Source of the DNA: a virus
Virus record (IMG/VR): IMGVR_UViG_3300042514_000542
Coordinates: 60,370 to 124,369 of that record
DNA length: 64,000 nt
Reading direction: 5' to 3' (one strand)
Part shown: positions 1-64,000 of the stretch, one piece after another
How positions within the stretch are numbered: the stretch's first letter is position 1
Layout: every line of letters begins with the position of its first letter
The notes under the pieces: generated by a model
The model's input: the letters and a program-made list of their open reading frames with translations, nothing else
Database searches by the model: none
Told to the model about the DNA's origin: nothing
Made by a program: the position numbers and the translations under genes

Positions 1-56
1 ATAGTAGTCTTCTTGGTGACTCGATACCTACGGTTATTGATTGTTTTCTCTTTCAT
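1..56 (-). CDS. hypothetical protein, 5' part only (ATG at 54-56, ORF open to window edge)
   Basis: Open minus-strand frame from position 1 to ATG at 54-56; a motif copy lies at 86-107 upstream. Confidence 0.3.
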   Translation of the reverse strand, partial: MKEKTINNRRYRVTKKTT

Positions 57-85
57 ATCAGAACCTTATCTATTTTCATAACCAA

Positions 86-107
86 ATTATACTTCGGTTT
101 TAATTAA
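86..107 (-). promoter_or_regulatory. 22-bp intergenic cassette motif copy (stop/TATAAT-like box/start)
   Basis: +strand ATTATACTTCGGTTTTAATTAA; the stop of gene 104..304 lies inside TTAATTAA. Confidence 0.6.
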
Positions 108-304
108 TACTCCCAACCTTCATACTTCTTATAGGTTGGTTGACATTCTGGATCAAGTTTAGCCTTACGTCTTTCTTCCCTCTTCTTGGACTTCTTTAGA
201 AAGTCTCTATACCTTGATCGTTTATGTGAACCATCCTTCTTGGGAAAGTCCATATACCTTTCGATTTGTTCATTCATAATGAGATAATTGTTCAATCTTA
301 TCAA
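104..304 (-). CDS. hypothetical small basic protein (TTG start in track)
   Basis: ORF whose TAA stop is embedded in a motif copy; Lys/Arg-rich product. Confidence 0.35.
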   Translation of the reverse strand: MIRLNNYLIMNEQIERYMDFPKKDGSHKRSRYRDFLKKSKKREERRKAKLDPECQPTYKKYEGWEY

Positions 305-334
305 AAAGTTAAGTCTGTTCCGATAAATAATATT

Positions 335-1030
335 ATGGCAAAGAAGATAAATTTAGATGTTGAGAAGTTGAAAAGTTTAAATGATGAGGGTATGACGATA
401 ACGGAAATAAAATTACATTTTGGAGTCTCGGATGACTTAATTAGAAATTATTTCAAATTATATAATTTAATACCTAATCGAAAGAAGAGGAAATGGTCTG
501 AAGACGAAAAGTTAAAAATTTCTAAAAGAAGAAAGATTTTCCTAAAGGAGAATCCCGATAAACATCCTTGGAGGTCTAAGGATAAGTTTAAATCAGTTCC
601 ATGTGAGAAGGTTAAAGATTTTTTGAATAATTTAGGTGTGAAGTTTATTGAAGAATATGATCCAAATATACACAATAGAACATTTTCTATTGATATTGCC
701 ATGCCCGATAAGTTAATAGCATTAGAGATTAATGGTAATCAACATTACGAGAGTGATGGTAGTTTGAAACCATACTATCAAGAACGTCACGATCTATTAG
801 AATCCAACGGATGGACTGTATATGAAATACATTATAGTGCTTGCTTCAATCTCGATAAGTGGAAAAATTTTGTCGATGAATTAAAGTCATCTAATAATAA
901 GATTAATTTCAATTACTTCGAATATACACCTAACGAAATCAAAAAATGGATATGCTCTGATTGTGGTTGTGATGTTAGCCGTGGATCAATTAGATGTAAA
1001 TCTTGTTATTATATTTCTCGAATAAAATAA
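335..1030 (+). CDS. homing-endonuclease-like protein: N-terminal HTH, PD-(D/E)XK (Vsr/DUF559-like) nuclease core, C-terminal CxxC..CxxC zinc ribbon
   Basis: Probable start is MAKKINLD at 335, not the track's 266. Motif FSIDIAMPDKLIALEINGNQH resembles Vsr-like endonuclease cores. Only + strand gene in its neighbourhood and lacks the cassette motif. Confidence 0.55.
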   Translation: MAKKINLDVEKLKSLNDEGMTITEIKLHFGVSDDLIRNYFKLYNLIPNRKKRKWSEDEKLKISKRRKIFLKENPDKHPWRSKDKFKSVPCEKVKDFLNNLGVKFIEEYDPNIHNRTFSIDIAMPDKLIALEINGNQHYESDGSLKPYYQERHDLLESNGWTVYEIHYSACFNLDKWKNFVDELKSSNNKINFNYFEYTPNEIKKWICSDCGCDVSRGSIRCKSCYYISRIK

Positions 1031-1033
1031 TGG

Positions 1034-1110
1034 TAGCCCCGACACGATTCGAACGTGCATATATCCAATTACCCTTTTTCCTCGTTAGAAGCGAGAGGGG
1101 ATACAAGGCC
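1034..1110 (-). ncRNA. tRNA-like element (possible tRNA-Arg UCU, non-canonical fold)
   Basis: Minus strand: GGCCTTG..UA..TCTCG-CTTCTAA-CGAGG (anticodon-arm-like, TCT)..GCACG-TTCGAAT-CGTGT-CGGGGCT-A-CCA. T-arm, acceptor and CCA are clear; no D-arm could be folded by hand. Confidence 0.3.
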
Positions 1111-1125
1111 ATTGAAAGTTATTTA

Positions 1126-1386
1126 TTATAGAGTCTCATTAATTACACTATACAGTTCCTTCTTCAACTTAATAGCATCCTTAATAATATTATAAGAAAA
1201 CATAATGTCAACCATGCTTACACAAACACTATGAGCATCACGAAGGTCTAGGTTATTATCAAGACAATACTTTGTAGCCTGATTAGAAGCATCTTGCATG
1301 ATGCGTTCAAGATCGGTAACATCATCACCAATGGCAGCACCATATTTGTTATAGAGTCTCTTTTTCATATTACCAAATCTTTCCAA
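1126..1386 (-). CDS. hypothetical protein
   Basis: 86-aa ORF in the minus-strand gene tiling. Confidence 0.45.
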   Translation of the reverse strand: MERFGNMKKRLYNKYGAAIGDDVTDLERIMQDASNQATKYCLDNNLDLRDAHSVCVSMVDIMFSYNIIKDAIKLKKELYSVINETL

Positions 1387-1699
1387 GTGTTTCCATCACT
1401 TTTTCTTTAACTCTTTCGTCCCAGCCAGCAGTTCTATTAACACGACCATTCTTAATAACACCACGATTGGTCTTAGTATTAACAGCAGCAATCCTTATGG
1501 CATCAGCACCCACTTTTCTTGATACACCATTAGGAGTAACAGAAGAGAACACCTTGATTAGAATGTCTGTATTCTTTTTGACTACAAGAGTATATACATA
1601 CTCACCACCTTCGATTACCTTGTTCCAACCCTTATCAGGTTTGAAGAGTGTATCGGTTTCAATTTCTGTAACGGTAACGTATGTTGCAGCCATACACAA
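1370..1699 (-). CDS. hypothetical protein
   Basis: 109-aa ORF; ATG is 8 nt downstream of the TATAAT-like box of the motif copy at ~1705-1727. Confidence 0.5.
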   Translation of the reverse strand: MCMAATYVTVTEIETDTLFKPDKGWNKVIEGGEYVYTLVVKKNTDILIKVFSSVTPNGVSRKVGADAIRIAAVNTKTNRGVIKNGRVNRTAGWDERVKEKVMETLGKIW

Positions 1700-1704
1700 A
1701 TTAT

Positions 1705-1727
1705 AGTTCGGTTTTAATTAATCTCTT
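1705..1727 (-). promoter_or_regulatory. cassette motif copy
   Basis: +strand ATTATAGTTCGGTTTTAATTAA; flanked by the start of 1370..1699 and the stop of 1714..1953. Confidence 0.6.
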
Positions 1728-1953
1728 CCCACAAGTTTTCCAAAGCCTCAAGCATTTCACCTTCATTTCCCTTATAGTATTTCTCAAGATATGTAAAGAA
1801 TCCCGTGAAACCATATTCCTTAAAAGTTTCCCTAAGATTATTCTTATCCCTCCAACGTGTTCCAGACTTTATTTCCTCTAATACACATTTGAAAGCAGCA
1901 TCCTTAAAGTCTTCCATAGCTTTAACTTCTTCTGGAGATAATGTGATCTTCAT
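1714..1953 (-). CDS. hypothetical protein
   Basis: 79-aa ORF; stop inside a motif, start followed by the next motif. Confidence 0.5.
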   Translation of the reverse strand: MKITLSPEEVKAMEDFKDAAFKCVLEEIKSGTRWRDKNNLRETFKEYGFTGFFTYLEKYYKGNEGEMLEALENLWEEIN

Positions 1954-1959
1954 AACAGT

Positions 1960-1980
1960 ATTATAGTTCGGTTTAATTAT
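1960..1980 (-). promoter_or_regulatory. cassette motif copy (one T shorter)
   Basis: +strand ATTATAGTTCGGTTTAATTAT. Confidence 0.55.
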
Positions 1981-2143
1981 CCCTGTTTCTAAGTTCTTCT
2001 AGAATTTCTTCTTGAAGCTGTATTTGACGTTGTTGTGGCGTAATAACAATATCACGGGACACGACATAATATACTCCATAATATACTCCAATTGCTAATG
2101 CAATAGCAAATACAACAGCTACTAAAATTTCAGATGATTTCAT
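1973..2143 (-). CDS. small membrane protein (56 aa, below ORF-track cutoff)
   Basis: Hand translation MKSSEILVAVVFAIALAIGVYYGVYYV...; ATG at 2141-2143; stop in the TTAATTAT box. Confidence 0.35.
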   Translation of the reverse strand: MKSSEILVAVVFAIALAIGVYYGVYYVVSRDIVITPQQRQIQLQEEILEELRNRDN

Positions 2144-2144
2144 A

Positions 2145-2546
2145 TTAGTCTAAGCTCCAATCAATTTCCTCTTCCAATTCACCCACACACTCTTCCGCCC
2201 ATTGAGACTCTCGAAAATTCCTATAAGACATACCAACCCATAAGGAAAGCATAGCCAATAGTGCCAGTTCCAAAGTCTTGTGTTTGGAATGTTCTACATA
2301 GTCTGTAGTGGGAGGTTCCAAATAAGAACCACTATCATACGCCTCATGTCCAACTTCAAACTCCGTGAAGTCTTCATTCGCCATGATAGTAATGCCATCA
2401 AAGTTCATACCCCAATATCCATCCATGTCTTGATAGAACTCATTGGGGAATACACTAATCTTTTGCTTGAGATTACTCTCAACAAATTTTAGAAATACTT
2501 CCACTTCTTTATTAGCGAACTTAATCTGTCTTTCTAGGTTATCCAT
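2145..2546 (-). CDS. hypothetical protein
   Basis: 133-aa ORF followed by a motif copy. Confidence 0.5.
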   Translation of the reverse strand: MDNLERQIKFANKEVEVFLKFVESNLKQKISVFPNEFYQDMDGYWGMNFDGITIMANEDFTEFEVGHEAYDSGSYLEPPTTDYVEHSKHKTLELALLAMLSLWVGMSYRNFRESQWAEECVGELEEEIDWSLD

Positions 2547-2552
2547 GATAGT

Positions 2553-2574
2553 ATTATAGTTCGGTTTTAATTAT
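2553..2574 (-). promoter_or_regulatory. cassette motif copy
   Basis: +strand ATTATAGTTCGGTTTTAATTAT. Confidence 0.6.
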
Positions 2575-2737
2575 TGACAAATAACCAAATTCCCACAATT
2601 ATACATAAAGCAGCCAACAATGAAATTAGTGATAAAATAATTACCAACCAACCACATGTGATTATAATATCTATAATCACCAAAACTGGCAGAAAGATGA
2701 GAAACAATCCTAGATATTTTTTAAATATATTTGACAT
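2567..2737 (-). CDS. small membrane protein (56 aa, hand-called)
   Basis: MSNIFKKYLGLFLIFLPVLVIIDIIITCGWLVIILSLISLLAALCIIVGIWLFVNN; stop in the motif. Confidence 0.35.
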   Translation of the reverse strand: MSNIFKKYLGLFLIFLPVLVIIDIIITCGWLVIILSLISLLAALCIIVGIWLFVNN

Positions 2738-2820
2738 ATTTCTATTAACTAACTTTTATATATTGTGCTATCACTATCAGAATACCAATAATAATCGCAG
2801 CTATTACCATATCATTCATA

Positions 2821-3018
2821 TTAAAAATTTCCAAATTTTTCGTCAGAGGGAAAATCAGATTTGATTAGTTCCTGTATATCCTTCCTAAATTCATAATATT
2901 TGTCAAGAAGTTGACTCGCAACATTATCGGAAAAATATTCTGTATCGAATAATTCGTGAGCAACATTATCGAAGACACTTTCCAGTTCTTCGATAATGTT
3001 CTTTCTATTAGCGTTCAT
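2821..3018 (-). CDS. hypothetical protein
   Basis: 65-aa ORF in the tiling. Confidence 0.4.
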   Translation of the reverse strand: MNANRKNIIEELESVFDNVAHELFDTEYFSDNVASQLLDKYYEFRKDIQELIKSDFPSDEKFGNF

Positions 3019-3250
3019 ATTTAAGAATTAGAGGATTGGTTGGTAAAACATTAGAAAACTTTGCGGGACGTTTATAGTAACCACGAATTTGTTCACCTTT
3101 TTTATTATAGAAATGATTAAGCCTTCCATTAGTGGATGCTACAATCATTTTATGAGTCTTCTTAGCCGATTCAAGCTTCCTATCAAAGTCCTTAATGAAT
3201 AAGCTATAGAAGAATTGTTTAAATGTTCGTTTGTCTTTCTCGTCTTTCAT
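3008..3250 (-). CDS. hypothetical protein
   Basis: 80-aa ORF; motif copy at 3257-3278 upstream. Confidence 0.45.
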   Translation of the reverse strand: MKDEKDKRTFKQFFYSLFIKDFDRKLESAKKTHKMIVASTNGRLNHFYNKKGEQIRGYYKRPAKFSNVLPTNPLILKYER

Positions 3251-3256
3251 ATTGCT

Positions 3257-3278
3257 ATTGTAGTTCGGTTTTAATTAC
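3257..3278 (-). promoter_or_regulatory. cassette motif copy
   Basis: +strand ATTGTAGTTCGGTTTTAATTAC; stop of 3275..3676 inside. Confidence 0.6.
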
Positions 3279-3676
3279 GTAAATCCTACGGTTCCCATCA
3301 AACATTCTGGACGTTCAATGATCTTATATCCATAATCGGACATATCATACTTAAACCAGACCTCATTACTATAATCCTCACCCCACTTAAGTCCATCAAT
3401 ACAATCTAAGTAATGGGTTTCGATCAGTAGGTATTCATAGTATCCTTCACAGATACCATACGGATCATTGGACTTCTTAACAGTCCCAATAAGTTCATCT
3501 TTGTCTAGGAATGATCCACGATACTTTCCACCAGATTGCCAAGCATGATAAAGTTCTTTATCTTCTCTCCACTTATCCTTAGCAACACTATCACGATTTT
3601 TCTCGCATTCCCTATATACTTCCCAAGACTTAATCCAAGTTTCGGGAAATGCTATTAGATGGTGAATTTCTTTCAT
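3275..3676 (-). CDS. hypothetical protein
   Basis: 133-aa ORF. Confidence 0.5.
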   Translation of the reverse strand: MKEIHHLIAFPETWIKSWEVYRECEKNRDSVAKDKWREDKELYHAWQSGGKYRGSFLDKDELIGTVKKSNDPYGICEGYYEYLLIETHYLDCIDGLKWGEDYSNEVWFKYDMSDYGYKIIERPECLMGTVGFT

Positions 3677-3682
3677 ATCAGT

Positions 3683-3704
3683 ATGATATTTCGGTTTTAA
3701 TTAA
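3683..3704 (-). promoter_or_regulatory. cassette motif copy
   Basis: +strand ATGATATTTCGGTTTTAATTAA. Confidence 0.6.
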
Positions 3705-3988
3705 TCAAATTCAAACCCATAGATCACATAATCATTCCCACATTTGATTTCAACTAATCCACCACGATACAAATCAGTATAGTTTTCGTGTAGTTCATCA
3801 AAACCTTCTCTTGTTGGAGAGATTGATATAATGGTTCCTGATTCATAATAATCAGTCCGATACAATGAATCAACTGTTACGGTATAATCATTATAATTAG
3901 GATGGGACTTAGCTACTGATTGTAACTCTTTGATATGATCCCACCTAAGATTCTGTTTCTCTTGATACTCTTTGAGTTTCTTATTCAT
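3701..3988 (-). CDS. hypothetical protein
   Basis: 95-aa ORF. Confidence 0.5.
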   Translation of the reverse strand: MNKKLKEYQEKQNLRWDHIKELQSVAKSHPNYNDYTVTVDSLYRTDYYESGTIISISPTREGFDELHENYTDLYRGGLVEIKCGNDYVIYGFEFD

Positions 3989-4716
3989 GCTTCTAGAAAG
4001 TTCTTATAACGCTTTGTATCAACCACAAACCCACTGGAGTCCTTACGACCTTTACCTAGTGCTACAAGTCCTGCAATGGTATTCTTAGGATCAATGAAGC
4101 GTAGGTCATGCTTAGTTGCATCAATAACTTTCTTACCCTTATACTTGGCGGGAAGTCTCTTATCAAAGACTACCGCTACGTTTCCGCCATTACCCAAGAC
4201 GATATTAACTCGGTCTTGATTATCTTCCTTACGAGAAAATGTAAGGTGATAGTTGGATGGGAACTTACCCATAAGAAAGTTCATAACCCTCTTAAGGTTA
4301 GGTGTGTAATCATAAAATTGAACCGTAGGAAAGTGTTCCATGAAGGTCTTACCATCAAGCTTAACAGTCTCCCATGCAACATCAGAAGTAAGGTTAAGAC
4401 GAAAAGATACTAGCTCACCTTTCTTAGCAGCAGTATTAACCTTGGCATTAATCTCCTTATAGAGTTGGCGAAGGAATGCTTCACGATTCTCATGGAAGAA
4501 CCTAGTCTTTTTAATACGAGCTTGTTGAACCCTTGGATATGCGCCCATTCCAGAACTGAAAAGGCAAGCCTTAATACATCCAGAACTTGCATTAGGACAA
4601 ATGTTCTTACCACCTAATGTATAAGGTGCAAGATGCAAGCCAAAAGAAGTCCAACCATATTTTGTATTCTTCTCCAGTTTAGGATTAGATCGTGATAGTA
4701 GTTTTTGCGTGGTCAT
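3985..4716 (-). CDS. hypothetical protein with Cys cluster (CPNASSGCIKAC), possibly metal-binding
   Basis: 243-aa ORF; ATGA overlap with the downstream gene. Confidence 0.5.
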   Translation of the reverse strand: MTTQKLLSRSNPKLEKNTKYGWTSFGLHLAPYTLGGKNICPNASSGCIKACLFSSGMGAYPRVQQARIKKTRFFHENREAFLRQLYKEINAKVNTAAKKGELVSFRLNLTSDVAWETVKLDGKTFMEHFPTVQFYDYTPNLKRVMNFLMGKFPSNYHLTFSRKEDNQDRVNIVLGNGGNVAVVFDKRLPAKYKGKKVIDATKHDLRFIDPKNTIAGLVALGKGRKDSSGFVVDTKRYKNFLEA

Positions 4717-4722
4717 AGCTAG

Positions 4723-4744
4723 ATTATATTTCGGTTTTAATTAA
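4723..4744 (-). promoter_or_regulatory. cassette motif copy
   Basis: +strand ATTATATTTCGGTTTTAATTAA. Confidence 0.6.
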
Positions 4745-4956
4745 GCCCTACAAACCGTAGAGGTAAAATTCTCTGTATCGAACTCAACAGTAATACTTTC
4801 ACCATAAGTAACCCATGTAGATATAATATCCATAATCTCTTCCTTCTTTTCATCAAAGTCGTCGGAAGTTGCAATATCTTCATAATCCAATGCGTCTTTT
4901 ACAGCATATTCTACTGCATCCGGTGTCTTAAATGATACTCTAATCTTCATACCCAA
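4741..4956 (-). CDS. hypothetical protein
   Basis: 71-aa acidic ORF. Confidence 0.45.
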   Translation of the reverse strand: MGMKIRVSFKTPDAVEYAVKDALDYEDIATSDDFDEKKEEIMDIISTWVTYGESITVEFDTENFTSTVCRA

Positions 4957-4978
4957 ATTGTAGTTCGGTTTTAATTAA
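4957..4978 (-). promoter_or_regulatory. cassette motif copy
   Basis: +strand ATTGTAGTTCGGTTTTAATTAA. Confidence 0.6.
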
Positions 4979-5232
4979 GCACCCTTCAGATAAAGAACAC
5001 CATCATTATCTTCAATAACCATAAATGTTGGATCATCGGAATCTTTAGTAGAACCAATCTTCATAAATTCGAAGTTATCAATAGGTATTGGAGTTGATGT
5101 AATAGTTGTATATATAATAGTGCCATCAGCATCACACATATCCAAAAAATCCAGTAGATTTTTCCAAGTTGTTATATCTAGTTTGTTCATATTATTTTGA
5201 TTTAAGAAAGAGACATAAAGGTTCAATAACAC
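4975..5232 (-). CDS. hypothetical protein
   Basis: 85-aa ORF. Confidence 0.45.
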   Translation of the reverse strand: MLLNLYVSFLNQNNMNKLDITTWKNLLDFLDMCDADGTIIYTTITSTPIPIDNFEFMKIGSTKDSDDPTFMVIEDNDGVLYLKGA

Positions 5233-5497
5233 ATACTCCCATTTGAGTTGCTACATCCGCTTTATGAAAGAAAGTAGGTGCATCAAAGTCATTCTTATAT
5301 ACAAATGCCGTTGTCACTTCATCCAATCTAACAAGAAATTGTGGATGTTCTTTTGTGATATTGTGATTAATTAAGATATCACATAGATGTTCGTATGCCT
5401 TATCAGAAGACTTAATTGGGCCTTGGAATACAAACCCATGAGTTTCGCTATAATCCTTTTTTAATTCCACAATATCCATATTTCTGTAGGTAATCAT
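5192..5497 (-). CDS. hypothetical protein
   Basis: 101-aa ORF. Confidence 0.45.
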   Translation of the reverse strand: MITYRNMDIVELKKDYSETHGFVFQGPIKSSDKAYEHLCDILINHNITKEHPQFLVRLDEVTTAFVYKNDFDAPTFFHKADVATQMGVCVIEPLCLFLKSK

Positions 5498-5503
5498 ATT
5501 GTA

Positions 5504-5525
5504 ATTATATTCCGGTTTTAATTAT
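5504..5525 (-). promoter_or_regulatory. cassette motif copy
   Basis: +strand ATTATATTCCGGTTTTAATTAT. Confidence 0.55.
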
Positions 5526-5572
5526 TGTAAATTAGGTTTAATATGTTTATTAGATTAAAAAGTTTATTAGAA

Positions 5573-5818
5573 TTAACCAATTCTAGTAGCAGCCGCCTTA
5601 ATAGATCCCATGGTGCGTCTATACTTACCAAGTGTATCAAATACTTTATCTTGTTCTTTGGTTAGAAGTTGTGCGATTTCTGTAGCACTTAAAGAAGGAG
5701 ATCTTGTATGTGATTGAATGATACCACGAAGCTTAATCATAAGTTCGTGTGTTACAGCATCGCCATGATTTTGAAATAGTGTACCATCATCTGTCTTGTA
5801 TACTTTTACTTGTTGCAT
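5573..5818 (-). CDS. hypothetical protein
   Basis: 81-aa ORF. Confidence 0.45.
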   Translation of the reverse strand: MQQVKVYKTDDGTLFQNHGDAVTHELMIKLRGIIQSHTRSPSLSATEIAQLLTKEQDKVFDTLGKYRRTMGSIKAAATRIG

Positions 5819-5823
5819 ATCTA

Positions 5824-5845
5824 ATTATACTTCGGTTTTAATTAA
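5824..5845 (-). promoter_or_regulatory. cassette motif copy
   Basis: +strand ATTATACTTCGGTTTTAATTAA; followed by ~200 nt of non-coding sequence. Confidence 0.6.
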
Positions 5846-6047
5846 AGGGATTCTGGTTTCGGCAACGCCATTCCAACGATCTAAGGTTTAACTTTTAATG
5901 TTTAACAACTAAAGGAACAAGTTTTAAGTTTTGAGTTTTATCCCAATTCGAAAATTGTATCGTTGTCATTAACATTATCGGTAGTTCGATTATCCCATTA
6001 CAGGATACTGTGCTGTTGAAACATTGTCACCTACTCCCAGAAATCAT

Positions 6048-6509
6048 TCAAATTTTTGTAGTGCCATTATAGACATCAATATCGTCTTGTAGATCTTCAA
6101 TCTGTTTTTGAACTCTTGTTACATTGGCATCAACTTCCTTACTAGGAATTGTGTTGATATAGTTCACCGTAACGTTGACATACTTACCATCAACATATTC
6201 ACTCTCCTTAAGTTCCTCAATAGGTTGACCAGAACGGAATGAAGTCCAAAATGCTAGTTCAGCCTTAGCTTCTGTAAGCATGATAAGCTTATCAGCAATA
6301 CCAACATTGGCCTTGGCAATCCTAGTCTTAAGATCAATTAGGAATGCCCACTCTTCTTGGAGAGACTTAAGAAGATCATTGGAATTATAATCCTGTTCCA
6401 CACCCTGCTTATACCTATTGTTGGCTACAATTTGTTTTTGTAGCTTGGTGATTCTACCAGTCGTGCGATTCTTTTCCTTTAGTGCTTTTGCGATACTCAT
6501 TGTGTTCAT
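6048..6509 (-). CDS. hypothetical protein
   Basis: 153-aa ORF. Confidence 0.5.
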   Translation of the reverse strand: MNTMSIAKALKEKNRTTGRITKLQKQIVANNRYKQGVEQDYNSNDLLKSLQEEWAFLIDLKTRIAKANVGIADKLIMLTEAKAELAFWTSFRSGQPIEELKESEYVDGKYVNVTVNYINTIPSKEVDANVTRVQKQIEDLQDDIDVYNGTTKI

Positions 6510-6515
6510 AGTTGT

Positions 6516-6537
6516 ATTATAGTTCGGTTTTAATTAA
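6516..6537 (-). promoter_or_regulatory. cassette motif copy
   Basis: +strand ATTATAGTTCGGTTTTAATTAA. Confidence 0.6.
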
Positions 6538-7187
6538 TAACCCCATGCTTTAAGGGTATGTTGGAATGGTTGTGATTCAATTCCTTTAACCAATTCAAGC
6601 ATTTTGGTGGCGATATCATTGATTTCTTTTTGTGCGTGTTCGGATTTTCTAAGTTTTAGAAAGTTTGCAAAGCTTCTCATGTTAAAGGAAACGTCTCCTT
6701 GAATTTGCGAGTTATACGTCTTAAAGAATCGTGCTGATTCCTTTGCCCTCTTACGTCCAAGAATAGGCTCTAGGTCTTTGAGGCATTGATGATAGAGTCT
6801 ATTAGATTCAATAGAAAAATCGTTCAATCTTTCAAGCCAAGTCATGTTTGGTGTCTCCCCATGAATATGGGAAATCTCTACATCCCAATCTTCTGGAAGA
6901 TAATACTTATCCTCTTTAAGTTCTTTATACCTAGCAGACTCCGCATTCATGCTAGAGATACGATGCTTAAGTAAATGAATGTGACTGGCAATATCTGTAT
7001 CTACTAGGAAGTGAACCATTCCTTTTTCGAATGGTGTCTCATGCCCATTCTCCCATAACATCTTAATCAAATTGGGAACACGATTCTTCTTATCTTCGGT
7101 TAGTTCTCTTGAAGTGCTAGTCCATGCTGAACATGCTATAACTTCGTCTGATCCATAGAATCCGATTAGTTCTACTTTATTATCCAT
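6534..7187 (-). CDS. thyX: flavin-dependent thymidylate synthase (ThyX-like)
   Basis: 217 aa; KHRISSMNAESARY matches the ThyX RHR-x7-S-xRY signature region. Confidence 0.55.
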   Translation of the reverse strand: MDNKVELIGFYGSDEVIACSAWTSTSRELTEDKKNRVPNLIKMLWENGHETPFEKGMVHFLVDTDIASHIHLLKHRISSMNAESARYKELKEDKYYLPEDWDVEISHIHGETPNMTWLERLNDFSIESNRLYHQCLKDLEPILGRKRAKESARFFKTYNSQIQGDVSFNMRSFANFLKLRKSEHAQKEINDIATKMLELVKGIESQPFQHTLKAWGY

Positions 7188-7190
7188 ATA

Positions 7191-7667
7191 TTATTGATAC
7201 TGATATGGTTTAACTTCTCTTGGAAGAGGATCAGTAGCACCTTTGGGTAATGATCCGACATTAGTAAAGCTATAATTGATCTTGGACATAGCAGCATTGT
7301 ATTCAGCGGCCAATGAGTTATAACTAGCAATTACACCAGCAACTTCTTGTTCCCAAAGATTGAATTGTTCTTTGTCTGTCCTATCCCAATCCTTACGGGG
7401 AGTTCCCTCGTAACTACCTTCCATTGAAGCTAGACGAGCTTTATATACTTGAACATCTGCAAGTTTCTTATCACATTCGGCAGCAACATTCTTGAACCAT
7501 TCATAACGTTTCAACAGAAGTCTTGGATCAACTTGTTCTTCTGCAACAATAGATGCTTTACCGATCCATGCACATCCTTTACCAAGGACACTGAATGTAA
7601 CCCATCCAACAATAAATGCCAGAACTAATGTTATAATTTTAAGTGTTTTCATATTATTGACTTTCAA
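7191..7667 (-). CDS. membrane-anchored protein (possibly LemA-like)
   Basis: N-terminal transmembrane helix; 158 aa. Confidence 0.4.
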   Translation of the reverse strand: MKVNNMKTLKIITLVLAFIVGWVTFSVLGKGCAWIGKASIVAEEQVDPRLLLKRYEWFKNVAAECDKKLADVQVYKARLASMEGSYEGTPRKDWDRTDKEQFNLWEQEVAGVIASYNSLAAEYNAAMSKINYSFTNVGSLPKGATDPLPREVKPYQYQ

Positions 7668-8199
7668 GATTTAGAACGATGTTCTTAGTGGCAATTGGTT
7701 GTTCCGATATATGAATGATTTGACCACCAGTGAAGAAGTGACTATGATACACACCCTTTGAAGAGAACCAATAAATGTATTCACATGAGCTTCCATATGT
7801 TCCATCATCTTGTAATACTTCTTCTGTTCTTTTGGCTTGACCACCAATATCAACACTCATTCCGTGAAATTGAGAATCGACAAATTCTCCATCATTAGAA
7901 GTTACAGTGTTTGGAGTTAGACGTTTTCCAGAGGATGTTACCTTACCCATTACAGTTGAATAGAGTAGGACTTGTCCACTGTAAGGACTGATAATATATA
8001 GATGTTTGATAGCACCCGGAACATTATCACGTTTAAGTCTTTCAGCGATATTTCTTTGTTCTGTAGTCCAACCATCTTCATCAGTCTGAACATCAACAGT
8101 TTTCTTTGTGACATTTCCAGATGCGGTTGTGGGATTACTTTCTTCGAGACATGATGTAACGAGAAATGGAATTAGTAGTAGTGTTAGTAGTTTCTTCAT
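7654..8199 (-). CDS. lipoprotein
   Basis: Signal peptide MKKLLTLLLIPFLVTSC with lipobox Cys. Confidence 0.5.
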   Translation of the reverse strand: MKKLLTLLLIPFLVTSCLEESNPTTASGNVTKKTVDVQTDEDGWTTEQRNIAERLKRDNVPGAIKHLYIISPYSGQVLLYSTVMGKVTSSGKRLTPNTVTSNDGEFVDSQFHGMSVDIGGQAKRTEEVLQDDGTYGSSCEYIYWFSSKGVYHSHFFTGGQIIHISEQPIATKNIVLNLESQ

Positions 8200-8205
8200 A
8201 GTTGA

Positions 8206-8227
8206 ATTATAGTTCGGTTTTAATTAA
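8206..8227 (-). promoter_or_regulatory. cassette motif copy
   Basis: +strand ATTATAGTTCGGTTTTAATTAA. Confidence 0.6.
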
Positions 8228-8229
8228 GC

Positions 8230-9600
8230 AGATTACGTTTTCGGTCTATGTTGAATACAGAGTTTATTATTTGCTGAGTGTAATCTTATCAAATCACATT
8301 TTTTGCTACGTGTCCTAGCCATTAGACGATACCATCTTATATAGAATGCGATGGCAGCAGGATTCGAACCTACATCACGATCTTAACAGGATATGCATTA
8401 TTTGCTGTTGTGATTTTATTCAAGAGTCTATTTCACTTTGCGGCAGACACATTATAAGTCTTCCTAAGAAGATTGTTATCGTTCGTCCCGTATCTGTTAC
8501 ATATCTATTACTAGACTTAGTTCCACTATCTACCATCGCCGTATCGGTTTCCCGACTCTAACTACCTTAGTGCCGTTATTCAGTTCTCTATATGCTGTTA
8601 GACTCTTTTTATCAGATTTATTATTGTGGCATCGAATCCACTAATGCTTACGCATATTATCCTTGTTGGTTTGCTGTAATAAATCTTTTCAAAATGCCAT
8701 TGTTGTTTGGACTCCAGCGTTTACCAATTCCGCCATACCTCACATTATTAATAACTGTGGAGGCAGTAGGACTTGAACCTACAAGATTTTCATCGGGAGT
8801 TTTGCTTCCTTTTATTTGCTGTTAGCATTTTTATTACAAATTCTGGCTATTCCTAGCTTATTTCCCTTGTTTATGTAGAGCGGGAAATATAAGAGTCGAA
8901 CTTATTAGTAAGATGCGGACAGAATTTTATCAGAACATGTTTTTGGGAAACCGTTCCCTATTAAGGCGGGAGTCGAACCCTAGCCCCACTTAGTTTTGGT
9001 AGTGATTTATTATTTGCTGTTAATGTTCTTATTCAGAAAAAGTGAAGATTAACTCCTATCTTAAGCTCCATATCACAACCTCTGATATGGTGAGGATACC
9101 CGCACGACTTTCATCGTTTTGCATATTTGCTTTTATTTTTGTTTTAGTTGCTGATACTTTTTCTTATACGATTGACGGATATGGAATCGAACCATTTTAG
9201 TTCCCTCGGGCCACCGACAGGTTATTTGATATAATAATTGTTTTAGTTGCTGAAGTCAATCTATCAGAGGACGTTTTTATTTCAATTAACGTTTGATTTT
9301 ATATATTTGCTGAATGTCCTCTTGTTATGGGATTTCCGATTCGTCACCCACTATTCAGCCTTTTATATCTTTCGACACCGCTTGACTGAATCACTTATTG
9401 ATCGTCTTAAATTTCGGATTACGTTTATTTTCAATAACAATGAATTTGGTTATTTGCTGATTGTAATCCTATATCAGATCGCGTTTTTTATTTCCAATAA
9501 TAAGTTAATATTTGCTGAATACGATCTTGTTGATAGTTTTTATTATTTCGAACCGTAGAACTACCAAACTACTGAGATTCTTTTATGTCCTCTACTCATG
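8230..9600 (-). ncRNA. non-coding region with several tRNA-like T-arm/acceptor motifs (possible divergent or decayed tRNA cluster)
   Basis: No credible ORF. Minus-strand GTAGG-TTCGAAT-CCTGC (~8358), GTAGG-TTCAAGT-CCTAC (~8770), ATAAG-TTCGACT-CTTAT (~8893), GGG-TTCGACT-CCC (~8972), ATGG-TTCGATT-CCAT (~9183). TATTTGCTG box recurs ~10 times. Canonical cloverleaves could not be completed by hand. Confidence 0.35.
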
Positions 9601-9638
9601 TATTTAAACATAGAGTAGAGGTTTGTCAACCACGACAA

Positions 9639-11297
9639 TTAGATTTCAACCATATTGAGGATTTCTTGGTCTAGGGCAATGTTGATAAGATCATAAGTAG
9701 TCTTAATCTTACCACTTAGGAAGCTTACAGCACTGGCTGAATATCCGCCCATATAATATACGTTCTGAACATCTTTACCAGTCTCAAACTTCTCACCAGT
9801 TCCTCGACCATATGCATTACTTTGAAGGTTCCAGAGAACAATCACAAAGTTATCTACATAAGCCTTGGAGAATCCAGCATTACGAAGTGTGTCTAGTGCC
9901 GCTTCAACATTAGTTCTACCTAGTGATGCTGGATTAAACTCTGAATCGGACACTGCTAGAATTCCACTAGGAAAATCTGATTCAGGTGTTCCCTCTCTCT
10001 TCATCTTAGCGAAAAGATTAATAACACTTTGGAAGTTAGTTCCACCATAAAAAGAAGACTTATCATTCTTCCACTTATCGACAGGTGTTTGACCAACCCA
10101 TTTCCTAAGTTTAGCATCGGAATTGAATTCAATCCAATGACCTGCAAAGGTTCCTTGTAGGAATTCACTGAAATATAGTGCTAGAGCTTTACCGACATTA
10201 TAACAACTTGATTTAGTTCCCGGACATTGTGAAGACATGCTGCCGCTTACGTCTCTTACCACGATAAGATCAGTAACTTCGTTATCTCTTGCCTTTTGGA
10301 CAAGTGTATCGAATTGCTTATTGATAGTTGCTTCCTTGTTCTTAACACCCATCCAAGAACCTTCAAAGAGTTCATGAACAAATCCAGTATACTTAACGTC
10401 CTTGGTTTCGGGTGCAGTAATCCATGCGGAATACTTGTCACTAAGACCATGATTCTTAAGGAACTTGGACTTAACAAGAATCGACAATGCACGACCATGA
10501 ATCTTATCAAACTCAAGTTCATTGAACTTAGCCTTAGAGATTAGCTTTTGCCAATCATGTGCGGTTCCACTGTTCTTAAGCTTACGATATTGCTTATAGG
10601 TAGAAGGGGTTTCCTTTTGTCCAAAGATCAATGAGCAGATCCACTTAGCGATTGCATTGTTGGATTGTGCATCAATGGTAGTAGCTTGGCTACGTGCTTT
10701 GATTTGTGGGAGATACTTCTTCACAAGATCACAAGTATTCTTGTTATGAAGTCCTGCAAGAATCAATTGACCAAACTTATCCCAATCAAGCTTACGGTTA
10801 TTCCAACCATTATAGCTAAGGTCATATTGAAGCATGGTGAATACATCGTGCCACGATCCAAGAGATACAAACAATAGGATGTTATTCCAGAATGCTTGTG
10901 GAGACTTGTCATGTAGCCAAATCATACGCATAATTGCTTCATGCTTAAGTTCAGTTCCCTTTTGAGGGGATTCAGTCTTAGTTCCATCAGGAAGATTAAC
11001 CGTGCGAGGAATGGTTCTCATAAACAAGGCAAACTTAGTAGCCTTAAGAGGATCTTCACCCCACAACATTTCACAATCTTGTGCGATTTCAGAATACTTA
11101 CGAGGAACTTTATACTTACCTGCTTTGGTGAACTGGTCAGTTAGGGAATCACCAGAACTTGAAAATTTCTTAGCACCGTTACCTGAACGGGTTACATTTG
11201 ATTGAGCCTTTGCATTATTTAGGAATGCATTAACTTCTCCACGGGTGACAGCTTTCTTAGTAGCTACGACTTCTGGTTTGCGTTTGTTTTCGAACAT
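9639..11297 (-). CDS. vWA-domain protein (MIDAS motif DVSGSM; DUF2828-like)
   Basis: 552 aa; LIVVRDVSGSMSS is a von Willebrand A MIDAS motif; unusually long ~90-nt leader. Confidence 0.5.
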   Translation of the reverse strand: MFENKRKPEVVATKKAVTRGEVNAFLNNAKAQSNVTRSGNGAKKFSSSGDSLTDQFTKAGKYKVPRKYSEIAQDCEMLWGEDPLKATKFALFMRTIPRTVNLPDGTKTESPQKGTELKHEAIMRMIWLHDKSPQAFWNNILLFVSLGSWHDVFTMLQYDLSYNGWNNRKLDWDKFGQLILAGLHNKNTCDLVKKYLPQIKARSQATTIDAQSNNAIAKWICSLIFGQKETPSTYKQYRKLKNSGTAHDWQKLISKAKFNELEFDKIHGRALSILVKSKFLKNHGLSDKYSAWITAPETKDVKYTGFVHELFEGSWMGVKNKEATINKQFDTLVQKARDNEVTDLIVVRDVSGSMSSQCPGTKSSCYNVGKALALYFSEFLQGTFAGHWIEFNSDAKLRKWVGQTPVDKWKNDKSSFYGGTNFQSVINLFAKMKREGTPESDFPSGILAVSDSEFNPASLGRTNVEAALDTLRNAGFSKAYVDNFVIVLWNLQSNAYGRGTGEKFETGKDVQNVYYMGGYSASAVSFLSGKIKTTYDLINIALDQEILNMVEI

Positions 11298-11387
11298 ATT
11301 GTTATTATTGGTTTGTTGTTGAAATTTAATTTACTCTATCTTTTTGGTTTGTCAAGCGATTGGCTTGAACTTTCTTTTGTTGAAGCT

Positions 11388-11409
11388 ATTGTATTTCGGT
11401 TTTAATTAA
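11388..11409 (-). promoter_or_regulatory. cassette motif copy
   Basis: +strand ATTGTATTTCGGTTTTAATTAA; serves the vWA gene through a ~90-nt leader with hairpin CAAGCCAATCGCTTG. Confidence 0.55.
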
Positions 11410-11912
11410 TCTTTCAGAACTTGTAGTCTCCATTTAGCCGTTGATCTACTAATCTGTCTCAATTCCTTTTGGTGTCTATGATGATCAATATCATTCTTAG
11501 CTTTATCGTTTAGAATTCTACGATTGGGGATTTTAATATTATCATAATCATATTCACTTATAAATTGTGGAACATAAAAATAAGAATTTACTGTATCCAT
11601 GGGTTTCTTAAATCTCCACCAACTTCCAAGTTGATAACACCAACATTGATATTTTTTCCAGTATTCATTTTTCTTAGATCGCAATCTAATACAAAACAAT
11701 AGACCTTCACGTTTAGGAAAACCGGGATCATCACATCTTTCAATATATCTTAATGGGCCATCATAATCTCTTCCTTCTTTAGCATAAGCTAACAATTCAT
11801 AATCATAACACTCTTCGGGTGTCAATGGTTCTTCATCTTCTTCGATTGGGATCTGATGCATGATACTAGAGAAGTCAGCATACCAATCAAGTTCTTTAAC
11901 TTTTAGTTTCAT
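11406..11912 (-). CDS. hypothetical protein
   Basis: 168-aa ORF. Confidence 0.5.
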   Translation of the reverse strand: MKLKVKELDWYADFSSIMHQIPIEEDEEPLTPEECYDYELLAYAKEGRDYDGPLRYIERCDDPGFPKREGLLFCIRLRSKKNEYWKKYQCWCYQLGSWWRFKKPMDTVNSYFYVPQFISEYDYDNIKIPNRRILNDKAKNDIDHHRHQKELRQISRSTAKWRLQVLKD

Positions 11913-11924
11913 GTCACTATTGTA

Positions 11925-12230
11925 TTATGGTAGATAATGGGTTACAAACCTTTCCTTAGCTTCCTTAAAATTCCTAGCACCACCTTCAAGATAGTGAAAA
12001 ATATTAGCACCGGAAAGGTCAATAACATTTAGTGGTTTAAAGAAATGTCTAAACACATTACCCTTGCAATCAACAATATACCAAAGGAAACCCTTACCAT
12101 TATCCTTCAAAAATTCAGATAGTAAGCATCCACAACTATTCTTATCAAGATTACCAGTTAGCATATCCAATGGTCTTTCGTCTGGTTGCTCCATCATCCA
12201 ATTATAAACATCTGTTATTGTGTATTTCAT
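11925..12230 (-). CDS. hypothetical protein
   Basis: 101-aa ORF. Confidence 0.5.
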   Translation of the reverse strand: MKYTITDVYNWMMEQPDERPLDMLTGNLDKNSCGCLLSEFLKDNGKGFLWYIVDCKGNVFRHFFKPLNVIDLSGANIFHYLEGGARNFKEAKERFVTHYLP

Positions 12231-12236
12231 ATCGTT

Positions 12237-12258
12237 ATTATAGTTCGGTTTTAATTAT
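12237..12258 (-). promoter_or_regulatory. cassette motif copy
   Basis: +strand ATTATAGTTCGGTTTTAATTAT. Confidence 0.6.
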
Positions 12259-12261
12259 GGT

Positions 12262-13032
12262 TCAAACATCCCACAGTCTAGCAAAGAATTCATCAAGTTC
12301 TTCTTTGGTTATCACGACCTTCTTACTAAAGATATAATCATTGATATCATTATAGTTAGTTAAGTTGAAGTTTTCACCATTAACATAAGACCACCATGAA
12401 CCATTCTTTTGTTGATCGGTGCATTCGGTAGCCCAATTATGTCCAATGTTGTGAAGCATTTCATGTTGATCGGCACGACCTTGACCATGTAGTTCTTTGG
12501 GTGAGAAGAATTGATTACAGAACATACTAAGACTATTACGTTCCCAATCCTTTACTCTCCATAGGAAGACATTGGCAACATCATCTTTAGGACATTGGAA
12601 TGCACGGGCATCAAAGATAGCAGGATTTGAATCTGCAAAATCCCAAACGTTGAAGAATTGTTGATAATTTTTAATTACCCAATTCTTATTAAAGTATGCT
12701 GTCATCATTGCAGCAGTAACACTTTCAATCTTATTCTGTCTACCACCAAACCATTGTTGTGTTTCAATGGTATCACTATCATCCAATACAAATGTCACTT
12801 CATCACTTTGAGCATATAAGGCTTTACATCCTTGCATTTGTTTTGCTACCTCTTTAGCAGACTCAAACATACAAGTAATAAGTGTTTGATCGAAAGGTCT
12901 TTGACAACCCTTTGTGAACTGACTAAAGCACTTGCCATCCACTCGTATAACTATAGGAATTTTAGGTAAGAAATAATTCTCACTTATAGATTCATATCGT
13001 TTTATTCTATCCCCCAAAGAGTCATTTTTCAT
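12262..13032 (-). CDS. Thg1-like protein (tRNA-His guanylyltransferase family, 3'-5' polymerase)
   Basis: RIKRYESISENYFLPKIPIVIRVDGKCFSQFTK...RPFD matches the Thg1/TLP N-terminal palm motifs; 256 aa. Confidence 0.55.
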   Translation of the reverse strand: MKNDSLGDRIKRYESISENYFLPKIPIVIRVDGKCFSQFTKGCQRPFDQTLITCMFESAKEVAKQMQGCKALYAQSDEVTFVLDDSDTIETQQWFGGRQNKIESVTAAMMTAYFNKNWVIKNYQQFFNVWDFADSNPAIFDARAFQCPKDDVANVFLWRVKDWERNSLSMFCNQFFSPKELHGQGRADQHEMLHNIGHNWATECTDQQKNGSWWSYVNGENFNLTNYNDINDYIFSKKVVITKEELDEFFARLWDV

Positions 13033-13972
13033 AATTCCATTTATATCCTTTATGTGTTTGTCTTTTCCCTTTACAACAAGCTACGATAGCTGATGGATCA
13101 AATCCAGTCGATTTGATGCTATCCCATGTTTTAATATGGTTATCATTTAAATCCTTTTGTTCAACTCTTATCCTGTTGTTTACGGGTGTGAAATTTATAT
13201 TATTATTCTTAAAGTAGTTTTTGATGCATTTTATAGGAACACCATATTTTTTGTAAAGCCTGTATATTGTATACTCTTCCGTTTTGAAATCTTTAACTAT
13301 ATCTAAATATTTTAAACTATGATCAATTGGTCCATCTTCATCAATTTTAGAATTTTTTAATTGTTTTATCTCCCACTTATGTTTGTATGATTCTACTGGA
13401 CAGTCACCAATATAATTTAAAAAATGTTTAGCAAATATTCGTTTGATATATATTCTGTTATTGGTGAAGTTGATCCATGATTTCCATTCCTGTAATTGCC
13501 CATTTAGAAACTCTAAACTATCTTTATCGAAGGAATCTGTGCATAATTTAATATATCCATGACTCTTATCTAATGAACCATCACCAACATACCATAACAG
13601 AATTATAGTGTTTGTCAACTCTAAATCTTTCGGAACTATTTTAAGTCCTTCTGGATACCACACCATTCTAAGGTTGTAGAATGTTATGCTGCTCTTAGTT
13701 CTTATGCTATAATTTATATATGTCTTCTTTGTTCTCTTATCGTAAATTTCTCTTCTGATCGGACCATCTTTATATCTGGGAGATACCAAGTCTTTAAGTT
13801 GATTCCATACATACTCCACATGATCTAAATTACTACTACCATACATGAAGCAAGAGCTTTTACCCTTTATAGATAAGCACCCATCACCTAATAAGCATCC
13901 TTGAATTACTTCTAATTCGTATTGTGTTAAATTTATTACACTCATACTATTATTTAGTGTAGAGTGTAACAC
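13022..13972 (-). CDS. LAGLIDADG homing endonuclease
   Basis: Two LAGLIDADG-type motifs (LLGDGCL..., LWYVGDGSL); overlaps the Thg1-like gene start by 11 nt. Confidence 0.6.
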   Translation of the reverse strand: MLHSTLNNSMSVINLTQYELEVIQGCLLGDGCLSIKGKSSCFMYGSSNLDHVEYVWNQLKDLVSPRYKDGPIRREIYDKRTKKTYINYSIRTKSSITFYNLRMVWYPEGLKIVPKDLELTNTIILLWYVGDGSLDKSHGYIKLCTDSFDKDSLEFLNGQLQEWKSWINFTNNRIYIKRIFAKHFLNYIGDCPVESYKHKWEIKQLKNSKIDEDGPIDHSLKYLDIVKDFKTEEYTIYRLYKKYGVPIKCIKNYFKNNNINFTPVNNRIRVEQKDLNDNHIKTWDSIKSTGFDPSAIVACCKGKRQTHKGYKWNYEK

Positions 13973-14297
13973 TTTTCACATTTGGACATAAGAAAGTTCC
14001 AGATATAAGAACGGGTCTGGACTCCGCATGAAAAAGACTCTTACTGTCTATGTGAATGGTGGCCGGGAATTCTCTGTATTATTGAACTTGTTTTCCTTGG
14101 CTCTTATAATGATCTTCCACCGGGACTTCCAGCAGTTATAAGACGGTTCTCAACAGCCGACCATTATATAGAATCAATAGTTGAAGGTAGTCATCAGCAC
14201 CCATCATTCGTCCCGATTTTACGGATCTTTTTAAACTCAGATGATATATACGAAGCTCCGAACTACCACTAAATATACCTAGTCTCAACTATTAAAA

Positions 14298-14648
14298 TTA
14301 TTCAGCCTCAGTGTAGGCACTTTCGATATTAGCTGGGCAAAGCTTAATCTTAGAAGGATCAAGATCCTTGAAGTATTTCAATGCCCTTGCTTCAAGACTT
14401 TCAAATGCCGCAAGAACCATAGCTTCACGTTCCAATACCTTTGGAAGTTGATATGATGGAGCCTTAGCACGGGCGATAGCAATATCAATACCAAGCTTCT
14501 TTTCAAAGCGATCCATCGTAGTGTTAAGAAGAGAGAATCCATAAAGGATTTCATCATTCTCACGAATTGCAACCGCAACACCGCGAGGTTGATTGGTTTG
14601 TGCGTTTCTAATATACTGCTTAATTACTGTTTGTTTTTCTGTTTTCAT
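14298..14648 (-). CDS. hypothetical protein
   Basis: 116-aa ORF. Confidence 0.5.
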   Translation of the reverse strand: MKTEKQTVIKQYIRNAQTNQPRGVAVAIRENDEILYGFSLLNTTMDRFEKKLGIDIAIARAKAPSYQLPKVLEREAMVLAAFESLEARALKYFKDLDPSKIKLCPANIESAYTEAE

Positions 14649-14672
14649 AATTTTGTCTTTCGTTGTAATGCT

Positions 14673-14694
14673 ATTGTATTTCGGTTTTAATTAA
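14673..14694 (-). promoter_or_regulatory. cassette motif copy
   Basis: +strand ATTGTATTTCGGTTTTAATTAA. Confidence 0.6.
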
Positions 14695-14993
14695 CTCTTT
14701 TCGAACTTAGCTTTCAATGCTTCATATTGTCTTTTCTCAAATTCAAACTGTCTTTGATTATACTCTACCTCTTGTTTAAGACGAAGTGCTTCTTCCTCGT
14801 CGGTTTCAAGCTTATCACCATATAGAGTGTGTCTATAATAAGACCCATCTTCACAACTGTAATCGTAATCGAGTTTCAAATTGGTGTATTCATCAGAATA
14901 ATAACCAAACTCTTGTGTCAAGCTATCAATGACTTCATAAAGGGTTCCTGAAAAATGTAGTGTTGTAAGAGTATGTGTCTTTATCTTTTTCAT
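14691..14993 (-). CDS. hypothetical protein
   Basis: 100-aa ORF. Confidence 0.5.
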   Translation of the reverse strand: MKKIKTHTLTTLHFSGTLYEVIDSLTQEFGYYSDEYTNLKLDYDYSCEDGSYYRHTLYGDKLETDEEEALRLKQEVEYNQRQFEFEKRQYEALKAKFEKS

Positions 14994-14999
14994 AACGTT

Positions 15000-15021
15000 A
15001 TTGTATTTCGGTTTTAATTAT
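15000..15021 (-). promoter_or_regulatory. cassette motif copy
   Basis: +strand ATTGTATTTCGGTTTTAATTAT. Confidence 0.6.
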
Positions 15022-15156
15022 GTGGGAAGTAGGGGAATTGCACCTAACCGTAAGACTATACGACTACTAACTAGTCTTCACCGTATAATCCCATAAGCCC
15101 TAATCGTTCGTCCTTATTGAACGCGCCTTTACTCTTTAAGACGTAACTTCCCCGTT

Positions 15157-15420
15157 TTAGATCCTATTACCATCTTTATCATACTTGACTTCAAACCTAT
15201 TAGGGTTCTCCTTGTCATATTTGATATACTCTTTGAATTCATTATCAAAGTCTTCAAAAGATGTGAAGTCTTTCCTATCTTGATATTGGTTAATCACCCT
15301 TTCAAGTTTGGTTGGTTTGTAATCATTATGTGAACCAGATGAGAATGAGAATATCAATCCCAATACTGGAATACCCACAATGAAAAGAAATAATACAATT
15401 GCTATAATAATACATTCCAT
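15157..15420 (-). CDS. small membrane protein
   Basis: 87 aa with N-terminal TM helix; 4-nt gap to the NAMPT-like gene. Confidence 0.45.
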   Translation of the reverse strand: MECIIIAIVLFLFIVGIPVLGLIFSFSSGSHNDYKPTKLERVINQYQDRKDFTSFEDFDNEFKEYIKYDKENPNRFEVKYDKDGNRI

Positions 15421-15424
15421 AATT

Positions 15425-16924
15425 TTAGAAGTGTTTTGCTACCCTCTCACGAATCTCTGCAAGCGTCCATTCTCGAATAATTTTCCCGTTGTTGAAGACT
15501 TCAACAAATTCACAATTAAGAACATCATCCCAAGTTGCCTGATCCTTTAGGTAAAATTCACCTTCAAGATCTTTATAGACTGCGAGCAATCCTTTAGCCG
15601 ATTTCTTCATACCACTAGTATCAGTTTTAGGATCTTTGTAAATTTCCACCAATTCTCCATTCTTAACACAAGCTGTAGCTTTACAAGCCCACCCATCAGT
15701 ATCTCTTGTAACCATTTGATATGTAAAACTTCCGATACCCAAAACAAGATTAGTAGATGCGAAACCCTTAGCTTTAAGACCCTCGCAGATTCTTTCTGCT
15801 ACCTCTAAAGTCACTCCATCACCAAGGATAGCACCAACCTTTTCGTGTAGGACTTTATAACCCTTATCATTAACAGTTCCCCCAAAAATATCCCATAGAA
15901 GTTCAACAGTTCCCAATCTTTCGGGACTACCTTCTGGAGCATCAGGATCACCAATGATAATTAGAACATTATCACCACTATCAGGTCTAAATACCGTTTT
16001 ATTAACGAAGTGTCCTTCACGGGAAAGGATAGCCCTTTGCACATCTTCCTCTCTAAGAGTTACGTTTAGGAAAGACCAATAATCGTAGGTGTCAGAAACT
16101 AAGCTAACAATACCATAAGGTTGAACTTCAGTGATGATGTGAAGCATCATTTCCTTCTCGCTTTTATCTCCCCACGAAGAAACCACGCTATGCTCAGTTG
16201 CGCTCACACTACATCCGACTAATTCTTCATCCGAATTAGCATTGTAATACTCTTCGGCAAAGTCTACACCCCAAACAGTATCAGTTCCTACGAAGCTAGT
16301 TAAATGCCCCATATCTACTAATGCAGCAGCCTCGGTTCCCATACAACCACGGGCAGAAAAATTATGACCCTGAAAAGGAACAAATGTTTCGTCACCAGTT
16401 TCCTTAGCATATTTTTCAAGCAAGAGTCTAAACTGATTTGCGGTAGTCGCAGAAGTAGATAAAGGCCAATAATTAGCACTAATAATAGTTTCAAGATAAT
16501 TAGTTACCCAAAAGAAGTTTTCATCATTAGGTTTAGTATTCCAATATTGAAATGTCGGAACCTTATATGGAACCTTACTACCTTCAGGGAGAGCATATAC
16601 TTGGATAGGTAGATACCCTAGATCATGTAATGCTTCCATGTGCTTAGTTCCTACAACATTCTTCTCTCCCAAGTAGTTATTAACCCTTCTAGTAAAGCGT
16701 TTAATTACCTTTTCCTTTGGTTGATCAAAAAATCCATTCCATTGGTTGATGAAAATCTCTTTAATAACATACTGCATACCTAGTGCAACTACATGTTTCG
16801 GAATGTTTTTTCGATAGGATTTTCTAGGAGTTCCATTACTCACTACTTGTTCGGTATCTGGGTGATAAGCGTTCTTATGGAACATTTTATACCCATCAAT
16901 TTGTGTTTCAGCGTTGTTTTGCAT
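15425..16924 (-). CDS. nicotinamide phosphoribosyltransferase family protein (NadV/NAMPT-like; candidate Namat of an NARP1-type NAD+ reconstitution pathway)
   Basis: 499 aa; length and overall sequence match the NAMPT family from memory of phage NadV proteins. Confidence 0.6.
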   Translation of the reverse strand: MQNNAETQIDGYKMFHKNAYHPDTEQVVSNGTPRKSYRKNIPKHVVALGMQYVIKEIFINQWNGFFDQPKEKVIKRFTRRVNNYLGEKNVVGTKHMEALHDLGYLPIQVYALPEGSKVPYKVPTFQYWNTKPNDENFFWVTNYLETIISANYWPLSTSATTANQFRLLLEKYAKETGDETFVPFQGHNFSARGCMGTEAAALVDMGHLTSFVGTDTVWGVDFAEEYYNANSDEELVGCSVSATEHSVVSSWGDKSEKEMMLHIITEVQPYGIVSLVSDTYDYWSFLNVTLREEDVQRAILSREGHFVNKTVFRPDSGDNVLIIIGDPDAPEGSPERLGTVELLWDIFGGTVNDKGYKVLHEKVGAILGDGVTLEVAERICEGLKAKGFASTNLVLGIGSFTYQMVTRDTDGWACKATACVKNGELVEIYKDPKTDTSGMKKSAKGLLAVYKDLEGEFYLKDQATWDDVLNCEFVEVFNNGKIIREWTLAEIRERVAKHF

Positions 16925-16977
16925 AATTTTATTTAATATTTTTGTTGGAATTATTTACGGAGTGACTAAATAATAGT

Positions 16978-17766
16978 ATGAAGTATTCAAAAGAAGAGGA
17001 ATCATTTATTATTGAGAACTACCCCAAATTCGGTGCGACTTATTGTAGTTCGGTTTTAATTAATAGAGATGTAGAAGCTGTCGGAGCTAAAGCTAGACGA
17101 ATGGGATTGCGACATGAAAGCAATTTTAAACATCCATCATTATGTAAAAATTTTTCTATAGACATAATTGAAAATCCGACAAAAGAGTTTGCATACTTAT
17201 TGGGGTTCTTATGGGCAGATGGATATATTTTAAAAAAGATTGATAAGAAAGGATTCAACCATAATAGAATTGTGTGTGAGATAGTGTCCGATGATTTTGA
17301 TATGATATGGAATAATTTTAAAGATTTTAGTAAGTGGTCTGTTAGTAAAAGAAAAAGAAGAGAGAATTGGAAGGAAACCAAAACTGCGACCATTAACAAT
17401 AAATATCTTTACGAATTTCTAGAATCTTTAGGTTTCAAATCTAAGCTTGAAGGATTCGATAAAGTATTTAAATACCTCCAGAAATTCAATCTTATTGATT
17501 ATTTTATATGTGGATTATTTGATGGTGATGGACATACTGATTTTAAAAAATTAATAGAATTATCATCTTCCATTTCCCAGAATTGGAAATCCATTGAAGA
17601 AATATTTAAAATTAATAACATTTCATACGGTCTTTATTATTACAAACATCCTACTAAAAACCATTCTGCATCCATTATTAAGATTCAAAATATTGAAGGT
17701 TTTAACTGGTTCAATAAAAACTTTCTTAAAAATGATATAGGTTTAAAAAGAAAGAGACTTAATTAA
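16978..17766 (+). CDS. LAGLIDADG homing endonuclease (N-terminal HTH-like region)
   Basis: LLGFLWADGY and GLFDGDGH motifs. + strand; its N-terminal codons read through a cassette motif copy at 17042-17063, so the true start may be the internal Met in RRMGLRHE. Confidence 0.55.
   Translation: MKYSKEEESFIIENYPKFGATYCSSVLINRDVEAVGAKARRMGLRHESNFKHPSLCKNFSIDIIENPTKEFAYLLGFLWADGYILKKIDKKGFNHNRIVCEIVSDDFDMIWNNFKDFSKWSVSKRKRRENWKETKTATINNKYLYEFLESLGFKSKLEGFDKVFKYLQKFNLIDYFICGLFDGDGHTDFKKLIELSSSISQNWKSIEEIFKINNISYGLYYYKHPTKNHSASIIKIQNIEGFNWFNKNFLKNDIGLKRKRLN
17042..17063 (-). promoter_or_regulatory. cassette motif copy displaced ~118 nt from the NAMPT-like start by homing-endonuclease insertion
   Basis: +strand ATTGTAGTTCGGTTTTAATTAA, lying inside the + strand endonuclease ORF. 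Confidence 0.5.
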
Positions 17767-18203
17767 ATTGTAAACGTCCACTTAGGTTTCTTAGGATGAA
17801 CGAAGGTGTTAAGAACACACTCAGCAATTCTCTTATGTGACATACCATTAGAACCATTGGCGGAAAAGCACTCACCATCATTCAAATCGGAAGCACAATA
17901 TTCACTAATACCACCAGTAATAGGATATACTAGATCGGGATTTACACCATCCCACCCAAAAAAATCAATAACATTTTGATGTGGGAATGCATCCTTATCA
18001 ATGTATCCTTCATCATTCGGATCATCTGGAATTTCCACTCCACATTCCTTAGCAACATTTTGTGCTACTGCTAGACAACAGCGACCACCATTTTTATACA
18101 TACCTCCGGTAGCCTTCTTCTTATTCTTAATTAGTGCTTCTGCCCAAAGTTGATTGCGTTGTTTGATTTGAGTCTTAGTTGGGTTTAGTAGGTTGTTTTT
18201 CAT
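17763..18203 (-). CDS. hypothetical protein
   Basis: 146-aa ORF. Confidence 0.5.
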   Translation of the reverse strand: MKNNLLNPTKTQIKQRNQLWAEALIKNKKKATGGMYKNGGRCCLAVAQNVAKECGVEIPDDPNDEGYIDKDAFPHQNVIDFFGWDGVNPDLVYPITGGISEYCASDLNDGECFSANGSNGMSHKRIAECVLNTFVHPKKPKWTFTI

Positions 18204-18212
18204 TGTATCAGT

Positions 18213-18234
18213 ATTATAGTTCGGTTTTAATTAA
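18213..18234 (-). promoter_or_regulatory. cassette motif copy
   Basis: +strand ATTATAGTTCGGTTTTAATTAA. Confidence 0.6.
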
Positions 18235-18252
18235 CGGTAAACGACAATTTCT

Positions 18253-19173
18253 TCATAGCTCAATTTTCATGCACACAACTCTCTCATCATGTGGATAGAA
18301 GTATTTGGTAGTCCAATTTTGTTTGGAATTTGTGGTATAAACCTTATCAAAATGCTCAGATACGTTTTTGATGCCATCATAGCAATCAGAGTGTGTGGTG
18401 AATAACATAAGCTTGCCACAATTCTTTTCACGAAGTTTCTTACCAAGGCCAATGAATGTTCCACCCATCGAATTAATATCATCGCAGATAAGTGTAGGAT
18501 GACCACCTAGATCATCAGCACCTACGAAGAACTCCTTAATAGAACCATCCTTGACATCACGAACTTTCTCACAACGAATTAGGTTGAATGTCTTAGCGTG
18601 ATACATGCAAGCAAGGTATTGTGTAATCTTACCTACGCGCTTTCCAGCACCAGCATCAGGACATACGATATTCCATTCCTTTTGGTTGACATCGCTTTGA
18701 ATGATTTGATCAATATATTTCAATTCATCAAGAACAATAACATTGTTAAGCAATGCTGGAGTCACTTCACTATGAGGACAAAGGATAGTAACACTGTTGA
18801 ATCCACAACCATTAATCATATCAGTAAAGACCTTAATGGTTAATGGTTCACCTTCATTACATACGCGGTCTTGACGAGCGGCGGGAAAGTATGGAAGAAT
18901 AAGTCTAATGTCATTAAAACCCATACGACGAGCAGCATCATTTGCCAGAATAATATCAAACAAATCGCCAATCTTATTATATCGTTGAGTGATTACCAGA
19001 GTAGATGCTTCTGGACATGCACATTTGTTAGTAATCTGAAAGTGCGGCTCCCCGCCTTTGAAGTCAAATTTCTTATAGAATACCTCAACACCCTCGAAAG
19101 GTGCGAAGGTTTCATCTAGGTTTAAAACGTATGGTCGTTCTGCTTTCATGTTCCAATGTATATGCTGCTTCAT
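18253..19173 (-). CDS. ribose-phosphate pyrophosphokinase (PRPP synthetase)-like protein; candidate ADPR-pyrophosphate synthetase (Adps) of an NARP1-type pathway
   Basis: 306 aa; LPYFPAARQDR, PDAGAGKR and DDI..MGGT resemble Prs motifs. Confidence 0.55.
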   Translation of the reverse strand: MKQHIHWNMKAERPYVLNLDETFAPFEGVEVFYKKFDFKGGEPHFQITNKCACPEASTLVITQRYNKIGDLFDIILANDAARRMGFNDIRLILPYFPAARQDRVCNEGEPLTIKVFTDMINGCGFNSVTILCPHSEVTPALLNNVIVLDELKYIDQIIQSDVNQKEWNIVCPDAGAGKRVGKITQYLACMYHAKTFNLIRCEKVRDVKDGSIKEFFVGADDLGGHPTLICDDINSMGGTFIGLGKKLREKNCGKLMLFTTHSDCYDGIKNVSEHFDKVYTTNSKQNWTTKYFYPHDERVVCMKIEL

Positions 19174-19179
19174 GTTGCT

Positions 19180-19201
19180 ATTGTAGTTCGGTTTTAATTA
19201 T
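19180..19201 (-). promoter_or_regulatory. cassette motif copy
   Basis: +strand ATTGTAGTTCGGTTTTAATTAT. Confidence 0.6.
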
Positions 19202-19259
19202 GGGGAACGGATAGTAATATTTCATACTATCCGTTCCGAGGTTTCTCTTACTATGAGAA

Positions 19260-20273
19260 TTAAGCAGGATCAAGAGTTACAACAGTAACACCATCCACTT
19301 CATCCCATTCATACCACAAGTCTTGTAGAATGTTTAGAACGGTTTCCTTGGTGATCCAAGCAGGAGAGAAACTATTCTGAATTTGGCGAATAGTAACTTG
19401 ATCATATCCAGCCTCTTCCTTTCTTTGAAGGTAGGTTTGAACCTTTCCGACTTTAGCTAGATACTCTTCATTAACCTCTTCGGTATCATCTTCAATGGTA
19501 TCGAAAACATCTTGACCTTTGCTATCCACAACAGAAGTGAAGATTTCCTCCACGAAGTCAGCAACAACTTCATACTTGGAGACACGGCACTTTTGGAATG
19601 AATAGTCTTTTGGAACAGATACTACATCCTTTGGATTAACCTTAACAAGAATAAGTCTTTGAGAGAATCCACGGGCATAGTCCAATGATCCACAGTGAAG
19701 TCCAAAGCTACATTCATTGGCTCGATTATCATCGACACAGTTACGTGCAACTTCGATCACTTCACCAACACCATTATAGATATGTCCATATTCATCGACA
19801 GTTCCTTGAAGGACTCTTGTTTCGGTATTTCCAGTGGCAGAATAGTAGTCATTTCTAACACCCTTATAGGCAATTAGATCACCATCTTCGGTGATAGGAA
19901 GTTCCTTATAAGAAAGGAAGTCCGTAAGTTCTGCAACAGATTGTGCAGAAGGATTCTCACGAAGCTTTTCCCAAAACTTCTCAAAGTGTTCGATGGGAAG
20001 ACCATCACGAACAATCGAAATAACCTTGGTCTTCAAGGCTTTAGGTAGTGATTCTCCTTGATAGGTAACATCATCACCATTGATAATAAATCCAGCAGAT
20101 GTGATCTTGCTAATTGGATTGATGATTTCCTTCACAGCAGACTCTTGTTCATCCTTCGGTAGTTCAAAGGTCTTAAGAATTCTTGCGTAGTTTTTGTCGG
20201 TTTTCTCGACACGAACCTTCTCACCAGTTGATAGGAGAAGGATGATTGCGTTTGCGTTAGTTATGTAGTTCAT
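19260..20273 (-). CDS. hypothetical protein
   Basis: 337 aa; contains CSFGLHCGSLDYARGF; no family assignable by eye. Confidence 0.5.
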   Translation of the reverse strand: MNYITNANAIILLLSTGEKVRVEKTDKNYARILKTFELPKDEQESAVKEIINPISKITSAGFIINGDDVTYQGESLPKALKTKVISIVRDGLPIEHFEKFWEKLRENPSAQSVAELTDFLSYKELPITEDGDLIAYKGVRNDYYSATGNTETRVLQGTVDEYGHIYNGVGEVIEVARNCVDDNRANECSFGLHCGSLDYARGFSQRLILVKVNPKDVVSVPKDYSFQKCRVSKYEVVADFVEEIFTSVVDSKGQDVFDTIEDDTEEVNEEYLAKVGKVQTYLQRKEEAGYDQVTIRQIQNSFSPAWITKETVLNILQDLWYEWDEVDGVTVVTLDPA

Positions 20274-20323
20274 TTTCTTTGTTTTTGTATTGTAATTCAG
20301 TTTTTTCGTTTGTCAATAGCTAG

Positions 20324-20345
20324 AATGTATTTCGGTTTTAATTAA
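20324..20345 (-). promoter_or_regulatory. cassette motif copy (with a degenerate second copy at ~20288-20307)
   Basis: +strand AATGTATTTCGGTTTTAATTAA; upstream ATTGTAATTCAGTTTTTTCG looks like a decayed copy. Confidence 0.55.
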
Positions 20346-20347
20346 AG

Positions 20348-20557
20348 TTACCTGCAATGGACGATCACATTCCCATCTTCATCAATCTCTCTATAACCAC
20401 CAACCCTTCCAACATCAGTATATGGTGCGCGATCTTCGCAAACTATATCGAACCAGTCATCCGCTTGTTGTTCACCTTGACCTTCATACCATTCAGCCAA
20501 TGCTTTCGCTTGTGCTGGGGTAAGATTAACGAATGTGCATGTCACCTTATCTTTCAT
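20348..20557 (-). CDS. hypothetical protein
   Basis: 69-aa ORF. Confidence 0.45.
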   Translation of the reverse strand: MKDKVTCTFVNLTPAQAKALAEWYEGQGEQQADDWFDIVCEDRAPYTDVGRVGGYREIDEDGNVIVHCR

Positions 20558-20563
20558 ATCAGT

Positions 20564-20585
20564 ATTGTATTTCGGTTTTAATTAA
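20564..20585 (-). promoter_or_regulatory. cassette motif copy
   Basis: +strand ATTGTATTTCGGTTTTAATTAA. Confidence 0.6.
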
Positions 20586-20587
20586 GA

Positions 20588-21046
20588 TCACCAGTCGATC
20601 AGTTTCACTTCTTTTTTGTAGATTCCAAAATTATCATCGCGATAATCCCATCCAGAAAGCCTTTTTTCTATTTTAGCCATTTCTATATAATCTTCATCAG
20701 ATTTAACATTTGTATCAACCTTTGGTTGAATCATCAAAATATGGGTATCATAATAATCTTTTCTACTTAAATTGTAGTAATGATAAATTAATGTAGGTAC
20801 TCTATACTTTGGTGGTGGTGGAAATCTAGTAATATACCCAACCTTAATCACTTGTCGCTTACCAATGAAAGTTGCGCCAGATGAATGTATATAATCGAAA
20901 CCTAAGTCTTTAATTTTTTTGACTAAATGTTTATCAATATATACCCCCGATAACTGAACACCATCCAATAGTTTAAAAGCTTCTTTAATTTGTTTGTCAA
21001 GACGTTTAATCTCCCCTTCACCATGTATTAATTGTAATTTTTTCAT
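20588..21046 (-). CDS. hypothetical protein
   Basis: 152 aa; ATGA overlap with the rIIA-like gene. Confidence 0.5.
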   Translation of the reverse strand: MKKLQLIHGEGEIKRLDKQIKEAFKLLDGVQLSGVYIDKHLVKKIKDLGFDYIHSSGATFIGKRQVIKVGYITRFPPPPKYRVPTLIYHYYNLSRKDYYDTHILMIQPKVDTNVKSDEDYIEMAKIEKRLSGWDYRDDNFGIYKKEVKLIDW

Positions 21047-21047
21047 A

Positions 21048-22976
21048 TCAATCTTTCATCAACAAAATCTTACGAAGATCCTGTCTAGTAATAGTTGCGT
21101 TGTAGTTGCCAAGAGATTTAAGGATACGTCCACGGGTAGAATTCTCCTTCATAATCTGTACCTTTACATCTTCAAGTTTTCCAAACTTAGAAGGATTTTT
21201 AGCAATATACTTTACAAGCCTATCCTTTGGTTTGGATGCATAGAAAAAGCCTTGAATGGAATATGTAGCATTATTAATGGCTCTTTGACGTTTATCCGCT
21301 TCATCAAATCTAGCCTTAGCGTCAGTATATTCTTGACTACTTGGAAGAATCCAACCAAGTTCCAAAAGGTTCTCAATCATCTTCTTACTATTAGCAGTCC
21401 AAAAATTATAGCGTGTTCCATAATCCTTGGTGGGTGCGATAGTTCTAGCATTGAGTTGATAAATGTTTTCCGTTTCAAGATGCCAATCATCTTCCAAATC
21501 AGCACCCTTGAAAGAATCCTTACGAACTTTTTCATCAAGTTCTTGAGCGGTGTAGTAATCCCTATTTCCATAGGAATTATACACAAGATATTGACCATTA
21601 TCTAGATTGGTATTAACAAGCTTTGGAAGTTTAAGGCTCTTAATATCTACAAAAGCACAATCGGAAATATCAATACTGTCGTCCAAGTTCTTCAACAACT
21701 CAGCATGATCCTTATTAGAAATATATACATATCCATCATAATCATCACCCTTAATAGATTTAAGGGCATTGATGAGACGTTTGTGCCAATTAGTGGTACT
21801 TTGAATGTCTGGAAAGATATAGATTATCTCCTTCGTGGCGGTAGAGTTAGCATAAACTTGTATAACGTGATCCCCAGCATTATCTCTACTACGTCCAACT
21901 TTATAATAATATTTATGAGTTGATGCGAAACAATCCTTGTATGAATAAGAGAACCAATCACCATCATAATTACTACCATGCTGCTCGTTACCAGTTACCA
22001 CAGCACCAAACTTTGGAGTAGTTAGGGCTGATACTTCTTCTTGTGTAATTTTATCTAATGCATCTTCAATCTCCTTAAAGACTTTTTCATTAAGGGGCGT
22101 GTTCTCAATACTCTCACGGGAGATTGGTAGTGATAATTTACCAATAGGAACATCTACCACGACATACTTAAAGAATGAACGGTTGACTCTAGTGGATGTA
22201 TTATATGGATAAATCACACCACCCATTCTCACATAATATTTATTACTATAATAGTCTGGTTCATACTCATATTGATGGAAAGTATATTCACCTACCGTCT
22301 TTGATCGAATTGGACTATATGGCTCGGCTTGGGTTTTATTGTACTGATTATCGAATTTAATATTAGAATTCGGTAGAAAGAATGATACGAATTTGTTGGT
22401 TTTTTGGCTAAAGTCATATACATCTAAAGACTTAACTTCAAGACTGATTTCAATACCTTGTTCCGTAGTAGGTTCTTGGGAGATTTCATAAATCTCACCA
22501 ACAGGGATACCACCATTACCAGCACCTAGAGTGCAGATGTAACTAGTCTTGATACCATTATGATAAGAGGTGATGTAGAAAGTATCACTATAGGCATGTC
22601 CAGCTTTTGAACCCACACCGAATCCACCAATGGAATCATTCTCATTGGTCTTAGTGGATTCGAAATACATACCGAAGACATTACGAACATCGTGATCATT
22701 AAGACCCTTTGCATAATCCCTTACAGCCCAAACCCATTGATTATTCACAGACTTAAGAGAAACATTTACAGCTTCTTTAATCTTATGTTTAACGTGTTCG
22801 TCTTGAGCATTGCAGATGTATTCTCGAATAACTGCAAGGGTTTTATCGGTATAGATACGATCCCGAAGGAAGTAGCTTGCCATTTCCATGCCCTTATTGG
22901 ACATACCCATGATACTCTTGTTATCTTTGATATCGTCAGAGGCGATAGTCTTTGTTGTTAGTATTCCCGTTTTCAT
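21048..22976 (-). CDS. rIIA: rIIA-like protein (GHKL/HATPase_c ATPase domain)
   Basis: 642 aa; N-terminal GHKL ATPase signatures (IREYICNAQDE...GGFGVGSKA); size and context fit T4-like rIIA. Confidence 0.45.
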   Translation of the reverse strand: MKTGILTTKTIASDDIKDNKSIMGMSNKGMEMASYFLRDRIYTDKTLAVIREYICNAQDEHVKHKIKEAVNVSLKSVNNQWVWAVRDYAKGLNDHDVRNVFGMYFESTKTNENDSIGGFGVGSKAGHAYSDTFYITSYHNGIKTSYICTLGAGNGGIPVGEIYEISQEPTTEQGIEISLEVKSLDVYDFSQKTNKFVSFFLPNSNIKFDNQYNKTQAEPYSPIRSKTVGEYTFHQYEYEPDYYSNKYYVRMGGVIYPYNTSTRVNRSFFKYVVVDVPIGKLSLPISRESIENTPLNEKVFKEIEDALDKITQEEVSALTTPKFGAVVTGNEQHGSNYDGDWFSYSYKDCFASTHKYYYKVGRSRDNAGDHVIQVYANSTATKEIIYIFPDIQSTTNWHKRLINALKSIKGDDYDGYVYISNKDHAELLKNLDDSIDISDCAFVDIKSLKLPKLVNTNLDNGQYLVYNSYGNRDYYTAQELDEKVRKDSFKGADLEDDWHLETENIYQLNARTIAPTKDYGTRYNFWTANSKKMIENLLELGWILPSSQEYTDAKARFDEADKRQRAINNATYSIQGFFYASKPKDRLVKYIAKNPSKFGKLEDVKVQIMKENSTRGRILKSLGNYNATITRQDLRKILLMKD

Positions 22977-22983
22977 CGTGGTT

Positions 22984-23005
22984 AGTATATTTCGGTTTTA
23001 ATTAT
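22984..23005 (-). promoter_or_regulatory. cassette motif copy
   Basis: +strand AGTATATTTCGGTTTTAATTAT. Confidence 0.55.
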
Positions 23006-23085
23006 CGTTTTCCAGTAAGTCTTTGAAATATGTGTTTGATCGCAACACCGATCATCCAAATAATTGTTTTAATTGCATCTATCAT
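23002..23085 (-). CDS. 27-aa hydrophobic peptide gene with its own motif copy
   Basis: Hand translation MIDAIKTIIWMIGVAIKHIFQRLTGKR; flanked by motif copies on both sides. Confidence 0.3.
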   Translation of the reverse strand: MIDAIKTIIWMIGVAIKHIFQRLTGKR

Positions 23086-23094
23086 AGTAGCTCT

Positions 23095-23116
23095 ATTGTA
23101 TTTCGGTTTTAATTAA
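23095..23116 (-). promoter_or_regulatory. cassette motif copy
   Basis: +strand ATTGTATTTCGGTTTTAATTAA. Confidence 0.6.
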
Positions 23117-23526
23117 TCATATTCGTTGAACCAAGTAGCATCTCTAGTTGAGATGGGCAATGTCCCACCAGCGAGAACATAACCATCTTCTGCTTTCTTA
23201 AGTTGTGATTTTAGAATCTCAATATGTCGTCTTTTCCTACATAGGAATGCATGTTTAGCGAGTTCTCTGGTTTCGTATGCGAATCTTTTCACGCCATCAT
23301 TACGAACAAATTTACGATATCTTTTGACATCTTCTTCATCATTCAAATTTGTCCAATCAGGAACCACCCAAACTCCTTTAGGTGTTCTTGAAGAAATTAT
23401 AAAAACCCTACACTCCAATCTAGTGTTATGGTTGTAGTAAGTATCTGCGTCATACCTAAACATATAGATATCATTCTCTGGTAAATCCTCTGGTGTAGGT
23501 TTATTAAAAAGTTTCATACGATCCAA
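23113..23526 (-). CDS. hypothetical protein
   Basis: 137-aa ORF. Confidence 0.5.
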   Translation of the reverse strand: MDRMKLFNKPTPEDLPENDIYMFRYDADTYYNHNTRLECRVFIISSRTPKGVWVVPDWTNLNDEEDVKRYRKFVRNDGVKRFAYETRELAKHAFLCRKRRHIEILKSQLKKAEDGYVLAGGTLPISTRDATWFNEYD

Positions 23527-24002
23527 TCTGGTTTATTTTGCTTCCATTGATGAATGTGCTTCTTATCGTGAATGTAATAAAGTCTGTAACAATTTACTGG
23601 ATCGCTTTCGTCAAATTCTGGAAGTGTTCTACAAATAGTATCATCGCTGATAGCTATTGCGAATTTCTGTAGATCATTAGAGTCAAATCCTAATCTCCAA
23701 CTATTGGACTCACACCAATCTAATACATCTTCACTCTTATGACGCTTACCATAACGTTCAGTATATTCATTAGCTGTAGCGTAAGCATGTTCAATAGTCC
23801 ATAGAAAATTATCATAACTAGAACGAATCCATTTCGAAGTCGGATGGTTCTCATGAGTTTTCTTATATGGGGCATCAACACCTTGTAAGTGATACATTGT
23901 GCAAAGCATCTGACAATGTTCAAGCAACATTTTCGTTGCGTGTTTATTAACTTGCCATTTGGCCGATTGAACGGGACAGTTATCAATATGGAACAGGTTC
24001 AT
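23514..24002 (-). CDS. hypothetical protein
   Basis: 162-aa ORF. Confidence 0.5.
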   Translation of the reverse strand: MNLFHIDNCPVQSAKWQVNKHATKMLLEHCQMLCTMYHLQGVDAPYKKTHENHPTSKWIRSSYDNFLWTIEHAYATANEYTERYGKRHKSEDVLDWCESNSWRLGFDSNDLQKFAIAISDDTICRTLPEFDESDPVNCYRLYYIHDKKHIHQWKQNKPDWIV

Positions 24003-24008
24003 AATATG

Positions 24009-24030
24009 ATTATAGTTCGGTTTTAATTAG
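24009..24030 (-). promoter_or_regulatory. cassette motif copy (read through as C-terminal ..LIKTEL of the upstream gene)
   Basis: +strand ATTATAGTTCGGTTTTAATTAG. Confidence 0.6.
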
Positions 24031-24666
24031 CTTGTTTGGAATTACTTCCGAATGCATCCAGTGTGTATCAGTCGTAACATGATTTGGTCTTACCCATTTC
24101 GCCACATTACTTCCAAAGTTTTCATATGCAAATCCATCGGCATTGCGAACTACGTATCCTTCATGCACCTTACGATCCCTATTCATAAAGTCTTCAATAT
24201 ATACTGAAACATTACCGGGACTTCTTTCATCCCATAGAAAAGGCTTGGCTATAATAGGAACATGTTCAATACCCAACAACTGACAGAACTCTACAGTATC
24301 TTTCCAAGACAAGCAATAGTTAGTTTCATCCCAAATGGAGAAACAGTAGAAGTATGATTTAAGATCATCATAACCAATGGAATGTTTAGCGTAAAGATTC
24401 TCACCACACACTCTCCATCCTTCTGGAATGTCATTCTTAATAGATGCATGAAATTGTTTGATCCATGAACGTGATGGATGATCTTTACTATCCAATGAAC
24501 GAGCATGATAATGATCATTATATAGAGTGGAATTTTCACCATCCATCTTTTCGGTGATAATCATTGACTTACCATTGAAGCATGAAGTATCCTTAAGAAT
24601 TTTATCATCAGAAGTCGCTCCCGGCGACCAGTTAAGGTGCTTTGTTCGTGGATACTTAATTTTCAT
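24010..24666 (-). CDS. RNA ligase family protein (nucleotidyltransferase motif I KxDG)
   Basis: 218 aa; N-terminal KYPRTKHL and MIITEKMDGEN match the RNA_ligase (Rnl2/PF09414-like) family. Confidence 0.5.
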   Translation of the reverse strand: MKIKYPRTKHLNWSPGATSDDKILKDTSCFNGKSMIITEKMDGENSTLYNDHYHARSLDSKDHPSRSWIKQFHASIKNDIPEGWRVCGENLYAKHSIGYDDLKSYFYCFSIWDETNYCLSWKDTVEFCQLLGIEHVPIIAKPFLWDERSPGNVSVYIEDFMNRDRKVHEGYVVRNADGFAYENFGSNVAKWVRPNHVTTDTHWMHSEVIPNKLIKTEL

Positions 24667-24672
24667 ACCACT

Positions 24673-24694
24673 ATTGTAGTTCGGTTTTAATTAA
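24673..24694 (-). promoter_or_regulatory. cassette motif copy
   Basis: +strand ATTGTAGTTCGGTTTTAATTAA. Confidence 0.6.
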
Positions 24695-25000
24695 AGGGTT
24701 GATAGAATAGAAGTGCGTTGTTACACCAAAGGAGTTATGATCATCTAGCGACCTAGAGTCACATCCTATGAAACGCAATTCACGAGCATCGCAGCACCTT
24801 TGCAACAGTGTATGGTATCGTCAGCCATTTCTATTTTGCAAGGATGTATGTCTTAGTTGAATTGTATACATACGAATTACCTCTTCTCCACGTTTAGTTC
24901 CATTCATTATAAGGTGGCTACCTCTAAGCCTACTTCCTTCTATTCTATCAATGTGGAACCGTGTTGTAATGATCAACAGTAATAACCTAGCTGAGTTAGC
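24695..25000 (-). ncRNA. ~310-nt GC-richer structured non-coding segment adjacent to a LAGLIDADG endonuclease gene (intron remnant or sRNA?)
   Basis: No ORF; composition differs from flanking sequence; bounded by an intact motif (24673-24694) and a degenerate motif (25001-25029). Confidence 0.3.
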
Positions 25001-25029
25001 ATTGTTATTTCGGTTCCGATCCTATTAAA
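25001..25029 (-). promoter_or_regulatory. degenerate cassette motif copy
   Basis: +strand ATTGTTATTTCGGTTCCGATCCTATTAAA; an insertion disrupts the TTAATTAA box. Confidence 0.4.
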
Positions 25030-25834
25030 TTTTACACCATTTCCTGTCCATTTTAGGAACATCAATAGACAACAGTTTATTTCTCAAATAGATATACTTT
25101 CCAGTCTTTAAATTACCACCAAAAGATAGCTTATATACCATATTTGTATTTTTGATTTTTTTAATCGTGGTATCTATATTACAATAACTAGAAAACACGT
25201 TCTTTATAAATTGTAAAATATCACATGTCCCAATAATGGTAATAATTTGATTTCCATGGCTAGAAGCGATACAACCATCTCCATCTATATACCCTATTAT
25301 ATAGGCCAAAGCATGATTAACTGTTGGTATGTTTTCTGGCGGTTTAATCGTCGCCGTCTTATTCTGAGTAATGTTAAATCTATTAACTAATGTATTAACA
25401 ATATCTGGAACCCCGGTGAATTCACATCCGACATATTTTCCACCACCTCTAAAATAAAGTGGGCCATCATATTTAAAGTGTTCTTTTAACAGATTAACTG
25501 TCTTTAAATCTCTAGAGTGTAGCGTTAAACGAACCCTATTATTGGCTTCATCAATACATCCATCTGCTGCTAACAACCCAACCAAATACCAAGTCGTCAG
25601 ATCATCATTATCGAAAGCCTTCTGATCTATATTATATCTTGAGCCTTTACGTTTACCATTTCTTTTACTTTTACGCACACCAATATCTAAAATAGATCTA
25701 CAAGATTTACATTGGGAAGTGTAAAGGTTTTTACTTTTTGATCTTTTATAAAAAGATTCTAATGGTTTAGTTTCTTTACAGGTTGTGCAGGTTTTGTTGT
25801 TAGTCATACTATTATTTAGTGTGATCAACAACAA
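25025..25834 (-). CDS. LAGLIDADG homing endonuclease with N-terminal zinc finger
   Basis: LVGLLAADGCI and IIGYIDGDGCI motifs; N-terminal CTTCK...CKSC. Confidence 0.6.
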   Translation of the reverse strand: MLLITLNNSMTNNKTCTTCKETKPLESFYKRSKSKNLYTSQCKSCRSILDIGVRKSKRNGKRKGSRYNIDQKAFDNDDLTTWYLVGLLAADGCIDEANNRVRLTLHSRDLKTVNLLKEHFKYDGPLYFRGGGKYVGCEFTGVPDIVNTLVNRFNITQNKTATIKPPENIPTVNHALAYIIGYIDGDGCIASSHGNQIITIIGTCDILQFIKNVFSSYCNIDTTIKKIKNTNMVYKLSFGGNLKTGKYIYLRNKLLSIDVPKMDRKWCKI

Positions 25835-25851
25835 AACCCAAACTAACCACC

Positions 25852-26079
25852 TTAGAATGTAGTAATTTTAGAATTTCTCAATTCACAGGCAATGTCTCTT
25901 GTATCAACATTAACCCATACGCCCATAAATTGGTTTTTCCTAATGAACACCTGTTGTTGTCCACCAATCAAATGAAAACTCCCATCTGCGTTTCTAACTG
26001 CTGTTAAGTTAAAAACTTTAGGTGATTTTAATTGATCCTTATTACGCATCCATCGTTTGTCTCTTTTTGTCTTTGTCAT
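25852..26079 (-). CDS. hypothetical protein
   Basis: 75-aa ORF. Confidence 0.4.
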   Translation of the reverse strand: MTKTKRDKRWMRNKDQLKSPKVFNLTAVRNADGSFHLIGGQQQVFIRKNQFMGVWVNVDTRDIACELRNSKITTF

Positions 26080-26081
26080 AC

Positions 26082-26318
26082 TTATATGTTTTTATTTTTT
26101 ATACCGGGACCATTGAGAAGAAAGTCTTCCACTTCCATCATATTGATTTCATCATCAACCTCTTCCTTAAGTTTACCCAATTCCTTGAATAATTTATCGA
26201 GATTTTCGATGCTGTTTGTAGTAACATCGAAATTACTAATATCTGATATCAACTTGTTGGTTTTTTGTTTCAACTGTTCTATTCTGCCACCCGATTCTTG
26301 TTCTTTGTTCACTGTCAT
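26082..26318 (-). CDS. hypothetical protein
   Basis: 78-aa acidic ORF. Confidence 0.4.
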   Translation of the reverse strand: MTVNKEQESGGRIEQLKQKTNKLISDISNFDVTTNSIENLDKLFKELGKLKEEVDDEINMMEVEDFLLNGPGIKNKNI

Positions 26319-26346
26319 AAAGAATCTATCACACCAAAACGCTTTG

Positions 26347-27009
26347 TCAAGACGTTCTTTGATGGTCTAAAATTTGTATGGATTTTGTTGACATCACATC
26401 TTCAATTTCGGAAAAACTCCAGACACTATTCTTATAGTCCCAACCAACATCCAATCCTTTTTGATATTGTGCATCTGGTTTACGACCTTTATCTTGTAGG
26501 TGGGAATGTCCAGATAATTGCCAAGCCCCACGATTATCCTTGTGCCAAATCCTTAGAGGAAAGTGGTTCATAACAATAATCTGCGTTCCTATCATAATCT
26601 CTTGATGATTTCCTATGAAGGTAAGATTCTTATACTTCAATGGGTAAATCTCCACATCGACAATACCGTATTGTTCTACTATCTGTTCCTTATAAATCCT
26701 ATACATGTTGGATTCATGATTCCCCCACATGACATAAATATTCTTACAATTAAGTCTATCGATCCAACCATTACATTGACCATCGGTAGCATTTAGGAAA
26801 AAATCTCCAAGGAACCACAATGTATCATCCTCACCAACAGTATCATTAATCTCCCTAAGAGTTTGTTCTGCTGCTTCCTCTGCATTATTATATCCACGCA
26901 TTTCCCAAATAGGGGAAGTCCAAGTTTTTGGATCGTGGAAAACATGCCAATCACTACTCCAATAGTGTTTGTTCCTCTGGTCGTATGGGAATTTCAGTAT
27001 TTTGTGCAT
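26347..27009 (-). CDS. metallophosphoesterase (calcineurin-like)
   Basis: 220 aa with GDFF, GNHE and GHSH motifs. Confidence 0.6.
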   Translation of the reverse strand: MHKILKFPYDQRNKHYWSSDWHVFHDPKTWTSPIWEMRGYNNAEEAAEQTLREINDTVGEDDTLWFLGDFFLNATDGQCNGWIDRLNCKNIYVMWGNHESNMYRIYKEQIVEQYGIVDVEIYPLKYKNLTFIGNHQEIMIGTQIIVMNHFPLRIWHKDNRGAWQLSGHSHLQDKGRKPDAQYQKGLDVGWDYKNSVWSFSEIEDVMSTKSIQILDHQRTS

Positions 27010-27253
27010 TTTTTAAATAGTCTACAATTTCGTTTATTGATGATAGCCTATCAGAGACTTCATCATTGTCAATTACTATTAAAACAGGGGTTGACTTTAT
27101 TTTATATTTGGCATATAGATCACTATCCGTTTTACCCTCTTCGTATAATGAAATATAATCGTAGGGTATTCCTTCACTATCTAATCTTCTAAATAACATG
27201 AAGTCAACGCCCCAGCATTTATTGAGAAATAGTATATGATTACTGATATCCAT
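26954..27253 (-). CDS. hypothetical protein (possible thioredoxin/glutaredoxin fold)
   Basis: 99 aa; TPVLIVID resembles a glutaredoxin-type motif; overlaps the metallophosphoesterase start by 56 nt. Confidence 0.35.
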   Translation of the reverse strand: MDISNHILFLNKCWGVDFMLFRRLDSEGIPYDYISLYEEGKTDSDLYAKYKIKSTPVLIVIDNDEVSDRLSSINEIVDYLKNAQNTEIPIRPEEQTLLE

Positions 27254-27425
27254 CCTGATCTTCTAATTCCTCTTCTGTTATATCAGATAAATCAATACAT
27301 TTTCTATACATATCTATCAACCTTTGTGTTACCTCAAAGTATTCTTCAAAATATTTATTGTTAATATATAGAGACTTCATTTTAGTAAGCTCTCCAAATC
27401 TAGGTATAAGTTCATCCTTTTTCAT
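27240..27425 (-). CDS. hypothetical protein
   Basis: 61-aa ORF. Confidence 0.4.
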   Translation of the reverse strand: MKKDELIPRFGELTKMKSLYINNKYFEEYFEVTQRLIDMYRKCIDLSDITEEELEDQDGYQ

Positions 27426-27871
27426 AGCAGTTGTCCAATACGTTGTGAAATGATCTTGTTATCAATACTACCATTAGATAGCTCCAATGCCCTCTTAATG
27501 GCTTTACCCATGTCTTTCTTAGATGTAGCACCAACATCAGCGATAGCTGTTACAATGATATTCTCAACCTCTGCTTCGGTCAATGGTGCTGGTAGGTATT
27601 CATTAAGAATCTCAATCTCATCTTTTTCAATTTTGATAAGATCATCTCTCATAGAGCTTACATAAAGCTTCATTGCATCTTCTCTTGTAGAGACAGCTTT
27701 ACGAACAATACCAAGAATCTCCAATTCACTAACTGGTTCATCAATATTACCCTTAGCCAACGAAGCATTGGTTATAGAATTTTTCAATGCACGAAGAACA
27801 TTCAACCTAGTTGTGTCCTTATCACGCATTGCCTGTTTTAGATCTGTATTTATTTTATCAATCATACTCAA
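27422..27871 (-). CDS. GatB/YqeY-domain protein
   Basis: 149 aa matching the YqeY-like family. Confidence 0.55.
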   Translation of the reverse strand: MSMIDKINTDLKQAMRDKDTTRLNVLRALKNSITNASLAKGNIDEPVSELEILGIVRKAVSTREDAMKLYVSSMRDDLIKIEKDEIEILNEYLPAPLTEAEVENIIVTAIADVGATSKKDMGKAIKRALELSNGSIDNKIISQRIGQLL

Positions 27872-27893
27872 ATTATATTTCGGTTTTAATTAA
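27872..27893 (-). promoter_or_regulatory. cassette motif copy
   Basis: +strand ATTATATTTCGGTTTTAATTAA. Confidence 0.6.
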
Positions 27894-28114
27894 CGCTTTG
27901 GTGTGTATTGTTTTACACACTTATCACAAAGTTCTTCTTCCACTAGGGATACGAACAATGACGTATCATATCCCCTTGAATACATAAGATTAAATGCTGC
28001 CTGAATCCATTGTTGACGACTCTTAGCAAAGTCATTACGTTCTTGTTTAAGAACTCTGATGATTTCCGTCTTACTTAAGTCGGAAAGATCAGTCGGATGT
28101 TGTTCACATTTCAT
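27890..28114 (-). CDS. hypothetical protein
   Basis: 74-aa ORF. Confidence 0.45.
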   Translation of the reverse strand: MKCEQHPTDLSDLSKTEIIRVLKQERNDFAKSRQQWIQAAFNLMYSRGYDTSLFVSLVEEELCDKCVKQYTPKR

Positions 28115-28650
28115 TAGATCGCTACAGTGAACTTCTGACTATCAGAATAATTCTTTGAGTTAGGATCAATAAGATTAATCTTATCAAGAAACTCATAGAT
28201 ATCCTTACATGTATAAGGATATCCCTTAAGTCTCGATTGAATCATCTTAGTGGTCACAGCACCATTATTCTTAAGGTAAGAATAGATTTTCTTTTGAACA
28301 TCGACAGGAATGTTAGTAGACGCCATAGCGGTTTGAACCACAGCAGTAGGTGTAGATTGCGCTGGTGTAATTGTAGTAGGTGATGCTACACCAAATTGAT
28401 ATTCACGATACCCATTAGGATTGTGGGTTTCATTAACACCCTCTAAAATACCATTTTCTAGAAGTTCGAGGAATAGTTCCTTCACATCATCGTGATATAC
28501 ATAATTTTCCTGATATGATGTATCGAGTAAATATACAATATCATTAAGATTTTTTCTAATCACCTTAGTAATATCCCAGATCGAAAACTTAGTAGTTCCG
28601 AATGATTTGATTGCTATAAGGATGGCCGTTGTTGTTTGTATTGTCTTCAT
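28114..28650 (-). CDS. hypothetical protein
   Basis: 178-aa ORF. Confidence 0.5.
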   Translation of the reverse strand: MKTIQTTTAILIAIKSFGTTKFSIWDITKVIRKNLNDIVYLLDTSYQENYVYHDDVKELFLELLENGILEGVNETHNPNGYREYQFGVASPTTITPAQSTPTAVVQTAMASTNIPVDVQKKIYSYLKNNGAVTTKMIQSRLKGYPYTCKDIYEFLDKINLIDPNSKNYSDSQKFTVAI

Positions 28651-28654
28651 AATT

Positions 28655-29890
28655 TTATTTTACTTCTAATAGATATTTGATTCTGATTTGATTTCCATTA
28701 TAGACAATCAATTCGTCATTTAGGAAAGATGTGTTTTGTGGCAATGCCCAGCAGGAATCATATCCAGATGGTAATTGACTGAAAGTATGTTTTGTATAGT
28801 AAGGATTACCCATCACGAAGTCACAGATAAATAACCACCCACTATCACCCTTACCTTGACCCCATCTACCTAGAGTATACCCTAAACTTTTTGATGCTGT
28901 TTCAGATCCGTAAGTCCCGTTTCCAAAGGCTTTTCCGGCTATAGCGACAGTAGATGGTGGACTAGGTTGTAGACCACTTTTTAAAATACTGAGAATATTT
29001 GCGGAAGAACTTCCATGCCACACTTCCTTAACATTCACCGGATTCTTCACAAAGTTAGCATTGTAATCCACAATGTCAACCTCATAAATGTTGATAATTT
29101 TAACATGTTGATAATGATGCATTGGTTTATTCGTGCTATTATACCAATCTTGAATTTTCTTAATAACCTTGGGATCAGTCACCAGAGACATATTGAGATT
29201 GAATACCTTTTCAGTAGAAGGTTTAGTGGCATCAACAGGTGCTTTAAGTGCCATTTCAACACTGTTATCAAGAGCGTCCAATACATCAGATTCCTTCTTA
29301 ACTACATCAACATTTGGAAAGATATTCTCATATAATAATCCACCACCCTTTGGTCTTGGGATGATCTTAAGATAATCATCAATTTTTTGATTGAAATCAT
29401 CCTGACCATTCTTCTTAATGTTTTTGAAGAAGTAATCGAGTAGAATACGTGCCTCTGAGATACCCTCTTTGGTTACGATACCCAAGGGGGTTTGGAATAC
29501 ACCGTTATTGAAACTAATACTAGTTGAGTTGGTGATCTTATGGACATTGCTATCTGCAAGTCTCTTAACAAGAGTCTTAAGACTACTATCCGATAACTTA
29601 ATTTGTGATAAGGCGATATCCGCCAATGACGTATTAGCAATAACCTTATTGGTTACAGCACCTTCCATTAGGACTTTAGCATGAGTATAACCCTTACGTT
29701 CCTTCTCACGGATTTTCTTATCAAAAAATGACTTACCAACACATCCGAAATCCTTTGATTGTGGGTTCTTTGCCCCAACTACACCAAATTCCGCCATAAC
29801 TCTTCCGTCGTCATGTAATTCGGCTTGCCAAAACTTATATGAGTTAGCTTTTAAGTCTGAGAAAACGAGCTTTACTTTTTCTTTTATCAT
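28655..29890 (-). CDS. poly(ADP-ribose) polymerase-like protein (WGR domain + PARP catalytic domain)
   Basis: N-terminal WGR-like YKFWQAEL...FGVVG. C-terminal VWHGSSSANILSILKSGL...TYGSE...IVYNGNQIRIKYLLEVK aligns with the eukaryotic PARP1 catalytic core (LWHGS...IVYDIAQVNLKYLLKLKF) recalled from memory. Confidence 0.65.
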   Translation of the reverse strand: MIKEKVKLVFSDLKANSYKFWQAELHDDGRVMAEFGVVGAKNPQSKDFGCVGKSFFDKKIREKERKGYTHAKVLMEGAVTNKVIANTSLADIALSQIKLSDSSLKTLVKRLADSNVHKITNSTSISFNNGVFQTPLGIVTKEGISEARILLDYFFKNIKKNGQDDFNQKIDDYLKIIPRPKGGGLLYENIFPNVDVVKKESDVLDALDNSVEMALKAPVDATKPSTEKVFNLNMSLVTDPKVIKKIQDWYNSTNKPMHHYQHVKIINIYEVDIVDYNANFVKNPVNVKEVWHGSSSANILSILKSGLQPSPPSTVAIAGKAFGNGTYGSETASKSLGYTLGRWGQGKGDSGWLFICDFVMGNPYYTKHTFSQLPSGYDSCWALPQNTSFLNDELIVYNGNQIRIKYLLEVK

Positions 29891-30171
29891 TAGTATGATT
29901 GTATTTCGGTTTTAATTATTCTTTCTATAACCCACTGTTGATATTGATATCCATCTTTTTGCGGATCATACAAATCATCATTATCAATACAATTCCATGT
30001 GTCTCCGACACGAATAGGAGTAAAACTTAAAAGATCGTTATATGTGTAAGTTAGACCATCACATAAGTTATTTGCGCATGAATACCTATCGGAAGATTCA
30101 TATATACGAATATTCTTTGGAATGTCCGATAACACTATACCGTATACCTTTTCGTGTTCATCCCATGTCAT
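29890..30171 (-). CDS. hypothetical protein
   Basis: 93-aa ORF. Confidence 0.45.
   Translation of the reverse strand: MTWDEHEKVYGIVLSDIPKNIRIYESSDRYSCANNLCDGLTYTYNDLLSFTPIRVGDTWNCIDNDDLYDPQKDGYQYQQWVIERIIKTEIQSY
29898..29919 (-). promoter_or_regulatory. cassette motif copy
   Basis: +strand ATTGTATTTCGGTTTTAATTAT. Confidence 0.6.
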
Positions 30172-31250
30172 AAGTCTAATAGTTGTTCCATTGCCACTTT
30201 CACAAGTTTATCTTCAACCACTCTATCATCAAGTAGACAGAATGCCAATGATGTTTGCCAAGCCTTGAATCTACCAGTGATATATAGTGCCTGTTCCTTA
30301 CGGGTTTCCAAAAGCTTAATATGATTCTTAAGTTCGTATTCTATAATATTGAGAGTATGAACATACTTACCATAAGATTCTGTGACCTTACCGATAAAGT
30401 CCTTACACTTCTCCGCAATTTCGAAATCAAGTGTCGTTTCGATGTAATTATAGAATTCCTTCTCTTCTACAAACTTAGGTGAAGCCAAGAACACATCAAG
30501 AACTTGCTTGATGCCTTTGATACCAGTAGCAAGCTTGTGGAGTTCACAGTATTCATCTGCCTTGATCTTCTTTAATGTTTGACCATCAGGTGAATATAAC
30601 ACTACGCCTTCTTTACCAGTCCATGCTGCAACATCAAGGATACATTCTTCGACAGAATTATATTCATACTTTTCAGGACGATTAACTCCAAACATTTTAG
30701 ATGAACCATCCAATGCGGCTTGATTTGCATATCTCATTGTGCGGTGTCCCACAATACCAACCAAAGTTAAAGTAGGTTCATCATGTTCACGAAGAACAAT
30801 AATGTTTGAAGGAGTGGTCCATTCAAATAACAATGATGATATCCCAGCATCCAACCAATTATTATCAAATGCCTTTGGATACTTCTTTATAAGAAGATCA
30901 ATCTCATGACCATTAGCCATTTGACGAGCATCAACAGTTCCACGGGTTCTTATGATAAGTTCCCCTTTATACTTTGAAACGATTAATAAACTTCCGTCTA
31001 ATTTATGTCGCGCTTCGATCTTCCATGAGTTGTCCCAAGGTTGAAAATCAGGACGCTCACCAAAGTTAGTGAACTTGGCAAAACCTTGTGATACTACAAA
31101 GTTATCAGACTTACGAACAATACAAGAACGGAATCGTGCATTGTCATCAAACCACTTCGTAGCCATATCGACAGGGTTGATCAACCAACATTCATCTCCT
31201 GCTATGGTGCAGTCTTTGAATTTGAATTGTTCTGGATCGGGTAACTTCAT
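30168..31250 (-). CDS. rnlA: RNA ligase 1 (T4 RnlA-like)
   Basis: 360 aa; motif I HKLDGSL (T4 Rnl1 KEDGSL); size matches Rnl1. Confidence 0.55.
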   Translation of the reverse strand: MKLPDPEQFKFKDCTIAGDECWLINPVDMATKWFDDNARFRSCIVRKSDNFVVSQGFAKFTNFGERPDFQPWDNSWKIEARHKLDGSLLIVSKYKGELIIRTRGTVDARQMANGHEIDLLIKKYPKAFDNNWLDAGISSLLFEWTTPSNIIVLREHDEPTLTLVGIVGHRTMRYANQAALDGSSKMFGVNRPEKYEYNSVEECILDVAAWTGKEGVVLYSPDGQTLKKIKADEYCELHKLATGIKGIKQVLDVFLASPKFVEEKEFYNYIETTLDFEIAEKCKDFIGKVTESYGKYVHTLNIIEYELKNHIKLLETRKEQALYITGRFKAWQTSLAFCLLDDRVVEDKLVKVAMEQLLDL

Positions 31251-31432
31251 AGTCTTTTGTATTCTTTTAATAATTCCTTCGCGGCATGTTCTATATCGGG
31301 ATTAAGCCAATCCCGATTTTGAGGTAAATCGTCAATAATAGCTTTCAACAATAACAGACACTCATCAAAATCTTTGTTGCGTTTCGTAATCAATAATTCC
31401 TTATATTCCTCGAATATATTATTCATATGGTA

Positions 31433-31454
31433 AGTATACTTCGGTTTTAATTAA
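31433..31454 (-). promoter_or_regulatory. cassette motif copy
   Basis: +strand AGTATACTTCGGTTTTAATTAA; serves a ~58-aa ORF at ~31255..31428. Confidence 0.55.
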
Positions 31455-31457
31455 TGG

Positions 31458-31490
31458 ACTTACTTGGAAATTTCAACCTCCAAGTAAGTT
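31458..31490 (-). other. perfect 10-bp inverted repeat hairpin downstream of the SPFH gene
   Basis: CTTACTTGGA..TCCAAGTAAG; no U-tract follows on the minus strand, so not a canonical intrinsic terminator. Confidence 0.35.
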
Positions 31491-31495
31491 AAGTT

Positions 31496-32467
31496 TTATT
31501 TCAATTGCATTAGCATATTGGTAGCGTCACCTGTAATCATAGTAGGTGTCTTACCATCCCACTTCTTAACAGCATCAGCCAGAGCATTAGCCTTAATCAT
31601 TTCAATTTCAATATCAACAAGTTTCTTACGTTCTTCGGCAGCAGCAGAGAACTCAATAGCTTGTGCTTTCTGACCTTCGGCTTCTGACAATAGGCGTTTA
31701 TTGATTTCAAGTTGTTGTGCAGTTCTTTGTTTCTCACGCTCAACTTCCATTTCTGCAACATAAGCATCATTAATAGCCTTTTGAATTTCTGGTTGTTCAA
31801 AGAACAGACCTTCAGCAAGACCAATGGATGTAATGGTAATACCATACTTCTTGAAATGTTCAGTGACTTGAGTTTTCAAGGCTTCTGTAATTTCATTTTT
31901 CTCAGATTTACTTTCTTGTAGGGATCTTGATGCAAATTCTTGTGATAGAACTGTGTGAACTCGCTCACGGACATTTTGATCCATAATAGTTGTTAGATCA
32001 CCACCACGATAGTAGTATAGATAAGTCGCTGTATCAGCTTCTTCTACGTGTGCTGATGCGTTAATACCAACACTGAATCCAATAGAATCCCTAGATTCAA
32101 CACCGAAAGTTTTTTCGGATAGATTTATCCTATTACCAGTAGGTTCGGTAATCCAATTTCGAGTAACAGGACTTCTATTAACGGTAATAACCCTAACGGT
32201 TGGAATCCATTCAATACTATGTCCCCATCTACCTACTTGTCTTTCCCTTTGAGGAATTACAATTCGTTTTGCGGCTACCTGATTTTCTTGTAGAAATTCA
32301 ATACTTTCCAATTTCTCCTGATTCTCTGTTCCCATTTCAAGGGGGATTACAAATGCAGTTTCATTGGGTTCAATTTCTACGATTGGGTCAACTCGAACTG
32401 GTTTCATACAAGATGATTGCATAATTACCAGTGCGGCTAGTGTCATTGTTATTAGTGTTTTCTTCAT
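31496..32467 (-). CDS. SPFH/band-7 (stomatin/HflK-like) lipoprotein
   Basis: Signal peptide with lipobox ...IMQSSC; band-7-like coiled region. Confidence 0.5.
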   Translation of the reverse strand: MKKTLITMTLAALVIMQSSCMKPVRVDPIVEIEPNETAFVIPLEMGTENQEKLESIEFLQENQVAAKRIVIPQRERQVGRWGHSIEWIPTVRVITVNRSPVTRNWITEPTGNRINLSEKTFGVESRDSIGFSVGINASAHVEEADTATYLYYYRGGDLTTIMDQNVRERVHTVLSQEFASRSLQESKSEKNEITEALKTQVTEHFKKYGITITSIGLAEGLFFEQPEIQKAINDAYVAEMEVEREKQRTAQQLEINKRLLSEAEGQKAQAIEFSAAAEERKKLVDIEIEMIKANALADAVKKWDGKTPTMITGDATNMLMQLK

Positions 32468-32468
32468 A

Positions 32469-32717
32469 TTATTTCTGTTTTGTTTTTGGTTTGATAATTC
32501 GAACTACGAATAGTCCATAGAAGACAACAGCAGCAACCTTTACCGCTGTTTGTGTGGTTTGCCAAAATTGGTATTCGGCTCTTGCAGCTTGATAATCAAA
32601 TCCCTTAAGGACTTGCTTTGATGCTGCGATTGCAGATTCCCCTTCGAAAAACCATCCGAAGTTGAAGCTGATTATAGTCAGTAATACTGCTATTGTCAAG
32701 TATATATATTTTGTCAT
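32469..32717 (-). CDS. small membrane protein (possible NfeD-like partner of the SPFH protein)
   Basis: 82 aa with two TM helices, directly downstream of the SPFH gene. Confidence 0.4.
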   Translation of the reverse strand: MTKYIYLTIAVLLTIISFNFGWFFEGESAIAASKQVLKGFDYQAARAEYQFWQTTQTAVKVAAVVFYGLFVVRIIKPKTKQK

Positions 32718-32892
32718 ATTTTGTATTGTTAAATGTCTTTCCAGATCAAGCCTTTTCTGAATTTCGTAATTAGTTCTTTTTCCTTAGCTGTCATTACTCT
32801 CTTCTTACTCTTGAATCGAGTAGTCATAGAATCCTTCACAAGACTCTTGGTGTTCATGTGAAAGGTTTTACCCATTGTGTAATATTGTGGCA

Positions 32893-33306
32893 TTATCTTA
32901 GCTTAAGAGACTGTTTAATATTATTCTCATGTCTTTCAAGAATTTCTTCTCCCACACCATGAACGTTCTTACCACCATGACGATTTTCAACCACTAGGAA
33001 TATAACATCCGCATCAAAGTTTTTAGCCTCTTTTTCATAATAGGTAAAATCATTAACTTTGGTATTAGTATTATTCACGATGATATCAGTTACAGTGGAT
33101 TCCTTAAGAGCTTCTTTGAAATTATACATACAAACACTATGGGCATGTGCAAGTTTATTAACATCCCAATTATAATTTCCATCCTTATCAGTAAAGAAAT
33201 CATCAGCACTAACAGAAACCCATCCAATATTTCGAGTAAGTTTTGTGGTTACAAAATCCTTACCAGCACCGGAACATCCTCTCAAAATCCATACAGTTTT
33301 TTTCAT
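32893..33306 (-). CDS. pnk: polynucleotide kinase-like P-loop kinase (T4 Pnk kinase-domain-like)
   Basis: MKKTVWILRGCSGAGKD resembles the T4 Pnk N-terminus MKKIILTIGCPGSGKS; 137 aa, no phosphatase domain. Confidence 0.5.
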   Translation of the reverse strand: MKKTVWILRGCSGAGKDFVTTKLTRNIGWVSVSADDFFTDKDGNYNWDVNKLAHAHSVCMYNFKEALKESTVTDIIVNNTNTKVNDFTYYEKEAKNFDADVIFLVVENRHGGKNVHGVGEEILERHENNIKQSLKLR

Positions 33307-33310
33307 ATTA

Positions 33311-33748
33311 TTATTTCTTAATTTCTATCATTTTAGGCCAATCTGGAAATACCGAATTGTTTTTTCCGTTCGCCACTGTTAAATGTAATCCTCTATAGTT
33401 TTCACCATCAACAATACCTAATTTCTTTTTCATCTGATCAAGGTCTTCAGAAAAGACCTTGAGGTAATACATAAGGAATCCTTTACGATAACCACCTTCA
33501 ATCAAGTAAGGATCATAAGTAAATTCAAACTCTTTCTTATCATACCACATAGCCTTTTTCCAGTTGACTTTGGTATGATGTTTTTGTGAGAAGATTGTAA
33601 TGTGACTTCCATGCCTGGGAGTTCCCATACGAATCCAATAGTGAGTTGAAATAAACCAATAGTAAAGCTTAACGAAATCAGGCGACACATCAAGGACGAT
33701 ACGACCTTTGTGTGGCTCAACTGAAATTTTCCCAATAGCGGTTAACAT
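33311..33748 (-). CDS. 2H phosphoesterase (LigT/cyclic phosphodiesterase-like)
   Basis: Two H-x-T-x motifs (GSHITIF, GLHLTVA) typical of the 2H superfamily. Confidence 0.5.
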   Translation of the reverse strand: MLTAIGKISVEPHKGRIVLDVSPDFVKLYYWFISTHYWIRMGTPRHGSHITIFSQKHHTKVNWKKAMWYDKKEFEFTYDPYLIEGGYRKGFLMYYLKVFSEDLDQMKKKLGIVDGENYRGLHLTVANGKNNSVFPDWPKMIEIKK

Positions 33749-33754
33749 AGGGTT

Positions 33755-33776
33755 AGTGTATTTCGGTTTTAATTAA
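33755..33776 (-). promoter_or_regulatory. cassette motif copy
   Basis: +strand AGTGTATTTCGGTTTTAATTAA. Confidence 0.6.
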
Positions 33777-34485
33777 TTCTTTCTTTAGCTATGTTAAAAT
33801 ACTCTTCGGATATCTCACTACCTATAAAGTTCATATTCATTTCTTTAGCAACTTTTCCAGTAGTTCCAGTTCCCATGAATGGGTCATATACAGTATCACC
33901 ATCAGCACCAAATCTGCGAAGTATTCTTTCAACTAATTGTTCTGGAAATGTTGCCCCATGTCCTTTGATTCTTTTACCTCTGGGTATTTCCCAAATATTA
34001 GGTTCAGTTCCACGACCAAAGTTACATTTAGAAAACATTCTACTTATAGCCTTCTCTTCGTCTTCAAATATTAGAAGTAATTCTGTTCTACTATTTAAAA
34101 CATTGGATTGCATTGCGGGTTGACCATGACCCTTATCCCAAACTATAATGTCTTTTAAGTTATCGGAAAAGTCTCCAATCATCTTAAAAAATGCTCTCTT
34201 ACTTCCAGTGACAATTTGAATATTGTAAAAAACAATATCACCAACCCTTATAAGTTCCTTTAGGATAGAACTGTGTAATTCATAAAATTCTTCAATTGGT
34301 AGGTTATCAGAAAATCCATTATACTTTGTTGAGAATTCTTTAGTTACCTGTCTTGAGCAATACTTACCATTCATAATACGAAGATTCATATTGTATGGTG
34401 GTGAAGTTACAACAATATCTATAGACTTGTCATCCATTCTAGATAAAGTATCTAGACAACTCTCATTATGTAGTATGGTCAACAT
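33769..34485 (-). CDS. DNA methyltransferase (N6-adenine/N4-cytosine, beta-class)
   Basis: DIVVTSPPY motif IV; 238 aa. Confidence 0.6.
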   Translation of the reverse strand: MLTILHNESCLDTLSRMDDKSIDIVVTSPPYNMNLRIMNGKYCSRQVTKEFSTKYNGFSDNLPIEEFYELHSSILKELIRVGDIVFYNIQIVTGSKRAFFKMIGDFSDNLKDIIVWDKGHGQPAMQSNVLNSRTELLLIFEDEEKAISRMFSKCNFGRGTEPNIWEIPRGKRIKGHGATFPEQLVERILRRFGADGDTVYDPFMGTGTTGKVAKEMNMNFIGSEISEEYFNIAKERIN

Positions 34486-34491
34486 GATCTT

Positions 34492-34513
34492 ATTATATTT
34501 CGGTTTTAATTAA
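34492..34513 (-). promoter_or_regulatory. cassette motif copy
   Basis: +strand ATTATATTTCGGTTTTAATTAA. Confidence 0.6.
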
Positions 34514-35157
34514 TTCTTTGTTGTTAAAGGTGTCAGTCCACTCAATCCTGTTACAGTGTCTATTAAAAACACTTCACCATTTCTGGGATTTTTATATCTC
34601 TCGAAATCCTTTACAGACCATCCCAAGAGATACATTAAATAAAGCTTGTTAAACTCTCCGTGAGCTACCACAATATTGTGTTCATACTTACTAGTAGCTA
34701 GAATATGTTGATGGAACAATACTGCGCGTTGGTAACAGTCGGCAAACGACTCACCACCAGAAGGACGGTAATAGAAATTGAAATGTGATTCTGTTTTATT
34801 TCCCATTTCAACAATATCCCTAAGATTACCCCATTCTCTTTCACGTATCAGGGGCAATTCTTCAAATTTATTAATTTGATAGTTTTGATAACCCGTGATC
34901 CTACCATGTAGGATATTTGCTGTTTGGTATGCCCTCTTATAAGAACTATGATATAAATTAAAATTACATCTGGGTTCTCTAGGTGGATTGTCTGATTTAG
35001 CGTCATGTTCAACCAAACTCATAATATCATCAGCCGCATTAATAGCATCATCCTTTCCTCGTTCAGCCAATTCAATATCACAATCTAGATTTCTAAAATA
35101 TTCAGATTTATCGATATTCCCCTTCGACAATCCGTGTCTAACTAAGTAAATTTTCAT
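34510..35157 (-). CDS. histidine phosphatase superfamily protein (phosphoglycerate-mutase-like)
   Basis: N-terminal LVRHGLSKGN (RHG catalytic motif); 215 aa. Confidence 0.55.
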   Translation of the reverse strand: MKIYLVRHGLSKGNIDKSEYFRNLDCDIELAERGKDDAINAADDIMSLVEHDAKSDNPPREPRCNFNLYHSSYKRAYQTANILHGRITGYQNYQINKFEELPLIREREWGNLRDIVEMGNKTESHFNFYYRPSGGESFADCYQRAVLFHQHILATSKYEHNIVVAHGEFNKLYLMYLLGWSVKDFERYKNPRNGEVFLIDTVTGLSGLTPLTTKN

Positions 35158-35160
35158 ATT

Positions 35161-35616
35161 CTATTCCTTAAAGTATGCATCAGTGATCACTTCATTTTTA
35201 TCATAATCAATCACTAACATAGGTGATCCATCGTATCTCACATCATCCCTCAATTGAAGACCCCACTTATAAGTCATACAAAGTGTCATGATATCTATTG
35301 CAAAGAACTTACCAATCAAATCTTTTAGATCAACTTCAGGAAGATCCCACTCGAAACTATGCATGTTGAAGAATGGTTGATCCCTACCATCGAGAGGATC
35401 GTTATCATCAAATATATTAGGATATTCCTCTAACCACACATATGTAGAGGAAGAATTTAATTCCGTTTTTCTAACAGTATATTGTTGACCCGGAACTAGT
35501 TTCTTAGCATCTTCGTTAACGTTAATAAACCAACTTCTAGTAGGCTCTATAAATGTTATCTTCTGCCCTACTTTTGGTAGACCATGTAATATTTTTCTGT
35601 CATTAAACATGCTCAT
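35161..35616 (-). CDS. hypothetical protein
   Basis: 151-aa ORF. Confidence 0.5.
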   Translation of the reverse strand: MSMFNDRKILHGLPKVGQKITFIEPTRSWFINVNEDAKKLVPGQQYTVRKTELNSSSTYVWLEEYPNIFDDNDPLDGRDQPFFNMHSFEWDLPEVDLKDLIGKFFAIDIMTLCMTYKWGLQLRDDVRYDGSPMLVIDYDKNEVITDAYFKE

Positions 35617-36029
35617 AATAGTGGTAGATGGTCTGTTAGACCATCGAATTTGCTCGATTCATGTGGCCCGATTGCAATTGCCGTCTTAGTCTTAACTCCA
35701 TTAAATTCAGTCGCACCGTTGTCGATAATCATATGGGATATTAACCCATTGTCAAGAGCCTTTTGGTGAAGTTCGTCAAGTTCTTGTTCACTGTTGACAT
35801 AGACACAGATTTTACGAAATGAGTTTTTCAACCAATGGTCTATTTCATCGACATGTTTAGATTCTAAGTCTTGATAAAAGTAGTCATCCCTATACACATG
35901 TTGATAATCGTAGTCAACCCGACCACCTTTTGTTAAGAATGACATTGATGCATGACTCGATTGGGCGCACATCTTCCCCTTCCTCATGTTGAGGTCTTTT
36001 CGGATTACTATAACCTGTTTAGTATTCAT
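35613..36029 (-). CDS. peptidyl-tRNA hydrolase PTH2-like
   Basis: RKGKMCAQSSHAS and AIAIGPHE match PTH2 motifs (GKGKIAAQCSHA, AIGPGP). Confidence 0.6.
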   Translation of the reverse strand: MNTKQVIVIRKDLNMRKGKMCAQSSHASMSFLTKGGRVDYDYQHVYRDDYFYQDLESKHVDEIDHWLKNSFRKICVYVNSEQELDELHQKALDNGLISHMIIDNGATEFNGVKTKTAIAIGPHESSKFDGLTDHLPLL

Positions 36030-36370
36030 ATTTCGTTATTAGTGAACCAATTTTCCAGTGTTAGAAATGATATATTTTCTAATGATATATCACAACTAAA
36101 CTCTTTAGTGAGAAAAGTAAAATAAGGACTTATGTTGTGAGTTTTCACATACTCGTCATATTTTACACGAAACCCATTAAAATCATCGTTCAAAATGGTT
36201 GGTTGGTTATCTTTAAACCATGTATTATATTCATCATATGATTTCTTAGAATCTTCATATAATTGCAAAAAATCATACTCTGCCTTTTCCAAGGATTCAT
36301 AGGTAAATGGATATGTGTTCACACCACAATACTCTTCATCGCTATAATACTCTGTTAATACTAATTTCAT
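36026..36370 (-). CDS. hypothetical protein
   Basis: 114-aa ORF. Confidence 0.5.
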   Translation of the reverse strand: MKLVLTEYYSDEEYCGVNTYPFTYESLEKAEYDFLQLYEDSKKSYDEYNTWFKDNQPTILNDDFNGFRVKYDEYVKTHNISPYFTFLTKEFSCDISLENISFLTLENWFTNNEI

Positions 36371-37050
36371 TACTTACAAGTGTAGATTCTCGACGGAACA
36401 TGTCCCCCTTGAAATGTCCCCCAAGGGACTGTCATTGCATCGCCTGTTACGTCCGAAAACTTAGCCATTTTAGGATACCACATCTTATCAGTAATTTTAT
36501 CAACCTTGTCCTTATGGACAAAGATGTGATATCCACCACGGGTTTCCGTTACATCACAGTAGCCACCGCAAAGTTCAATACATGTTTGAAGAGTTTCATC
36601 GTTTTTATCGTCAACATCAAACATGATATACTTTCGTTCACCTACGGACTTTTGGATTTCACTCATTACCTCTTGATGTGGATTAGAATTCTTCCCACCA
36701 CATTCTAGAACAGTAGCAAGCTTGCCAATACTACGCACAGTAGCCTTCCACAGATCCCTTGGACTGATACTGATGTAACATGCCAAAGACTCTTGTGGAA
36801 CGTCTCTACCATCCAATTTATAAGCACCAACCCTGCATTGCATTTGATCGATCTTATCGAAGATATACTCCTTCTTGGAAGTCTTTCTACATAGTTGCCC
36901 TTTGTCGCTTTTAATCCACGGCATTTCGGGGCAATACTTCTTCCTACAAAATAGAGTAAGATAGTATTGTTCGGTTTCCTTACAATCGGGTAGCCATTCA
37001 ATAAACTCTCTCAACTTTTGCTCGTCTTTGATGATTTCGTAATGTTTCAT
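36370..37050 (-). CDS. hypothetical protein, possible AEP-type primase-polymerase fold
   Basis: 226 aa; MFDVDDKND (DxD) and TRGGYHIFV (sGxGxHhh-like) resemble AEP motifs I/II; weak. Confidence 0.35.
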   Translation of the reverse strand: MKHYEIIKDEQKLREFIEWLPDCKETEQYYLTLFCRKKYCPEMPWIKSDKGQLCRKTSKKEYIFDKIDQMQCRVGAYKLDGRDVPQESLACYISISPRDLWKATVRSIGKLATVLECGGKNSNPHQEVMSEIQKSVGERKYIMFDVDDKNDETLQTCIELCGGYCDVTETRGGYHIFVHKDKVDKITDKMWYPKMAKFSDVTGDAMTVPWGTFQGGHVPSRIYTCK

Positions 37051-37056
37051 GTTGTG

Positions 37057-37078
37057 ATTATACTTCGGTTTTAATTAA
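37057..37078 (-). promoter_or_regulatory. cassette motif copy
   Basis: +strand ATTATACTTCGGTTTTAATTAA. Confidence 0.6.
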
Positions 37079-38490
37079 CTCTCTTCCTCCATATCGGCTT
37101 CGTTATTATCCCTCGCAGCGGATTCCTTAATAACAAATTTAGGTGATTTGAATTTTAATGCGGTTCTCTTGGGATTGTTTTCAATTCTAAGAACAATACC
37201 CTCATTAACAACACCAGTGGTGCAAAGTTCACAATCCTTATCAAGATGAGCCTCCTTAAGTTTTGCCAAGAAATTATCATTCCAATCTTTATCCATAGGG
37301 ATATCATCAGCAAACATATCTCTAGCCAATCCAGTATAATATACTGGAACTGTTTTCAATCCAAGATCATGACAAAATTCCTCAATCTCATACCATTCCA
37401 ATTCGTAGATTTTACCTTCAGGTAGGTTACAAGTAATTCTATATACTCGGAATTCGCATTCACCTTTAGCTACACCGTAATCATAACCCTTTTGGATGGT
37501 CGCACCACCGGAGGTATATCCCACAATTTCACCATACACAGTATAACGTTCTGGAATTTCACCCTCAAGTTCTGCTGCAATAACACCCCATACATCATCA
37601 GTATAGTTCCCATCGCGTCTATTCTTAAGAACACTACGACTAGAGTATACGAACTTATATTCCGTGTCTGGAATATTAAGTCCAAGATTGGGTACATAAT
37701 ATCCGATCTTATTAAGAATAGGTCTAGTGATGCTGAATGGTTTCTTACAAAGAATGTTCGCAAAGATCGCAGACGTTCCATGCATCTTAGAAGATACCGT
37801 AATAAAATCATCAGGATTAACTAAGAAGATATTCCTACCAAGATGTTCAGTCTTATAATGAAATGCGAATTGACCATCAACAAGTTGAGATTTGATACCT
37901 TCGGCCTTTCTATTGAACCATGCATTAATAGGCTTATATAGTTTAACACGAATAGGTCTTGGCATGACACCAATGGTTTTCTCAACCCATTTTGGAACAC
38001 GGCTCTTTTTCTCATTAGCTTCACCGCTATTTCTAGCATCACCCTTAACGTATTTCTTGGCTAGAACATCTTCACCAACAGTATCAAAGATATCACCAAG
38101 TTTAAAGGTGTCTTCATCTACTTCATAATATTTTGCTAGTTCGGATACTTTGAATAGGAATCCTTGGGATGGAATGGATCTTAGGCCAATAGCCTTAACA
38201 CGACCATGCTTACCGAAAAATCCCTTGGTTTTTCCATCAGCATTAAGTTCGGCGTTATCTCTAAGATTTGCCCAAGATAGGAACTTAAGAGAAATGGCAC
38301 ATTCTACTGGAAAGTAGACCACAAGATCACCTTCGTTATAAGAACCTTTTCCAATGATAATAGTATTACCAAAGACTTCCACCAAAGAAAGTCTATCTGC
38401 GTTGGGGTGATCCTTAATAACAGGAACCTTTACGACAGTTGGTAGGTAGTTGGGATCTGCACCCTCGCTAATAGTTAATTTTGCTTTCAT
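37075..38490 (-). CDS. rnlB: RNA ligase 2-like enzyme fused to an N-terminal tRNA-binding (Myf/EMAP-II/Trbp111-type) OB domain
   Basis: N-terminus HPNADRLSLVEVFGNTIIIG resembles tRNA-binding domains; KMHGTSAIF matches T4 Rnl2 motif I KIHGTN; 471 aa. Confidence 0.55.
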   Translation of the reverse strand: MKAKLTISEGADPNYLPTVVKVPVIKDHPNADRLSLVEVFGNTIIIGKGSYNEGDLVVYFPVECAISLKFLSWANLRDNAELNADGKTKGFFGKHGRVKAIGLRSIPSQGFLFKVSELAKYYEVDEDTFKLGDIFDTVGEDVLAKKYVKGDARNSGEANEKKSRVPKWVEKTIGVMPRPIRVKLYKPINAWFNRKAEGIKSQLVDGQFAFHYKTEHLGRNIFLVNPDDFITVSSKMHGTSAIFANILCKKPFSITRPILNKIGYYVPNLGLNIPDTEYKFVYSSRSVLKNRRDGNYTDDVWGVIAAELEGEIPERYTVYGEIVGYTSGGATIQKGYDYGVAKGECEFRVYRITCNLPEGKIYELEWYEIEEFCHDLGLKTVPVYYTGLARDMFADDIPMDKDWNDNFLAKLKEAHLDKDCELCTTGVVNEGIVLRIENNPKRTALKFKSPKFVIKESAARDNNEADMEEES

Positions 38491-38496
38491 AGTGTG

Positions 38497-38518
38497 ATTA
38501 TACTTCGGTTTTAATTAA
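38497..38518 (-). promoter_or_regulatory. cassette motif copy (translated as C-terminal ..LIKTEV of the upstream gene)
   Basis: +strand ATTATACTTCGGTTTTAATTAA. Confidence 0.6.
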
Positions 38519-38800
38519 GTCCTTCTTCAGTTCACCAAATGTTTTCGATCTATTATGGTAGCCATATTCAATAATTTCTGATAGATATTTATCATCTTCA
38601 AATCGGGCAACTGGTGAACCAGAAAACATCCAAGATACACTACCACACCATTCAAATTCTGGAAATCCATTATGTCTACCATATTGAACCATAACACAAC
38701 CACAGGGGTCGTTATCAAGACATTCTCTCATATCAACATTTCTATCATCGGGTTGTGATTCAATCCAATCGTGAAATTCTTTAATTTTTACTCTTTTCAT
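38498..38800 (-). CDS. hypothetical protein
   Basis: 100 aa; stop is the TAA of the TATAAT-like box. Confidence 0.5.
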   Translation of the reverse strand: MKRVKIKEFHDWIESQPDDRNVDMRECLDNDPCGCVMVQYGRHNGFPEFEWCGSVSWMFSGSPVARFEDDKYLSEIIEYGYHNRSKTFGELKKDLIKTEV

Positions 38801-38981
38801 TTAATTTCTCTATTTCTTTCTCGGTTTTTTCTTTAATCTTTTTAGCAACTTCCAGCATTTTTAATGCGAAATCATCTGGATGTTTTTCTACATGAATCTC
38901 CCAGAACATGACATACCCAATGGCATTCATCAAGCGTTTACCGTAGATTCTTTTAAGTCTGTATGGATCTTCTTCAAGCAT
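38781..38981 (-). CDS. hypothetical protein
   Basis: 66-aa Lys/Glu-rich ORF. Confidence 0.35.
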   Translation of the reverse strand: MLEEDPYRLKRIYGKRLMNAIGYVMFWEIHVEKHPDDFALKMLEVAKKIKEKTEKEIEKLNEKSKN

Positions 38982-39045
38982 TCTTTACATGTCACTCTTT
39001 TACGTTTCGGTGTAACTCTACCAGACGATTGTGAGAATTCCATAT

Positions 39046-39897
39046 TTATTCAAAATCGCGGATACTATGGATAAAGGGAAATCTGGGAATTTGCTTATCA
39101 GGTGTCTTATTAAAGAAAACCACAGTAGCCAATTTACCAATGTAGTTATCCTTGTTATCTAACAGTTCTTTAAGGTATGCTCTATCACCTTTAATATTGG
39201 AATTGAAACTATGTCCAAGTTCGTTTTCAAAAACCATAGCACCTGCAAGCCCCGCACGATTTCCAACACCTTCCACAATATCAAGAATCTTATACTCTTC
39301 ATCTTGGAATTCTTTCCTCTTAAGAAGATTAGCAGAACGCTTGAATTCATACGGTGTATCGAGTCGAACCATTTGACCCTCATAACCTCTATCAAGATAT
39401 GCACCATAAACTTTATCTAAGGTTTCAAGATCATCAATTCTTTGTGTAGTTACTCTAACAATACAATCGGGAAGATTAAAATTTTCTTTGATTGTTTTGA
39501 TCCAATTTTTACGTTGTCTAAAAGTGTGTTTATCACTGGCAGTATCATACCACCAGAATTGAACCATTTCGGCACTTTCCACCAAATCATCTTTGGTCGG
39601 TTTTTGCTTCTTAATCAAAGATGACATTTTGTTGAAGTCATGCTTCAAATCGTGGTTGTATAATTCACCATCAAGGATCAAATCTGGATACTTTTCAAAT
39701 ACGGGTTCCAGTGCTTCAAGAATATGTGGAATAGTTGCCCAAGGTTTACCATTACGAGACTTTGCCCCATTACGAGTAATCACCGCTCGACAATTATGAA
39801 CTAATATATCATTAGCGTAGAAGTTATGATTATCTTCTACTTCTATATCATATCGATCATAAAAATCTTCTAATTTTTCTATCTTAACAATTTTCAT
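39046..39897 (-). CDS. ATP-dependent DNA ligase C-terminal fragment, preceded by a split-intein C-half (IntC, ~35 aa)
   Basis: Starts MKIVKIEKLEDFYDRYDIEVEDNHNFYANDILVHN|C, closely resembling Npu DnaE IntC (MIKIATRKYLGKQNVYDIGVERDHNFALKNGFIASN|C). Ligase motifs follow: ILDGELY, GYEGQMVR, LLKRK. Confidence 0.7.
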   Translation of the reverse strand: MKIVKIEKLEDFYDRYDIEVEDNHNFYANDILVHNCRAVITRNGAKSRNGKPWATIPHILEALEPVFEKYPDLILDGELYNHDLKHDFNKMSSLIKKQKPTKDDLVESAEMVQFWWYDTASDKHTFRQRKNWIKTIKENFNLPDCIVRVTTQRIDDLETLDKVYGAYLDRGYEGQMVRLDTPYEFKRSANLLKRKEFQDEEYKILDIVEGVGNRAGLAGAMVFENELGHSFNSNIKGDRAYLKELLDNKDNYIGKLATVVFFNKTPDKQIPRFPFIHSIRDFE

Positions 39898-40777
39898 ATT
39901 TATTTAAAATCTCCTCAACTCGTTCTTTATTAATCTCATCATCCCAAATAGTCTCAAAGTTATAATTTAAATTGATTATGTGGTCTTCTTTTATTTTATC
40001 TCTTTGCCATATTTGTTCCGCTGTTAACTTTCCATGGATTGTATTGAACATATCATGTGGTTTATAATATTTTGGATTTGCGTGCCAAAAGCACCCGTTA
40101 ACCTCAATCACCAATTTTTTATTAGGTATGTATATATCAACAATTGGGCAAAACCTTCTCTCCATAATTGGATTGTAAGATTTAAAGTATTCATTTGTTT
40201 CGGTTTCATATTCTACTCCCAAATCGTCTAAAATCTGCAATGTATCTCTATGCGGTTTAGATAATCTAAATGTCTTTCGAAAAAATCCCGGAATCTCCGA
40301 TGGATGCTCGACACCATGATTAGTTATCCAGTAATCTTTAATTTTTTGTTTAATTACAGGAGATTTAAAATTATTATCTACTCCATATGTGTCTAAACAT
40401 TTTAATCTCTTTTGTTCCTTTACTATATTTGACTGGGATATATTTGTTATATTCTCACCATATTTCTCTCTTATAGTTTTAATTTTACTGGCACTAACAC
40501 TTGGAAGGAAACATGTATCGGAAATGTTTCTAGTTTCAACTCCTGTTTCATTTCGTAATCTATCTATAATAACACCAGCACCACCTATAGATATTCCAAT
40601 TTCTTGGAAATACTTGACTATAGAGTTTGCACTCATATGTTCATTAAGATATAAATCAATTAATAAATCATTTGTTATTATTTCTCTAATATATTTTCTT
40701 CTATCGTGATTATTTGGGTGTTTCGACAATACATCTCTATCCAATATCAAGCTTTCAAATTTTTCCTTTTCAGTCAT
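39884..40777 (-). CDS. free-standing Vsr-like (PD-(D/E)XK) homing endonuclease between the intein halves
   Basis: 297 aa; LVIEVNGCFWHANP matches the Vsr signature FxDGCFWHxH; separated by stop codons from the IntN ORF and overlaps the IntC ORF by 14 nt. Confidence 0.6.
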   Translation of the reverse strand: MTEKEKFESLILDRDVLSKHPNNHDRRKYIREIITNDLLIDLYLNEHMSANSIVKYFQEIGISIGGAGVIIDRLRNETGVETRNISDTCFLPSVSASKIKTIREKYGENITNISQSNIVKEQKRLKCLDTYGVDNNFKSPVIKQKIKDYWITNHGVEHPSEIPGFFRKTFRLSKPHRDTLQILDDLGVEYETETNEYFKSYNPIMERRFCPIVDIYIPNKKLVIEVNGCFWHANPKYYKPHDMFNTIHGKLTAEQIWQRDKIKEDHIINLNYNFETIWDDEINKERVEEILNKYENC

Positions 40778-40816
40778 CTATATTATTTAGTCAAAACTGG
40801 ATGGTTTCAACCAAAA

Positions 40817-41506
40817 TTAGATGGAATTTTTTAAAGTTTCTGTTCCATCCAATTCATCGACTCTTCGCCAACATTTAAGATTATCTACCCAAACTCTATG
40901 ATTACCAGTAAGAACTAACTCTTTACCACTGTCTGTTGTAATTTTATACCAATTAGATGTTTTCTCTTTTATGTCTACTCCGTTCAACATAACACATTTT
41001 ATAGACTTGTATTCATTCTCCCCTGTAGTCTCGTTATAAGTTTTAATTTTTGGTAAATCTGTTGTCATAGAATCTAGAAATAATTCATACAACTCATGTA
41101 TCTTCATATCTTCATTTTCTAATGATATCATACTATATCCATGCAAACATCCATCAAGCTTGGGTTGACTATATACAGGAAATTTTACCTTATCTTTACG
41201 GTCTTCCCATTTCTTAGCAAGCATGGGTTCTACGTATTCAGAGGTGTCGATCTTTGAGATATCAACATGATATCCAGTGTCCTTCTTCTTAGTCCAAGAT
41301 GCTTGTGCTTCGAATAACGCCTGTTCTTCTGGTGTTCTTTGATTTGCACGATTTTCGTTTGTAACTAAACAGACAGTCCATTCCGTAGTCTGTAACTTGC
41401 CATTAAGTTGTCCATGAATAGTTCTATACGAATCTTTTTCGATTTCTACAGTCCATGTTTGAATCGCTCCCGTATTTGTTCGGGAATATAATGTGGGTAG
41501 TTGCAT
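40817..41506 (-). CDS. ATP-dependent DNA ligase N-terminal fragment (through motif I KLDG) fused to a split-intein N-half (IntN, ~120 aa)
   Basis: KVKFPVYSQPKLDG|CLHGYSM... cf. T4 gp30 KFPAFAQLKADGARC. Intein block B ELVLTGNHRVWVDN; ends ...LKNSI then stop. Confidence 0.7.
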   Translation of the reverse strand: MQLPTLYSRTNTGAIQTWTVEIEKDSYRTIHGQLNGKLQTTEWTVCLVTNENRANQRTPEEQALFEAQASWTKKKDTGYHVDISKIDTSEYVEPMLAKKWEDRKDKVKFPVYSQPKLDGCLHGYSMISLENEDMKIHELYELFLDSMTTDLPKIKTYNETTGENEYKSIKCVMLNGVDIKEKTSNWYKITTDSGKELVLTGNHRVWVDNLKCWRRVDELDGTETLKNSI

Positions 41507-41513
41507 GTGATGA

Positions 41514-41535
41514 TTATAGTTCGGTTTTAATTAAT
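41514..41535 (-). promoter_or_regulatory. cassette motif copy (printed coordinates may be off by 1 nt here)
   Basis: +strand ATTATAGTTCGGTTTTAATTAA; encodes the C-terminal ..LIKTEL of the YopX gene. Confidence 0.6.
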
Positions 41536-41957
41536 TCGGGATTTTCGTAGATATTTCCAATAATTTCATATTTTTTAAAATCCTTGGATGTGTGGTTAAA
41601 GGCTCTACCGACTACTTCTGACTTAGATTCTCCGATCCTTCTATATATGTAAGGTGAATTAAAACTACCATCATAAAAGTCCACAACCATAAGAAATCTC
41701 AAATCTATTCCTTGCATCTGATGAAAGTTTTTAGATATAGTTTCTAAGATATCTCCCTCATAAATCTCTTTACCGTTTTTATCTTTAAATCCAGTGAATT
41801 GCATAACCTTAGAATACTTCAACCAATCATTGAAATCCCACACATCACCACCCCGACCACTCATTGAGTTATGTTCTACATGATGTTTTTCAATACCATG
41901 ATGCATTTTATCATTATACCACGCTCTAAATTTAATTTCTCTATTCATATCATTCAA
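41514..41957 (-). CDS. YopX-family protein
   Basis: 147 aa; EIKFRAWYNDKM... and C-terminal EIIGNIYENPEL match the YopX domain. Confidence 0.55.
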   Translation of the reverse strand: MNDMNREIKFRAWYNDKMHHGIEKHHVEHNSMSGRGGDVWDFNDWLKYSKVMQFTGFKDKNGKEIYEGDILETISKNFHQMQGIDLRFLMVVDFYDGSFNSPYIYRRIGESKSEVVGRAFNHTSKDFKKYEIIGNIYENPELIKTEL

Positions 41958-42175
41958 CCATCATAAACTCCAAGCTGTCTCCAACCTCTTCTTCCCCAAA
42001 CAAAATCACAACCATCCTTGTGTCCACTCTCGTCTGTAATATCAACTAACCCTTTACAATTTTCACAACATTTAAAATTGTCCAAATCAGAATTTTTTAA
42101 CTTAGTCCCATCAAACGGACAATACCAATATCCATCTTGATCATAATTGGCTAGACATTTGGGACATCTTATCAT
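41954..42175 (-). CDS. zinc-ribbon protein
   Basis: 73 aa with CPKC...CP and CCENCK Cys pairs. Confidence 0.45.
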   Translation of the reverse strand: MIRCPKCLANYDQDGYWYCPFDGTKLKNSDLDNFKCCENCKGLVDITDESGHKDGCDFVWGRRGWRQLGVYDG

Positions 42176-42717
42176 AATGGAATGTATACTGAACTTTTTG
42201 GCTTCTCTGTAGGCTTCATTTCCCCATTATCTATATCATAGATGATAAATTCAACAGGGAATTTTGATTCAATATCCTTAAGGATAGCTTCTACAATGAT
42301 CCACGAACCACCAGCACGAACAGATGCCATACCGTATGGAATACCAATAGTGAATGGAGATTCTAGTTTACATAGTCGATCACATGCTCTATAGATAGCA
42401 TCATATAGATAGTCATACCTACAGTTCCTATTTAAAGGATGACCATCATTACCGATACCAACTTGGCCATATAGATTAATGACCAACCTATTATCAGGTA
42501 GAATTGCGACTGAACTTCTACCGAGTTTATCGCTCTTTTGAGCTATCATACTACTACCCATGAGATTATCATGATAATCTAAGTCTGCTTGATAAACCTC
42601 TGGCCATTTTTCCTTAAGGTAGTATGCAATACCACTACCCATAACACATTCGATATTGGCACAATGCATTGCAACATCCCAATCCCCGTCAAGCAAATTT
42701 CCTTTTTTATATTTCAT
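42172..42717 (-). CDS. macro-domain protein (ADP-ribose binding/hydrolase)
   Basis: KKGNLLDGDWDVAMHCANIECVMGSGIAYYL fits the macro-domain N-terminal signature. Confidence 0.55.
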   Translation of the reverse strand: MKYKKGNLLDGDWDVAMHCANIECVMGSGIAYYLKEKWPEVYQADLDYHDNLMGSSMIAQKSDKLGRSSVAILPDNRLVINLYGQVGIGNDGHPLNRNCRYDYLYDAIYRACDRLCKLESPFTIGIPYGMASVRAGGSWIIVEAILKDIESKFPVEFIIYDIDNGEMKPTEKPKSSVYIPL

Positions 42718-43109
42718 ATATATTTTTCTGTTTTAATAAATGACTCTGTATGAGTTTCGTTCAAGATTTTATACTTCATATCTGGATAATGTAGTTCCAT
42801 ATATAAGTCTAACTCATCTTCATTTAAAGCGCATACAAAAAACTTCTTTTCATCAATACCAACCTCATACATATTATGTAGAATGGTATCGTAATAGATG
42901 ACTTTGTAAACTCTACCATAACCGACACGAATAGCGTATTCAGCAAATAAGAAAAACACACAGATGACCATCCACCAATTAGTATCAGTTCCGAATATCC
43001 AACCAACACCACCAAACTTACACATTAAGAGCAATCCGATAATTGACATGATCCAGCCCCACCAATCAAATGGTTTAAATAATCTACCTACTTCTTTTGG
43101 TGTGTTCAT
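42714..43109 (-). CDS. membrane protein
   Basis: 131 aa with two or three TM helices. Confidence 0.5.
   Translation of the reverse strand: MNTPKEVGRLFKPFDWWGWIMSIIGLLLMCKFGGVGWIFGTDTNWWMVICVFFLFAEYAIRVGYGRVYKVIYYDTILHNMYEVGIDEKKFFVCALNEDELDLYMELHYPDMKYKILNETHTESFIKTEKYI
42718..42745 (-). promoter_or_regulatory. degenerate cassette motif copy
   Basis: +strand ATATATTTTTCTGTTTTAATAAATGA upstream of the macro-domain gene start. Confidence 0.35.
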
Positions 43110-43291
43110 TTGGTTCCTAATTTTTGTTTAATCGCTTCTTCAAGTTTATCTATGACTTTGGTCAATTCCGGTGTCTTTCCAATATTTTCCTTTTTATATA
43201 GTTTGAAATATCTCTCCCTCAAAGAGACTAATACTTCATCTACAGGTTCGGGTTCTACTTTCTTTTTTCGTTTAGCAGCCATTATACCCAA
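43106..43291 (-). CDS. hypothetical protein
   Basis: 61-aa ORF. Confidence 0.4.
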   Translation of the reverse strand: MGIMAAKRKKKVEPEPVDEVLVSLRERYFKLYKKENIGKTPELTKVIDKLEEAIKQKLGTK

Positions 43292-43473
43292 TCCTCCTTT
43301 TTACCATATGCATAAAAATGATTAGTGTTGTTTCTAATTGAGCCTTCTGCATGACCATCCCAATAACACGTATTTGATAGTTCTTCCATCTTCTCACGAA
43401 TAGAGTTTAACTCTTCTGCGCCATACCCCCACTCATCTTTCAGTTCCTTTAGTAGTGTCGTAATCATAGTCAT
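43282..43473 (-). CDS. hypothetical protein
   Basis: 63-aa ORF. Confidence 0.4.
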   Translation of the reverse strand: MTMITTLLKELKDEWGYGAEELNSIREKMEELSNTCYWDGHAEGSIRNNTNHFYAYGKKEDWV

Positions 43474-43475
43474 AG

Positions 43476-43497
43476 TATAGTTCGGTTTTAATTAATA
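43476..43497 (-). promoter_or_regulatory. cassette motif copy
   Basis: +strand ...TATAGTTCGGTTTTAATTAA. Confidence 0.55.
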
Positions 43498-44072
43498 CCA
43501 AGTGCATTGAGCATCTGAATCTTCAATTTTTCAAAATCATCTTTTTGATATCCCATTTTCTCTTTCCATACTTCAAACTCATTAACTCTTACGAATTGTT
43601 CTTTTGGTAGATTGTTTAGGAATGCGGCTTTACCATATTGTTCTCTGGAATGTTCACAATACGGTAGATTATCAACCAATATGTTATGAGTGTTGACGAA
43701 CTTGGGATTTACTTCTATGGATAAAATATCTTCTCTCGAAAAAATATTCGAATTTGGATCAAACCCCAATTCAAGTTTCTTATTACACCATCTTATGTAG
43801 TCCCCTACTGATGCTGTTAGAATATAGACATTATCATGCCCTACCAATTCTCTGGAAAATTTGATAAGATCATCCGTCCACGATCTTTTACAGGTAACAT
43901 ACCATTCTATTTCACCATGAACATCCCAACCCTTGGGATTCACGTAAAACTTCTCACATCTCCAATGTTCACCATACATGTCAATCAATTGATCAGCATG
44001 TTTCTCATGGTCGGCGTATAAGCTGTGGGCAAGGCATTCGTCGTAATCGAGCATAATAACTCTTTTTTTCAT
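43488..44072 (-). CDS. hypothetical protein, possible HAD-like hydrolase (5'-nucleotidase-like)
   Basis: N-terminal IMLDYDECL resembles HAD motif I; weak. Confidence 0.4.
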   Translation of the reverse strand: MKKRVIMLDYDECLAHSLYADHEKHADQLIDMYGEHWRCEKFYVNPKGWDVHGEIEWYVTCKRSWTDDLIKFSRELVGHDNVYILTASVGDYIRWCNKKLELGFDPNSNIFSREDILSIEVNPKFVNTHNILVDNLPYCEHSREQYGKAAFLNNLPKEQFVRVNEFEVWKEKMGYQKDDFEKLKIQMLNALGIN

Positions 44073-44086
44073 ATTTTTTGTAGATT

Positions 44087-45100
44087 ATGGTGTGTGATAG
44101 GTTAAATATATTTATGCGAAAGTCAAAAATTAGTTTAGCAGATGAAGAAGCGATTGTCAATCAGTATTTAAAGGAAAAAAATGTAGAAAAATTAAGATCT
44201 AAATATAAAACATCATTTAAAGATATTAAAAATATTCTAATTAAAAATAATATATATTCAGGTAGAAGATCAACTTCATTGAATTTAAAATATTTTGAAA
44301 ATATAGATAGTAATGAAAAAGCTTATTGGTTAGGATTTATTTCGGCTGATGGATCTTTGTCTAAAAATGGGTATAAATTATCCTTTGGTGTTAAGGATTC
44401 TGATATATTAGAAAAATTTAAAAGAGCCATATCATCTGGAAGCCCTGTATCAGATTTCAACGTATATGATGAGAGGACAGATAAAACTTACAATAGATAT
44501 AGTCTTCAGATATGTTCTAAAGAATTTTGCCAATATATAAGAAATCATGGAGTTGATGAAAACAAGTCAAAAGTATTCAAATTCCCAAAGATTGATGAGA
44601 AATATTACTCCCATTTTATTAGAGGGTTATATGACGGTGATGGTAGTATATGTATAGTCAAATCCAAGGTTATAGAGAATATCAACTTTAGGGCAAATAT
44701 TATAAGTTCTTTGGAGTGTGTTAACTACATTAAAGTTTATTTAGAAAGCATCAATATCTCATCTAATAAAATATTTTCCAAACACGACCAAAATATTCAC
44801 TATATTACATTTGGAAAGGACGTTATTAAATTTTTAAATTGGATTTATAAAGACTCATCCGAAGAAACTAGGTTGGATAGAAAATACAATAAATTTATCG
44901 ATAATCTACATGATTATAATACCCAACATAAGATTTTTCAAATTAAAAATCATCAAACCGGAGTTACACATAAAGTTAAGAATTTGATTAAATTCTGTAA
45001 AGATAATAATTTAAACGATAATTACTTGAGGTATAATATGACTAATGGAAAAATTCCAACAAAAGGTAAGCACTTAGGATGGGAATTATTACCCAATTAA
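44087..45100 (+). CDS. LAGLIDADG homing endonuclease
   Basis: LGFISADGS and GLYDGDGS motifs; + strand; no cassette motif upstream. Confidence 0.6.
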   Translation: MVCDRLNIFMRKSKISLADEEAIVNQYLKEKNVEKLRSKYKTSFKDIKNILIKNNIYSGRRSTSLNLKYFENIDSNEKAYWLGFISADGSLSKNGYKLSFGVKDSDILEKFKRAISSGSPVSDFNVYDERTDKTYNRYSLQICSKEFCQYIRNHGVDENKSKVFKFPKIDEKYYSHFIRGLYDGDGSICIVKSKVIENINFRANIISSLECVNYIKVYLESINISSNKIFSKHDQNIHYITFGKDVIKFLNWIYKDSSEETRLDRKYNKFIDNLHDYNTQHKIFQIKNHQTGVTHKVKNLIKFCKDNNLNDNYLRYNMTNGKIPTKGKHLGWELLPN

Positions 45101-45104
45101 TCTA

Positions 45105-45839
45105 TCATACTTTATATTCTTTCTCAGAGTCAAAGAAAAATAACTCATTTATATCTACACAGCGACAATATACACCATCAACAGTTTGTCTCATATTGTT
45201 GTGCATATGTCCGTGGAATATTGTTTTACATTCGACCACCTTTACTATTTCACTTACCAATTCTCTCTGGGCGAGACAGTCATGATAAAGTGTTGGGTCT
45301 ACGTCATGAAATCTTTTCCAGTGTGTTGGTATGGTATGTGATGAGTGATTAAACTGTTCGGGACAATCATGTGAAAACATGATATCACATTTCTCTATAA
45401 CTTTATAGTCTATTGGTATTGTTCCTTCGGCAGTCCAATAATCATAATCTTGTCTTCTACTATATCTATCAATGCTTATACCACCAGCAAGTAATAATGC
45501 CTTCTTCCCATTAGGGAATACTGCATATGCATGATCTTTAATTAGGAAAACATTTGAAAATTTCTGATCCCATATTTCATCATATGTTGCATCATGATTA
45601 CCACGGATGATGTAAAAATTAATACCTAAATTATGACATAGTTTATTAGTATTATACAACCACATAGTTGTATTCTTAATGGCATATTCTTTTTTGGCAA
45701 ATCCCAAGCCAACATCACCCAGATGGATAAGATCAACCCCGCCATCAACCCTACTTCCTATGATATCTTTGGTAATTTGTTGTGAATGTGTATCACCTAA
45801 AAGGATCACTTTATCATTTTTGAATTTATAATTTTCCAT
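45105..45839 (-). CDS. metallophosphoesterase
   Basis: GDTH, GDVG and GNHD motifs; 244 aa. Confidence 0.55.
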   Translation of the reverse strand: MENYKFKNDKVILLGDTHSQQITKDIIGSRVDGGVDLIHLGDVGLGFAKKEYAIKNTTMWLYNTNKLCHNLGINFYIIRGNHDATYDEIWDQKFSNVFLIKDHAYAVFPNGKKALLLAGGISIDRYSRRQDYDYWTAEGTIPIDYKVIEKCDIMFSHDCPEQFNHSSHTIPTHWKRFHDVDPTLYHDCLAQRELVSEIVKVVECKTIFHGHMHNNMRQTVDGVYCRCVDINELFFFDSEKEYKV

Positions 45840-46365
45840 TTTCTAATATTTCTCGAATAATTGGCCTTGCGGCACTGTTTGCTGTATGTATATAATACTT
45901 TGGAATACTTACATTACGGGCTTTACAAGCCTTTACCAGATATTCGGCGCAATGCGCCCCTGTTTTGATTTTAAAGTCTTGCCATCCTATCATCTGAAAC
46001 TGTTTTGTCAACTCTTCACTAGTTGGATTTGTGGCTAACTCTCTAGAAACATCCCAAAGATCATTATCAAAACTGACAACATCAGGAATACCTACATCAT
46101 CGATGTATTTAACAAATTCATCATAAGATCTAACGATATCCCAACTACCCTCTGGTATTCCACTCACATCCAATAGATGTTGTTTAATATCCCAAATAAC
46201 CGCTCTTTTCGGCATTCTCACATCATCCAAGAACAGACATCTTTCATGATTGTAATTTACATTACTCTCCTTCTTCTTCCATAATGGACTATCCCAATAT
46301 GCCTTAATATTTGTTACACGGGATCTATCTCCCTTTCCTCCATGCCATGCTTCACTCATAACCAA
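45826..46365 (-). CDS. hypothetical protein
   Basis: 179-aa ORF. Confidence 0.5.
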   Translation of the reverse strand: MVMSEAWHGGKGDRSRVTNIKAYWDSPLWKKKESNVNYNHERCLFLDDVRMPKRAVIWDIKQHLLDVSGIPEGSWDIVRSYDEFVKYIDDVGIPDVVSFDNDLWDVSRELATNPTSEELTKQFQMIGWQDFKIKTGAHCAEYLVKACKARNVSIPKYYIHTANSAARPIIREILENGKL

Positions 46366-46577
46366 GTTAAATCTATTTCTATGTTAAAGTTTTCTTTGTT
46401 TGTCTCAATAATACCTTCTTCTTCGAAATATCTAAGGTAATTTATAAGCTTTTCATCTATAAACCAATTCGACTCTCTAGGTAGATGTGGAAGTGCCATC
46501 AATATGTATATTGCACCTATCTCTTCTAGAGTCATCCCATCAGCTAATTCTAAAGGTAATGTTATTTCCTTTTTCAT
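46356..46577 (-). CDS. hypothetical protein
   Basis: 73-aa ORF. Confidence 0.45.
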   Translation of the reverse strand: MKKEITLPLELADGMTLEEIGAIYILMALPHLPRESNWFIDEKLINYLRYFEEEGIIETNKENFNIEIDLTWL

Positions 46578-47491
46578 ACTTTATATTTTTTCCACACAGC
46601 ACTTTGACCCCTACCAAACTTAAGAAGCTTCATATCGTTTTCAAGTTCAGATAATAGTAGTTTTGCTGTTTGTTCTTGAATACCACAAGTCTCCATCACA
46701 CGATTTAAGGTGATCAATGGAGGCTCATCAATAGCTAGAATGAGTTCTTTTCTTGTTTCTTTGATGGGTTCTTTTTTAACTTTCACTTCTTCGGATTTTT
46801 CGGGTTTTTCATATTCACCGATAAACTCATAACCACCGGATGTAAAAATCGCTTCGTGCATCATTGTAGCACCAAATCTGTTTTTGTAAACATCAAAAAG
46901 TCTAGAATCTTTATTATCCTTGTTCTTCAAGATTTCGATGTTCGTATCAACAGCATATAGAAGGGATGTTCCACCACGTATCTCGCCACTCACTGTCTCT
47001 TGAACAATGAATAGAATGGTACAATCATGATCCTTAGCCCTCTTAACTAGATTATTAGTGAAATATTCATTCTTGGCTTTAGAATTCAGTTCCTCAATAG
47101 TGGTTAAAGTCTGGTAGGAATCGATAACCATAAAGTCCCTATCGGGAATGGTATCCATGATTTCCTCAATATCTGTTATAGTTCCAACTTCAAGGTTTTC
47201 GATACCAAGCCTCTTACAGTTATAGGCTATTTGAAATACTGCTTCCTCACCAGTGGAGTAAGCAACATTATAACCCACATTGGTAAGCATTTCGGCAAGA
47301 GTTAAGGCAAATACGCTCTTACCCACTCCCGGTCTTGCCTTGAGTGTTATAGTAGAACCGGGAAGTATACCACCCATACCAAATATAGCATCCAAGTTAT
47401 CTTCACCCGTTTTAAGCCTGTTAAAAAAAATATCCGGTATTTGAATATCGGATATTTTCGTAAATGGTGTCTTTTCTAAATCCAGTGTCAT
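46574..47491 (-). CDS. RadA/Sms-like RecA-fold ATPase (Sak4-like recombination protein)
   Basis: GGILPGSTITLKARPGVGKS Walker A in a RadA-like context; KNRFG motif near the C-terminus. Confidence 0.5.
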   Translation of the reverse strand: MTLDLEKTPFTKISDIQIPDIFFNRLKTGEDNLDAIFGMGGILPGSTITLKARPGVGKSVFALTLAEMLTNVGYNVAYSTGEEAVFQIAYNCKRLGIENLEVGTITDIEEIMDTIPDRDFMVIDSYQTLTTIEELNSKAKNEYFTNNLVKRAKDHDCTILFIVQETVSGEIRGGTSLLYAVDTNIEILKNKDNKDSRLFDVYKNRFGATMMHEAIFTSGGYEFIGEYEKPEKSEEVKVKKEPIKETRKELILAIDEPPLITLNRVMETCGIQEQTAKLLLSELENDMKLLKFGRGQSAVWKKYKV

Positions 47492-47493
47492 GG

Positions 47494-47515
47494 AGCTAGT
47501 GTATTTCGGTTTTAA
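47494..47515 (-). promoter_or_regulatory. cassette motif copy
   Basis: +strand AGTGTATTTCGGTTTTAATTAA. Confidence 0.6.
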
Positions 47516-47703
47516 TTAACATTATTAATGTGCCAGTAGCTTATTTCTGCATGGAAGTCCTTCTCAGTCTTTATCGACCCCTCCTTTACGTATATAAATG
47601 ATTCAGGTCGTTCATTATCATACCCCCAAATCTCGATCATATTATCATCCACCATCTGGAAACTGTATGACCCAATCACTCCTTCGTATATCGCTTCTTT
47701 CAT
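47512..47703 (-). CDS. hypothetical protein
   Basis: 63-aa ORF. Confidence 0.45.
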   Translation of the reverse strand: MKEAIYEGVIGSYSFQMVDDNMIEIWGYDNERPESFIYVKEGSIKTEKDFHAEISYWHINNVN

Positions 47704-47704
47704 T

Positions 47705-48601
47705 TTATAGTCTTGTTAATACGTTTTTTACTAACGATTTAAATTTATATGTCATTTTGTTATTTGGGAATTGCTTCCAGTATTGTATCACAACTGCGAA
47801 GAATTCATCTGAGTTCAACAACCCATATTCCGGGAAACCCAATTTTTTAGACATGTTAGACCTGATGGTTGGGGTTATTGTCTTACCCTTACCTTTTTTC
47901 ATGGCTTTATAATACATGTCAATCATATCTTGATATGCGTGTTTCAATAAAACCTCTGTCTGTCTTGGTATCTGGTCTGCTACGTGATGGGCATATTCGT
48001 GGATGTAAATATCATGGTCATCCATTTGTTTTGAATTTATAAAAATCGAATCACTAAAATAAAGTCCCCTATCCCTTTTATCACTATGTTTTTTAGTGTC
48101 GGGATTTCTTAATAAATCGGTAATTATAAATGTTGGTCTTCTATTGGGTAGTAAATCTTTTATATAGATCATAAATTTTCTAATCACACTATTTAAAATT
48201 CTATAATTATATGAATTTTTAGAAAAATCACCATCAACAGTATTAGTGTCTATTAGAACTTTCACACCCATATATTCCAAAACTTGAGTGTAATGGGTTT
48301 TAGATGGTTTTTTTAAACCATTTAAATATTTATCAAACTCATTATTCAAAAAGATTGAAGCCTTTTCTGGGTAGATCTCTAATAGATTATCATAACTACT
48401 TCGGATAATTTTATCATTTTCATCATCGAAATCATCCACATCACTATCAGTAATATAATCAATCCAATTCTGTTTAAATTGTGGAGTGTTAAAATCGACA
48501 TTTCCAATGTATGATAGTTCCCTCTTCCTTAGAGGGTTTCTCTGTTTTCTCTCATAAAACAATTTAAATGGCATCATCAATATATTTATCGATTTTTCCA
48601 A
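47705..48601 (-). CDS. hypothetical protein with HExxH zinc-metallopeptidase-like motif
   Basis: HEYAHH motif; 298 aa. Confidence 0.45.
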   Translation of the reverse strand: MEKSINILMMPFKLFYERKQRNPLRKRELSYIGNVDFNTPQFKQNWIDYITDSDVDDFDDENDKIIRSSYDNLLEIYPEKASIFLNNEFDKYLNGLKKPSKTHYTQVLEYMGVKVLIDTNTVDGDFSKNSYNYRILNSVIRKFMIYIKDLLPNRRPTFIITDLLRNPDTKKHSDKRDRGLYFSDSIFINSKQMDDHDIYIHEYAHHVADQIPRQTEVLLKHAYQDMIDMYYKAMKKGKGKTITPTIRSNMSKKLGFPEYGLLNSDEFFAVVIQYWKQFPNNKMTYKFKSLVKNVLTRL

Positions 48602-49179
48602 GATTTATAGTGATCATCGCAGAGAGATTTATACCAGTTCTCCGTTCGAAGAACTCCTACATCACCACATTTTTCACAAGTTGTAGTGGATTTTCCTAGA
48701 ATTTCATCAAGTTTTCGATACTCCTCATAATATAATTTATAATCCTCACCATAGAAATCACCTTGATCACGTAATTCTCCGAATTTCTCTTTGAAAATAC
48801 AAGTCTTATAGTGAACATCATGACCTTTAGATTTAGCATCATCTAGTAACTTCTTCATTTCCGTGAAATATTCACGGATGATTTCTTTCCAGCCAATACC
48901 ACATTCAAAACCATATCGAAGATTTGTTAGGTCTTCTTTTTTCATATTCACTTCTGGGCAAAAGTTATGGTATCTATCATACCATTCTTCTACATATGGT
49001 GATAACTCCAAAGTGAATTCGGGAAACTCATTAACAAGATCCCACCATTCCTCACTTATATTACTTTTTACAAATTCCATACTTTCGATTATTTTTCCAC
49101 CAGATTCAATTATAAATCTGATTGGACAGTATTTCTTCTTCCCTAGCTTTCTTAAGCTTATAATGGGTCGATTCTTCAT
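48586..49179 (-). CDS. hypothetical protein
   Basis: 197-aa ORF. Confidence 0.5.
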   Translation of the reverse strand: MKNRPIISLRKLGKKKYCPIRFIIESGGKIIESMEFVKSNISEEWWDLVNEFPEFTLELSPYVEEWYDRYHNFCPEVNMKKEDLTNLRYGFECGIGWKEIIREYFTEMKKLLDDAKSKGHDVHYKTCIFKEKFGELRDQGDFYGEDYKLYYEEYRKLDEILGKSTTTCEKCGDVGVLRTENWYKSLCDDHYKSWKNR

Positions 49180-49183
49180 GCAC

Positions 49184-49205
49184 CCACTATACTTCGGTTT
49201 TAATT
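49184..49205 (-). promoter_or_regulatory. cassette motif copy
   Basis: +strand ...CTATACTTCGGTTTTAATTAA. Confidence 0.6.
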
Positions 49206-50277
49206 AAGCCTTTATCGTGCAACCAAGTGTAGAGATGTTCGCCTTACCATTGGATATAAGAACTTGTTCTACAGAGAAAAGATCCTTATCCTCACCGACA
49301 CTTACGATGTTGAAACCTTGTTGCCAATTCATTCCCGAACCGTATGCAGCGTCCAATGAACATAAACAACCACCTTCGAATCCATAATACTGTTTCTCTG
49401 GACGACCACCAATAGATGGAACTCTTTGGCATGATGATCCAATTCTATGAGTGTGACCATGTAGAATGGATGTGTGCCACTTATCAAGTTCACCCCTAGC
49501 AGACGCACCCCCATTTTTTCGAACCGTTTCACCATGAGTTACAATAAGACCATTAAGATCTACGTAATCGACATGTTCGACCTTATCCTTAAATTCTCCC
49601 ATGAATACATTTTCATATGAGAGAATATCAGTAATGTTTGATAAACTTCCAAGCTCTCCAAGTCTATCTGACAGATATCGTCTCCATCTACCACTAACAG
49701 ATTGTCCCGAATGGTTACTAACCGTTTCGTAAATCTTAGCACCACCAGAAACACCAATCAACTCATGTAGGAAAGCATGATATGCTTCTCTCTCTGATTG
49801 AAGCGACCAACTATTCTTAAGATCTTTTGGATATTTTGAAATAGCCAAGAAGTCCATTGTGTCGCCATTTAGAATGATGGTCTTTGGCTTTAATTGAAAT
49901 ATTGTTTCAAGAAAAATATCAATCGCCTTCTTATCCTCACAACCGAAGTGGAAATCGGAACCAACAACGGCATAATCATTAAGCGTTATTTTTGACGAGT
50001 TTTCGTATTTGGGTTCAATCTTAATCGGTGCTAATTGTGATAGGAACTCAAGAACCTCATCTTCATTCCTTTGAAACCTTTTAGGTTTATCTCTTTGGAG
50101 ATTATCATTGATATACGGGACGACATCAGGAACTCCTGTTCCGTCAACCCCAAAATCTTCGATATATGCTCTATACCAATCTGCTGCTGTTGACTTGGCA
50201 ACACCAAACTCTTCTTTAATTTGGCTATACGTATAACCGTTTTGCCTCGCTGAAATTACCTGTTGTTTTACATTCAT
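49204..50277 (-). CDS. HTH-domain + metallophosphoesterase protein
   Basis: N-terminal helix-turn-helix (YSQIKEEFGVAKSTAADWYRAY); GSDFH, NGDTMD, THGE and GHTH phosphoesterase motifs. Confidence 0.5.
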   Translation of the reverse strand: MNVKQQVISARQNGYTYSQIKEEFGVAKSTAADWYRAYIEDFGVDGTGVPDVVPYINDNLQRDKPKRFQRNEDEVLEFLSQLAPIKIEPKYENSSKITLNDYAVVGSDFHFGCEDKKAIDIFLETIFQLKPKTIILNGDTMDFLAISKYPKDLKNSWSLQSEREAYHAFLHELIGVSGGAKIYETVSNHSGQSVSGRWRRYLSDRLGELGSLSNITDILSYENVFMGEFKDKVEHVDYVDLNGLIVTHGETVRKNGGASARGELDKWHTSILHGHTHRIGSSCQRVPSIGGRPEKQYYGFEGGCLCSLDAAYGSGMNWQQGFNIVSVGEDKDLFSVEQVLISNGKANISTLGCTIKA

Positions 50278-50291
50278 ATTTTATTTTTATT

Positions 50292-50507
50292 TTACATTCT
50301 ATCATAGGTATCTTTCAATTCATTGAAAAATGCCATAATCTCTGCTTGAGATGGTTTAGTATCCATATCGGTGAGTTCATCCTTCGCGTCCTCATATGTA
50401 TCATGACTACTACGTATTGTCAAGCGACCAGAATGAACATCTTTCATCAAAATAACGAAAGTTCCATCCTTCTGTGGTTGAATTTTATATTTAACGTGTT
50501 CCTTCAC
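50292..50507 (-). CDS. hypothetical protein
   Basis: 71-aa ORF. Confidence 0.45.
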   Translation of the reverse strand: MKEHVKYKIQPQKDGTFVILMKDVHSGRLTIRSSHDTYEDAKDELTDMDTKPSQAEIMAFFNELKDTYDRM

Positions 50508-50512
50508 TTCTA

Positions 50513-51487
50513 TTATTTATTCTTTCCGGCGTAAAACTGAACCGTTGAGGTTAATGCATCGATATGATCGAATAGGTCGAATTGTCTATAATAATATCTT
50601 GACTCCAAGGCATATCTGAAATCGTGACCCTTTCGATCTTCTACAAATTTAATCTTTGGTTCGATCATTAAAATTTTACCGATATCCTCAATCATTTTTA
50701 AATTTGTCATTTCAACACCAGATCCAATATTATAAACTTTCCCAGATTCTCCAATTTCAGCAATTTCTAAAATACTCTTATTATGATCATCAACATATAT
50801 CCACTCTCTTATATTCTCACCTGTTCCATATACAGGAACACTCTTACCAGATAAAATATTTCTAATGATTGTCGGTATTAGTTTTTCATCATGTTGATGT
50901 GAGCCAAAGTTATTACAGCAACGGGTCGTTACAATATCTAATCCGAAAGTTTCAGCATATGAATTAGCAACTAAATCTGCCGATGCTTTAGATGCTGAAT
51001 ATGGACTTCTTGGATTTAGATTTGAATCTTCCGTAAATGGTTTTTGATGTGCTTTTAAATGACCATAGACTTCATCGGTGGAAATATTAATCACTCTAGC
51101 TTGTGGTTGTTTCAACCTAACCATCTCAAGTAACTTTGTGATACCCATAACATTGTTATAGATGAATGCCTGTGGTCCACTAATACTTCTATCAACATGA
51201 GATTCTGCTGCAAAGTGAAATATGTAGTCAAACTTCGTCTTGTTTATGTGACCATTCCAGAAGAAATCACTATCTGGATCTAGATTACATAAATCGAAGG
51301 GGATTTCCTCATACTTGTTTTCGTTTTGGAAAAAGTGGGTTGACATTTTTCTATGACCAACACCCCATTTATCTACATTTACTATAAACATTTTTTTATA
51401 GTTTTTATCAATGTATTCTATAAAGTTACTTCCTATGAAGCCGCAACATCCAGTTAAAAGGATATTTTTATTGTTTAAATCTACCAT
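50513..51487 (-). CDS. rmlB: dTDP-glucose 4,6-dehydratase (RmlB/NAD-dependent epimerase-dehydratase family)
   Basis: LLTGCCGFIGSNF Rossmann motif, HFAAESHVDRS, YSASK catalytic motif; 324 aa. Confidence 0.65.
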   Translation of the reverse strand: MVDLNNKNILLTGCCGFIGSNFIEYIDKNYKKMFIVNVDKWGVGHRKMSTHFFQNENKYEEIPFDLCNLDPDSDFFWNGHINKTKFDYIFHFAAESHVDRSISGPQAFIYNNVMGITKLLEMVRLKQPQARVINISTDEVYGHLKAHQKPFTEDSNLNPRSPYSASKASADLVANSYAETFGLDIVTTRCCNNFGSHQHDEKLIPTIIRNILSGKSVPVYGTGENIREWIYVDDHNKSILEIAEIGESGKVYNIGSGVEMTNLKMIEDIGKILMIEPKIKFVEDRKGHDFRYALESRYYYRQFDLFDHIDALTSTVQFYAGKNK

Positions 51488-51492
51488 ATTTT

Positions 51493-51684
51493 TTATTTAA
51501 TTAAATCCCAATATAAACTAAACGTTGCATAGTTCGATTCAAATACCCATGGCGAATCAGGATCTTTTAATCTTATAAAGTCCTTTTTCAAATCGCAACA
51601 TTCTAAAATTCCAATTGATCCGTCATAAATAAGTTTATATCTTCCACCACAAATGATCGGAAATTCATCTTCAAGTGTTATCAT
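51493..51684 (-). CDS. hypothetical protein
   Basis: 63-aa ORF. Confidence 0.4.
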   Translation of the reverse strand: MITLEDEFPIICGGRYKLIYDGSIGILECCDLKKDFIRLKDPDSPWVFESNYATFSLYWDLIK

Positions 51685-51732
51685 TCCTATGTTTTATCAT
51701 TGATTATCCCGTTGTCAAGGGTAAATATCCTT

Positions 51733-52203
51733 ATGGACGAAGAGGAAGACCTTGACCGTGATGTTGATTCTATCATAGCTCAAATTAAAAATCAAGGAAA
51801 AACAATCAAAAATGTTGAAAAAGAAAGACCCGAACTGAATAAGGAGGATCTTGAAAAATTCATCATTGATAATGCTGCGTCTGTTGTTGCGGATTCCATA
51901 GAGATGATTCAAAGCCTCAAAATAGACGTTATGGCTGGGAAAGACTCTAGGATAGTGGAATCTACCGCAGAACTCGTTAAAGCCGTCACAGGTGCTATTG
52001 ACGCTCTTTCTAAGCTTAAGCTGTCTGATGACAAGATCAAGGCACAAAAAGATATTAAGAAAATGGATATTGATGCTAAGGGTGATCAATTAGCACTAGG
52101 TAATCAAGCTGGTGTCTTTTTGAGTAGAGAAGAAATAATTAAAAATCTTTTCAATAGAGTTGAAGAACCTAAGACTACTGAACCGCCCGCAATTGACGTT
52201 TAG
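51733..52203 (+). CDS. hypothetical acidic protein (late-type start; track start 51700 probably too long)
   Basis: GTAAATATCCTT-ATG places a TAAATA late box 6 nt upstream of the ATG at 51733; only + strand gene in the structural block. Confidence 0.45.
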   Translation: MDEEEDLDRDVDSIIAQIKNQGKTIKNVEKERPELNKEDLEKFIIDNAASVVADSIEMIQSLKIDVMAGKDSRIVESTAELVKAVTGAIDALSKLKLSDDKIKAQKDIKKMDIDAKGDQLALGNQAGVFLSREEIIKNLFNRVEEPKTTEPPAIDV

Positions 52204-53120
52204 TTGCCCAATTGTCCAGAATTTGTGTGAAGCAAATACTCTTTATCCCTTTCGATACCGGAAATCTTAATTTTCGATGATCTTATTTCATCTGAATCGA
52301 ACTCATCACCCATAAGATCTAGAACCACTTCTCTCTCCTTATCACCATCCTTAAATACTTTCTTGATTTGTGAATTAGTGGATTTTGAAGTATTTTTCTC
52401 AGAATCGAATGGATTAAATTTTTTCTTATCCCCATACATGCGGAAATCCTCTTCACCTAGATAATCCTCAACCTTTTTGAAAATATCCTCCGATACATCA
52501 TTAACGGTAAGATAAAAATAGGAATCTTTTATCATATAATTCCCAACAGGTTTTATAACCCATTTACCCAACTTCTCTTCTGCGTATCTTGTCTGATTAG
52601 CCTTATCGACAATTGGTAGTGTATTATCAGTTTCAGATGAACTCTTGAGACTACTCCTAAACACATTCTCAGTCTGCTTAATAGAATTGGTAATTGTGGT
52701 CTGAATAAATGGTGGTAATTTATTATATGTGTCTACTGCACATCCAAGCATATAACTACCATCCTCATGGATTGTGTTGTTTTGATGGGAAACTATCCTA
52801 TTACCAAGCATCCCCATTATATCGGGACTATTTACAAAATATTTTTTATCCTTGGAGAATTCACGAACATATGAACCAAGAGGACCATTTAATAAAACTT
52901 CGATATAATACATTATCGAGTAAGTGTCTAAGTCCTTACCCTCTTCGTCAAGCTTATCTATAAACTTCTTAAGTTGTGATAATCCAAGCTCATAGATCTT
53001 TTTGAACTCTACCATGAATTCAATATCCTTCTCGGTAAAAGAATCACCAAGATTTGTAATTGTTTCCAAATCTTCTTTAGTGAAGCACAATGCTCGAAGC
53101 GTTTCAACACGATTATTCAT
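52200..53120 (-). CDS. putative baseplate/tail structural protein
   Basis: 306 aa in the tail module downstream of gp18/gp19. Confidence 0.4.
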   Translation of the reverse strand: MNNRVETLRALCFTKEDLETITNLGDSFTEKDIEFMVEFKKIYELGLSQLKKFIDKLDEEGKDLDTYSIMYYIEVLLNGPLGSYVREFSKDKKYFVNSPDIMGMLGNRIVSHQNNTIHEDGSYMLGCAVDTYNKLPPFIQTTITNSIKQTENVFRSSLKSSSETDNTLPIVDKANQTRYAEEKLGKWVIKPVGNYMIKDSYFYLTVNDVSEDIFKKVEDYLGEEDFRMYGDKKKFNPFDSEKNTSKSTNSQIKKVFKDGDKEREVVLDLMGDEFDSDEIRSSKIKISGIERDKEYLLHTNSGQLGN

Positions 53121-54454
53121 TACTCTACATCCTCCTTAATATCTGATTTAGGTCCAATATACGTTTTTGTTGCAAATATCTGGTTGGTATATAGATCAGC
53201 GAAGAATATATGTCTAACCTCCGTGGCATACCATCTACCTAAAAGCTTTTCATCACTTTTTAAAGCATCCTTAGAGTTCTTCAGTTTCTTGGCCGAAAAT
53301 ATATCTAAAAATTTACCAGAACTTCTTGAGGTGTTTCCGACATTTGTGAATGTTAGTTGAAGATTATAAAATGTAAGAGCGTTGTGAACTTCAGCTTCCA
53401 CAATTTTAATTCCATGATCTACCGAATATGGGAACTTGTATCTCTTAAATCTTTCATCGGTTGAATTATTCTTAATAGCAAAAGGTTTAACCTTACCAGA
53501 ATTTGCCTTAAAAATATCTACAAACTTTTTCGCCCATTTTTTCTTAATTTCTTCAAAATCCAATTTCTTAATTTTTTGCTGACCTAGTGTATGATCATAT
53601 CCAATAACTAGGGAATTGATGAAGTAATCGGATGTCCATGAATACATAGGTGTTGAATATCCAAGACTTCTCAACCCACCGATGTATTCACCAACTTCTG
53701 GCCCAGATGGTGGGTTATTAGGATTATCGAAACCGATATCTGTTACAAGATCACCAAGAGCAAATGCTTCCATTTCATAATCCTTATTATCCTTATATAT
53801 TTTAGATAGTAGATCCAACCTATATTTCTTAGTGGTATCATCATAACTAATGAAGCCCTTCACATAAATCTCATCATCTTTGGCGTAAAATAGTCTCAGG
53901 AAATATCTCATCAAATCCATATATCGAAATGTTGCTGGTGGATAGTAAGTTAATTCAAAGTCACCAGATTCCCAATTTTCTTCATCGACCATATCTTCCC
54001 CAAGAACTTCCTTAAATATTTCTTTTAGAATATCACCAATTTTACCACTATATATTTTCCCATATGGAACCATGTCGGTGAATGCTATAGCTTCCTTAGC
54101 TACCAATGTTAATGTTTTAAAATTTTCTGCGCGGGTCATTGGATTAACGGTATCTGAATCATCTAAAACGACAAATGTGTGTTCAAATCCGATATCATTT
54201 TTAAATTTCGGGTCAACTGGTTTGAATTTTATTAAAAATTCATCCCTACCATCACCCCTTAAAAAATATTCACGCTCCATGAAATCAAATGGATTGGCTA
54301 TGGATATAGTCCCTTCCATAAAGGGTTCGAATACATTATCAATTAATGTCATACCACGGACAGCAGACTTCGTAAATGAAACTTCTTGGTTATCTGGGTT
54401 AGATAACTTGAATTCACATTCATAGTCAATGTCATTAATTTTAAATGTTTCCAT
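53120..54454 (-). CDS. putative baseplate structural protein
   Basis: 444 aa; ATGA-coupled to neighbours. Confidence 0.4.
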   Translation of the reverse strand: METFKINDIDYECEFKLSNPDNQEVSFTKSAVRGMTLIDNVFEPFMEGTISIANPFDFMEREYFLRGDGRDEFLIKFKPVDPKFKNDIGFEHTFVVLDDSDTVNPMTRAENFKTLTLVAKEAIAFTDMVPYGKIYSGKIGDILKEIFKEVLGEDMVDEENWESGDFELTYYPPATFRYMDLMRYFLRLFYAKDDEIYVKGFISYDDTTKKYRLDLLSKIYKDNKDYEMEAFALGDLVTDIGFDNPNNPPSGPEVGEYIGGLRSLGYSTPMYSWTSDYFINSLVIGYDHTLGQQKIKKLDFEEIKKKWAKKFVDIFKANSGKVKPFAIKNNSTDERFKRYKFPYSVDHGIKIVEAEVHNALTFYNLQLTFTNVGNTSRSSGKFLDIFSAKKLKNSKDALKSDEKLLGRWYATEVRHIFFADLYTNQIFATKTYIGPKSDIKEDVE

Positions 54455-54855
54455 TAGTAATGTCTTCCACCAAATATAGTTGAATCTGTAATATCCTGAT
54501 AAATTGCAACTCTTACCGCATCTGAAATATATTTAATCTGAACACCACCATCAACATAAAATGGTGCGCCTGTAAATTTATCCTTATTAAGTAAGTATAA
54601 TATCCACCAACTATCAATATCTCCGTAAATATTATACGAAAGTATTGTCATTGCCATACGACTTGGTGGTGTGTAAAACTCGATGTATTGACTATCGATT
54701 TCTGGGAAGTCAACCTTGTTCAGAATGTTATAGGTGTAAAATTCCTTATCATCGGTTGACTGTTTAAAGACTTTGAAAATACGTTCATAATCTCTTATAT
54801 CCAATGCCGATAGAGATGCTACTTCATTTTGATAATTACCAATATCTATACTCAT
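54454..54855 (-). CDS. putative baseplate/tail protein
   Basis: 133 aa. Confidence 0.4.
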   Translation of the reverse strand: MSIDIGNYQNEVASLSALDIRDYERIFKVFKQSTDDKEFYTYNILNKVDFPEIDSQYIEFYTPPSRMAMTILSYNIYGDIDSWWILYLLNKDKFTGAPFYVDGGVQIKYISDAVRVAIYQDITDSTIFGGRHY

Positions 54856-54856
54856 A

Positions 54857-55744
54857 TTATACTTCTTTCATGAAACCTGCGTGTTCCAACGTAAGTGACT
54901 GGAATGACATTGTTATTTGATATGCTTCTGGGACGATAACACCATTAATTTCTCTTCTGGTTCCTAATAAATTAACTGAAAACTGATTACAGTAAGCCCA
55001 ACGTATGAAACGATGACCGGGAACCTTAACTTTATAAATTCTAGGTGGATCAACGGCAATACTATTCTTCCTCAATGGCCTATTGATTTCTGTTAGTTTA
55101 TGTATGAGTGTTTTATTTTTTTCGATGCTGTCGGGATTTATGGTATTCGATAATACAAATGATACTTCTAATGGTCCATCATTCTTTTCAAACTGATAGA
55201 ACATTGGAGATTCGATATATGTTCCGGGGTTTCCACCAGATCCCATTGTTTTAGCGGCAGACATAATATCCGACCCTGCCGCTTTCATATTACCCTTGAG
55301 AGCATTCCCAGCGGCACTCGCAACACTTCCGGCAGCAGATTTAAGAGATGCACCATCACTTAAATTCATAGCTTGTCCAATACCACCAGCAAGCCCTTTA
55401 GCCCCCTCAAATATATCCCCACCGATACCACCAGAACCACCTATACCATTTTGGAACGTATCACCAAAGGTGTTACCGAATGATCTTACATTATCACCAA
55501 AGAATGGGAAGTTGAAATCGTCTTCCGCTTCTGTAGCCTCACCATACATCTTATCATAAAATGCTTTAGCATCACCACTCCCACCCTCTGTTGCAATTGC
55601 AACAAAGCCCTGAATGGCTTGCATGATCTGATTAGATTTCAACCTATATGACTTCACCCAAACTCTGGGTGCTTTTTTACGCATACCAGAACCTCTTGGA
55701 GAACTTGTCCAATCATATTCCTTAACCACATCATACTTCGACAT
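54857..55744 (-). CDS. Gly-rich tail protein, possible tail-tube-family (gp48/gp54-like) junction protein
   Basis: 295 aa; the C-terminal half loosely resembles the tail-tube fold family; late box CTTAAATAATAAT-ATG upstream. Confidence 0.35.
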   Translation of the reverse strand: MSKYDVVKEYDWTSSPRGSGMRKKAPRVWVKSYRLKSNQIMQAIQGFVAIATEGGSGDAKAFYDKMYGEATEAEDDFNFPFFGDNVRSFGNTFGDTFQNGIGGSGGIGGDIFEGAKGLAGGIGQAMNLSDGASLKSAAGSVASAAGNALKGNMKAAGSDIMSAAKTMGSGGNPGTYIESPMFYQFEKNDGPLEVSFVLSNTINPDSIEKNKTLIHKLTEINRPLRKNSIAVDPPRIYKVKVPGHRFIRWAYCNQFSVNLLGTRREINGVIVPEAYQITMSFQSLTLEHAGFMKEV

Positions 55745-55752
55745 ATTATTAT

Positions 55753-57663
55753 TTAAGCGATGGCATATGGGCTAGATGTAAACCTAGACCTATTGTTTGA
55801 AATTGTCTCCATTTGCTTAGGTGATTGTTGTGGTTGTTGAACAACCGTAACATTACTACCACCAGAACCAGTTCCAGATATTCTCTTGAGTTCATTCAAA
55901 CTATTAGCACCAATATTAACCATAGATGTTAATAATTTGGTTTGTTGCATAGCCTGAGTGTGTAACAATAGTAAGGCTTTAACTTCGGTGTTTGAACCCC
56001 TTATAAGCATAGAAAAATTCTCATTATTACTACCTGTAAAGTTTTCTTTTGATGTTTGGGTTTTAGACTCTTGGATTTTCTTCTCATCCTCCGAGGTGAA
56101 TAGATTTGCGATCCACCCACCAATCTTATCGGCTATACCTCTTAGAACCTTCATAGCACTATCAGCAATGCCAGAAATTGTATCAACGATTCCGGGTATC
56201 CACTTGTTTATCATCTCTTTGGTTTTATCTGCCATTACATTCAAACTATCAGCAAACCATGCACCAGCTTCCTTAGCCTTATCCCAAGCCTTACTAGAAA
56301 AATCTTTAACGGTATTCCACACCTTGGGTGCTTCTTCAGAAACTTTATTCCATGTATCTTTGGCGAAATCTGATGTCTTTTTCCACGCATCTTTTGTAAA
56401 GTCTCCAATAACACTAACGGCATCACCCATTGGTCCTTTAATGTTATCCCAAACACCCTTAACATAGTTTACAACACCCTTAGAAGCATCCTTAGATCCT
56501 CCTTCAGCTATCTTACCACTATTATCTGTCTCATCGTCTAATATACCAAACCATCTCAATGGTGCAGCTAACCAATCAGGTAAATCCTTAAGTTTTTTCT
56601 TAATCCATTCTTTTAAGCGACCCATCCAAGAATTATCCGCTTTAAAGGTTCCTTCTTTTTCTTTTGGGGAATTCAACCATCCAGATAAGACTTCAAAACC
56701 TTTAATTATCATACCACCCGTAGGAACCATAGTTAATAAACCAAGACCTATTTGTTTCAGTCCTTCACCAACATTACCACCCTTAAATGCATCATAAGCC
56801 ATACCGAAACGTTTAAATGTTCCGATAAGTGGAAGATATAATGCATTATCGATTATGGTTTGCCCGATAGTTGCCATCCACCCTTTAATGGTCTTCCAAC
56901 CATTTTCAGGACTTAATGCACCGCCTTTGTCGAACACACCCTTACTTTGGGTAAATGCTATCAATAAATCAGCACCTATAGATAGAAATGGTCCAATACC
57001 GGGAATGAAATTAAGGAATGCTGATATAAGTTCGGCAACACCTAAGAATATATCACCATTCTTAAATGCCTTGATAGCAAATGCAAATCCAATTATACCA
57101 CCAATGAATGGTAATTTCTTTAATAGCTTTAGAGAAAACTTCTTGAGAATTGTTTTTGATAGCATTTTCAATGCCCCCATCATTCCCAATTTACCGATTG
57201 CCGCTACAACCTTACCACCAGCATCACCAAAAAATCCAGATATGGATGCTATAATACCACCAACGGATGCTGCTAATAATGCTAGACCACCTAAAATCAT
57301 AGACATTAAACCACCACCTTTTGTTTCTTCTGATTGTGGTGATGGTGAGGGTGTCACAGCTTTTCTTTGTGACTTTGCTATCGAACTAGATAATGTTTTC
57401 TCTGCCTTATCTTTGGTTTGTTTCTTCTGATATTCAAAGAATAGTGTGTTGAAAAGTGTGAATGTCTCCGTTAGTCTTTTCTTCTCCACACCAGATAGTG
57501 TGGACTTACTTTTTGATTTCTCACCTTCATCTAAGGGAGAATCCTCGGATTTAATGATATTTTTATTAATTAAAGAGTTACCTTTAGGTACACCTCTCTC
57601 TTCAGAAAGTTGGTCTAATAAGCCCAACATCTTACTCAAGAGATTTACAATATCGTCATTCAC
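55753..57663 (-). CDS. putative tape-measure/tail length determinator (gp29-like)
   Basis: 636 aa with Gly-rich hydrophobic segments; GTG start preceded by ATTAAATACTATAT. Confidence 0.4.
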   Translation of the reverse strand: MNDDIVNLLSKMLGLLDQLSEERGVPKGNSLINKNIIKSEDSPLDEGEKSKSKSTLSGVEKKRLTETFTLFNTLFFEYQKKQTKDKAEKTLSSSIAKSQRKAVTPSPSPQSEETKGGGLMSMILGGLALLAASVGGIIASISGFFGDAGGKVVAAIGKLGMMGALKMLSKTILKKFSLKLLKKLPFIGGIIGFAFAIKAFKNGDIFLGVAELISAFLNFIPGIGPFLSIGADLLIAFTQSKGVFDKGGALSPENGWKTIKGWMATIGQTIIDNALYLPLIGTFKRFGMAYDAFKGGNVGEGLKQIGLGLLTMVPTGGMIIKGFEVLSGWLNSPKEKEGTFKADNSWMGRLKEWIKKKLKDLPDWLAAPLRWFGILDDETDNSGKIAEGGSKDASKGVVNYVKGVWDNIKGPMGDAVSVIGDFTKDAWKKTSDFAKDTWNKVSEEAPKVWNTVKDFSSKAWDKAKEAGAWFADSLNVMADKTKEMINKWIPGIVDTISGIADSAMKVLRGIADKIGGWIANLFTSEDEKKIQESKTQTSKENFTGSNNENFSMLIRGSNTEVKALLLLHTQAMQQTKLLTSMVNIGANSLNELKRISGTGSGGSNVTVVQQPQQSPKQMETISNNRSRFTSSPYAIA

Positions 57664-57676
57664 ATATAGTATTTAA

Positions 57677-58399
57677 TCATGAATCGAAAAACGAGACATC
57701 AACATCCAACACTTTATTTGTATTATATGTTAGAACTTCAATTTCCTTAGTTTTCAACTCTTGAATATATGCAATAATCTCTTTATTGATAGTTAGAGGG
57801 AGATTCTCAACGATTTTGAATCTATCCTTAATTGGAAGATTTGATACCTCTAAAGTATCCTCACCAACAGTAAGTTTGTCCACATATTTCACAATTTCAT
57901 ATGTATAAATATTACCGATATTTTTACCAAACTCAGAATCATCCTTTTTAACTGAATCCATTGCCGATTGAATCACCTTGGATTCTGCTGCAAGTGTTGG
58001 AACTTTCAACTCTACCTGAACCGAACCCTTAACAGTTTTTGTGGTTTTTGGTGTATTCTTTTTCGCTGTTTCAATTATTGGTAGTAGATCAATCTCTACT
58101 TCATCTTTAGTTATTTTACTACCAATAACATCTGATCTTAGCTTTAAAACGATGGATAGTTTATCTGTAACCAGAATATCAGATTTTCCCGTATTCTCAA
58201 TAATCACATCATTTAGAACTTTCTGAAATTTTAATGCGGCGATAACACCATCACCAATTGTGCTAATTAAATCCTTTTGTTGTTTGAAGGATAAATTTGA
58301 ACACTCTATGTCTTTTTTCAGAGAGTTTACATAAACCTTGGTTTTTTGATCCTTAATCTCTTGGATCTTTTCTAAAAATGATTTTACATTATCTTCCAT
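57677..58399 (-). CDS. putative tail/baseplate protein
   Basis: 240 aa; TGTAAATAACTTT-ATG late box. Confidence 0.4.
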   Translation of the reverse strand: MEDNVKSFLEKIQEIKDQKTKVYVNSLKKDIECSNLSFKQQKDLISTIGDGVIAALKFQKVLNDVIIENTGKSDILVTDKLSIVLKLRSDVIGSKITKDEVEIDLLPIIETAKKNTPKTTKTVKGSVQVELKVPTLAAESKVIQSAMDSVKKDDSEFGKNIGNIYTYEIVKYVDKLTVGEDTLEVSNLPIKDRFKIVENLPLTINKEIIAYIQELKTKEIEVLTYNTNKVLDVDVSFFDS

Positions 58400-58420
58400 A
58401 AAGTTATTTACATCGACAGT

Positions 58421-59155
58421 TTAAATATTCAAGTTTTGATTCTGATTATCCATCTCTTCCGAATATTTCTCAATATAATATTGAATTTCCATAGGTGTAC
58501 TTTGGAGTAGAATGTTTCCATCAATTCTTTTGGATAATAGGAATATCACATCTTTGAAATAGTATTCATCAAAATTTCCAAACAGTCCTCTTAGGAAAAA
58601 GTATATATCATTTGATAAAAAGTTTAATCTAAAGTCTTTCAGAGATGGGTTATCTACAGAAAATATCTTAGATTTCTCAGAAATGATTTTATTATAAATT
58701 TTGTTATAAATTACAGGTGGTAGATTATCAATAATATCATGTTTCTCCTGTATTGATAGATTTATTAGATTTATAGATATACCAGAAATGTTTATATATT
58801 TTATAATATTATATACTGGAATGAAGTCATCTCTCTGAAATAGGTTTGGTAAACCTATAATAATTTTCAAATCATTCTCTTCTATTACTATATCTTCTGA
58901 TATATCAAAAAGCTGTGATATGATATATGAGAGTTGAATTTTGATGGGTTTATTATTAAAATTGAAATTAATAGTAGAGGATACATCCATATCCCAACAC
59001 TTCAGCAGATTTTCAAATTTCTGAAAAGTATTCGACCCCTCGAAAGAATTGATATACTTTATGAATTGATCGTCGTACCCCTTAGCTAATATTTCAGATA
59101 TATCTTTTAGATCCGAAAAAGTTATTTTACAATTGTTCATAATTTTCACAACCAA
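58421..59155 (-). CDS. putative tail/baseplate protein
   Basis: 244 aa; the track start is TTG, an internal ATG at 59138-59140 is possible. Confidence 0.4.
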   Translation of the reverse strand: MVVKIMNNCKITFSDLKDISEILAKGYDDQFIKYINSFEGSNTFQKFENLLKCWDMDVSSTINFNFNNKPIKIQLSYIISQLFDISEDIVIEENDLKIIIGLPNLFQRDDFIPVYNIIKYINISGISINLINLSIQEKHDIIDNLPPVIYNKIYNKIISEKSKIFSVDNPSLKDFRLNFLSNDIYFFLRGLFGNFDEYYFKDVIFLLSKRIDGNILLQSTPMEIQYYIEKYSEEMDNQNQNLNI

Positions 59156-59726
59156 ATGTAACAGATCTTATCTTAAATTCGGTATCTGCATAATCCAAGG
59201 TGTATCCTTCAACCGCTGTTGGAAACACCTTTTTAAACTTAAATCCCTTGATGAATTGACCACCGTTGGTATATTGTTTGACCACCATAGTCCCTTTTAG
59301 AGATGTTCCCTCTTCAATCAACCCTTTAATACCCAATGCAATCATCCATGGTCTGAAATAATTATGATCAATATCTAATTGGGTTTCCAAGAAATTAACA
59401 GAAAAGCCCCTATCTAGAAAGTTTGATCTGGCATTCAGACCATAACCGGGAAGAAACCCACCCATAGTAGATCCAGACTCCATCGCCACAAATCCCGATG
59501 ATTCATCAGGTAGTGCTACGGATTGTGCTACCAATATATTACCACTCTTAGTCATGGCATTTGGTGAAGTTTTAGCTTGCCATTTTTCACCAGCCTCACT
59601 TAGAACGCTATTAATAGATCCCTCGGATACACCATCTATGCTTACTGACCATATTACTGGTAGATGTAGGAAAAATCTTTGATCACCCGAAAATGCTCCA
59701 AGGAATTCGTTAATACTGTTACTCAC
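59127..59726 (-). CDS. putative tail protein (start revised to GTG at 59724-59726)
   Basis: The track's TTG start at 59759 lies inside a terminator hairpin; CTTAAATAATATT-GTG gives a late-box-flanked start. Confidence 0.4.
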   Translation of the reverse strand: MSNSINEFLGAFSGDQRFFLHLPVIWSVSIDGVSEGSINSVLSEAGEKWQAKTSPNAMTKSGNILVAQSVALPDESSGFVAMESGSTMGGFLPGYGLNARSNFLDRGFSVNFLETQLDIDHNYFRPWMIALGIKGLIEEGTSLKGTMVVKQYTNGGQFIKGFKFKKVFPTAVEGYTLDYADTEFKIRSVTFGCENYEQL

Positions 59727-59747
59727 AATATTATTTAAGTATAAAAA

Positions 59748-59782
59748 CAAAAATCCCAACCGATAAACGATTGGGATTTTAA
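59748..59782 (-). terminator. rho-independent terminator downstream of the tail tube gene
   Basis: Minus strand AAAATCCCAA-tcgtttatcg-GTTGGGATTTT followed by TGTTTTTATAC. Confidence 0.55.
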
Positions 59783-59791
59783 GGATTTTTA

Positions 59792-60358
59792 TTACTTGGC
59801 GAAGTTCTCATACCAGTGATATGAGAATGTTGTCGGAATCGATAGAATTTCACCCGTTCCGTCAGCGATTTGATAACCAATTTCACCAATGGTTTTAATA
59901 GCCATACCAACAAACTTGATCTGTTCAATAACTTCGAAACCCTGACCACCGCTATTATTTTGTCCACATGGAACTGCTAATAGATCCAGAATCATATAAG
60001 ATTCTGGTCCAGGCATACACATTTGTCCAGTAGTAGTTTCATTATCGAATGATGTTCTGGATGCTATTTCGAATTTCTTACGAAGACTTAAATCTTGTGT
60101 GTGATAAAATTCTATAGCATAACTTTCAGAACCCGGATATGATGATTTACCATTAAGGTTGAATGTTTGTCCTGAATAGTTAACTTGCTTATTCTCAATA
60201 TCTCTACCGGGAATTGAAGCTGTTTTAGCGAATACTAAATCAGTCTCCCCGTTCAATGATAGACCGGGAAGTTCGATTTGTTTAACTCTCATGAAGAAAT
60301 CCCTAGCGAATTGTCTTTGAGATGCAAGATTGAAGAATGTGTTGATGTCTGCGGGCAT
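59792..60358 (-). CDS. gp19: tail tube protein (T4 gp19-like)
   Basis: 188 aa; FARDFFMRVKQIELPGL resembles T4 gp19 FARPNLFQVEISYLG; immediately downstream of the sheath gene. Confidence 0.55.
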   Translation of the reverse strand: MPADINTFFNLASQRQFARDFFMRVKQIELPGLSLNGETDLVFAKTASIPGRDIENKQVNYSGQTFNLNGKSSYPGSESYAIEFYHTQDLSLRKKFEIASRTSFDNETTTGQMCMPGPESYMILDLLAVPCGQNNSGGQGFEVIEQIKFVGMAIKTIGEIGYQIADGTGEILSIPTTFSYHWYENFAK

Positions 60359-60381
60359 ATTATTATTTAGTTATAAAGTTA

Positions 60382-62691
60382 TTATCCAATCAATTCTGTG
60401 AAGTTTGCATCGGTGCGAGTTGCGATAAAGCTAACTAAGATGAACTCAGCAGTTCTCACTGGTTTGATGTAAATATCTGCCCTCATCTCATTACTATCGA
60501 TCACTTGAGGTGTATTATTCCTTTCGTCACAAACGATAACGTAGTCATAAATACCTTGATTATTCTTAGCATACTCAAAGATAGGTGTAATAGTGTTGAC
60601 AAATCTTGTTCTAGTGAACTCGGTATTCGGTTCAAAAACAAAGAACACTGAGGCTTTCTTAGTTGGTCTTTCTAGAGCTAAGAAACATCTACGAACATTA
60701 ATTCTATCAAATGCACTTGGTTTTCTACTCATAGTCTTTTGACCGAAGATAGCCATACCTTGTGATGGTGAGAATAGAACTGGGTTAAGATTGCTCTTAT
60801 AGAGTTCGTCACGTTGTTTTTGGTTAGGTGTGATTGCGATATTCACCACATTTCCACTTACTAATCCTCTGGTGTATCCAGCAGGAGCAGACCATGGGAA
60901 TTCAGCGGCATCGTTACGAGCAAACGTTGCACCCGCCACAGGGGAGAATGGAACCCAAATCTTATCACCTAAGAATTCATCATATACTTGCGCCCAGTTT
61001 GCATATACAGCGGCATAGGAAGTATTTTCCAATTCGAATTGGTGTCTCATCGCCCAATAGATATCTGTTTGGAAATTTTTATCTCTATCTGATAGAACTT
61101 TAGTATTCTTACCAGTGATCATAATATGGCGAATTGGGTCTGCGATTAGCATACAGTCACCACGACCACCTGTATTAGATGGAAGGTTACAGAAGTTTTC
61201 AAACTTATTGAAGATTACGCTATAATTAGCTCTAATGTCTTCACCAGCAGCAGTTAAGCTATTGGATGTTCTAAGTTCTTCGATCTTAGCACTTAATGCT
61301 ATTGAGTATGCAGCATCATCGTAGTAAGTGCTAGATAGTCCTTGCATATTCGTTATAACATGGATAGTTCCAAGTCCTGCTTCAACCACAACATCAATGT
61401 CGTAGATTTCGTCATTTTTAACTGCTTCTAATGCTCTTTCAAGTTTTGAAGGAATCGATCCCAACTCTTTGGTTGTGATTTGACCAGAACTAAATGTTCC
61501 GACAGGATATAGGTTATCTGAAACTTCAAGTTGTCCAACAAGTGTTGTATATCCAACAGAATCGATACCAGATACAGTAACACCAGCAGCAGAAAGTGTA
61601 GTTGTTAGCATACGAACCTTACGTGTTGGAATACCAGAAATACCAACAGAAGTCGTTCCAAATTTGTTAGAGACATATGGATTGACAAGAACTTCGATAT
61701 TTCTATCAGTTGAATCTTCACTTTCTAGGAAGAATGATACGAATGGCCCACCCGTTTGATTAGGGCGAGTTCTATACGAATCAATAGATCCTACAATCGC
61801 ACCATCGAGAATATAGTCAAGTTTATATGATTCAGTGGCATAAAGACTCTTACGAAGTTTAAACACACCAATGTTAAGAAGATCATCATCTTCTCTACCG
61901 TCAATGTTATAATCGGTAAGGTTTTCCATGATTTGGGAAATACTACCAGAGTTACCATTTGGTGTTGCGGTTAGTGCAAATTGGAAGGTTCCAAGTGGAA
62001 CGTTTGTGAAGTTCGAAGTAAAGGTTGAAGATACACTTACAGTCTTTGCGCCGATGATCGCATCATAATTAGTTGATGGGTTGATATTAGAGTTATCTGA
62101 AACACCGACATAATAACCTTCAAACTGACTATTGATAGTAGTTTGAGCTTTGTTAAGAATGATAAGACCAGCTTGGCCAAGTGCAGAGAAAGATGAAAGT
62201 TGTGCGCGGTTACAACCAGATTGACTCCATGTGAATAGAGAACCTTCTTGAATTTGGTTATATTGAGTTTCACTAAGAGTTACATGAACAGGATTCCCCA
62301 GAACTATAGTTGAATTAGCAGTAGTTAAATCTGATCTAATAGAAGAAAGGGATGTGGCATATGCTTTAGCAGGATATACCAACGCTGAATATTCCGATCC
62401 GAATCCAGTTCCAGAACCAGCACCATAAGGAAGACGAGAAGTGTAGATATGTGCAGGTGAATTAAGTAATTCTTTAATACCGTGATAGAAATATCTCTCT
62501 GCTGCGTTGGTAGGAACTCCGTAAATTTGATCTAAATCTGCCTTAGACGTAATCTTAATTACCTCGTCTGTATAACCTTGGGATGCATATCCAGCAATGA
62601 AAATGTTCGTTCCTACGTTCTGTGGAGCGATAAGAGATAGATCACGTTCGAAGATTTCGACACCGGGAGATAAAATTGTGCGAGTTGCCAT
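60382..62691 (-). CDS. gp18: tail sheath protein (T4 gp18-like)
   Basis: 769 aa. N-terminus MATRTILSPGVEIFE vs T4 MTLLSPGIELKE. C-terminal WSAPAGYTRG...SAFDRINVRRCF...YDYVIVCDERNNTPQVIDSNEMRADIYIKP aligns with T4 WMSPAGYNRG...SPFDRINVRRLF...YEYRVVCDTTNNTPSVIDRNEFVATFYIQP. Confidence 0.8.
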   Translation of the reverse strand: MATRTILSPGVEIFERDLSLIAPQNVGTNIFIAGYASQGYTDEVIKITSKADLDQIYGVPTNAAERYFYHGIKELLNSPAHIYTSRLPYGAGSGTGFGSEYSALVYPAKAYATSLSSIRSDLTTANSTIVLGNPVHVTLSETQYNQIQEGSLFTWSQSGCNRAQLSSFSALGQAGLIILNKAQTTINSQFEGYYVGVSDNSNINPSTNYDAIIGAKTVSVSSTFTSNFTNVPLGTFQFALTATPNGNSGSISQIMENLTDYNIDGREDDDLLNIGVFKLRKSLYATESYKLDYILDGAIVGSIDSYRTRPNQTGGPFVSFFLESEDSTDRNIEVLVNPYVSNKFGTTSVGISGIPTRKVRMLTTTLSAAGVTVSGIDSVGYTTLVGQLEVSDNLYPVGTFSSGQITTKELGSIPSKLERALEAVKNDEIYDIDVVVEAGLGTIHVITNMQGLSSTYYDDAAYSIALSAKIEELRTSNSLTAAGEDIRANYSVIFNKFENFCNLPSNTGGRGDCMLIADPIRHIMITGKNTKVLSDRDKNFQTDIYWAMRHQFELENTSYAAVYANWAQVYDEFLGDKIWVPFSPVAGATFARNDAAEFPWSAPAGYTRGLVSGNVVNIAITPNQKQRDELYKSNLNPVLFSPSQGMAIFGQKTMSRKPSAFDRINVRRCFLALERPTKKASVFFVFEPNTEFTRTRFVNTITPIFEYAKNNQGIYDYVIVCDERNNTPQVIDSNEMRADIYIKPVRTAEFILVSFIATRTDANFTELIG

Positions 62692-62742
62692 ATTGTTATT
62701 TATCTTTTACTTGACAAACTTTATAAAAGATTAAATACAAAA

Positions 62743-63324
62743 TCAATTTTCATTCAGAATCTCTACATGCATCTGGCTATATAAGAACGTGAAGCCACTT
62801 TCGATCTCTTCACCCTGATCACTTTTTTGATTATATGTAATCTGATCAATGCTTGTTGGAAATGCTTTTATATACTTGAAATGAATTCTCTTCTTTTGGA
62901 ACTCATCAAGACCATAAACAGATAAATCTGTCATATAATCATTGAAATTAGCATCATCTGGAACCAATCCTTTCTGATTATATACACCAGTTTTATGGTC
63001 GTGTAATAAATTCAACCAAGACCATATAGTGAAATAGTTATTATACATGGAGTCCACATTGAATTTAATGTTAACTGGTGGTGGGGAATCCTTACTAAAA
63101 GAAGACTGATACAATGTAGATCCAGCAAATCGAGTTTCCACACCCTTTACGGCAACTTCTGGTATAACTGTTCCAAATACAGAGAATTGAACACTATCTG
63201 GTAAAATGGTGGAATTATTCCTAGTGTATTTGCTGGCAATTGGTTTTAAAATGGAGGGAAGGTCAAAAACAAGTATAAACTTGTCTTGACGGGCTTTATT
63301 TAAGACGCTTTGTTGGATATCCAT
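62743..63324 (-). CDS. tail-tube-family protein (gp19 paralog/gp54-like?)
   Basis: 193 aa; LPDSVQFSVFGTVIPEVAV resembles tube-family strands; GTTAAATAATAAC-ATG late box. Confidence 0.35.
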   Translation of the reverse strand: MDIQQSVLNKARQDKFILVFDLPSILKPIASKYTRNNSTILPDSVQFSVFGTVIPEVAVKGVETRFAGSTLYQSSFSKDSPPPVNIKFNVDSMYNNYFTIWSWLNLLHDHKTGVYNQKGLVPDDANFNDYMTDLSVYGLDEFQKKRIHFKYIKAFPTSIDQITYNQKSDQGEEIESGFTFLYSQMHVEILNEN

Positions 63325-63332
63325 GTTATTAT

Positions 63333-63836
63333 TTAACTACCCAATTTAGTCGAATTCTCTAAAACTGCATTTTCAATGTATTTGACTACATCTTTGGGAA
63401 TAGCTTGAAGGACTGACTCGGCTTTTTTTAAATCGGTTTCTCTATCTGATATATCAAAAGAAAGATGTTTATCGAAAACTCTCCTTTGGGTGTGACCACC
63501 ATGAAATATTGAAACAGATGCCCATAAATTACCTTGATACTCATCAAACCTACAACTCCAAACAAATCTCCAACCACGTTCCTTTCCCCAGTGTTTTTCC
63601 ACTTTTATATTATATGCCTCATCTTCTGTTTTTGGTGGTGGAAACGAGTAGTCATTAGTTTTCCAATCAAATATCAAACCACCAACACCATACTTATCTT
63701 TCGCACCTTTAAAAATTATAGGAGATAAAAATTTCAAAGCTGTCTCTTCCAAACTTTTTGCGTAACCCACTTCTGGTTCTTTTTTTGGAATTTCTCTACC
63801 CAATAATTCACTAATAGCTATTCCTTTCACTGCCAC
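63333..63836 (-). CDS. putative structural protein (GTG start)
   Basis: 167 aa. Confidence 0.4.
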   Translation of the reverse strand: MAVKGIAISELLGREIPKKEPEVGYAKSLEETALKFLSPIIFKGAKDKYGVGGLIFDWKTNDYSFPPPKTEDEAYNIKVEKHWGKERGWRFVWSCRFDEYQGNLWASVSIFHGGHTQRRVFDKHLSFDISDRETDLKKAESVLQAIPKDVVKYIENAVLENSTKLGS

Positions 63837-63857
63837 GATACCAAATCCATCATCAGC

Positions 63858-64000
63858 TACTATATAATTAGCATTATGACCTATTTCACCATTTAATCCT
63901 ACCCAATAATCAATAAACTTTTTAGCTTGTTCTCTTGCGGTTGGACCACTATAAGTTTCAACCGTATCATCAGAATCCCCGCTATGATTTCTATAAGTAA
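63858..64000 (-). CDS. hypothetical protein, 3' part only (runs off window end)
   Basis: Single open minus-strand frame from 64000 to the TAG at 63858-63860. Confidence 0.3.

Follow-up and report, generated by a model that had tools for sequence, protein, structure and literature searches.

A complete fractured DNA ligase gene in a phage contig, with split-intein halves flanking a Vsr-like endonuclease gene

The window analyzed here is a 64,000-nt stretch of viral DNA in which an ATP-dependent DNA ligase is encoded in two pieces, with a nuclease gene lying between them. This arrangement leads to the question as to how an intact ligase could be made from such a locus, and what the intervening gene does there. 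The best explanation for the whole is a fractured ligase whose fragments would be joined by protein trans-splicing, carrying a cassette that would be spread by a homing EDxHD endonuclease. We assign this reading a probability of about 85%, jointly with the view that the element sits in a fractured yet functional gene for an ATP-dependent DNA ligase of a large myovirus-like phage.

Layout of the locus

The fractured ligase locus occupies positions 39046-41506 of the window, exactly where an earlier note made from the sequence had placed a three-ORF arrangement. The layout stood as described; the strand had to be corrected, with all three ORFs co-oriented on the minus strand. The locus is complete within a contig of ~207 kb, and two small ORFs and an RNA ligase are encoded downstream. 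Its features are as follows.

41506..40817, minus strand: ORF-N, 229 aa; ligase residues 1-119 and the 110-aa N-terminal intein half (IntN)
41150..41506, minus strand: ligase N-extein, residues 1-119; phrog_114 positions 124-250
40817..41149, minus strand: IntN, 110 aa and stop; TIGR01445 above cutoff, Pfam Intein_splicing positions 1-92
40792..40825, minus strand: two antisense direct repeats, 20 nt apart; pseudo-copies of the left half of the putative homing site
40775..40823, minus strand: predicted RNA hairpin, MFE -14.8 kcal/mol
40778..40816, minus strand: non-coding spacer, 39 nt, from the IntN stop to the nuclease ATG, with two further in-frame stops
40777..39884, minus strand: nuclease ORF, a putative free-standing homing endonuclease of 297 aa and 35.1 kDa, Vsr-like (EDxHD); Pfam, PHROG and NCBIfam matches
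39897..39046, minus strand: ORF-C, 283 aa; the 35-aa C-terminal intein half (IntC) and ligase residues 120-367
39793..39897, minus strand: IntC, 35 aa (MKIVKIEKLEDFYDRYDIEVEDNHNFYANDILVHN); TIGR01443, Pfam Intein_splicing positions 122-155
39046..39792, minus strand: ligase C-extein, 248 aa and stop; Pfam, phrog_114 and NF006592 matches

The ligase part of ORF-N ends in ...KFPVYSQPKLDG and is followed by CLHGYS...LTGNHRVW...CWRRVDELDGTETLKNSI and a stop. Between IntN and the nuclease ORF lie three in-frame stops (TAA, TAA, TAG). The nuclease ORF includes ...LVIEVNGCFWHANP... and overlaps ORF-C by 14 nt (39884..39897) in a different frame. ORF-C begins MKIVKIEKLEDFYDRYDIEVEDNHNFYANDILVHN|CRAVITRNG. 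The composite selfish element amounts to 1,357 nt, inserted directly after the Gly119 codon of catalytic motif I (KLDG), and consists, in order, of IntN, the spacer, the EDxHD nuclease gene and IntC. The GC content of this cassette is 29%, compared to 37-39% in the exteins.

Ligase exteins and the split intein

All hallmarks of an ATP-dependent DNA ligase are present in the two exteins. Motif I (KxDG; K116-L-D-G119, with K116 as the predicted adenylated lysine) forms the end of the N-extein, and the C-extein, whose Cys+1 codon is 39792..39790, contains motifs III (LDGELY), IIIa (WYD), IV (EGQMVR) and V (LLKRK) followed by an OB domain. The C-extein matched Pfam DNA_ligase_A_M (PF01068; 1e-9) and DNA_ligase_OB_2 (PF14743), phrog_114 (1e-50) and NF006592 (1e-23). 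The phrog_114 (ATP-dependent DNA ligase) profile covers positions 124-250 in ORF-N and 250-499 in ORF-C; since these abut at 250, the break in the ligase is seamless.

A seamless extein junction at KLDG/CR had been proposed as a check, and alignment with uninterrupted ligases upheld it. The predicted spliced ligase (367 aa, 42.8 kDa, from fragments of 26.6 and 33.3 kDa) is colinear in alignment with uninterrupted phage ligases of 366-395 aa. The closest relatives carry uninterrupted ligases of 366-367 aa with the sequence QPKLDG[L/M]RAVITR; a close relative of identical length reads QPKLDG|MRAVITRNG where the window reads QPKLDG|CRAVITRNG. Among solved ligases, KLDGiRA (4d05) and KLDGvRv (6rau) align with KLDGcRA across the junction, and the PBCV-1 ligase was aligned as well. 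The N-extein aligns at 78-79% with the first 119 residues of uninterrupted ligases in L004-L006 and has a 96% match to the intein-less allele P0030, while the C-extein is 81-83% identical to the uninterrupted ligases of L004-L007. This small enzyme is more like the Lig E, P-SSM2 and PBCV-1 ligases than like T4 gp30, the comparator suggested beforehand.

The N-terminal ligase fragment had been described as ending at motif I and running straight into an intein half with Cys1 and LTGNHRVW before terminating, and the TIGR01445 match and the in-frame stops agree with this. The Cys1 codon of IntN is 41149..41147 and its TAA stop 40819..40817; block B (T81-G-N-H84) lies inside LTGNHRVW, with a conserved CWRRVDEL tail after it. 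TIGR01445 (intein_Nterm) matched ORF-N residues 120-206 with 29.6 bits (cutoff 24.5), and TIGR01443 (intein_Cterm) matched ORF-C residues 16-36 with 37.3 bits (cutoff 15.6). The latter match, together with Pfam and phrog_114, bears out the description of ORF-C as its own Met, a 35-aa IntC and a ligase C-terminal domain with motifs III-V. IntC carries blocks F and G and the terminal H-N. It had been called nearly superimposable on DnaE, which went too far: in the C-terminal part 11 of 22 residues are identical to DnaE IntC, so that the two are related only.

The joined intein contains the class-1 residues C1, T81-G-N-H84, H144-N145 and C+1. Among 32 diverged ligase-N+IntN proteins, C120, G201 and N202 (ORF-N numbering) never vary, and conservation of T200 and H203 is at least 90%; HN|C is likewise unchanged in the contiguous inteins that occupy this ligase site. 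The best solved relatives of the joined halves are the Spl DnaX mini-intein (1.5e-8) and gp41-1 (6qaz; 5e-8), and NrdJ-1 (8ubs; 3e-5) also matched. The halves align end to end with the contiguous inteins at this site, whose LAGLIDADG domain is inserted at the split point; in P0258 the alignment position is identical. The split position, in the loop that houses nested endonuclease domains, and the sizes of the halves are as expected for a naturally split class-1 intein (~100-125 aa for IntN, ~35-40 aa for IntC). By its sequence features, the window intein is a canonical class-1 intein in two halves. Opposite whole-fragment charges were not seen, with a net charge of -5 for IntN (0 in its C-terminal half) and -5 for IntC; such charges are typical of fast natural split inteins and are not a defining feature. 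A GAGGAG at 39916..39911 precedes the ORF-C ATG by 13 nt, a distance greater than optimal.

In the proposed mechanism, the two ligase fragments would be translated separately, and IntN and IntC would then assemble into a canonical class-1 HINT fold with Cys1, the block B Thr and His, the penultimate His, the terminal Asn and Cys+1 as its catalytic set. Trans-splicing would yield the full-length ligase, with Cys120, at the x position of KxDGxR, as the sole scar. Because the break parts the adenylated lysine from motifs III-V, ligase activity would depend on splicing.

The endonuclease and the mobility of the cassette

The middle ORF had been taken for a Vsr-type nuclease, with a profile search proposed as a check; Pfam Vsr and DUF7487 both matched, and the invariant residues and the Foldseek match to 1cw0 support the assignment. 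Residues ~1-160 constitute a helical N-terminal region matching DUF7487, confidently all-helical in the AF2 model (pLDDT 90.7 for the nuclease), and residues ~172-297 a Vsr-like EDxHD domain. Within this domain D214, E225, W231-H232 and D260 do not vary among 25 homologues, and the catalytic residues align with Vsr D51, the F62 position (E in the EDxHD family), H69 and D97. Profile comparison with the PDB gave Vsr 1cw0 (E = 1e-3) and I-Bth0305I 3r3p (E = 2e-3), and Foldseek gave a probability of 1.00 to 1cw0, 1vsr (target-normalised TM-score 0.57) and 3r3p (0.68). No NUMOD profile match was detected in the nuclease by the Pfam search. Sequence and model together identify the ORF as a Vsr-like (EDxHD) endonuclease with its own predicted start codon, ATG at 40777; from its sequence we infer DNA cleavage and specificity.

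Upstream of this ATG, the identity of the spacer reaches 100% with L084 and 97% with L085, although that of the adjoining coding DNA is no more than 64-77%. The predicted hairpin combines a 12-bp inner stem (40815..40804 with 40797..40786) with a 6-bp outer stem (40823..40818 with 40780..40775) that is predicted to sequester the nuclease AUG (40777..40775). The effect is modest (z = -2.3), with 4 of 200 shuffles folding equally well. The same fold is predicted in L085 and a stronger AUG-sequestering one in L089 (z = -3.9); no hairpin was predicted in L088. There is no Shine-Dalgarno sequence before the nuclease AUG, and the T4-type late promoter TATAAATA is absent at the window locus. With no Shine-Dalgarno sequence and its AUG buried in the predicted hairpin, the endonuclease would be poorly translated, and its expression may be regulated.

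The same region contains the two antisense repeats. Copy 1 (40825..40808, TCCATCTAATTTTGGTTG) has the reverse complement CAA CCA AAA TTA GAT GGA, which encodes QPKLDG, and copy 2 (40804..40792, CCATCCAGTTTTG), with base 40791 added, has the reverse complement TCA AAA CTG GAT GG, which encodes SKLDG. The pseudo-copy, present twice, matches the empty-allele site at 15/17 nt. An antisense degenerate KLDG-coding pattern occurs near the IntN stop in nine of the 11 fractured-ligase loci, with a density of 12 matches in 1,210 nt compared to 4 in 82 kb. Differences among loci fall chiefly at wobble positions, and the reverse complements encode (Q)PKLDG. By analogy with I-TevI, described below, we tentatively suggest that the pseudo-copies might be binding sites of the EDxHD nuclease, a candidate target-mimicking operator for autoregulation or titration, although we consider this more doubtful than probable. 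If true, the operator would be a regulatory feature previously unreported in fractured genes, and the pseudo-copies would reveal the recognition sequence of the endonuclease straight from genomes; the operator-like site offers a simple testable hypothesis for the control of fractured-gene nucleases. Inverted copies that code for [I/L][Y/F]xDT precede the endonuclease in the fractured polB loci L055, L057 and L082, a pattern that may represent a partial generalization.

At least 10 independent contigs from metagenomes share the three-ORF layout, among them L084, L085, L088, L089, L092, L095, L098, L103 and one further contig. At the ligase motif I site, five allelic states occur in related phages: empty; a contiguous mini-intein (P0247/L090, P0278, P0332); a contiguous LAGLIDADG-containing intein (P0258, P0358, P0366, L100-L102, L106); and two split forms, one with the EDxHD endonuclease gene and one with an endonuclease deletion scar (L091, L099). 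With these states, natural donor and recipient sequences are available to test the gene-fracture model and EDxHD homing. Since L091 and L099 have lost the endonuclease and keep the split intein, the endonuclease is dispensable for the host, and it may be inactive in some lineages. Related cassettes occupy the equivalent motif I of an NAD-dependent DNA ligase and of an Rnl2-type RNA ligase, so that the selfish element tracks a motif conserved across the superfamily.

When the window was compared with L084, dN/dS came to 0.04 in the endonuclease, 0.06 in IntC, 0.08 in IntN and 0.13 in the exteins; purifying selection is strong on the intein and the nuclease and also acts on the exteins. In the same comparison, dS was 0.24-0.52 in the cassette and 1.2 in the exteins, i.e., 2-5 times lower in the cassette, and nucleotide identity was 91-100% in the cassette versus 76-77% in the exteins. 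The cassette has been shared between phages more recently than the ligase flanks, which indicates horizontal spread through recent lateral transfer between diverged ligase alleles. In the homing step, when a relative with an intein-less ligase co-infects, the endonuclease would cut its ligase allele close to the codons of motif I, and repair would copy the entire cassette into the cut allele.

Other readings of the locus were weighed against this one. The presence of contiguous inteins, both mini- and LAGLIDADG-containing, at the same ligase site, and a related contig (L030) full of frameshifts, might suggest an assembly or sequencing artefact, with the real gene encoding a single ligase whose undivided intein has an endonuclease domain nested in it, and with the stops and the frameshift as errors. 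The earlier note had named such an error as its refutation. It would have to produce three in-frame stops after IntN as well as a frame change and the 14-nt overlap before IntC, and ORF boundaries are identical across independent JGI, ENA and Logan assemblies. Repetition of the layout in independent contigs argues against assembly error; furthermore, the endonucleases nested in contiguous alleles are of the LAGLIDADG type, not Vsr-like, and the dN/dS patterns fit three separate ORFs. The artefact reading is effectively refuted, its probability being negligible. It is also quite unlikely that the ligase is dead, a set of decaying pseudogene pieces left after the endonuclease insertion destroyed the gene, or that its fragments are joined non-covalently, in the manner of the Aeh1 NrdA fragments described below, with the intein halves as a mere dimerization module. 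Splicing is deduced from sequence, whole-fragment charge complementarity is not evident, and non-covalent assembly of fragments after endonuclease insertion has been documented (PMC3045599). Nevertheless, the dN/dS values of both exteins and intein halves and the intact ORFs in many lineages speak against decay, and a mere dimerization module would not conserve Cys1, TxxH, HN and Cys+1 in the 32 diverged homologues and in contiguous relatives.

A further possibility is that the split intein splices while the endonuclease no longer homes, being a domesticated or decaying passenger such as a DNA-binding regulator, with the cassette inherited only vertically. The endonuclease-less split alleles fit this, and the pseudo-target sites that precede the nuclease start hint at a role in regulation or DNA binding. 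Against it stand the low dN/dS and fully invariant catalytic residues of the nuclease, the cassette being closer than its flanks in both dS and identity, and the abundance of empty target alleles in close relatives. In addition, identity between the window and P0030 breaks at the insertion site, from 93-98% upstream to 46-87% downstream. We consider loss of homing unlikely and retain the trans-spliced ligase with a homing EDxHD cassette as the preferred reading.

Comparison with known systems

Fractured genes were first described by Dassa, London, Stoddard, Schueler-Furman and Pietrokovski in 2009 (NAR 37:2560; PMC2677866), and the earlier note's comparison with such an arrangement, with a split intein and a Vsr-like endonuclease, was accurate. 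In the loci reported there the spacer measures 27-51 nt and the overlap 6-69 bp, 15 of 16 have a hairpin in the endonuclease 5'UTR, and many carry a TATAAATA T4-type late promoter; their free-standing endonucleases are GIY-YIG or Vsr-like, and their origin is in phages (PMC2677866). The window locus has an identical order, with its 39-nt spacer and 14-nt overlap both inside the published ranges, and differs in having no such late promoter. A fractured DNA ligase from Lake Gatun was already among the eight enzyme classes listed, outside the five assembled with both termini and with a 5'-3' exonuclease gene downstream (PMC2677866); the window locus, in contrast, is complete and has the different downstream genes given above. 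Given this listing and the dozens of ligase-N+IntN protein clusters in the public databases searched, the novelty initially claimed was overstated. The window locus is a complete example of the arrangement of 2009, not a new kind of system, and it adds no new principle, both arrangement and host enzyme class having been published then.

I-Bth0305I, the prototype of the EDxHD family (Taylor et al. 2011, PMC3239194; PDB 3R3P), has its gene inside a group I intron in recA. It shares with the window nuclease the C-terminal Vsr-like domain, including the conserved E, D, H and D (24% identity by Foldseek), whereas the window nuclease is free-standing between intein halves and has an N-terminal region matching DUF7487; a search for a group I intron at the window locus found none. 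In Aeromonas phage Aeh1, nrdA is split by the free-standing mobE and the NrdA fragments assemble non-covalently without an intein (PMC3045599); mobE translation is controlled by a hairpin, and the 3' end of mobE runs into the downstream fragment (PMC2677866). Both systems have a free-standing endonuclease gene that splits an essential DNA-metabolism gene; the split intein is present only in the window. I-TevI is autorepressed at an operator resembling its homing site with a 15/20 nt match (Edgell et al. 2004, as reviewed in PMC2988022). A homing-site-like sequence lies just upstream of the endonuclease ORF in both cases, although I-TevI belongs to another endonuclease family and the window copies are antisense to the target.

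The window intein resembles the DnaE inteins (Ssp, Npu) in having an IntN of ~100-120 aa and an IntC of ~35 aa, split at the endonuclease-insertion loop. DnaE IntC ends in ...ASN, whereas the window IntC ends in ...VHN. The cyanobacterial DnaE halves are encoded apart from each other in the genome and have no intervening endonuclease (PMC2677866), while the window halves flank an endonuclease gene.

gp41-1, NrdJ-1 and IMPDH-1 are likewise naturally split class-1 inteins of phage fractured genes and share the IntC tail ...NHxFYANDIL(V/T)HN. These split inteins from the 2009 metagenomic loci are now protein-ligation tools, and the split-intein toolbox grew from those fractured genes. The new complete pair of IntN and IntC, with Cys1, Cys+1 and a -1 Gly, is a candidate for the orthogonal toolbox. 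It differs from all three in its host protein and insertion site, with Cys as the +1 nucleophile and an IntN of 110 aa.

Anatomy of the fractured ligase locus

All genes of the feature lie on the minus strand, and our ORF reading confirmed the layout described in the earlier note, in which an endonuclease ORF separates the two parts of a broken ligase gene:

41506..40817, minus strand: ORF-N, 229 aa; opens with the N-terminal portion of an ATP-dependent DNA ligase (residues 1-119), which ends ...KFPVYSQPKLDG
40777..39884, minus strand: middle ORF (endonuclease), 297 aa; contains ...VDIYIPNKKLVIEVNGCFWHANPKYY...
39897..39046, minus strand: ORF-C, 283 aa; begins MKIVKIEKLEDFYDRYDIEVEDNHNFYANDILVHN, then CRAVITRNGAKSRNGKPW... 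through to the ligase end

The intein part of ORF-N begins with Cys at residue 120 and comprises 109 further residues, among them LTGNHRVW and CWRRVDEL, before a TAA stop codon. The 39 nt between this stop and the next ATG contain two more stops in the ORF-N frame, and ORF-C is read in a different frame, with its first 14 nt lying inside the end of the middle ORF. These three stops and the frame change rule out a fusion of the three ORFs by readthrough or frameshifting. The intein halves (IntN and IntC), the spacer and the endonuclease gene form a cassette of 1,357 nt (39793..41149), which is an insertion in a known ligase, since uninterrupted relatives (empty alleles) exist.

Domain searches located both halves of a split intein around the nuclease ORF. 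NCBIfam intein_Nterm scored 29.6 bits at the expected end of ORF-N (cutoff 24.5) and intein_Cterm 37.3 bits at that of ORF-C (cutoff 15.6), while Pfam Intein_splicing matched ORF-N with positions 1-92 and ORF-C with positions 122-155. When joined (145 aa), IntN and IntC matched the solved mini-inteins Spl DnaX (1.5e-8), gp41-1 (5e-8) and NrdJ-1 (3e-5); computed whole-fragment charges of IntN and IntC were not opposite. PHROG 114 (ATP-dependent DNA ligase) matched ORF-N with profile positions 124-250 and ORF-C with 250-499, and therefore the two ligase fragments abut at a single profile position. The joined ligase parts (exteins; 367 aa, computed mass 42.8 kDa) are colinear across KLDG/CR with solved ligases (KLDGcRA versus KLDGiRA in 4d05 and KLDGvRv in 6rau) and with uninterrupted phage ligases. 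Among 32 diverged members, the junction K-L-D-G-C and the G-N of block B are invariant, with the T and H of block B at least 90% conserved. The split-intein halves and continuous ligase proposed in the earlier note thus held up, and sequence comparison supports its interpretation of a putative split-intein ligase, which would be joined by protein trans-splicing. It provides a new candidate split-intein pair.

The earlier note had also raised a sequencing error as the origin of the separate ORFs. Such an artefact, or one of assembly, is ruled out by the same layout in independent contigs: L084 and L085 (both spacer 39 nt, overlap 14 nt), L088 (27 and 11 nt), L089 (43 and 47 nt), L092, L095, L098, L103 and one contig without DNA. 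Among 5.8 billion proteins searched, about 50 clusters of 218-250-aa proteins align over the full length of ORF-N with 39-87% identity. The proteins of this locus have exact counterparts at NCBI and JGI on a contig of 206,590 bp, where the only annotations are hypothetical protein, G:T-mismatch repair endonuclease and DNA ligase-1.

Two further cases stand apart. L030 (= L113; IMGVR_UViG_3300045125_000101) is a second fractured ATP-ligase in IMG/VR with the same cassette; motif I reads KYNG and frameshifts are so many, across all three ORFs, that it was left out of the fine analysis. An error-prone assembly, not a pseudogene, is the probable explanation. In L096/L097:2974-4146, the intein that starts behind a ligase N-fragment gives way after about 55 residues to unrelated sequence (264 aa after Cys1), and no IntC-ligase fragment lies downstream; either the contig is chimeric or the locus was rearranged in another way.

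The endonuclease and its upstream region

From its sequence alone, the Vsr-type nuclease that the earlier note had seen in the middle ORF gave weak Vsr matches, and phmmer found nothing significant in PDB (3r3p, E = 0.65), so that profile and structure searches were needed. In a 25-sequence alignment, D214, E225, G228, W231, H232 and D260 are invariant, and the resulting profile matched E. coli Vsr (1e-3) and the catalytic domain of I-Bth0305I (2e-3). The Vsr counterparts of the aligned residues are D51, the F62 position, W68-H69 and D97, a pattern that fits the published EDxHD definition. The AlphaFold model (pLDDT 90.7) has a helical N-terminal half and an alpha/beta C-terminal domain, and Foldseek assigned the latter to Vsr and I-Bth0305I with probability 1.00, which bears out the Vsr-like assignment. 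Rfam gave no match at E <= 1 over 38000-42500, which excludes a group I intron carrying the endonuclease; the gene is therefore free-standing.

We infer regulation of endonuclease expression. No Shine-Dalgarno sequence was found at the endonuclease ATG, which is paired in a predicted hairpin (40823..40775; -14.8 kcal/mol, z = -2.3). This hairpin is also found in L085, is stronger in L089 and is absent from L088. The locus contains no T4-type late promoter TATAAATA; this octamer occurs once in the 64-kb window (57904) versus 10.8 expected from shuffles, a marked depletion. A sigma-70 and terminator scan performed no better than shuffles (17 sites versus 18.4 expected). The best promoter-like site (40810..40782), from which transcription would begin at or after the endonuclease ATG, was not relied on.

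In fractured-ligase loci, a conserved motif of about 18 nt, TCCATCNAATTTTGGTTG, straddles or follows the IntN stop. Its reverse complement, CAA CCA AAA TTA GAT GGA, codes for QPKLDG, which makes the motif an antisense pseudo-copy of the predicted homing site's left half, at the motif I codons of empty alleles. The window carries two pseudo-copies 20 nt apart (40825..40808 and 40804..40792) at the IntN stop and endonuclease 5'UTR, with reverse complements coding for QPKLDG and SKLDG. A degenerate KLDG-coding pattern lies antisense near the IntN stop in 9 of 11 fractured-ligase loci (window, L084, L085, L088, L089, L091, L092, L095 and L103), with 12 hits in 1,210 nt versus 4 in 82 kb elsewhere (Poisson P ~4e-24, for loci that are not all independent). 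Most differences between loci are at wobble positions, a pattern that would be consistent with recognition by a protein that accepts synonymous changes in its target. No mirrored pseudo-copy of the right flank (C-extein start) was found inside the cassette.

Allelic states and probable mobility of the cassette

The window belongs to a phage without a close cultured relative. Megablast with the locus as query gave no match among 50,697 phage records, and tblastn returned only ligases with at most 42% identity; in the matches to RpAliso, vB_OspM_OC and RcXuper, whose ligases are uninterrupted, coverage of IntC was spurious and due to N-terminal extension of the alignment. IMG/VR holds about 28 uninterrupted relatives of the window ligase, the closest being L004-L007 (81-83% identity, C-extein). 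At 367 aa, the L006 ligase is exactly as long as the predicted spliced product of the window locus, and its YCQPKLDG-MRAVITRNGAKSRNG corresponds to YSQPKLDG-[intein]-CRAVITRNGAKSRNG in the window; around the junction, the empty alleles L005 and L006 read ...TCAACCAAAACTTGATGG/NTGMGAGCAGTT.... Gene order at the ligase is conserved, with a macro- or phosphatase-like gene, a YopX-like gene, the ligase and an RNA ligase. Across phage contigs, the motif I site occurs in five states:

State 1: empty (L004-L029)
State 2: contiguous mini-intein (L090/P0247, 141 aa; P0278; P0332)
State 3: contiguous intein of about 355-360 aa, with LAGLIDADG motifs in P0258, P0358 and P0366 (L100-L102 and L106 placed here by intein length only)
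State 4: split intein with EDxHD endonuclease gene
State 5: split intein without endonuclease (L091, L099)

In the fifth state (L091:3600-3860 and L099:3650-3945), roughly the last 17-20 endonuclease codons are kept between IntN and IntC (...VVWDDEI...ILNKYEN-stop and ...VIWEQEY...ILNAIKN-stop, respectively), and the 5' deletion boundary coincides with the GGTTA that is conserved in the pseudo-site motif. We read these remnants as deletion scars.

Comparison of the window with L084 revealed a cassette much closer than its flanks.

Divergence between the window and L084
IntN: nt identity 94%, dS 0.29, dN/dS 0.08
Spacer: nt identity 100%, dS and dN/dS n/a
Endonuclease: nt identity 91%, dS 0.52, dN/dS 0.04
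IntC: nt identity 96%, dS 0.24, dN/dS 0.06
Exteins: nt identity 76-77%, dS 1.2, dN/dS 0.13

GC content is 29% in the cassette versus 37-39% in the exteins. These comparisons indicate that the intein and endonuclease genes are functional and under selection, and that the cassette moved between diverged ligase alleles later than those alleles split, as homing predicts. Among related proteins, the intein-less P0030 (368 aa) has 93-98% identity to the window N-extein and 46-87% downstream of the junction, and P0008 (373 aa) groups at >=90% with the window C-extein. P0030 (L086:5001-6107) compared with window 39046-41506 shows a mosaic breakpoint at the endonuclease-gene boundary.

Related split inteins with related Vsr-like endonucleases interrupt other enzymes. 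L032:4200-7519 carries one in motif I (KLDG/C) of an NAD-dependent DNA ligase (Pfam DNA_ligase_aden, OB and BRCT) and L067:4460-6996 in motif I (KVHG/C) of a T4 Rnl2-type RNA ligase; the same motif is therefore targeted across the nucleotidyltransferase superfamily. Eight IMG/VR loci (L055, L057, L061, L070, L071, L075, L081 and L082) have the arrangement at YxDTD/S and, by motif context, look like family B DNA polymerases. In these, the antisense pattern is weaker and present in three of eight: L055, L057 and L082 have an inverted copy in the endonuclease 5'UTR, with a reverse complement coding for [I/L][Y/F]xDT. In L070 and L081, the end of the IntN ORF matches the target site in direct orientation, and the L081 IntN tail (...IIDTDSME) repeats the target DTDS.

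Genome neighbours and known systems

Three plus-strand ORFs (16978-17766, 44087-45100 and 266-1030), among the few large ones in a mostly minus-strand array, look like free-standing endonuclease genes: two match LAGLIDADG_3 (1e-6, 5e-9; phrog_4645), and one is MTES_1575/Vsr-like (weak) and faintly similar to the ligase endonuclease. Minus-strand genes at 28655-29890, 15425-16924, 42172-42717 and 37075-38490 encode PARP-catalytic and WGR domains, NAPRTase, a protein with a match to phrog_335 ('phosphatase') and, near the DNA ligase, a 471-aa RNA ligase, respectively. These look like a module for NAD and ADP-ribose metabolism and nucleic-acid repair.

The pseudo-copies upstream of the endonuclease have a known parallel in the operator of I-TevI and, by this analogy, may be a candidate operator, which is a testable hypothesis. 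The arrangement as a whole, which the earlier note had likened to published fractured genes, is that of Dassa et al. 2009 (PMC2677866). The eight host enzymes listed there already include a DNA ligase, found in Lake Gatun. In spacer length and overlap the window locus agrees with that description; a hairpin of the kind described there is predicted here and in L085 and L089, with none in L088, and the late promoter TATAAATA is absent. The ligase locus of Dassa et al. was not among the five reported as fully assembled and lies beside a 5'-3' exonuclease gene; the window locus is complete, lies in another neighbourhood, and has natural donor and recipient alleles.

Follow-up and report, generated by a model that had tools for sequence, protein, structure and literature searches.

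The gene at positions 42172 to 42717 on the minus strand of the window, by which we mean the whole 64,000-nucleotide stretch of viral DNA analyzed here, encodes a macro-domain enzyme of a widespread phage family. We assign a probability of about 0.5 to the reading that this enzyme is an Adpp-type ADP-ribose-1''-phosphate phosphatase, an unlinked accessory that would feed the NARP1 pathway of the phage. The protein is an ordinary member of a known phage family and will not surprise a specialist.

A Conserved Macro-Domain Gene

The ORF begins with ATG, encodes 181 amino acids and has its ends exactly as quoted in the earlier note. Its N-terminus reads MKYKKGNLLDGDWDVAMHCANIECVMGSGIAYY and includes the GNLL signature from which that note had recognized a macro domain. 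We found 111 homologues, with identities ranging from 99% to about 30%. The start (ATGA) shares bases with the stop of the upstream ORF, the stop shares bases with the start of the downstream ORF, and the order of genes around the macro gene is kept in related viral contigs. Hence, 42172-42717 is a genuine, conserved gene. The upstream neighbor (42714-43109, minus strand, 131 aa) is conserved in the clade, as homologues with 42-70% identity lie immediately upstream of the macro gene in five related contigs. Its N-terminal half seems, as judged by eye, transmembrane-rich, and searches against Pfam and PHROG returned no match. The downstream neighbor (41954-42175, minus strand, 73 aa) is a Cys-rich, zinc-ribbon-like ORF whose adjacency to the macro gene is not kept in relatives. 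No match to cultured phages was obtained by Megablast with the 6-kb region, and a scan for promoters and terminators gave no signal over background. Within the window, 42172-42717 is the sole macro-like ORF, with an E-value of 5.8e-68 as compared to 0.36 for the runner-up ORF.

A Pfam scan with the single sequence returned no match, even at E ≤ 10, and PF01661 is carried by distant homologues only. Membership in the macro superfamily therefore rests on profile and fold. The family profile matched the solved macro domains of BT1257 (2.4e-24), SCO6735 (1.1e-21), TARG1 (3.7e-17), DarG (4.3e-17) and Poa1p (5e-16), which places the protein in the ALC1-like/TARG1/DarG/Poa1p class. The AF2 model (pLDDT 91.1, pTM 0.86) has the three-layer alpha/beta/alpha architecture of the macro fold and matched DarG, BT1257, TARG1, Poa1p and SCO6735 in Foldseek with probability 1.0 and target TM-scores of 0.76-0.82, the top match being the ADPr-bound DarG macro domain (5m3e). 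The family profile, the model and the Foldseek matches thus bear out the macro domain claimed in the earlier note, and structural prediction, which had been named there as a check, puts the protein inside the macro fold. The C-terminal tail (about residues 162-181) was modeled with low confidence.

Both ADP-ribose-binding loops are present, namely a Gly-rich loop 1 after beta2 (M26-G27-S28-G29-I30-A31) and a Gly-rich, diphosphate-binding loop 2 (P127-Y-G-M-A-S-V-R134-A-G136-G137-S-W139). Other key residues are H18, N21 and the stretch N81-L-Y-G-Q85. Among 66 homologues, G29 and G136 are invariant, while conservation of G27 and G137 reaches 90% or more. In the family, N21 is invariant, H18 is at least 90% conserved and Q85 is nearly invariant.

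NARP1 Genes in the Window and in Other Phages

The NARP1-like pair mentioned in the earlier note is indeed present. The first enzyme, a PRPP-synthetase-like Adps (18253-19173, minus strand; ADPR + ATP to ADPR-PP), was identified through Pfam Pribosyltran_N and Pribosyltran and shares 30% identity with Adps of the NARP1-AP operon of Vibrio phage Thalassa; the NCBIfam ribose-phosphate diphosphokinase models also match, every one below cutoff. The second enzyme, a NAMPT-like Namat (15425-16924, minus strand; ADPR-PP + nicotinamide to NAD+), was recognized by Pfam NAPRTase (2.3e-35) and NCBIfam NF006629 (491 bits) and is 45-49% identical to Thalassa Namat. We also considered the 146-aa ORF located between Adps and Namat (17763-18203) as a macro protein or known NARP1 accessory, and rejected it with no match to Pfam, PHROG or the macro HMM; no match to cultured phages was found either. 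The macro gene lies about 23 kb from Adps, in a separate gene cluster, and neither Adps nor Namat was found within 10 kb of the macro gene in any of the 37 IMG/VR loci of the family.

In a set of 50,697 phage records, the macro family was present in 816 and Namat in 2046 (union, 2258). About 604 records carried both, which represents about 74% of those with the macro family against a chance expectation of 33, these being raw record counts uncorrected for shared ancestry. Namat was found in 4% of the records overall and in 30% of the rIIB control genomes. The macro gene and Namat are located apart from each other, as in the window, in about 413 of these 604 records. Namat is absent from about 26% of the macro-bearing records, including about 115 Rheinheimera phage records, which implies that the macro family has some function apart from NARP1, or can retain one. 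When Namat was searched for by pattern on contigs that carry macro relatives, only other contigs were returned, a result that carries no information on co-occurrence within the clade.

Kinship With Adpp and a Proposed Mechanism

The macro protein belongs to the broad phage family phrog_335. A member of known activity, Adpp of Vibrio phage Gary (KNV71_gp137), turns ADPR-1''-phosphate, the product of RES-type NAD+ phosphorolysis, into ADPR in vitro, ADPR being the substrate of NARP1 (Osterman et al., bioRxiv 10.64898/2026.01.28.702374). In the same study, a three-gene operon with Gary Adpp defeated aRES, the substitutions H24A and N27A abolished this effect, and a macro gene was found within two genes in 15% of NARP1 operons (bioRxiv 10.64898/2026.01.28.702374). 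Gary H24 and N27 align to H18 and N21 of the window macro protein. The two residues are no hallmark of Adpp, as SCO6735 and BT1257 carry them too; indeed, H, N and Q do not discriminate between substrates, because all three are also conserved in these two proteins.

By hhalign, the family profile aligned over its full length with the Thalassa macro protein whose gene is flanked by Adps and Namat (probability 99.9, E = 1.3e-35), and it matched PhiKZ AdfM with probability 97.7 (E = 1.7e-12). We then took the macro sequences of phages RYC, 1.063.O and Gary from Table S1 of bioRxiv 10.64898/2026.01.28.702374. BLASTP identities were 33.5% to the NARP1-embedded macro of 1.063.O (E = 1e-17), 32% to that of RYC (E = 4e-15) and 26.5% to Gary Adpp (E = 2e-8). 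An unusual loop-2 motif, P-x-x-M-x-x-[DV]-R-A-G-G-x-W, is common to the window clade, RYC and 1.063.O. In a neighbor-joining tree, the window macro clustered with NARP1-embedded macros (Adps-macro-Namat), apart from SCO6735, BT1257 and AdfM and apart from the SCO6735-type macros that adjoin PARP in megaphage contigs; only the topology of this tree was used, since its deep nodes are weakly supported and its bootstraps looked unreliable at some nodes after rerooting.

From these analogies, the window macro most likely has the substrate of Adpp and cooperates with NARP1 despite the separation of about 23 kb. A host RES-domain defense (aRES) would split NAD+ by phosphorolysis into nicotinamide and ADPR-1''-phosphate, which Adps could not use. 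The macro protein would bind the ADP-ribose moiety in its canonical cleft through loop 1 (MGSGIA) and loop 2 (RAGGSW), with H18, N21 and Q85 surrounding the distal ribose, and would hydrolyze the 1''-phosphate to yield ADPR. Adps would then pyrophosphorylate ADPR to ADPR-PP, and Namat would couple ADPR-PP with nicotinamide to restore NAD+. The fold class, the kinship with the Thalassa, RYC and 1.063.O proteins, the H18/N21 pair, the NARP1 genes in the same genome and the co-occurrence in other phages all support this assignment. Counting against it are the location outside the NARP1 operon, the low identity to the sole characterized Adpp, the weak deep nodes, the presence of the anti-DarT2 factor AdfM in phrog_335 and the macro-bearing records that lack Namat.

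If the Adpp assignment is right, NARP1-AP counter-defense against RES-type NAD+ phosphorolysis would be much more common than operon counts suggest. Annotations of this macro family as "phosphatase," "O-acetyl-ADP-ribose deacetylase" or "hypothetical" could also gain precision. With Adpp and AdfM, phrog_335 merges at least two experimentally distinct activities, and function calls therefore need to be verified by subfamily, for example from the loop motifs and from whether the catalytic position holds Lys or Gln.

Alternative Functions

We consider a role against nucleic acid ADP-ribosylation less probable. In the manner of PhiKZ AdfM and of the DarG2 and SCO6735 macro domains, the protein could be an anti-defense enzyme that strips ADP-ribose from DarT2-modified ssDNA thymidine or from DNA or RNA ADP-ribosylated in other ways. 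AdfM, a macro-domain anti-DarT2 factor that also belongs to phrog_335, provides a phage precedent (PMC13309987), and SCO6735 hydrolyzes thymidine-linked ADPr-DNA as well as protein ADPr (PMC9411070). As noted above, ADPr-bound DarG tops the Foldseek matches and BT1257 and SCO6735 the profile matches among solved structures. In addition, Q85 is equivalent to Gln85 of SCO6735, which cannot be mutated without loss of DNA-ADPr hydrolysis, N21 matches SCO6735 Asn27, and the loop after Q85 is long, like the one in SCO6735 for which a role in clamping DNA has been suggested. The quarter or so of macro-family genomes without Namat also fits such a role. However, DarG models cover only residues 2-44 of the window macro (PADLOC, 30.5 bits; NCBIfam NF048014, 27.2 bits with a cutoff of 250), whereas PhiKZ AdfM matches PADLOC DarG over its full length with 132.9 bits. 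The window macro has Q85 in place of the catalytic Lys found in DarG, TARG1 and AdfM (K80 in Taq DarG, K78 in AdfM), and it lacks both the SCO6735/BT1257 loop 1 (GGWGKGF, including Lys34) and a basic surface. Its pI is 5.4 as compared to 9.75 for SCO6735, an argument that carries little weight given that AdfM is acidic as well. The tree also places it with NARP1-embedded macros. The anti-DarT function offered as an alternative in the earlier note is thus plausible by analogy with SCO6735 and AdfM, but the protein itself is not DarG- or AdfM-like. The DarT binder AdfB of phage ICP1 (77 aa) was also considered as a macro domain and ruled out.

The earlier note had favored an eraser of PARP marks. 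The PARP-like gene that it pointed to is present in the window (28655-29890, minus strand). It combines WGR, regulatory and catalytic domains, its H292/Y327/E393 triad is intact, and it is given here as context only, as the writer of that scheme. It is unlikely that the macro protein removes protein-proximal ADP-ribose from the targets of this PARP and thereby releases ADPR for NARP1. Such a role would agree with the intact PARP and with the rest of the window, in which we found neither a PARG nor an ARH nor a second macro; in a Pfam search of about 60 window ORFs, there was no Tpt1, PARG, ARH or DarT. Most groups of PARP-bearing cultured phages also yielded a macro homologue, namely the Klebsiella, Stenotrophomonas and Cellulophaga groups together with Xoo-sp13, one of two Xanthomonas phages, while none was found in the PARP-bearing XacN1 and two uncultured megaphages. 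Klebsiella phage FBKp34 has an Adpp-like macro at a distance of 2.4 kb upstream of its PARP gene. Three megaphage contigs also have a macro 4-7 kb from PARP, and SCO6735-class macros are able to reverse PARP1 automodification (PMC9411070). These PARP-adjacent megaphage macros are nevertheless of the SCO6735/BT1257 type (NMIGQ and FGSDLAGG motifs), unlike the window subfamily, and may represent a single lineage; we dropped them as support, since the inference does not transfer. In the window, 12 kb separate PARP from the macro gene, and the two belong to different clusters; the 196.7-kb contig of a relative retains the macro gene but lacks PARP at the syntenic position. PARP was detected in 16 phage records and the macro family in 816, and PARP therefore cannot account for the existence of this family. 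Hence, nothing specific supports the eraser. The ORF beside PARP (28114-28650) was considered as a hidden PARG or macro, and it is instead a tandem winged-helix-like protein, with weak fold matches only.

The notion of a writer/eraser/recycler set is supported in part. A functional link between macro proteins and NARP1 does emerge from published experiments and co-occurrence, but the documented link is the ADPR-1''-phosphate phosphatase activity of Adpp and not erasure followed by recycling. There is a slim chance that a dual-purpose macro closes a viral cycle in which PARP would write ADPr using NAD+, the macro would both strip ADPr and dephosphorylate ADPR-1''-phosphate, and NARP1 would rebuild NAD+. 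PARP would act there as a DNA-break-sensing type (WGR, H-Y-E), with released ADPR and nicotinamide as the inputs of NARP1. If true, this would represent a complete writer/eraser/recycler circuit within one bacteriophage.

We judged it very unlikely that the macro is a Poa1p-type phosphatase acting on the Appr-1''-P formed by Tpt1-type removal of 2'-phosphates from ligated RNA. This function would make it part of a large RNA-repair gene set of the phage. The resemblance of the macro to yeast Poa1p, seen in the sequence profile as well as the fold, is compatible with it, as is the abundance of RNA-repair genes in the window, which include three RNA ligases, a Thg1-like enzyme, a kinase, phosphoesterases, cREC_REC and PTH2. 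The Thalassa NARP1-AP operon is immediately preceded by genes for an RNA ligase and a phosphoesterase, which fits as well. Still, Pfam identified neither Tpt1/KptA nor a 2H cyclic phosphodiesterase in about 60 ORFs, and the distribution of the macro family follows that of Namat and not that of RNA ligases. No 2'-phosphate remains after T4-type healing and sealing (Pnk plus Rnl1), which also weighs against this role.

It is just as hard to credit a non-catalytic ADP-ribose reader or sponge for PAR or ADPR-derived immune signals, since this would account for the Gln at the catalytic-Lys position, shared with the binder ALC1 (PMC9411070), and for the loss of the first glycines of loop 2 in the window clade (MASVRAGG versus IGCGLAGG), but not for the family-wide conservation of the catalytic-type H18 and N21, nor for RYC and 1.063.O, which have the same loop-2 variant and occupy the enzyme slot of NARP1-AP operons.

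Comparison With Known Systems

Yeast Poa1p, an ADP-ribose 1''-phosphate phosphatase (PDB 6LFQ-6LFU), shares with the window macro the macro fold (Foldseek E = 1.6e-9), the H-x-x-N motif with its catalytic His (H23 in Poa1p) and the reaction proposed here. The two proteins are about 19-20% identical, and Poa1p has Thr/Ser in place of Gln85, a loop 2 reading INSGIFGVPW and a cellular role in the pathway of a tRNA-splicing by-product. TARG1/OARD1 and DarG are of the same ALC1-like class, their beta1-loop1 region being nearly superimposable in sequence on that of the window macro (GDLL...MGxGIA); the latter lacks the Lys of TARG1 (K84) and DarG (K80), Asp125 of TARG1 and a DarT-binding C-terminal domain. 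AdfM (PhiKZ gp104; PMC13309987) resembles it as a stand-alone phage macro domain of similar size, with the conserved Asn and in the same phrog family, but AdfM keeps the catalytic Lys of DarG, and the BLASTP alignment of the two spans 53 residues only.

SCO6735 of Streptomyces coelicolor and BT1257 of Bacteroides thetaiotaomicron are Gln-type ALC1-like macro hydrolases. They share with the window macro the Gln at the TARG1-K84/DarG-K80 position, the Asn of H-x-x-N, the AGGxW of loop 2 and the long loop after Gln; the Gln held by a loop-1 Asn that marks these enzymes corresponds to Q85 and N21. They differ from it in tree cluster, at about 25% identity, and in their motifs. Where SCO6735 and BT1257 have V/I-C-N-D-x-G-G-W-G-K-G-F, with Val25 and Lys34, the window macro has C19 and S28 at these two positions and VMGSGIA as its loop 1, leaving no Lys34 equivalent in a protein that is acidic and not strongly basic, and INLYGQ replaces A-N-M-I-G-Q. 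Accordingly, it scored 44 bits with the HMM of the SCO6735/BT1257 subclass and 222.6 bits with that of its own family.

Adpp is operationally defined by its authors as lying no more than two genes away from Adps and Namat. Gary Adpp is encoded between these two genes, whereas the window macro gene lies some 23 kb from NARP1, outside that distance. The window protein also has an additional C-terminal tail of some 20 aa and a loop 2 with one inserted residue and an Arg (PYGMASVRAGGSW versus PL-IGCGLAGGDW in Adpp). The two proteins are otherwise alike in their phrog_335 membership and in the motifs H-x-x-N, MGxGIA, N-[LV]-Y-G-Q and AGGxW, and both phages encode Adps and Namat.

The macro-domain gene and its predicted fold

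The macro-domain ORF lies on the minus strand at 42172-42717, has an ATG start codon and a 181-aa product (N-terminus MKYKKGNLLDGDWDVAMHCANIECVMGSGIAYY), with the coordinates and signature correctly reported in the earlier note. Its ATG overlaps the TGA stop of the upstream ORF (42714-43109, minus strand, 131 aa) as ATGA, the two being translationally coupled, and its stop in turn shares bases with the ATG of the next ORF downstream (41954-42175, minus strand). The macro gene thus sits in a compact run of minus-strand genes. The 131-aa protein, the N-terminal half of which looks transmembrane-rich on inspection by eye, had no family match and is the conserved upstream neighbor of the macro gene in five related loci (42-70% identity). 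No second macro-like ORF was found among the window ORFs.

A Pfam scan with the single sequence returned no match, and its PDB matches were weak (5e3b, 0.0026; DarG and TARG1 across the first ~45 residues). The protein database contained 111 homologs, with identities from 99% down to ~30%, the distant ones carrying PF01661. A 66-sequence family profile matched the solved macro domains BT1257 (2.4e-24), SCO6735 (1.1e-21), TARG1 (3.7e-17), Mycobacterium tuberculosis DarG (4.3e-17) and yeast Poa1p (5e-16). The AF2 model built on the same alignment was confident (pLDDT 91.1, pTM 0.86), with only the C-terminal tail (approximately residues 162-181) poorly predicted, and its top Foldseek matches were the DarG-ADPr complex, BT1257, TARG1, Poa1p and SCO6735 (probability 1.0 each). 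The predicted structure is therefore inside the macro fold, all top matches being macro domains, and the proposed macro-domain identity is borne out by profile, model and structural search. The tail (42172-42234) is clade-specific and ends in a conserved [QK]-S-S-V-x-I-P, with S175 conserved at 90% or more among close clade members. The tail may serve as a short docking motif and is missing from other family members, including Adpp of Vibrio phage Gary, the characterized macro protein of NARP1-AP operons.

Residue equivalences were obtained from HMM alignments and a MAFFT alignment with reference macro domains. N21, G29, G66, N81 and G136 are invariant in the 66 homologs, and conservation reaches at least 90% at G6, H18, G27, A31, P39, Q85, Y101, P127, G137 and W139. 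H18 and N21 form an H-x-x-N pair with equivalents in Poa1p (H23), SCO6735 (N27) and Gary Adpp (H24/N27). Q85 aligns with the catalytic lysine of TARG1 (K84) and DarG (K80); SCO6735 has Gln85 at this site, and its Q85A substitution abolished activity (PMC9411070). The TARG1 Asp125 position is A135. These residues place the protein among the Gln-type macro domains of the ALC1-like class, and it has all the residues expected in an active enzyme.

Association with NARP1

The window belongs to a large myovirus, with a tail sheath gene (60382-62691), rIIA, rIIB and ThyX, and a protein identical to a window neighbor is present on a 206.6-kb contig. The earlier note was right to place a PARP-like gene and a NARP1-like pair in the window. 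NARP1, a phage NAD+-rebuilding pathway, is represented by an Adps-like gene (18253-19173) and a Namat-like gene (15425-16924), and the PARP-like gene (28655-29890, minus strand) encodes a true PARP that has WGR, regulatory and catalytic domains with an intact H292/Y327/E393 triad. Between Adps and Namat, the slot of Adpp in NARP1-AP operons, lies a 146-aa ORF (17763-18203, minus strand) without a match in Pfam, PHROG or cultured phages, and a LAGLIDADG homing endonuclease (16978-17766, plus strand) is inserted there on the opposite strand.

Using tblastn with the window protein, the macro family was detected in 816 of 50,697 phage records, and a Namat homolog was present in 2046. A concatenated query gave a union of 2258 records, hence approximately 604 have both. 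Namat was found in 74% of macro-bearing records compared with 4% of all (33 joint records expected by chance; relatedness uncorrected), and in 30% of the 2908 records with rIIB, taken as a control and likewise uncorrected. On these uncorrected counts, the macro-Namat association exceeds a "large myovirus" effect. Macro and Namat sit side by side and colinear in 154 records; in ~413 they are separate (85 kb apart in ESCO8, 69 kb in Snake_ER16), so that macro genes associated with NARP1 are mostly unlinked from the operon. The window, with macro and NARP1 unlinked, fits this majority pattern.

By genus-wise subtraction, the macro/Namat overlap approached 100% for phages of Klebsiella, Pseudomonas, Vibrio, Salmonella and Aeromonas, was roughly one half for those of Escherichia and was close to zero for those of Rheinheimera. 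The macro gene is present in ~115 records of Rheinheimera phages vB_RspM_Barba*, only a few of which (Barba19A, Barba31A) have the full operon, with Namat and Adps adjoining. The pattern looks as if NARP1 had been gained or lost recently and the macro gene kept, and these phages would be well suited to testing for a role that does not depend on NARP1. In phAPEC8-like phages (L047 4157-5471, Escherichia phage phAPEC8 gp049-gp050; record OM362897, SKA64), the gene immediately before the macro gene encodes a 275-aa protein, annotated in some records as phosphoribosyltransferase-family or ComF-like PRTase. It was not detected as an Adps homolog by tblastn and may be another kind of partner that handles ADPR or PRPP.

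The most likely function, with a probability of about 50%, is that of an Adpp-type ADPR-1''-P phosphatase serving NARP1 against RES-type NAD+ phosphorylases. The protein would turn ADPR-1''-P from RES-type NAD+ phosphorolysis into ADPR for NARP1. Fold, conserved residues, family placement, NARP1 presence and co-occurrence come from our analysis; the enzymatic activity was established by others in a homolog ~26% identical, and we infer the same activity for the unlinked window gene. The main rival is an anti-DarT-type counter-defense in which the protein would hydrolyze ADPr from DNA or RNA. It stays in play because Namat is missing from a quarter of macro-bearing phages and the Gln-type enzyme SCO6735 has exactly such activity, stripping thymidine-linked ADPr from DNA and also de-modifying proteins (PMC9411070), but we consider it unlikely.

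Relation to the PARP gene

The earlier note had proposed a writer/eraser/recycler set. PARP, macro and NARP1 are indeed all present. The PARP is a full PARP1-3-like, phage-encoded enzyme, with homologs in only 16 of 50,697 cultured-phage records. A macro of the superfamily was detectable in most PARP-bearing groups (Klebsiella, Stenotrophomonas, Cellulophaga and one of two Xanthomonas phages) and was not detected in PARP-bearing XacN1 and two uncultured megaphages. Klebsiella phage FBKp34 has an Adpp-like macro 2.4 kb upstream of its PARP. Three megaphage contigs (298-548 kb), which may be a single lineage, have a macro 4-7 kb from PARP (PARP and macro at 2603-3880 and 9884-10405 in L038, 5256-6539 and 9902-10426 in L041, 4840-6138 and 9899-10687 in L042). 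These macros carry the SCO6735/BT1257 motifs NMIGQ and FGSDLAGG and cluster with SCO6735 and BT1257. They look like halves of candidate writer/eraser pairs from a macro subfamily other than that of the window, and argue for a PARP partnership of that different subfamily. Within the window's lineage, the L010 locus (196.7-kb contig) retains the macro gene together with the gene upstream of it, and the interval flanked by the Rnl1-type ligase and metallophosphatase genes has no PARP. Given the subfamily mismatch, L010 and the mixed co-presence, an eraser role for the window macro is not supported, and removal of the phage's own PARP marks is improbable. A Poa1p-like role in RNA repair is very improbable, as is a reader-only role. 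Macro domains are often promiscuous, so several readings could hold together in vivo.

After PARP come genes for a tandem winged-helix-like protein (28114-28650) and a YqeY-like protein (27422-27871). The former, immediately downstream, was considered as a hidden hydrolase and rejected given its winged-helix-like character. FBKp34 has the same order (PARP, 155-aa ORF, YqeY), with no detectable similarity between the middle genes of the two arrays.

Other features of the window

The RNA-repair and tRNA-maintenance arsenal is unusually dense (12262-13032, 24010-24666, 26347-27009, 30168-31250, 32893-33306, 34510-35157, 35613-36029, 37075-38490, 45105-45839 and 45826-46365). Among its members are three RNA ligases, each of a different type, and a Thg1-like guanylyltransferase, alongside PTH2, a protein with a cREC_REC cyclic-phosphate-processing domain, two metallophosphoesterases, a Pnk-like kinase and a histidine phosphatase. 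The window also has many homing endonucleases: a 32-kb stretch contains at least four ORFs of the LAGLIDADG type (13022-13972, minus; 16978-17766, plus; 25025-25834, minus; 44087-45100, plus) and one Vsr-like endonuclease ORF (39884-40777, minus), two of these ORFs being on the strand opposite to flanking genes. The ATP-dependent DNA ligase is split on the minus strand into an N-terminal ligase part with an intein N-half (40817-41506), the free-standing endonuclease with DUF7487 and the Vsr-like motif (39884-40777), and an intein C-half with the remaining ligase (39046-39897). This resembles the split-intein and homing-endonuclease layout known as "fractured genes"; the ligase is uninterrupted in relatives L006-L009.

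Comparison with known phage and cellular macro domains

Adpp, whose gene in some phages lies between those for Adps and Namat, converts ADPR-1''-phosphate, the product of the RES-domain defense aRES, to ADPR, letting NARP1 rebuild NAD+ (Osterman et al., bioRxiv 10.64898/2026.01.28.702374). The H24A and N27A substitutions in Gary Adpp abolished counter-defense (bioRxiv 10.64898/2026.01.28.702374). AdfM (PhiKZ gp104), with N23 and K78, is a DarG2-like phage macro countering DarTG2 (PMC13309987). Phage Thalassa, congeneric with Gary, has the same operon (Adps, macro gene, Namat), and our family profile aligned with its macro over the full length (hhalign probability 99.9, E = 1.3e-35), compared with a probability of 97.7 (E = 1.7e-12) for AdfM. 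The PADLOC DarG model covered only residues 2-44 of the window protein (30.5 bits) and the full length of AdfM (132.9 bits), while the NCBIfam DarG model covered the same residues 2-44 at 27 bits against a cutoff of 250. Both Gary Adpp (1.3e-49) and AdfM (8.2e-43) belong to phrog_335, the PHROG family of the macro protein, annotated "phosphatase". This family thus mixes at least two distinct activities, ADPR-1''-P phosphatase and anti-DarT2 DNA de-ADP-ribosylase, so transferred annotations are ambiguous and function is not assignable from PHROG membership alone.

By BLASTP, the window protein matched the NARP1-embedded macros (sequences from Table S1, bioRxiv 10.64898/2026.01.28.702374) of phages 1.063.O (33.5% identity, E = 1e-17) and RYC (32%, E = 4e-15), as well as Gary Adpp (26.5%, E = 2e-8) and SCO6735 (24.7%, E = 1e-8). 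In an NJ tree with weak deep support, the window clade fell within phage macros that include all NARP1-embedded ones, apart from the cluster of SCO6735, BT1257 and PARP-adjacent megaphage macros and also from AdfM, Poa1p and TARG1. Its loop 2 is unusual (P-Y-G-M-A-S-V-R-A-G-G-S-W), having one inserted residue and an Arg, a variant shared by the NARP1-embedded macros of RYC and 1.063.O (P-[HF]-x-M-G-C-D-R-A-G-G-x-W). The macro gene is a divergent new member of a known, widespread phage family, and its likeliest mechanism was described in January 2026 (bioRxiv 10.64898/2026.01.28.702374).
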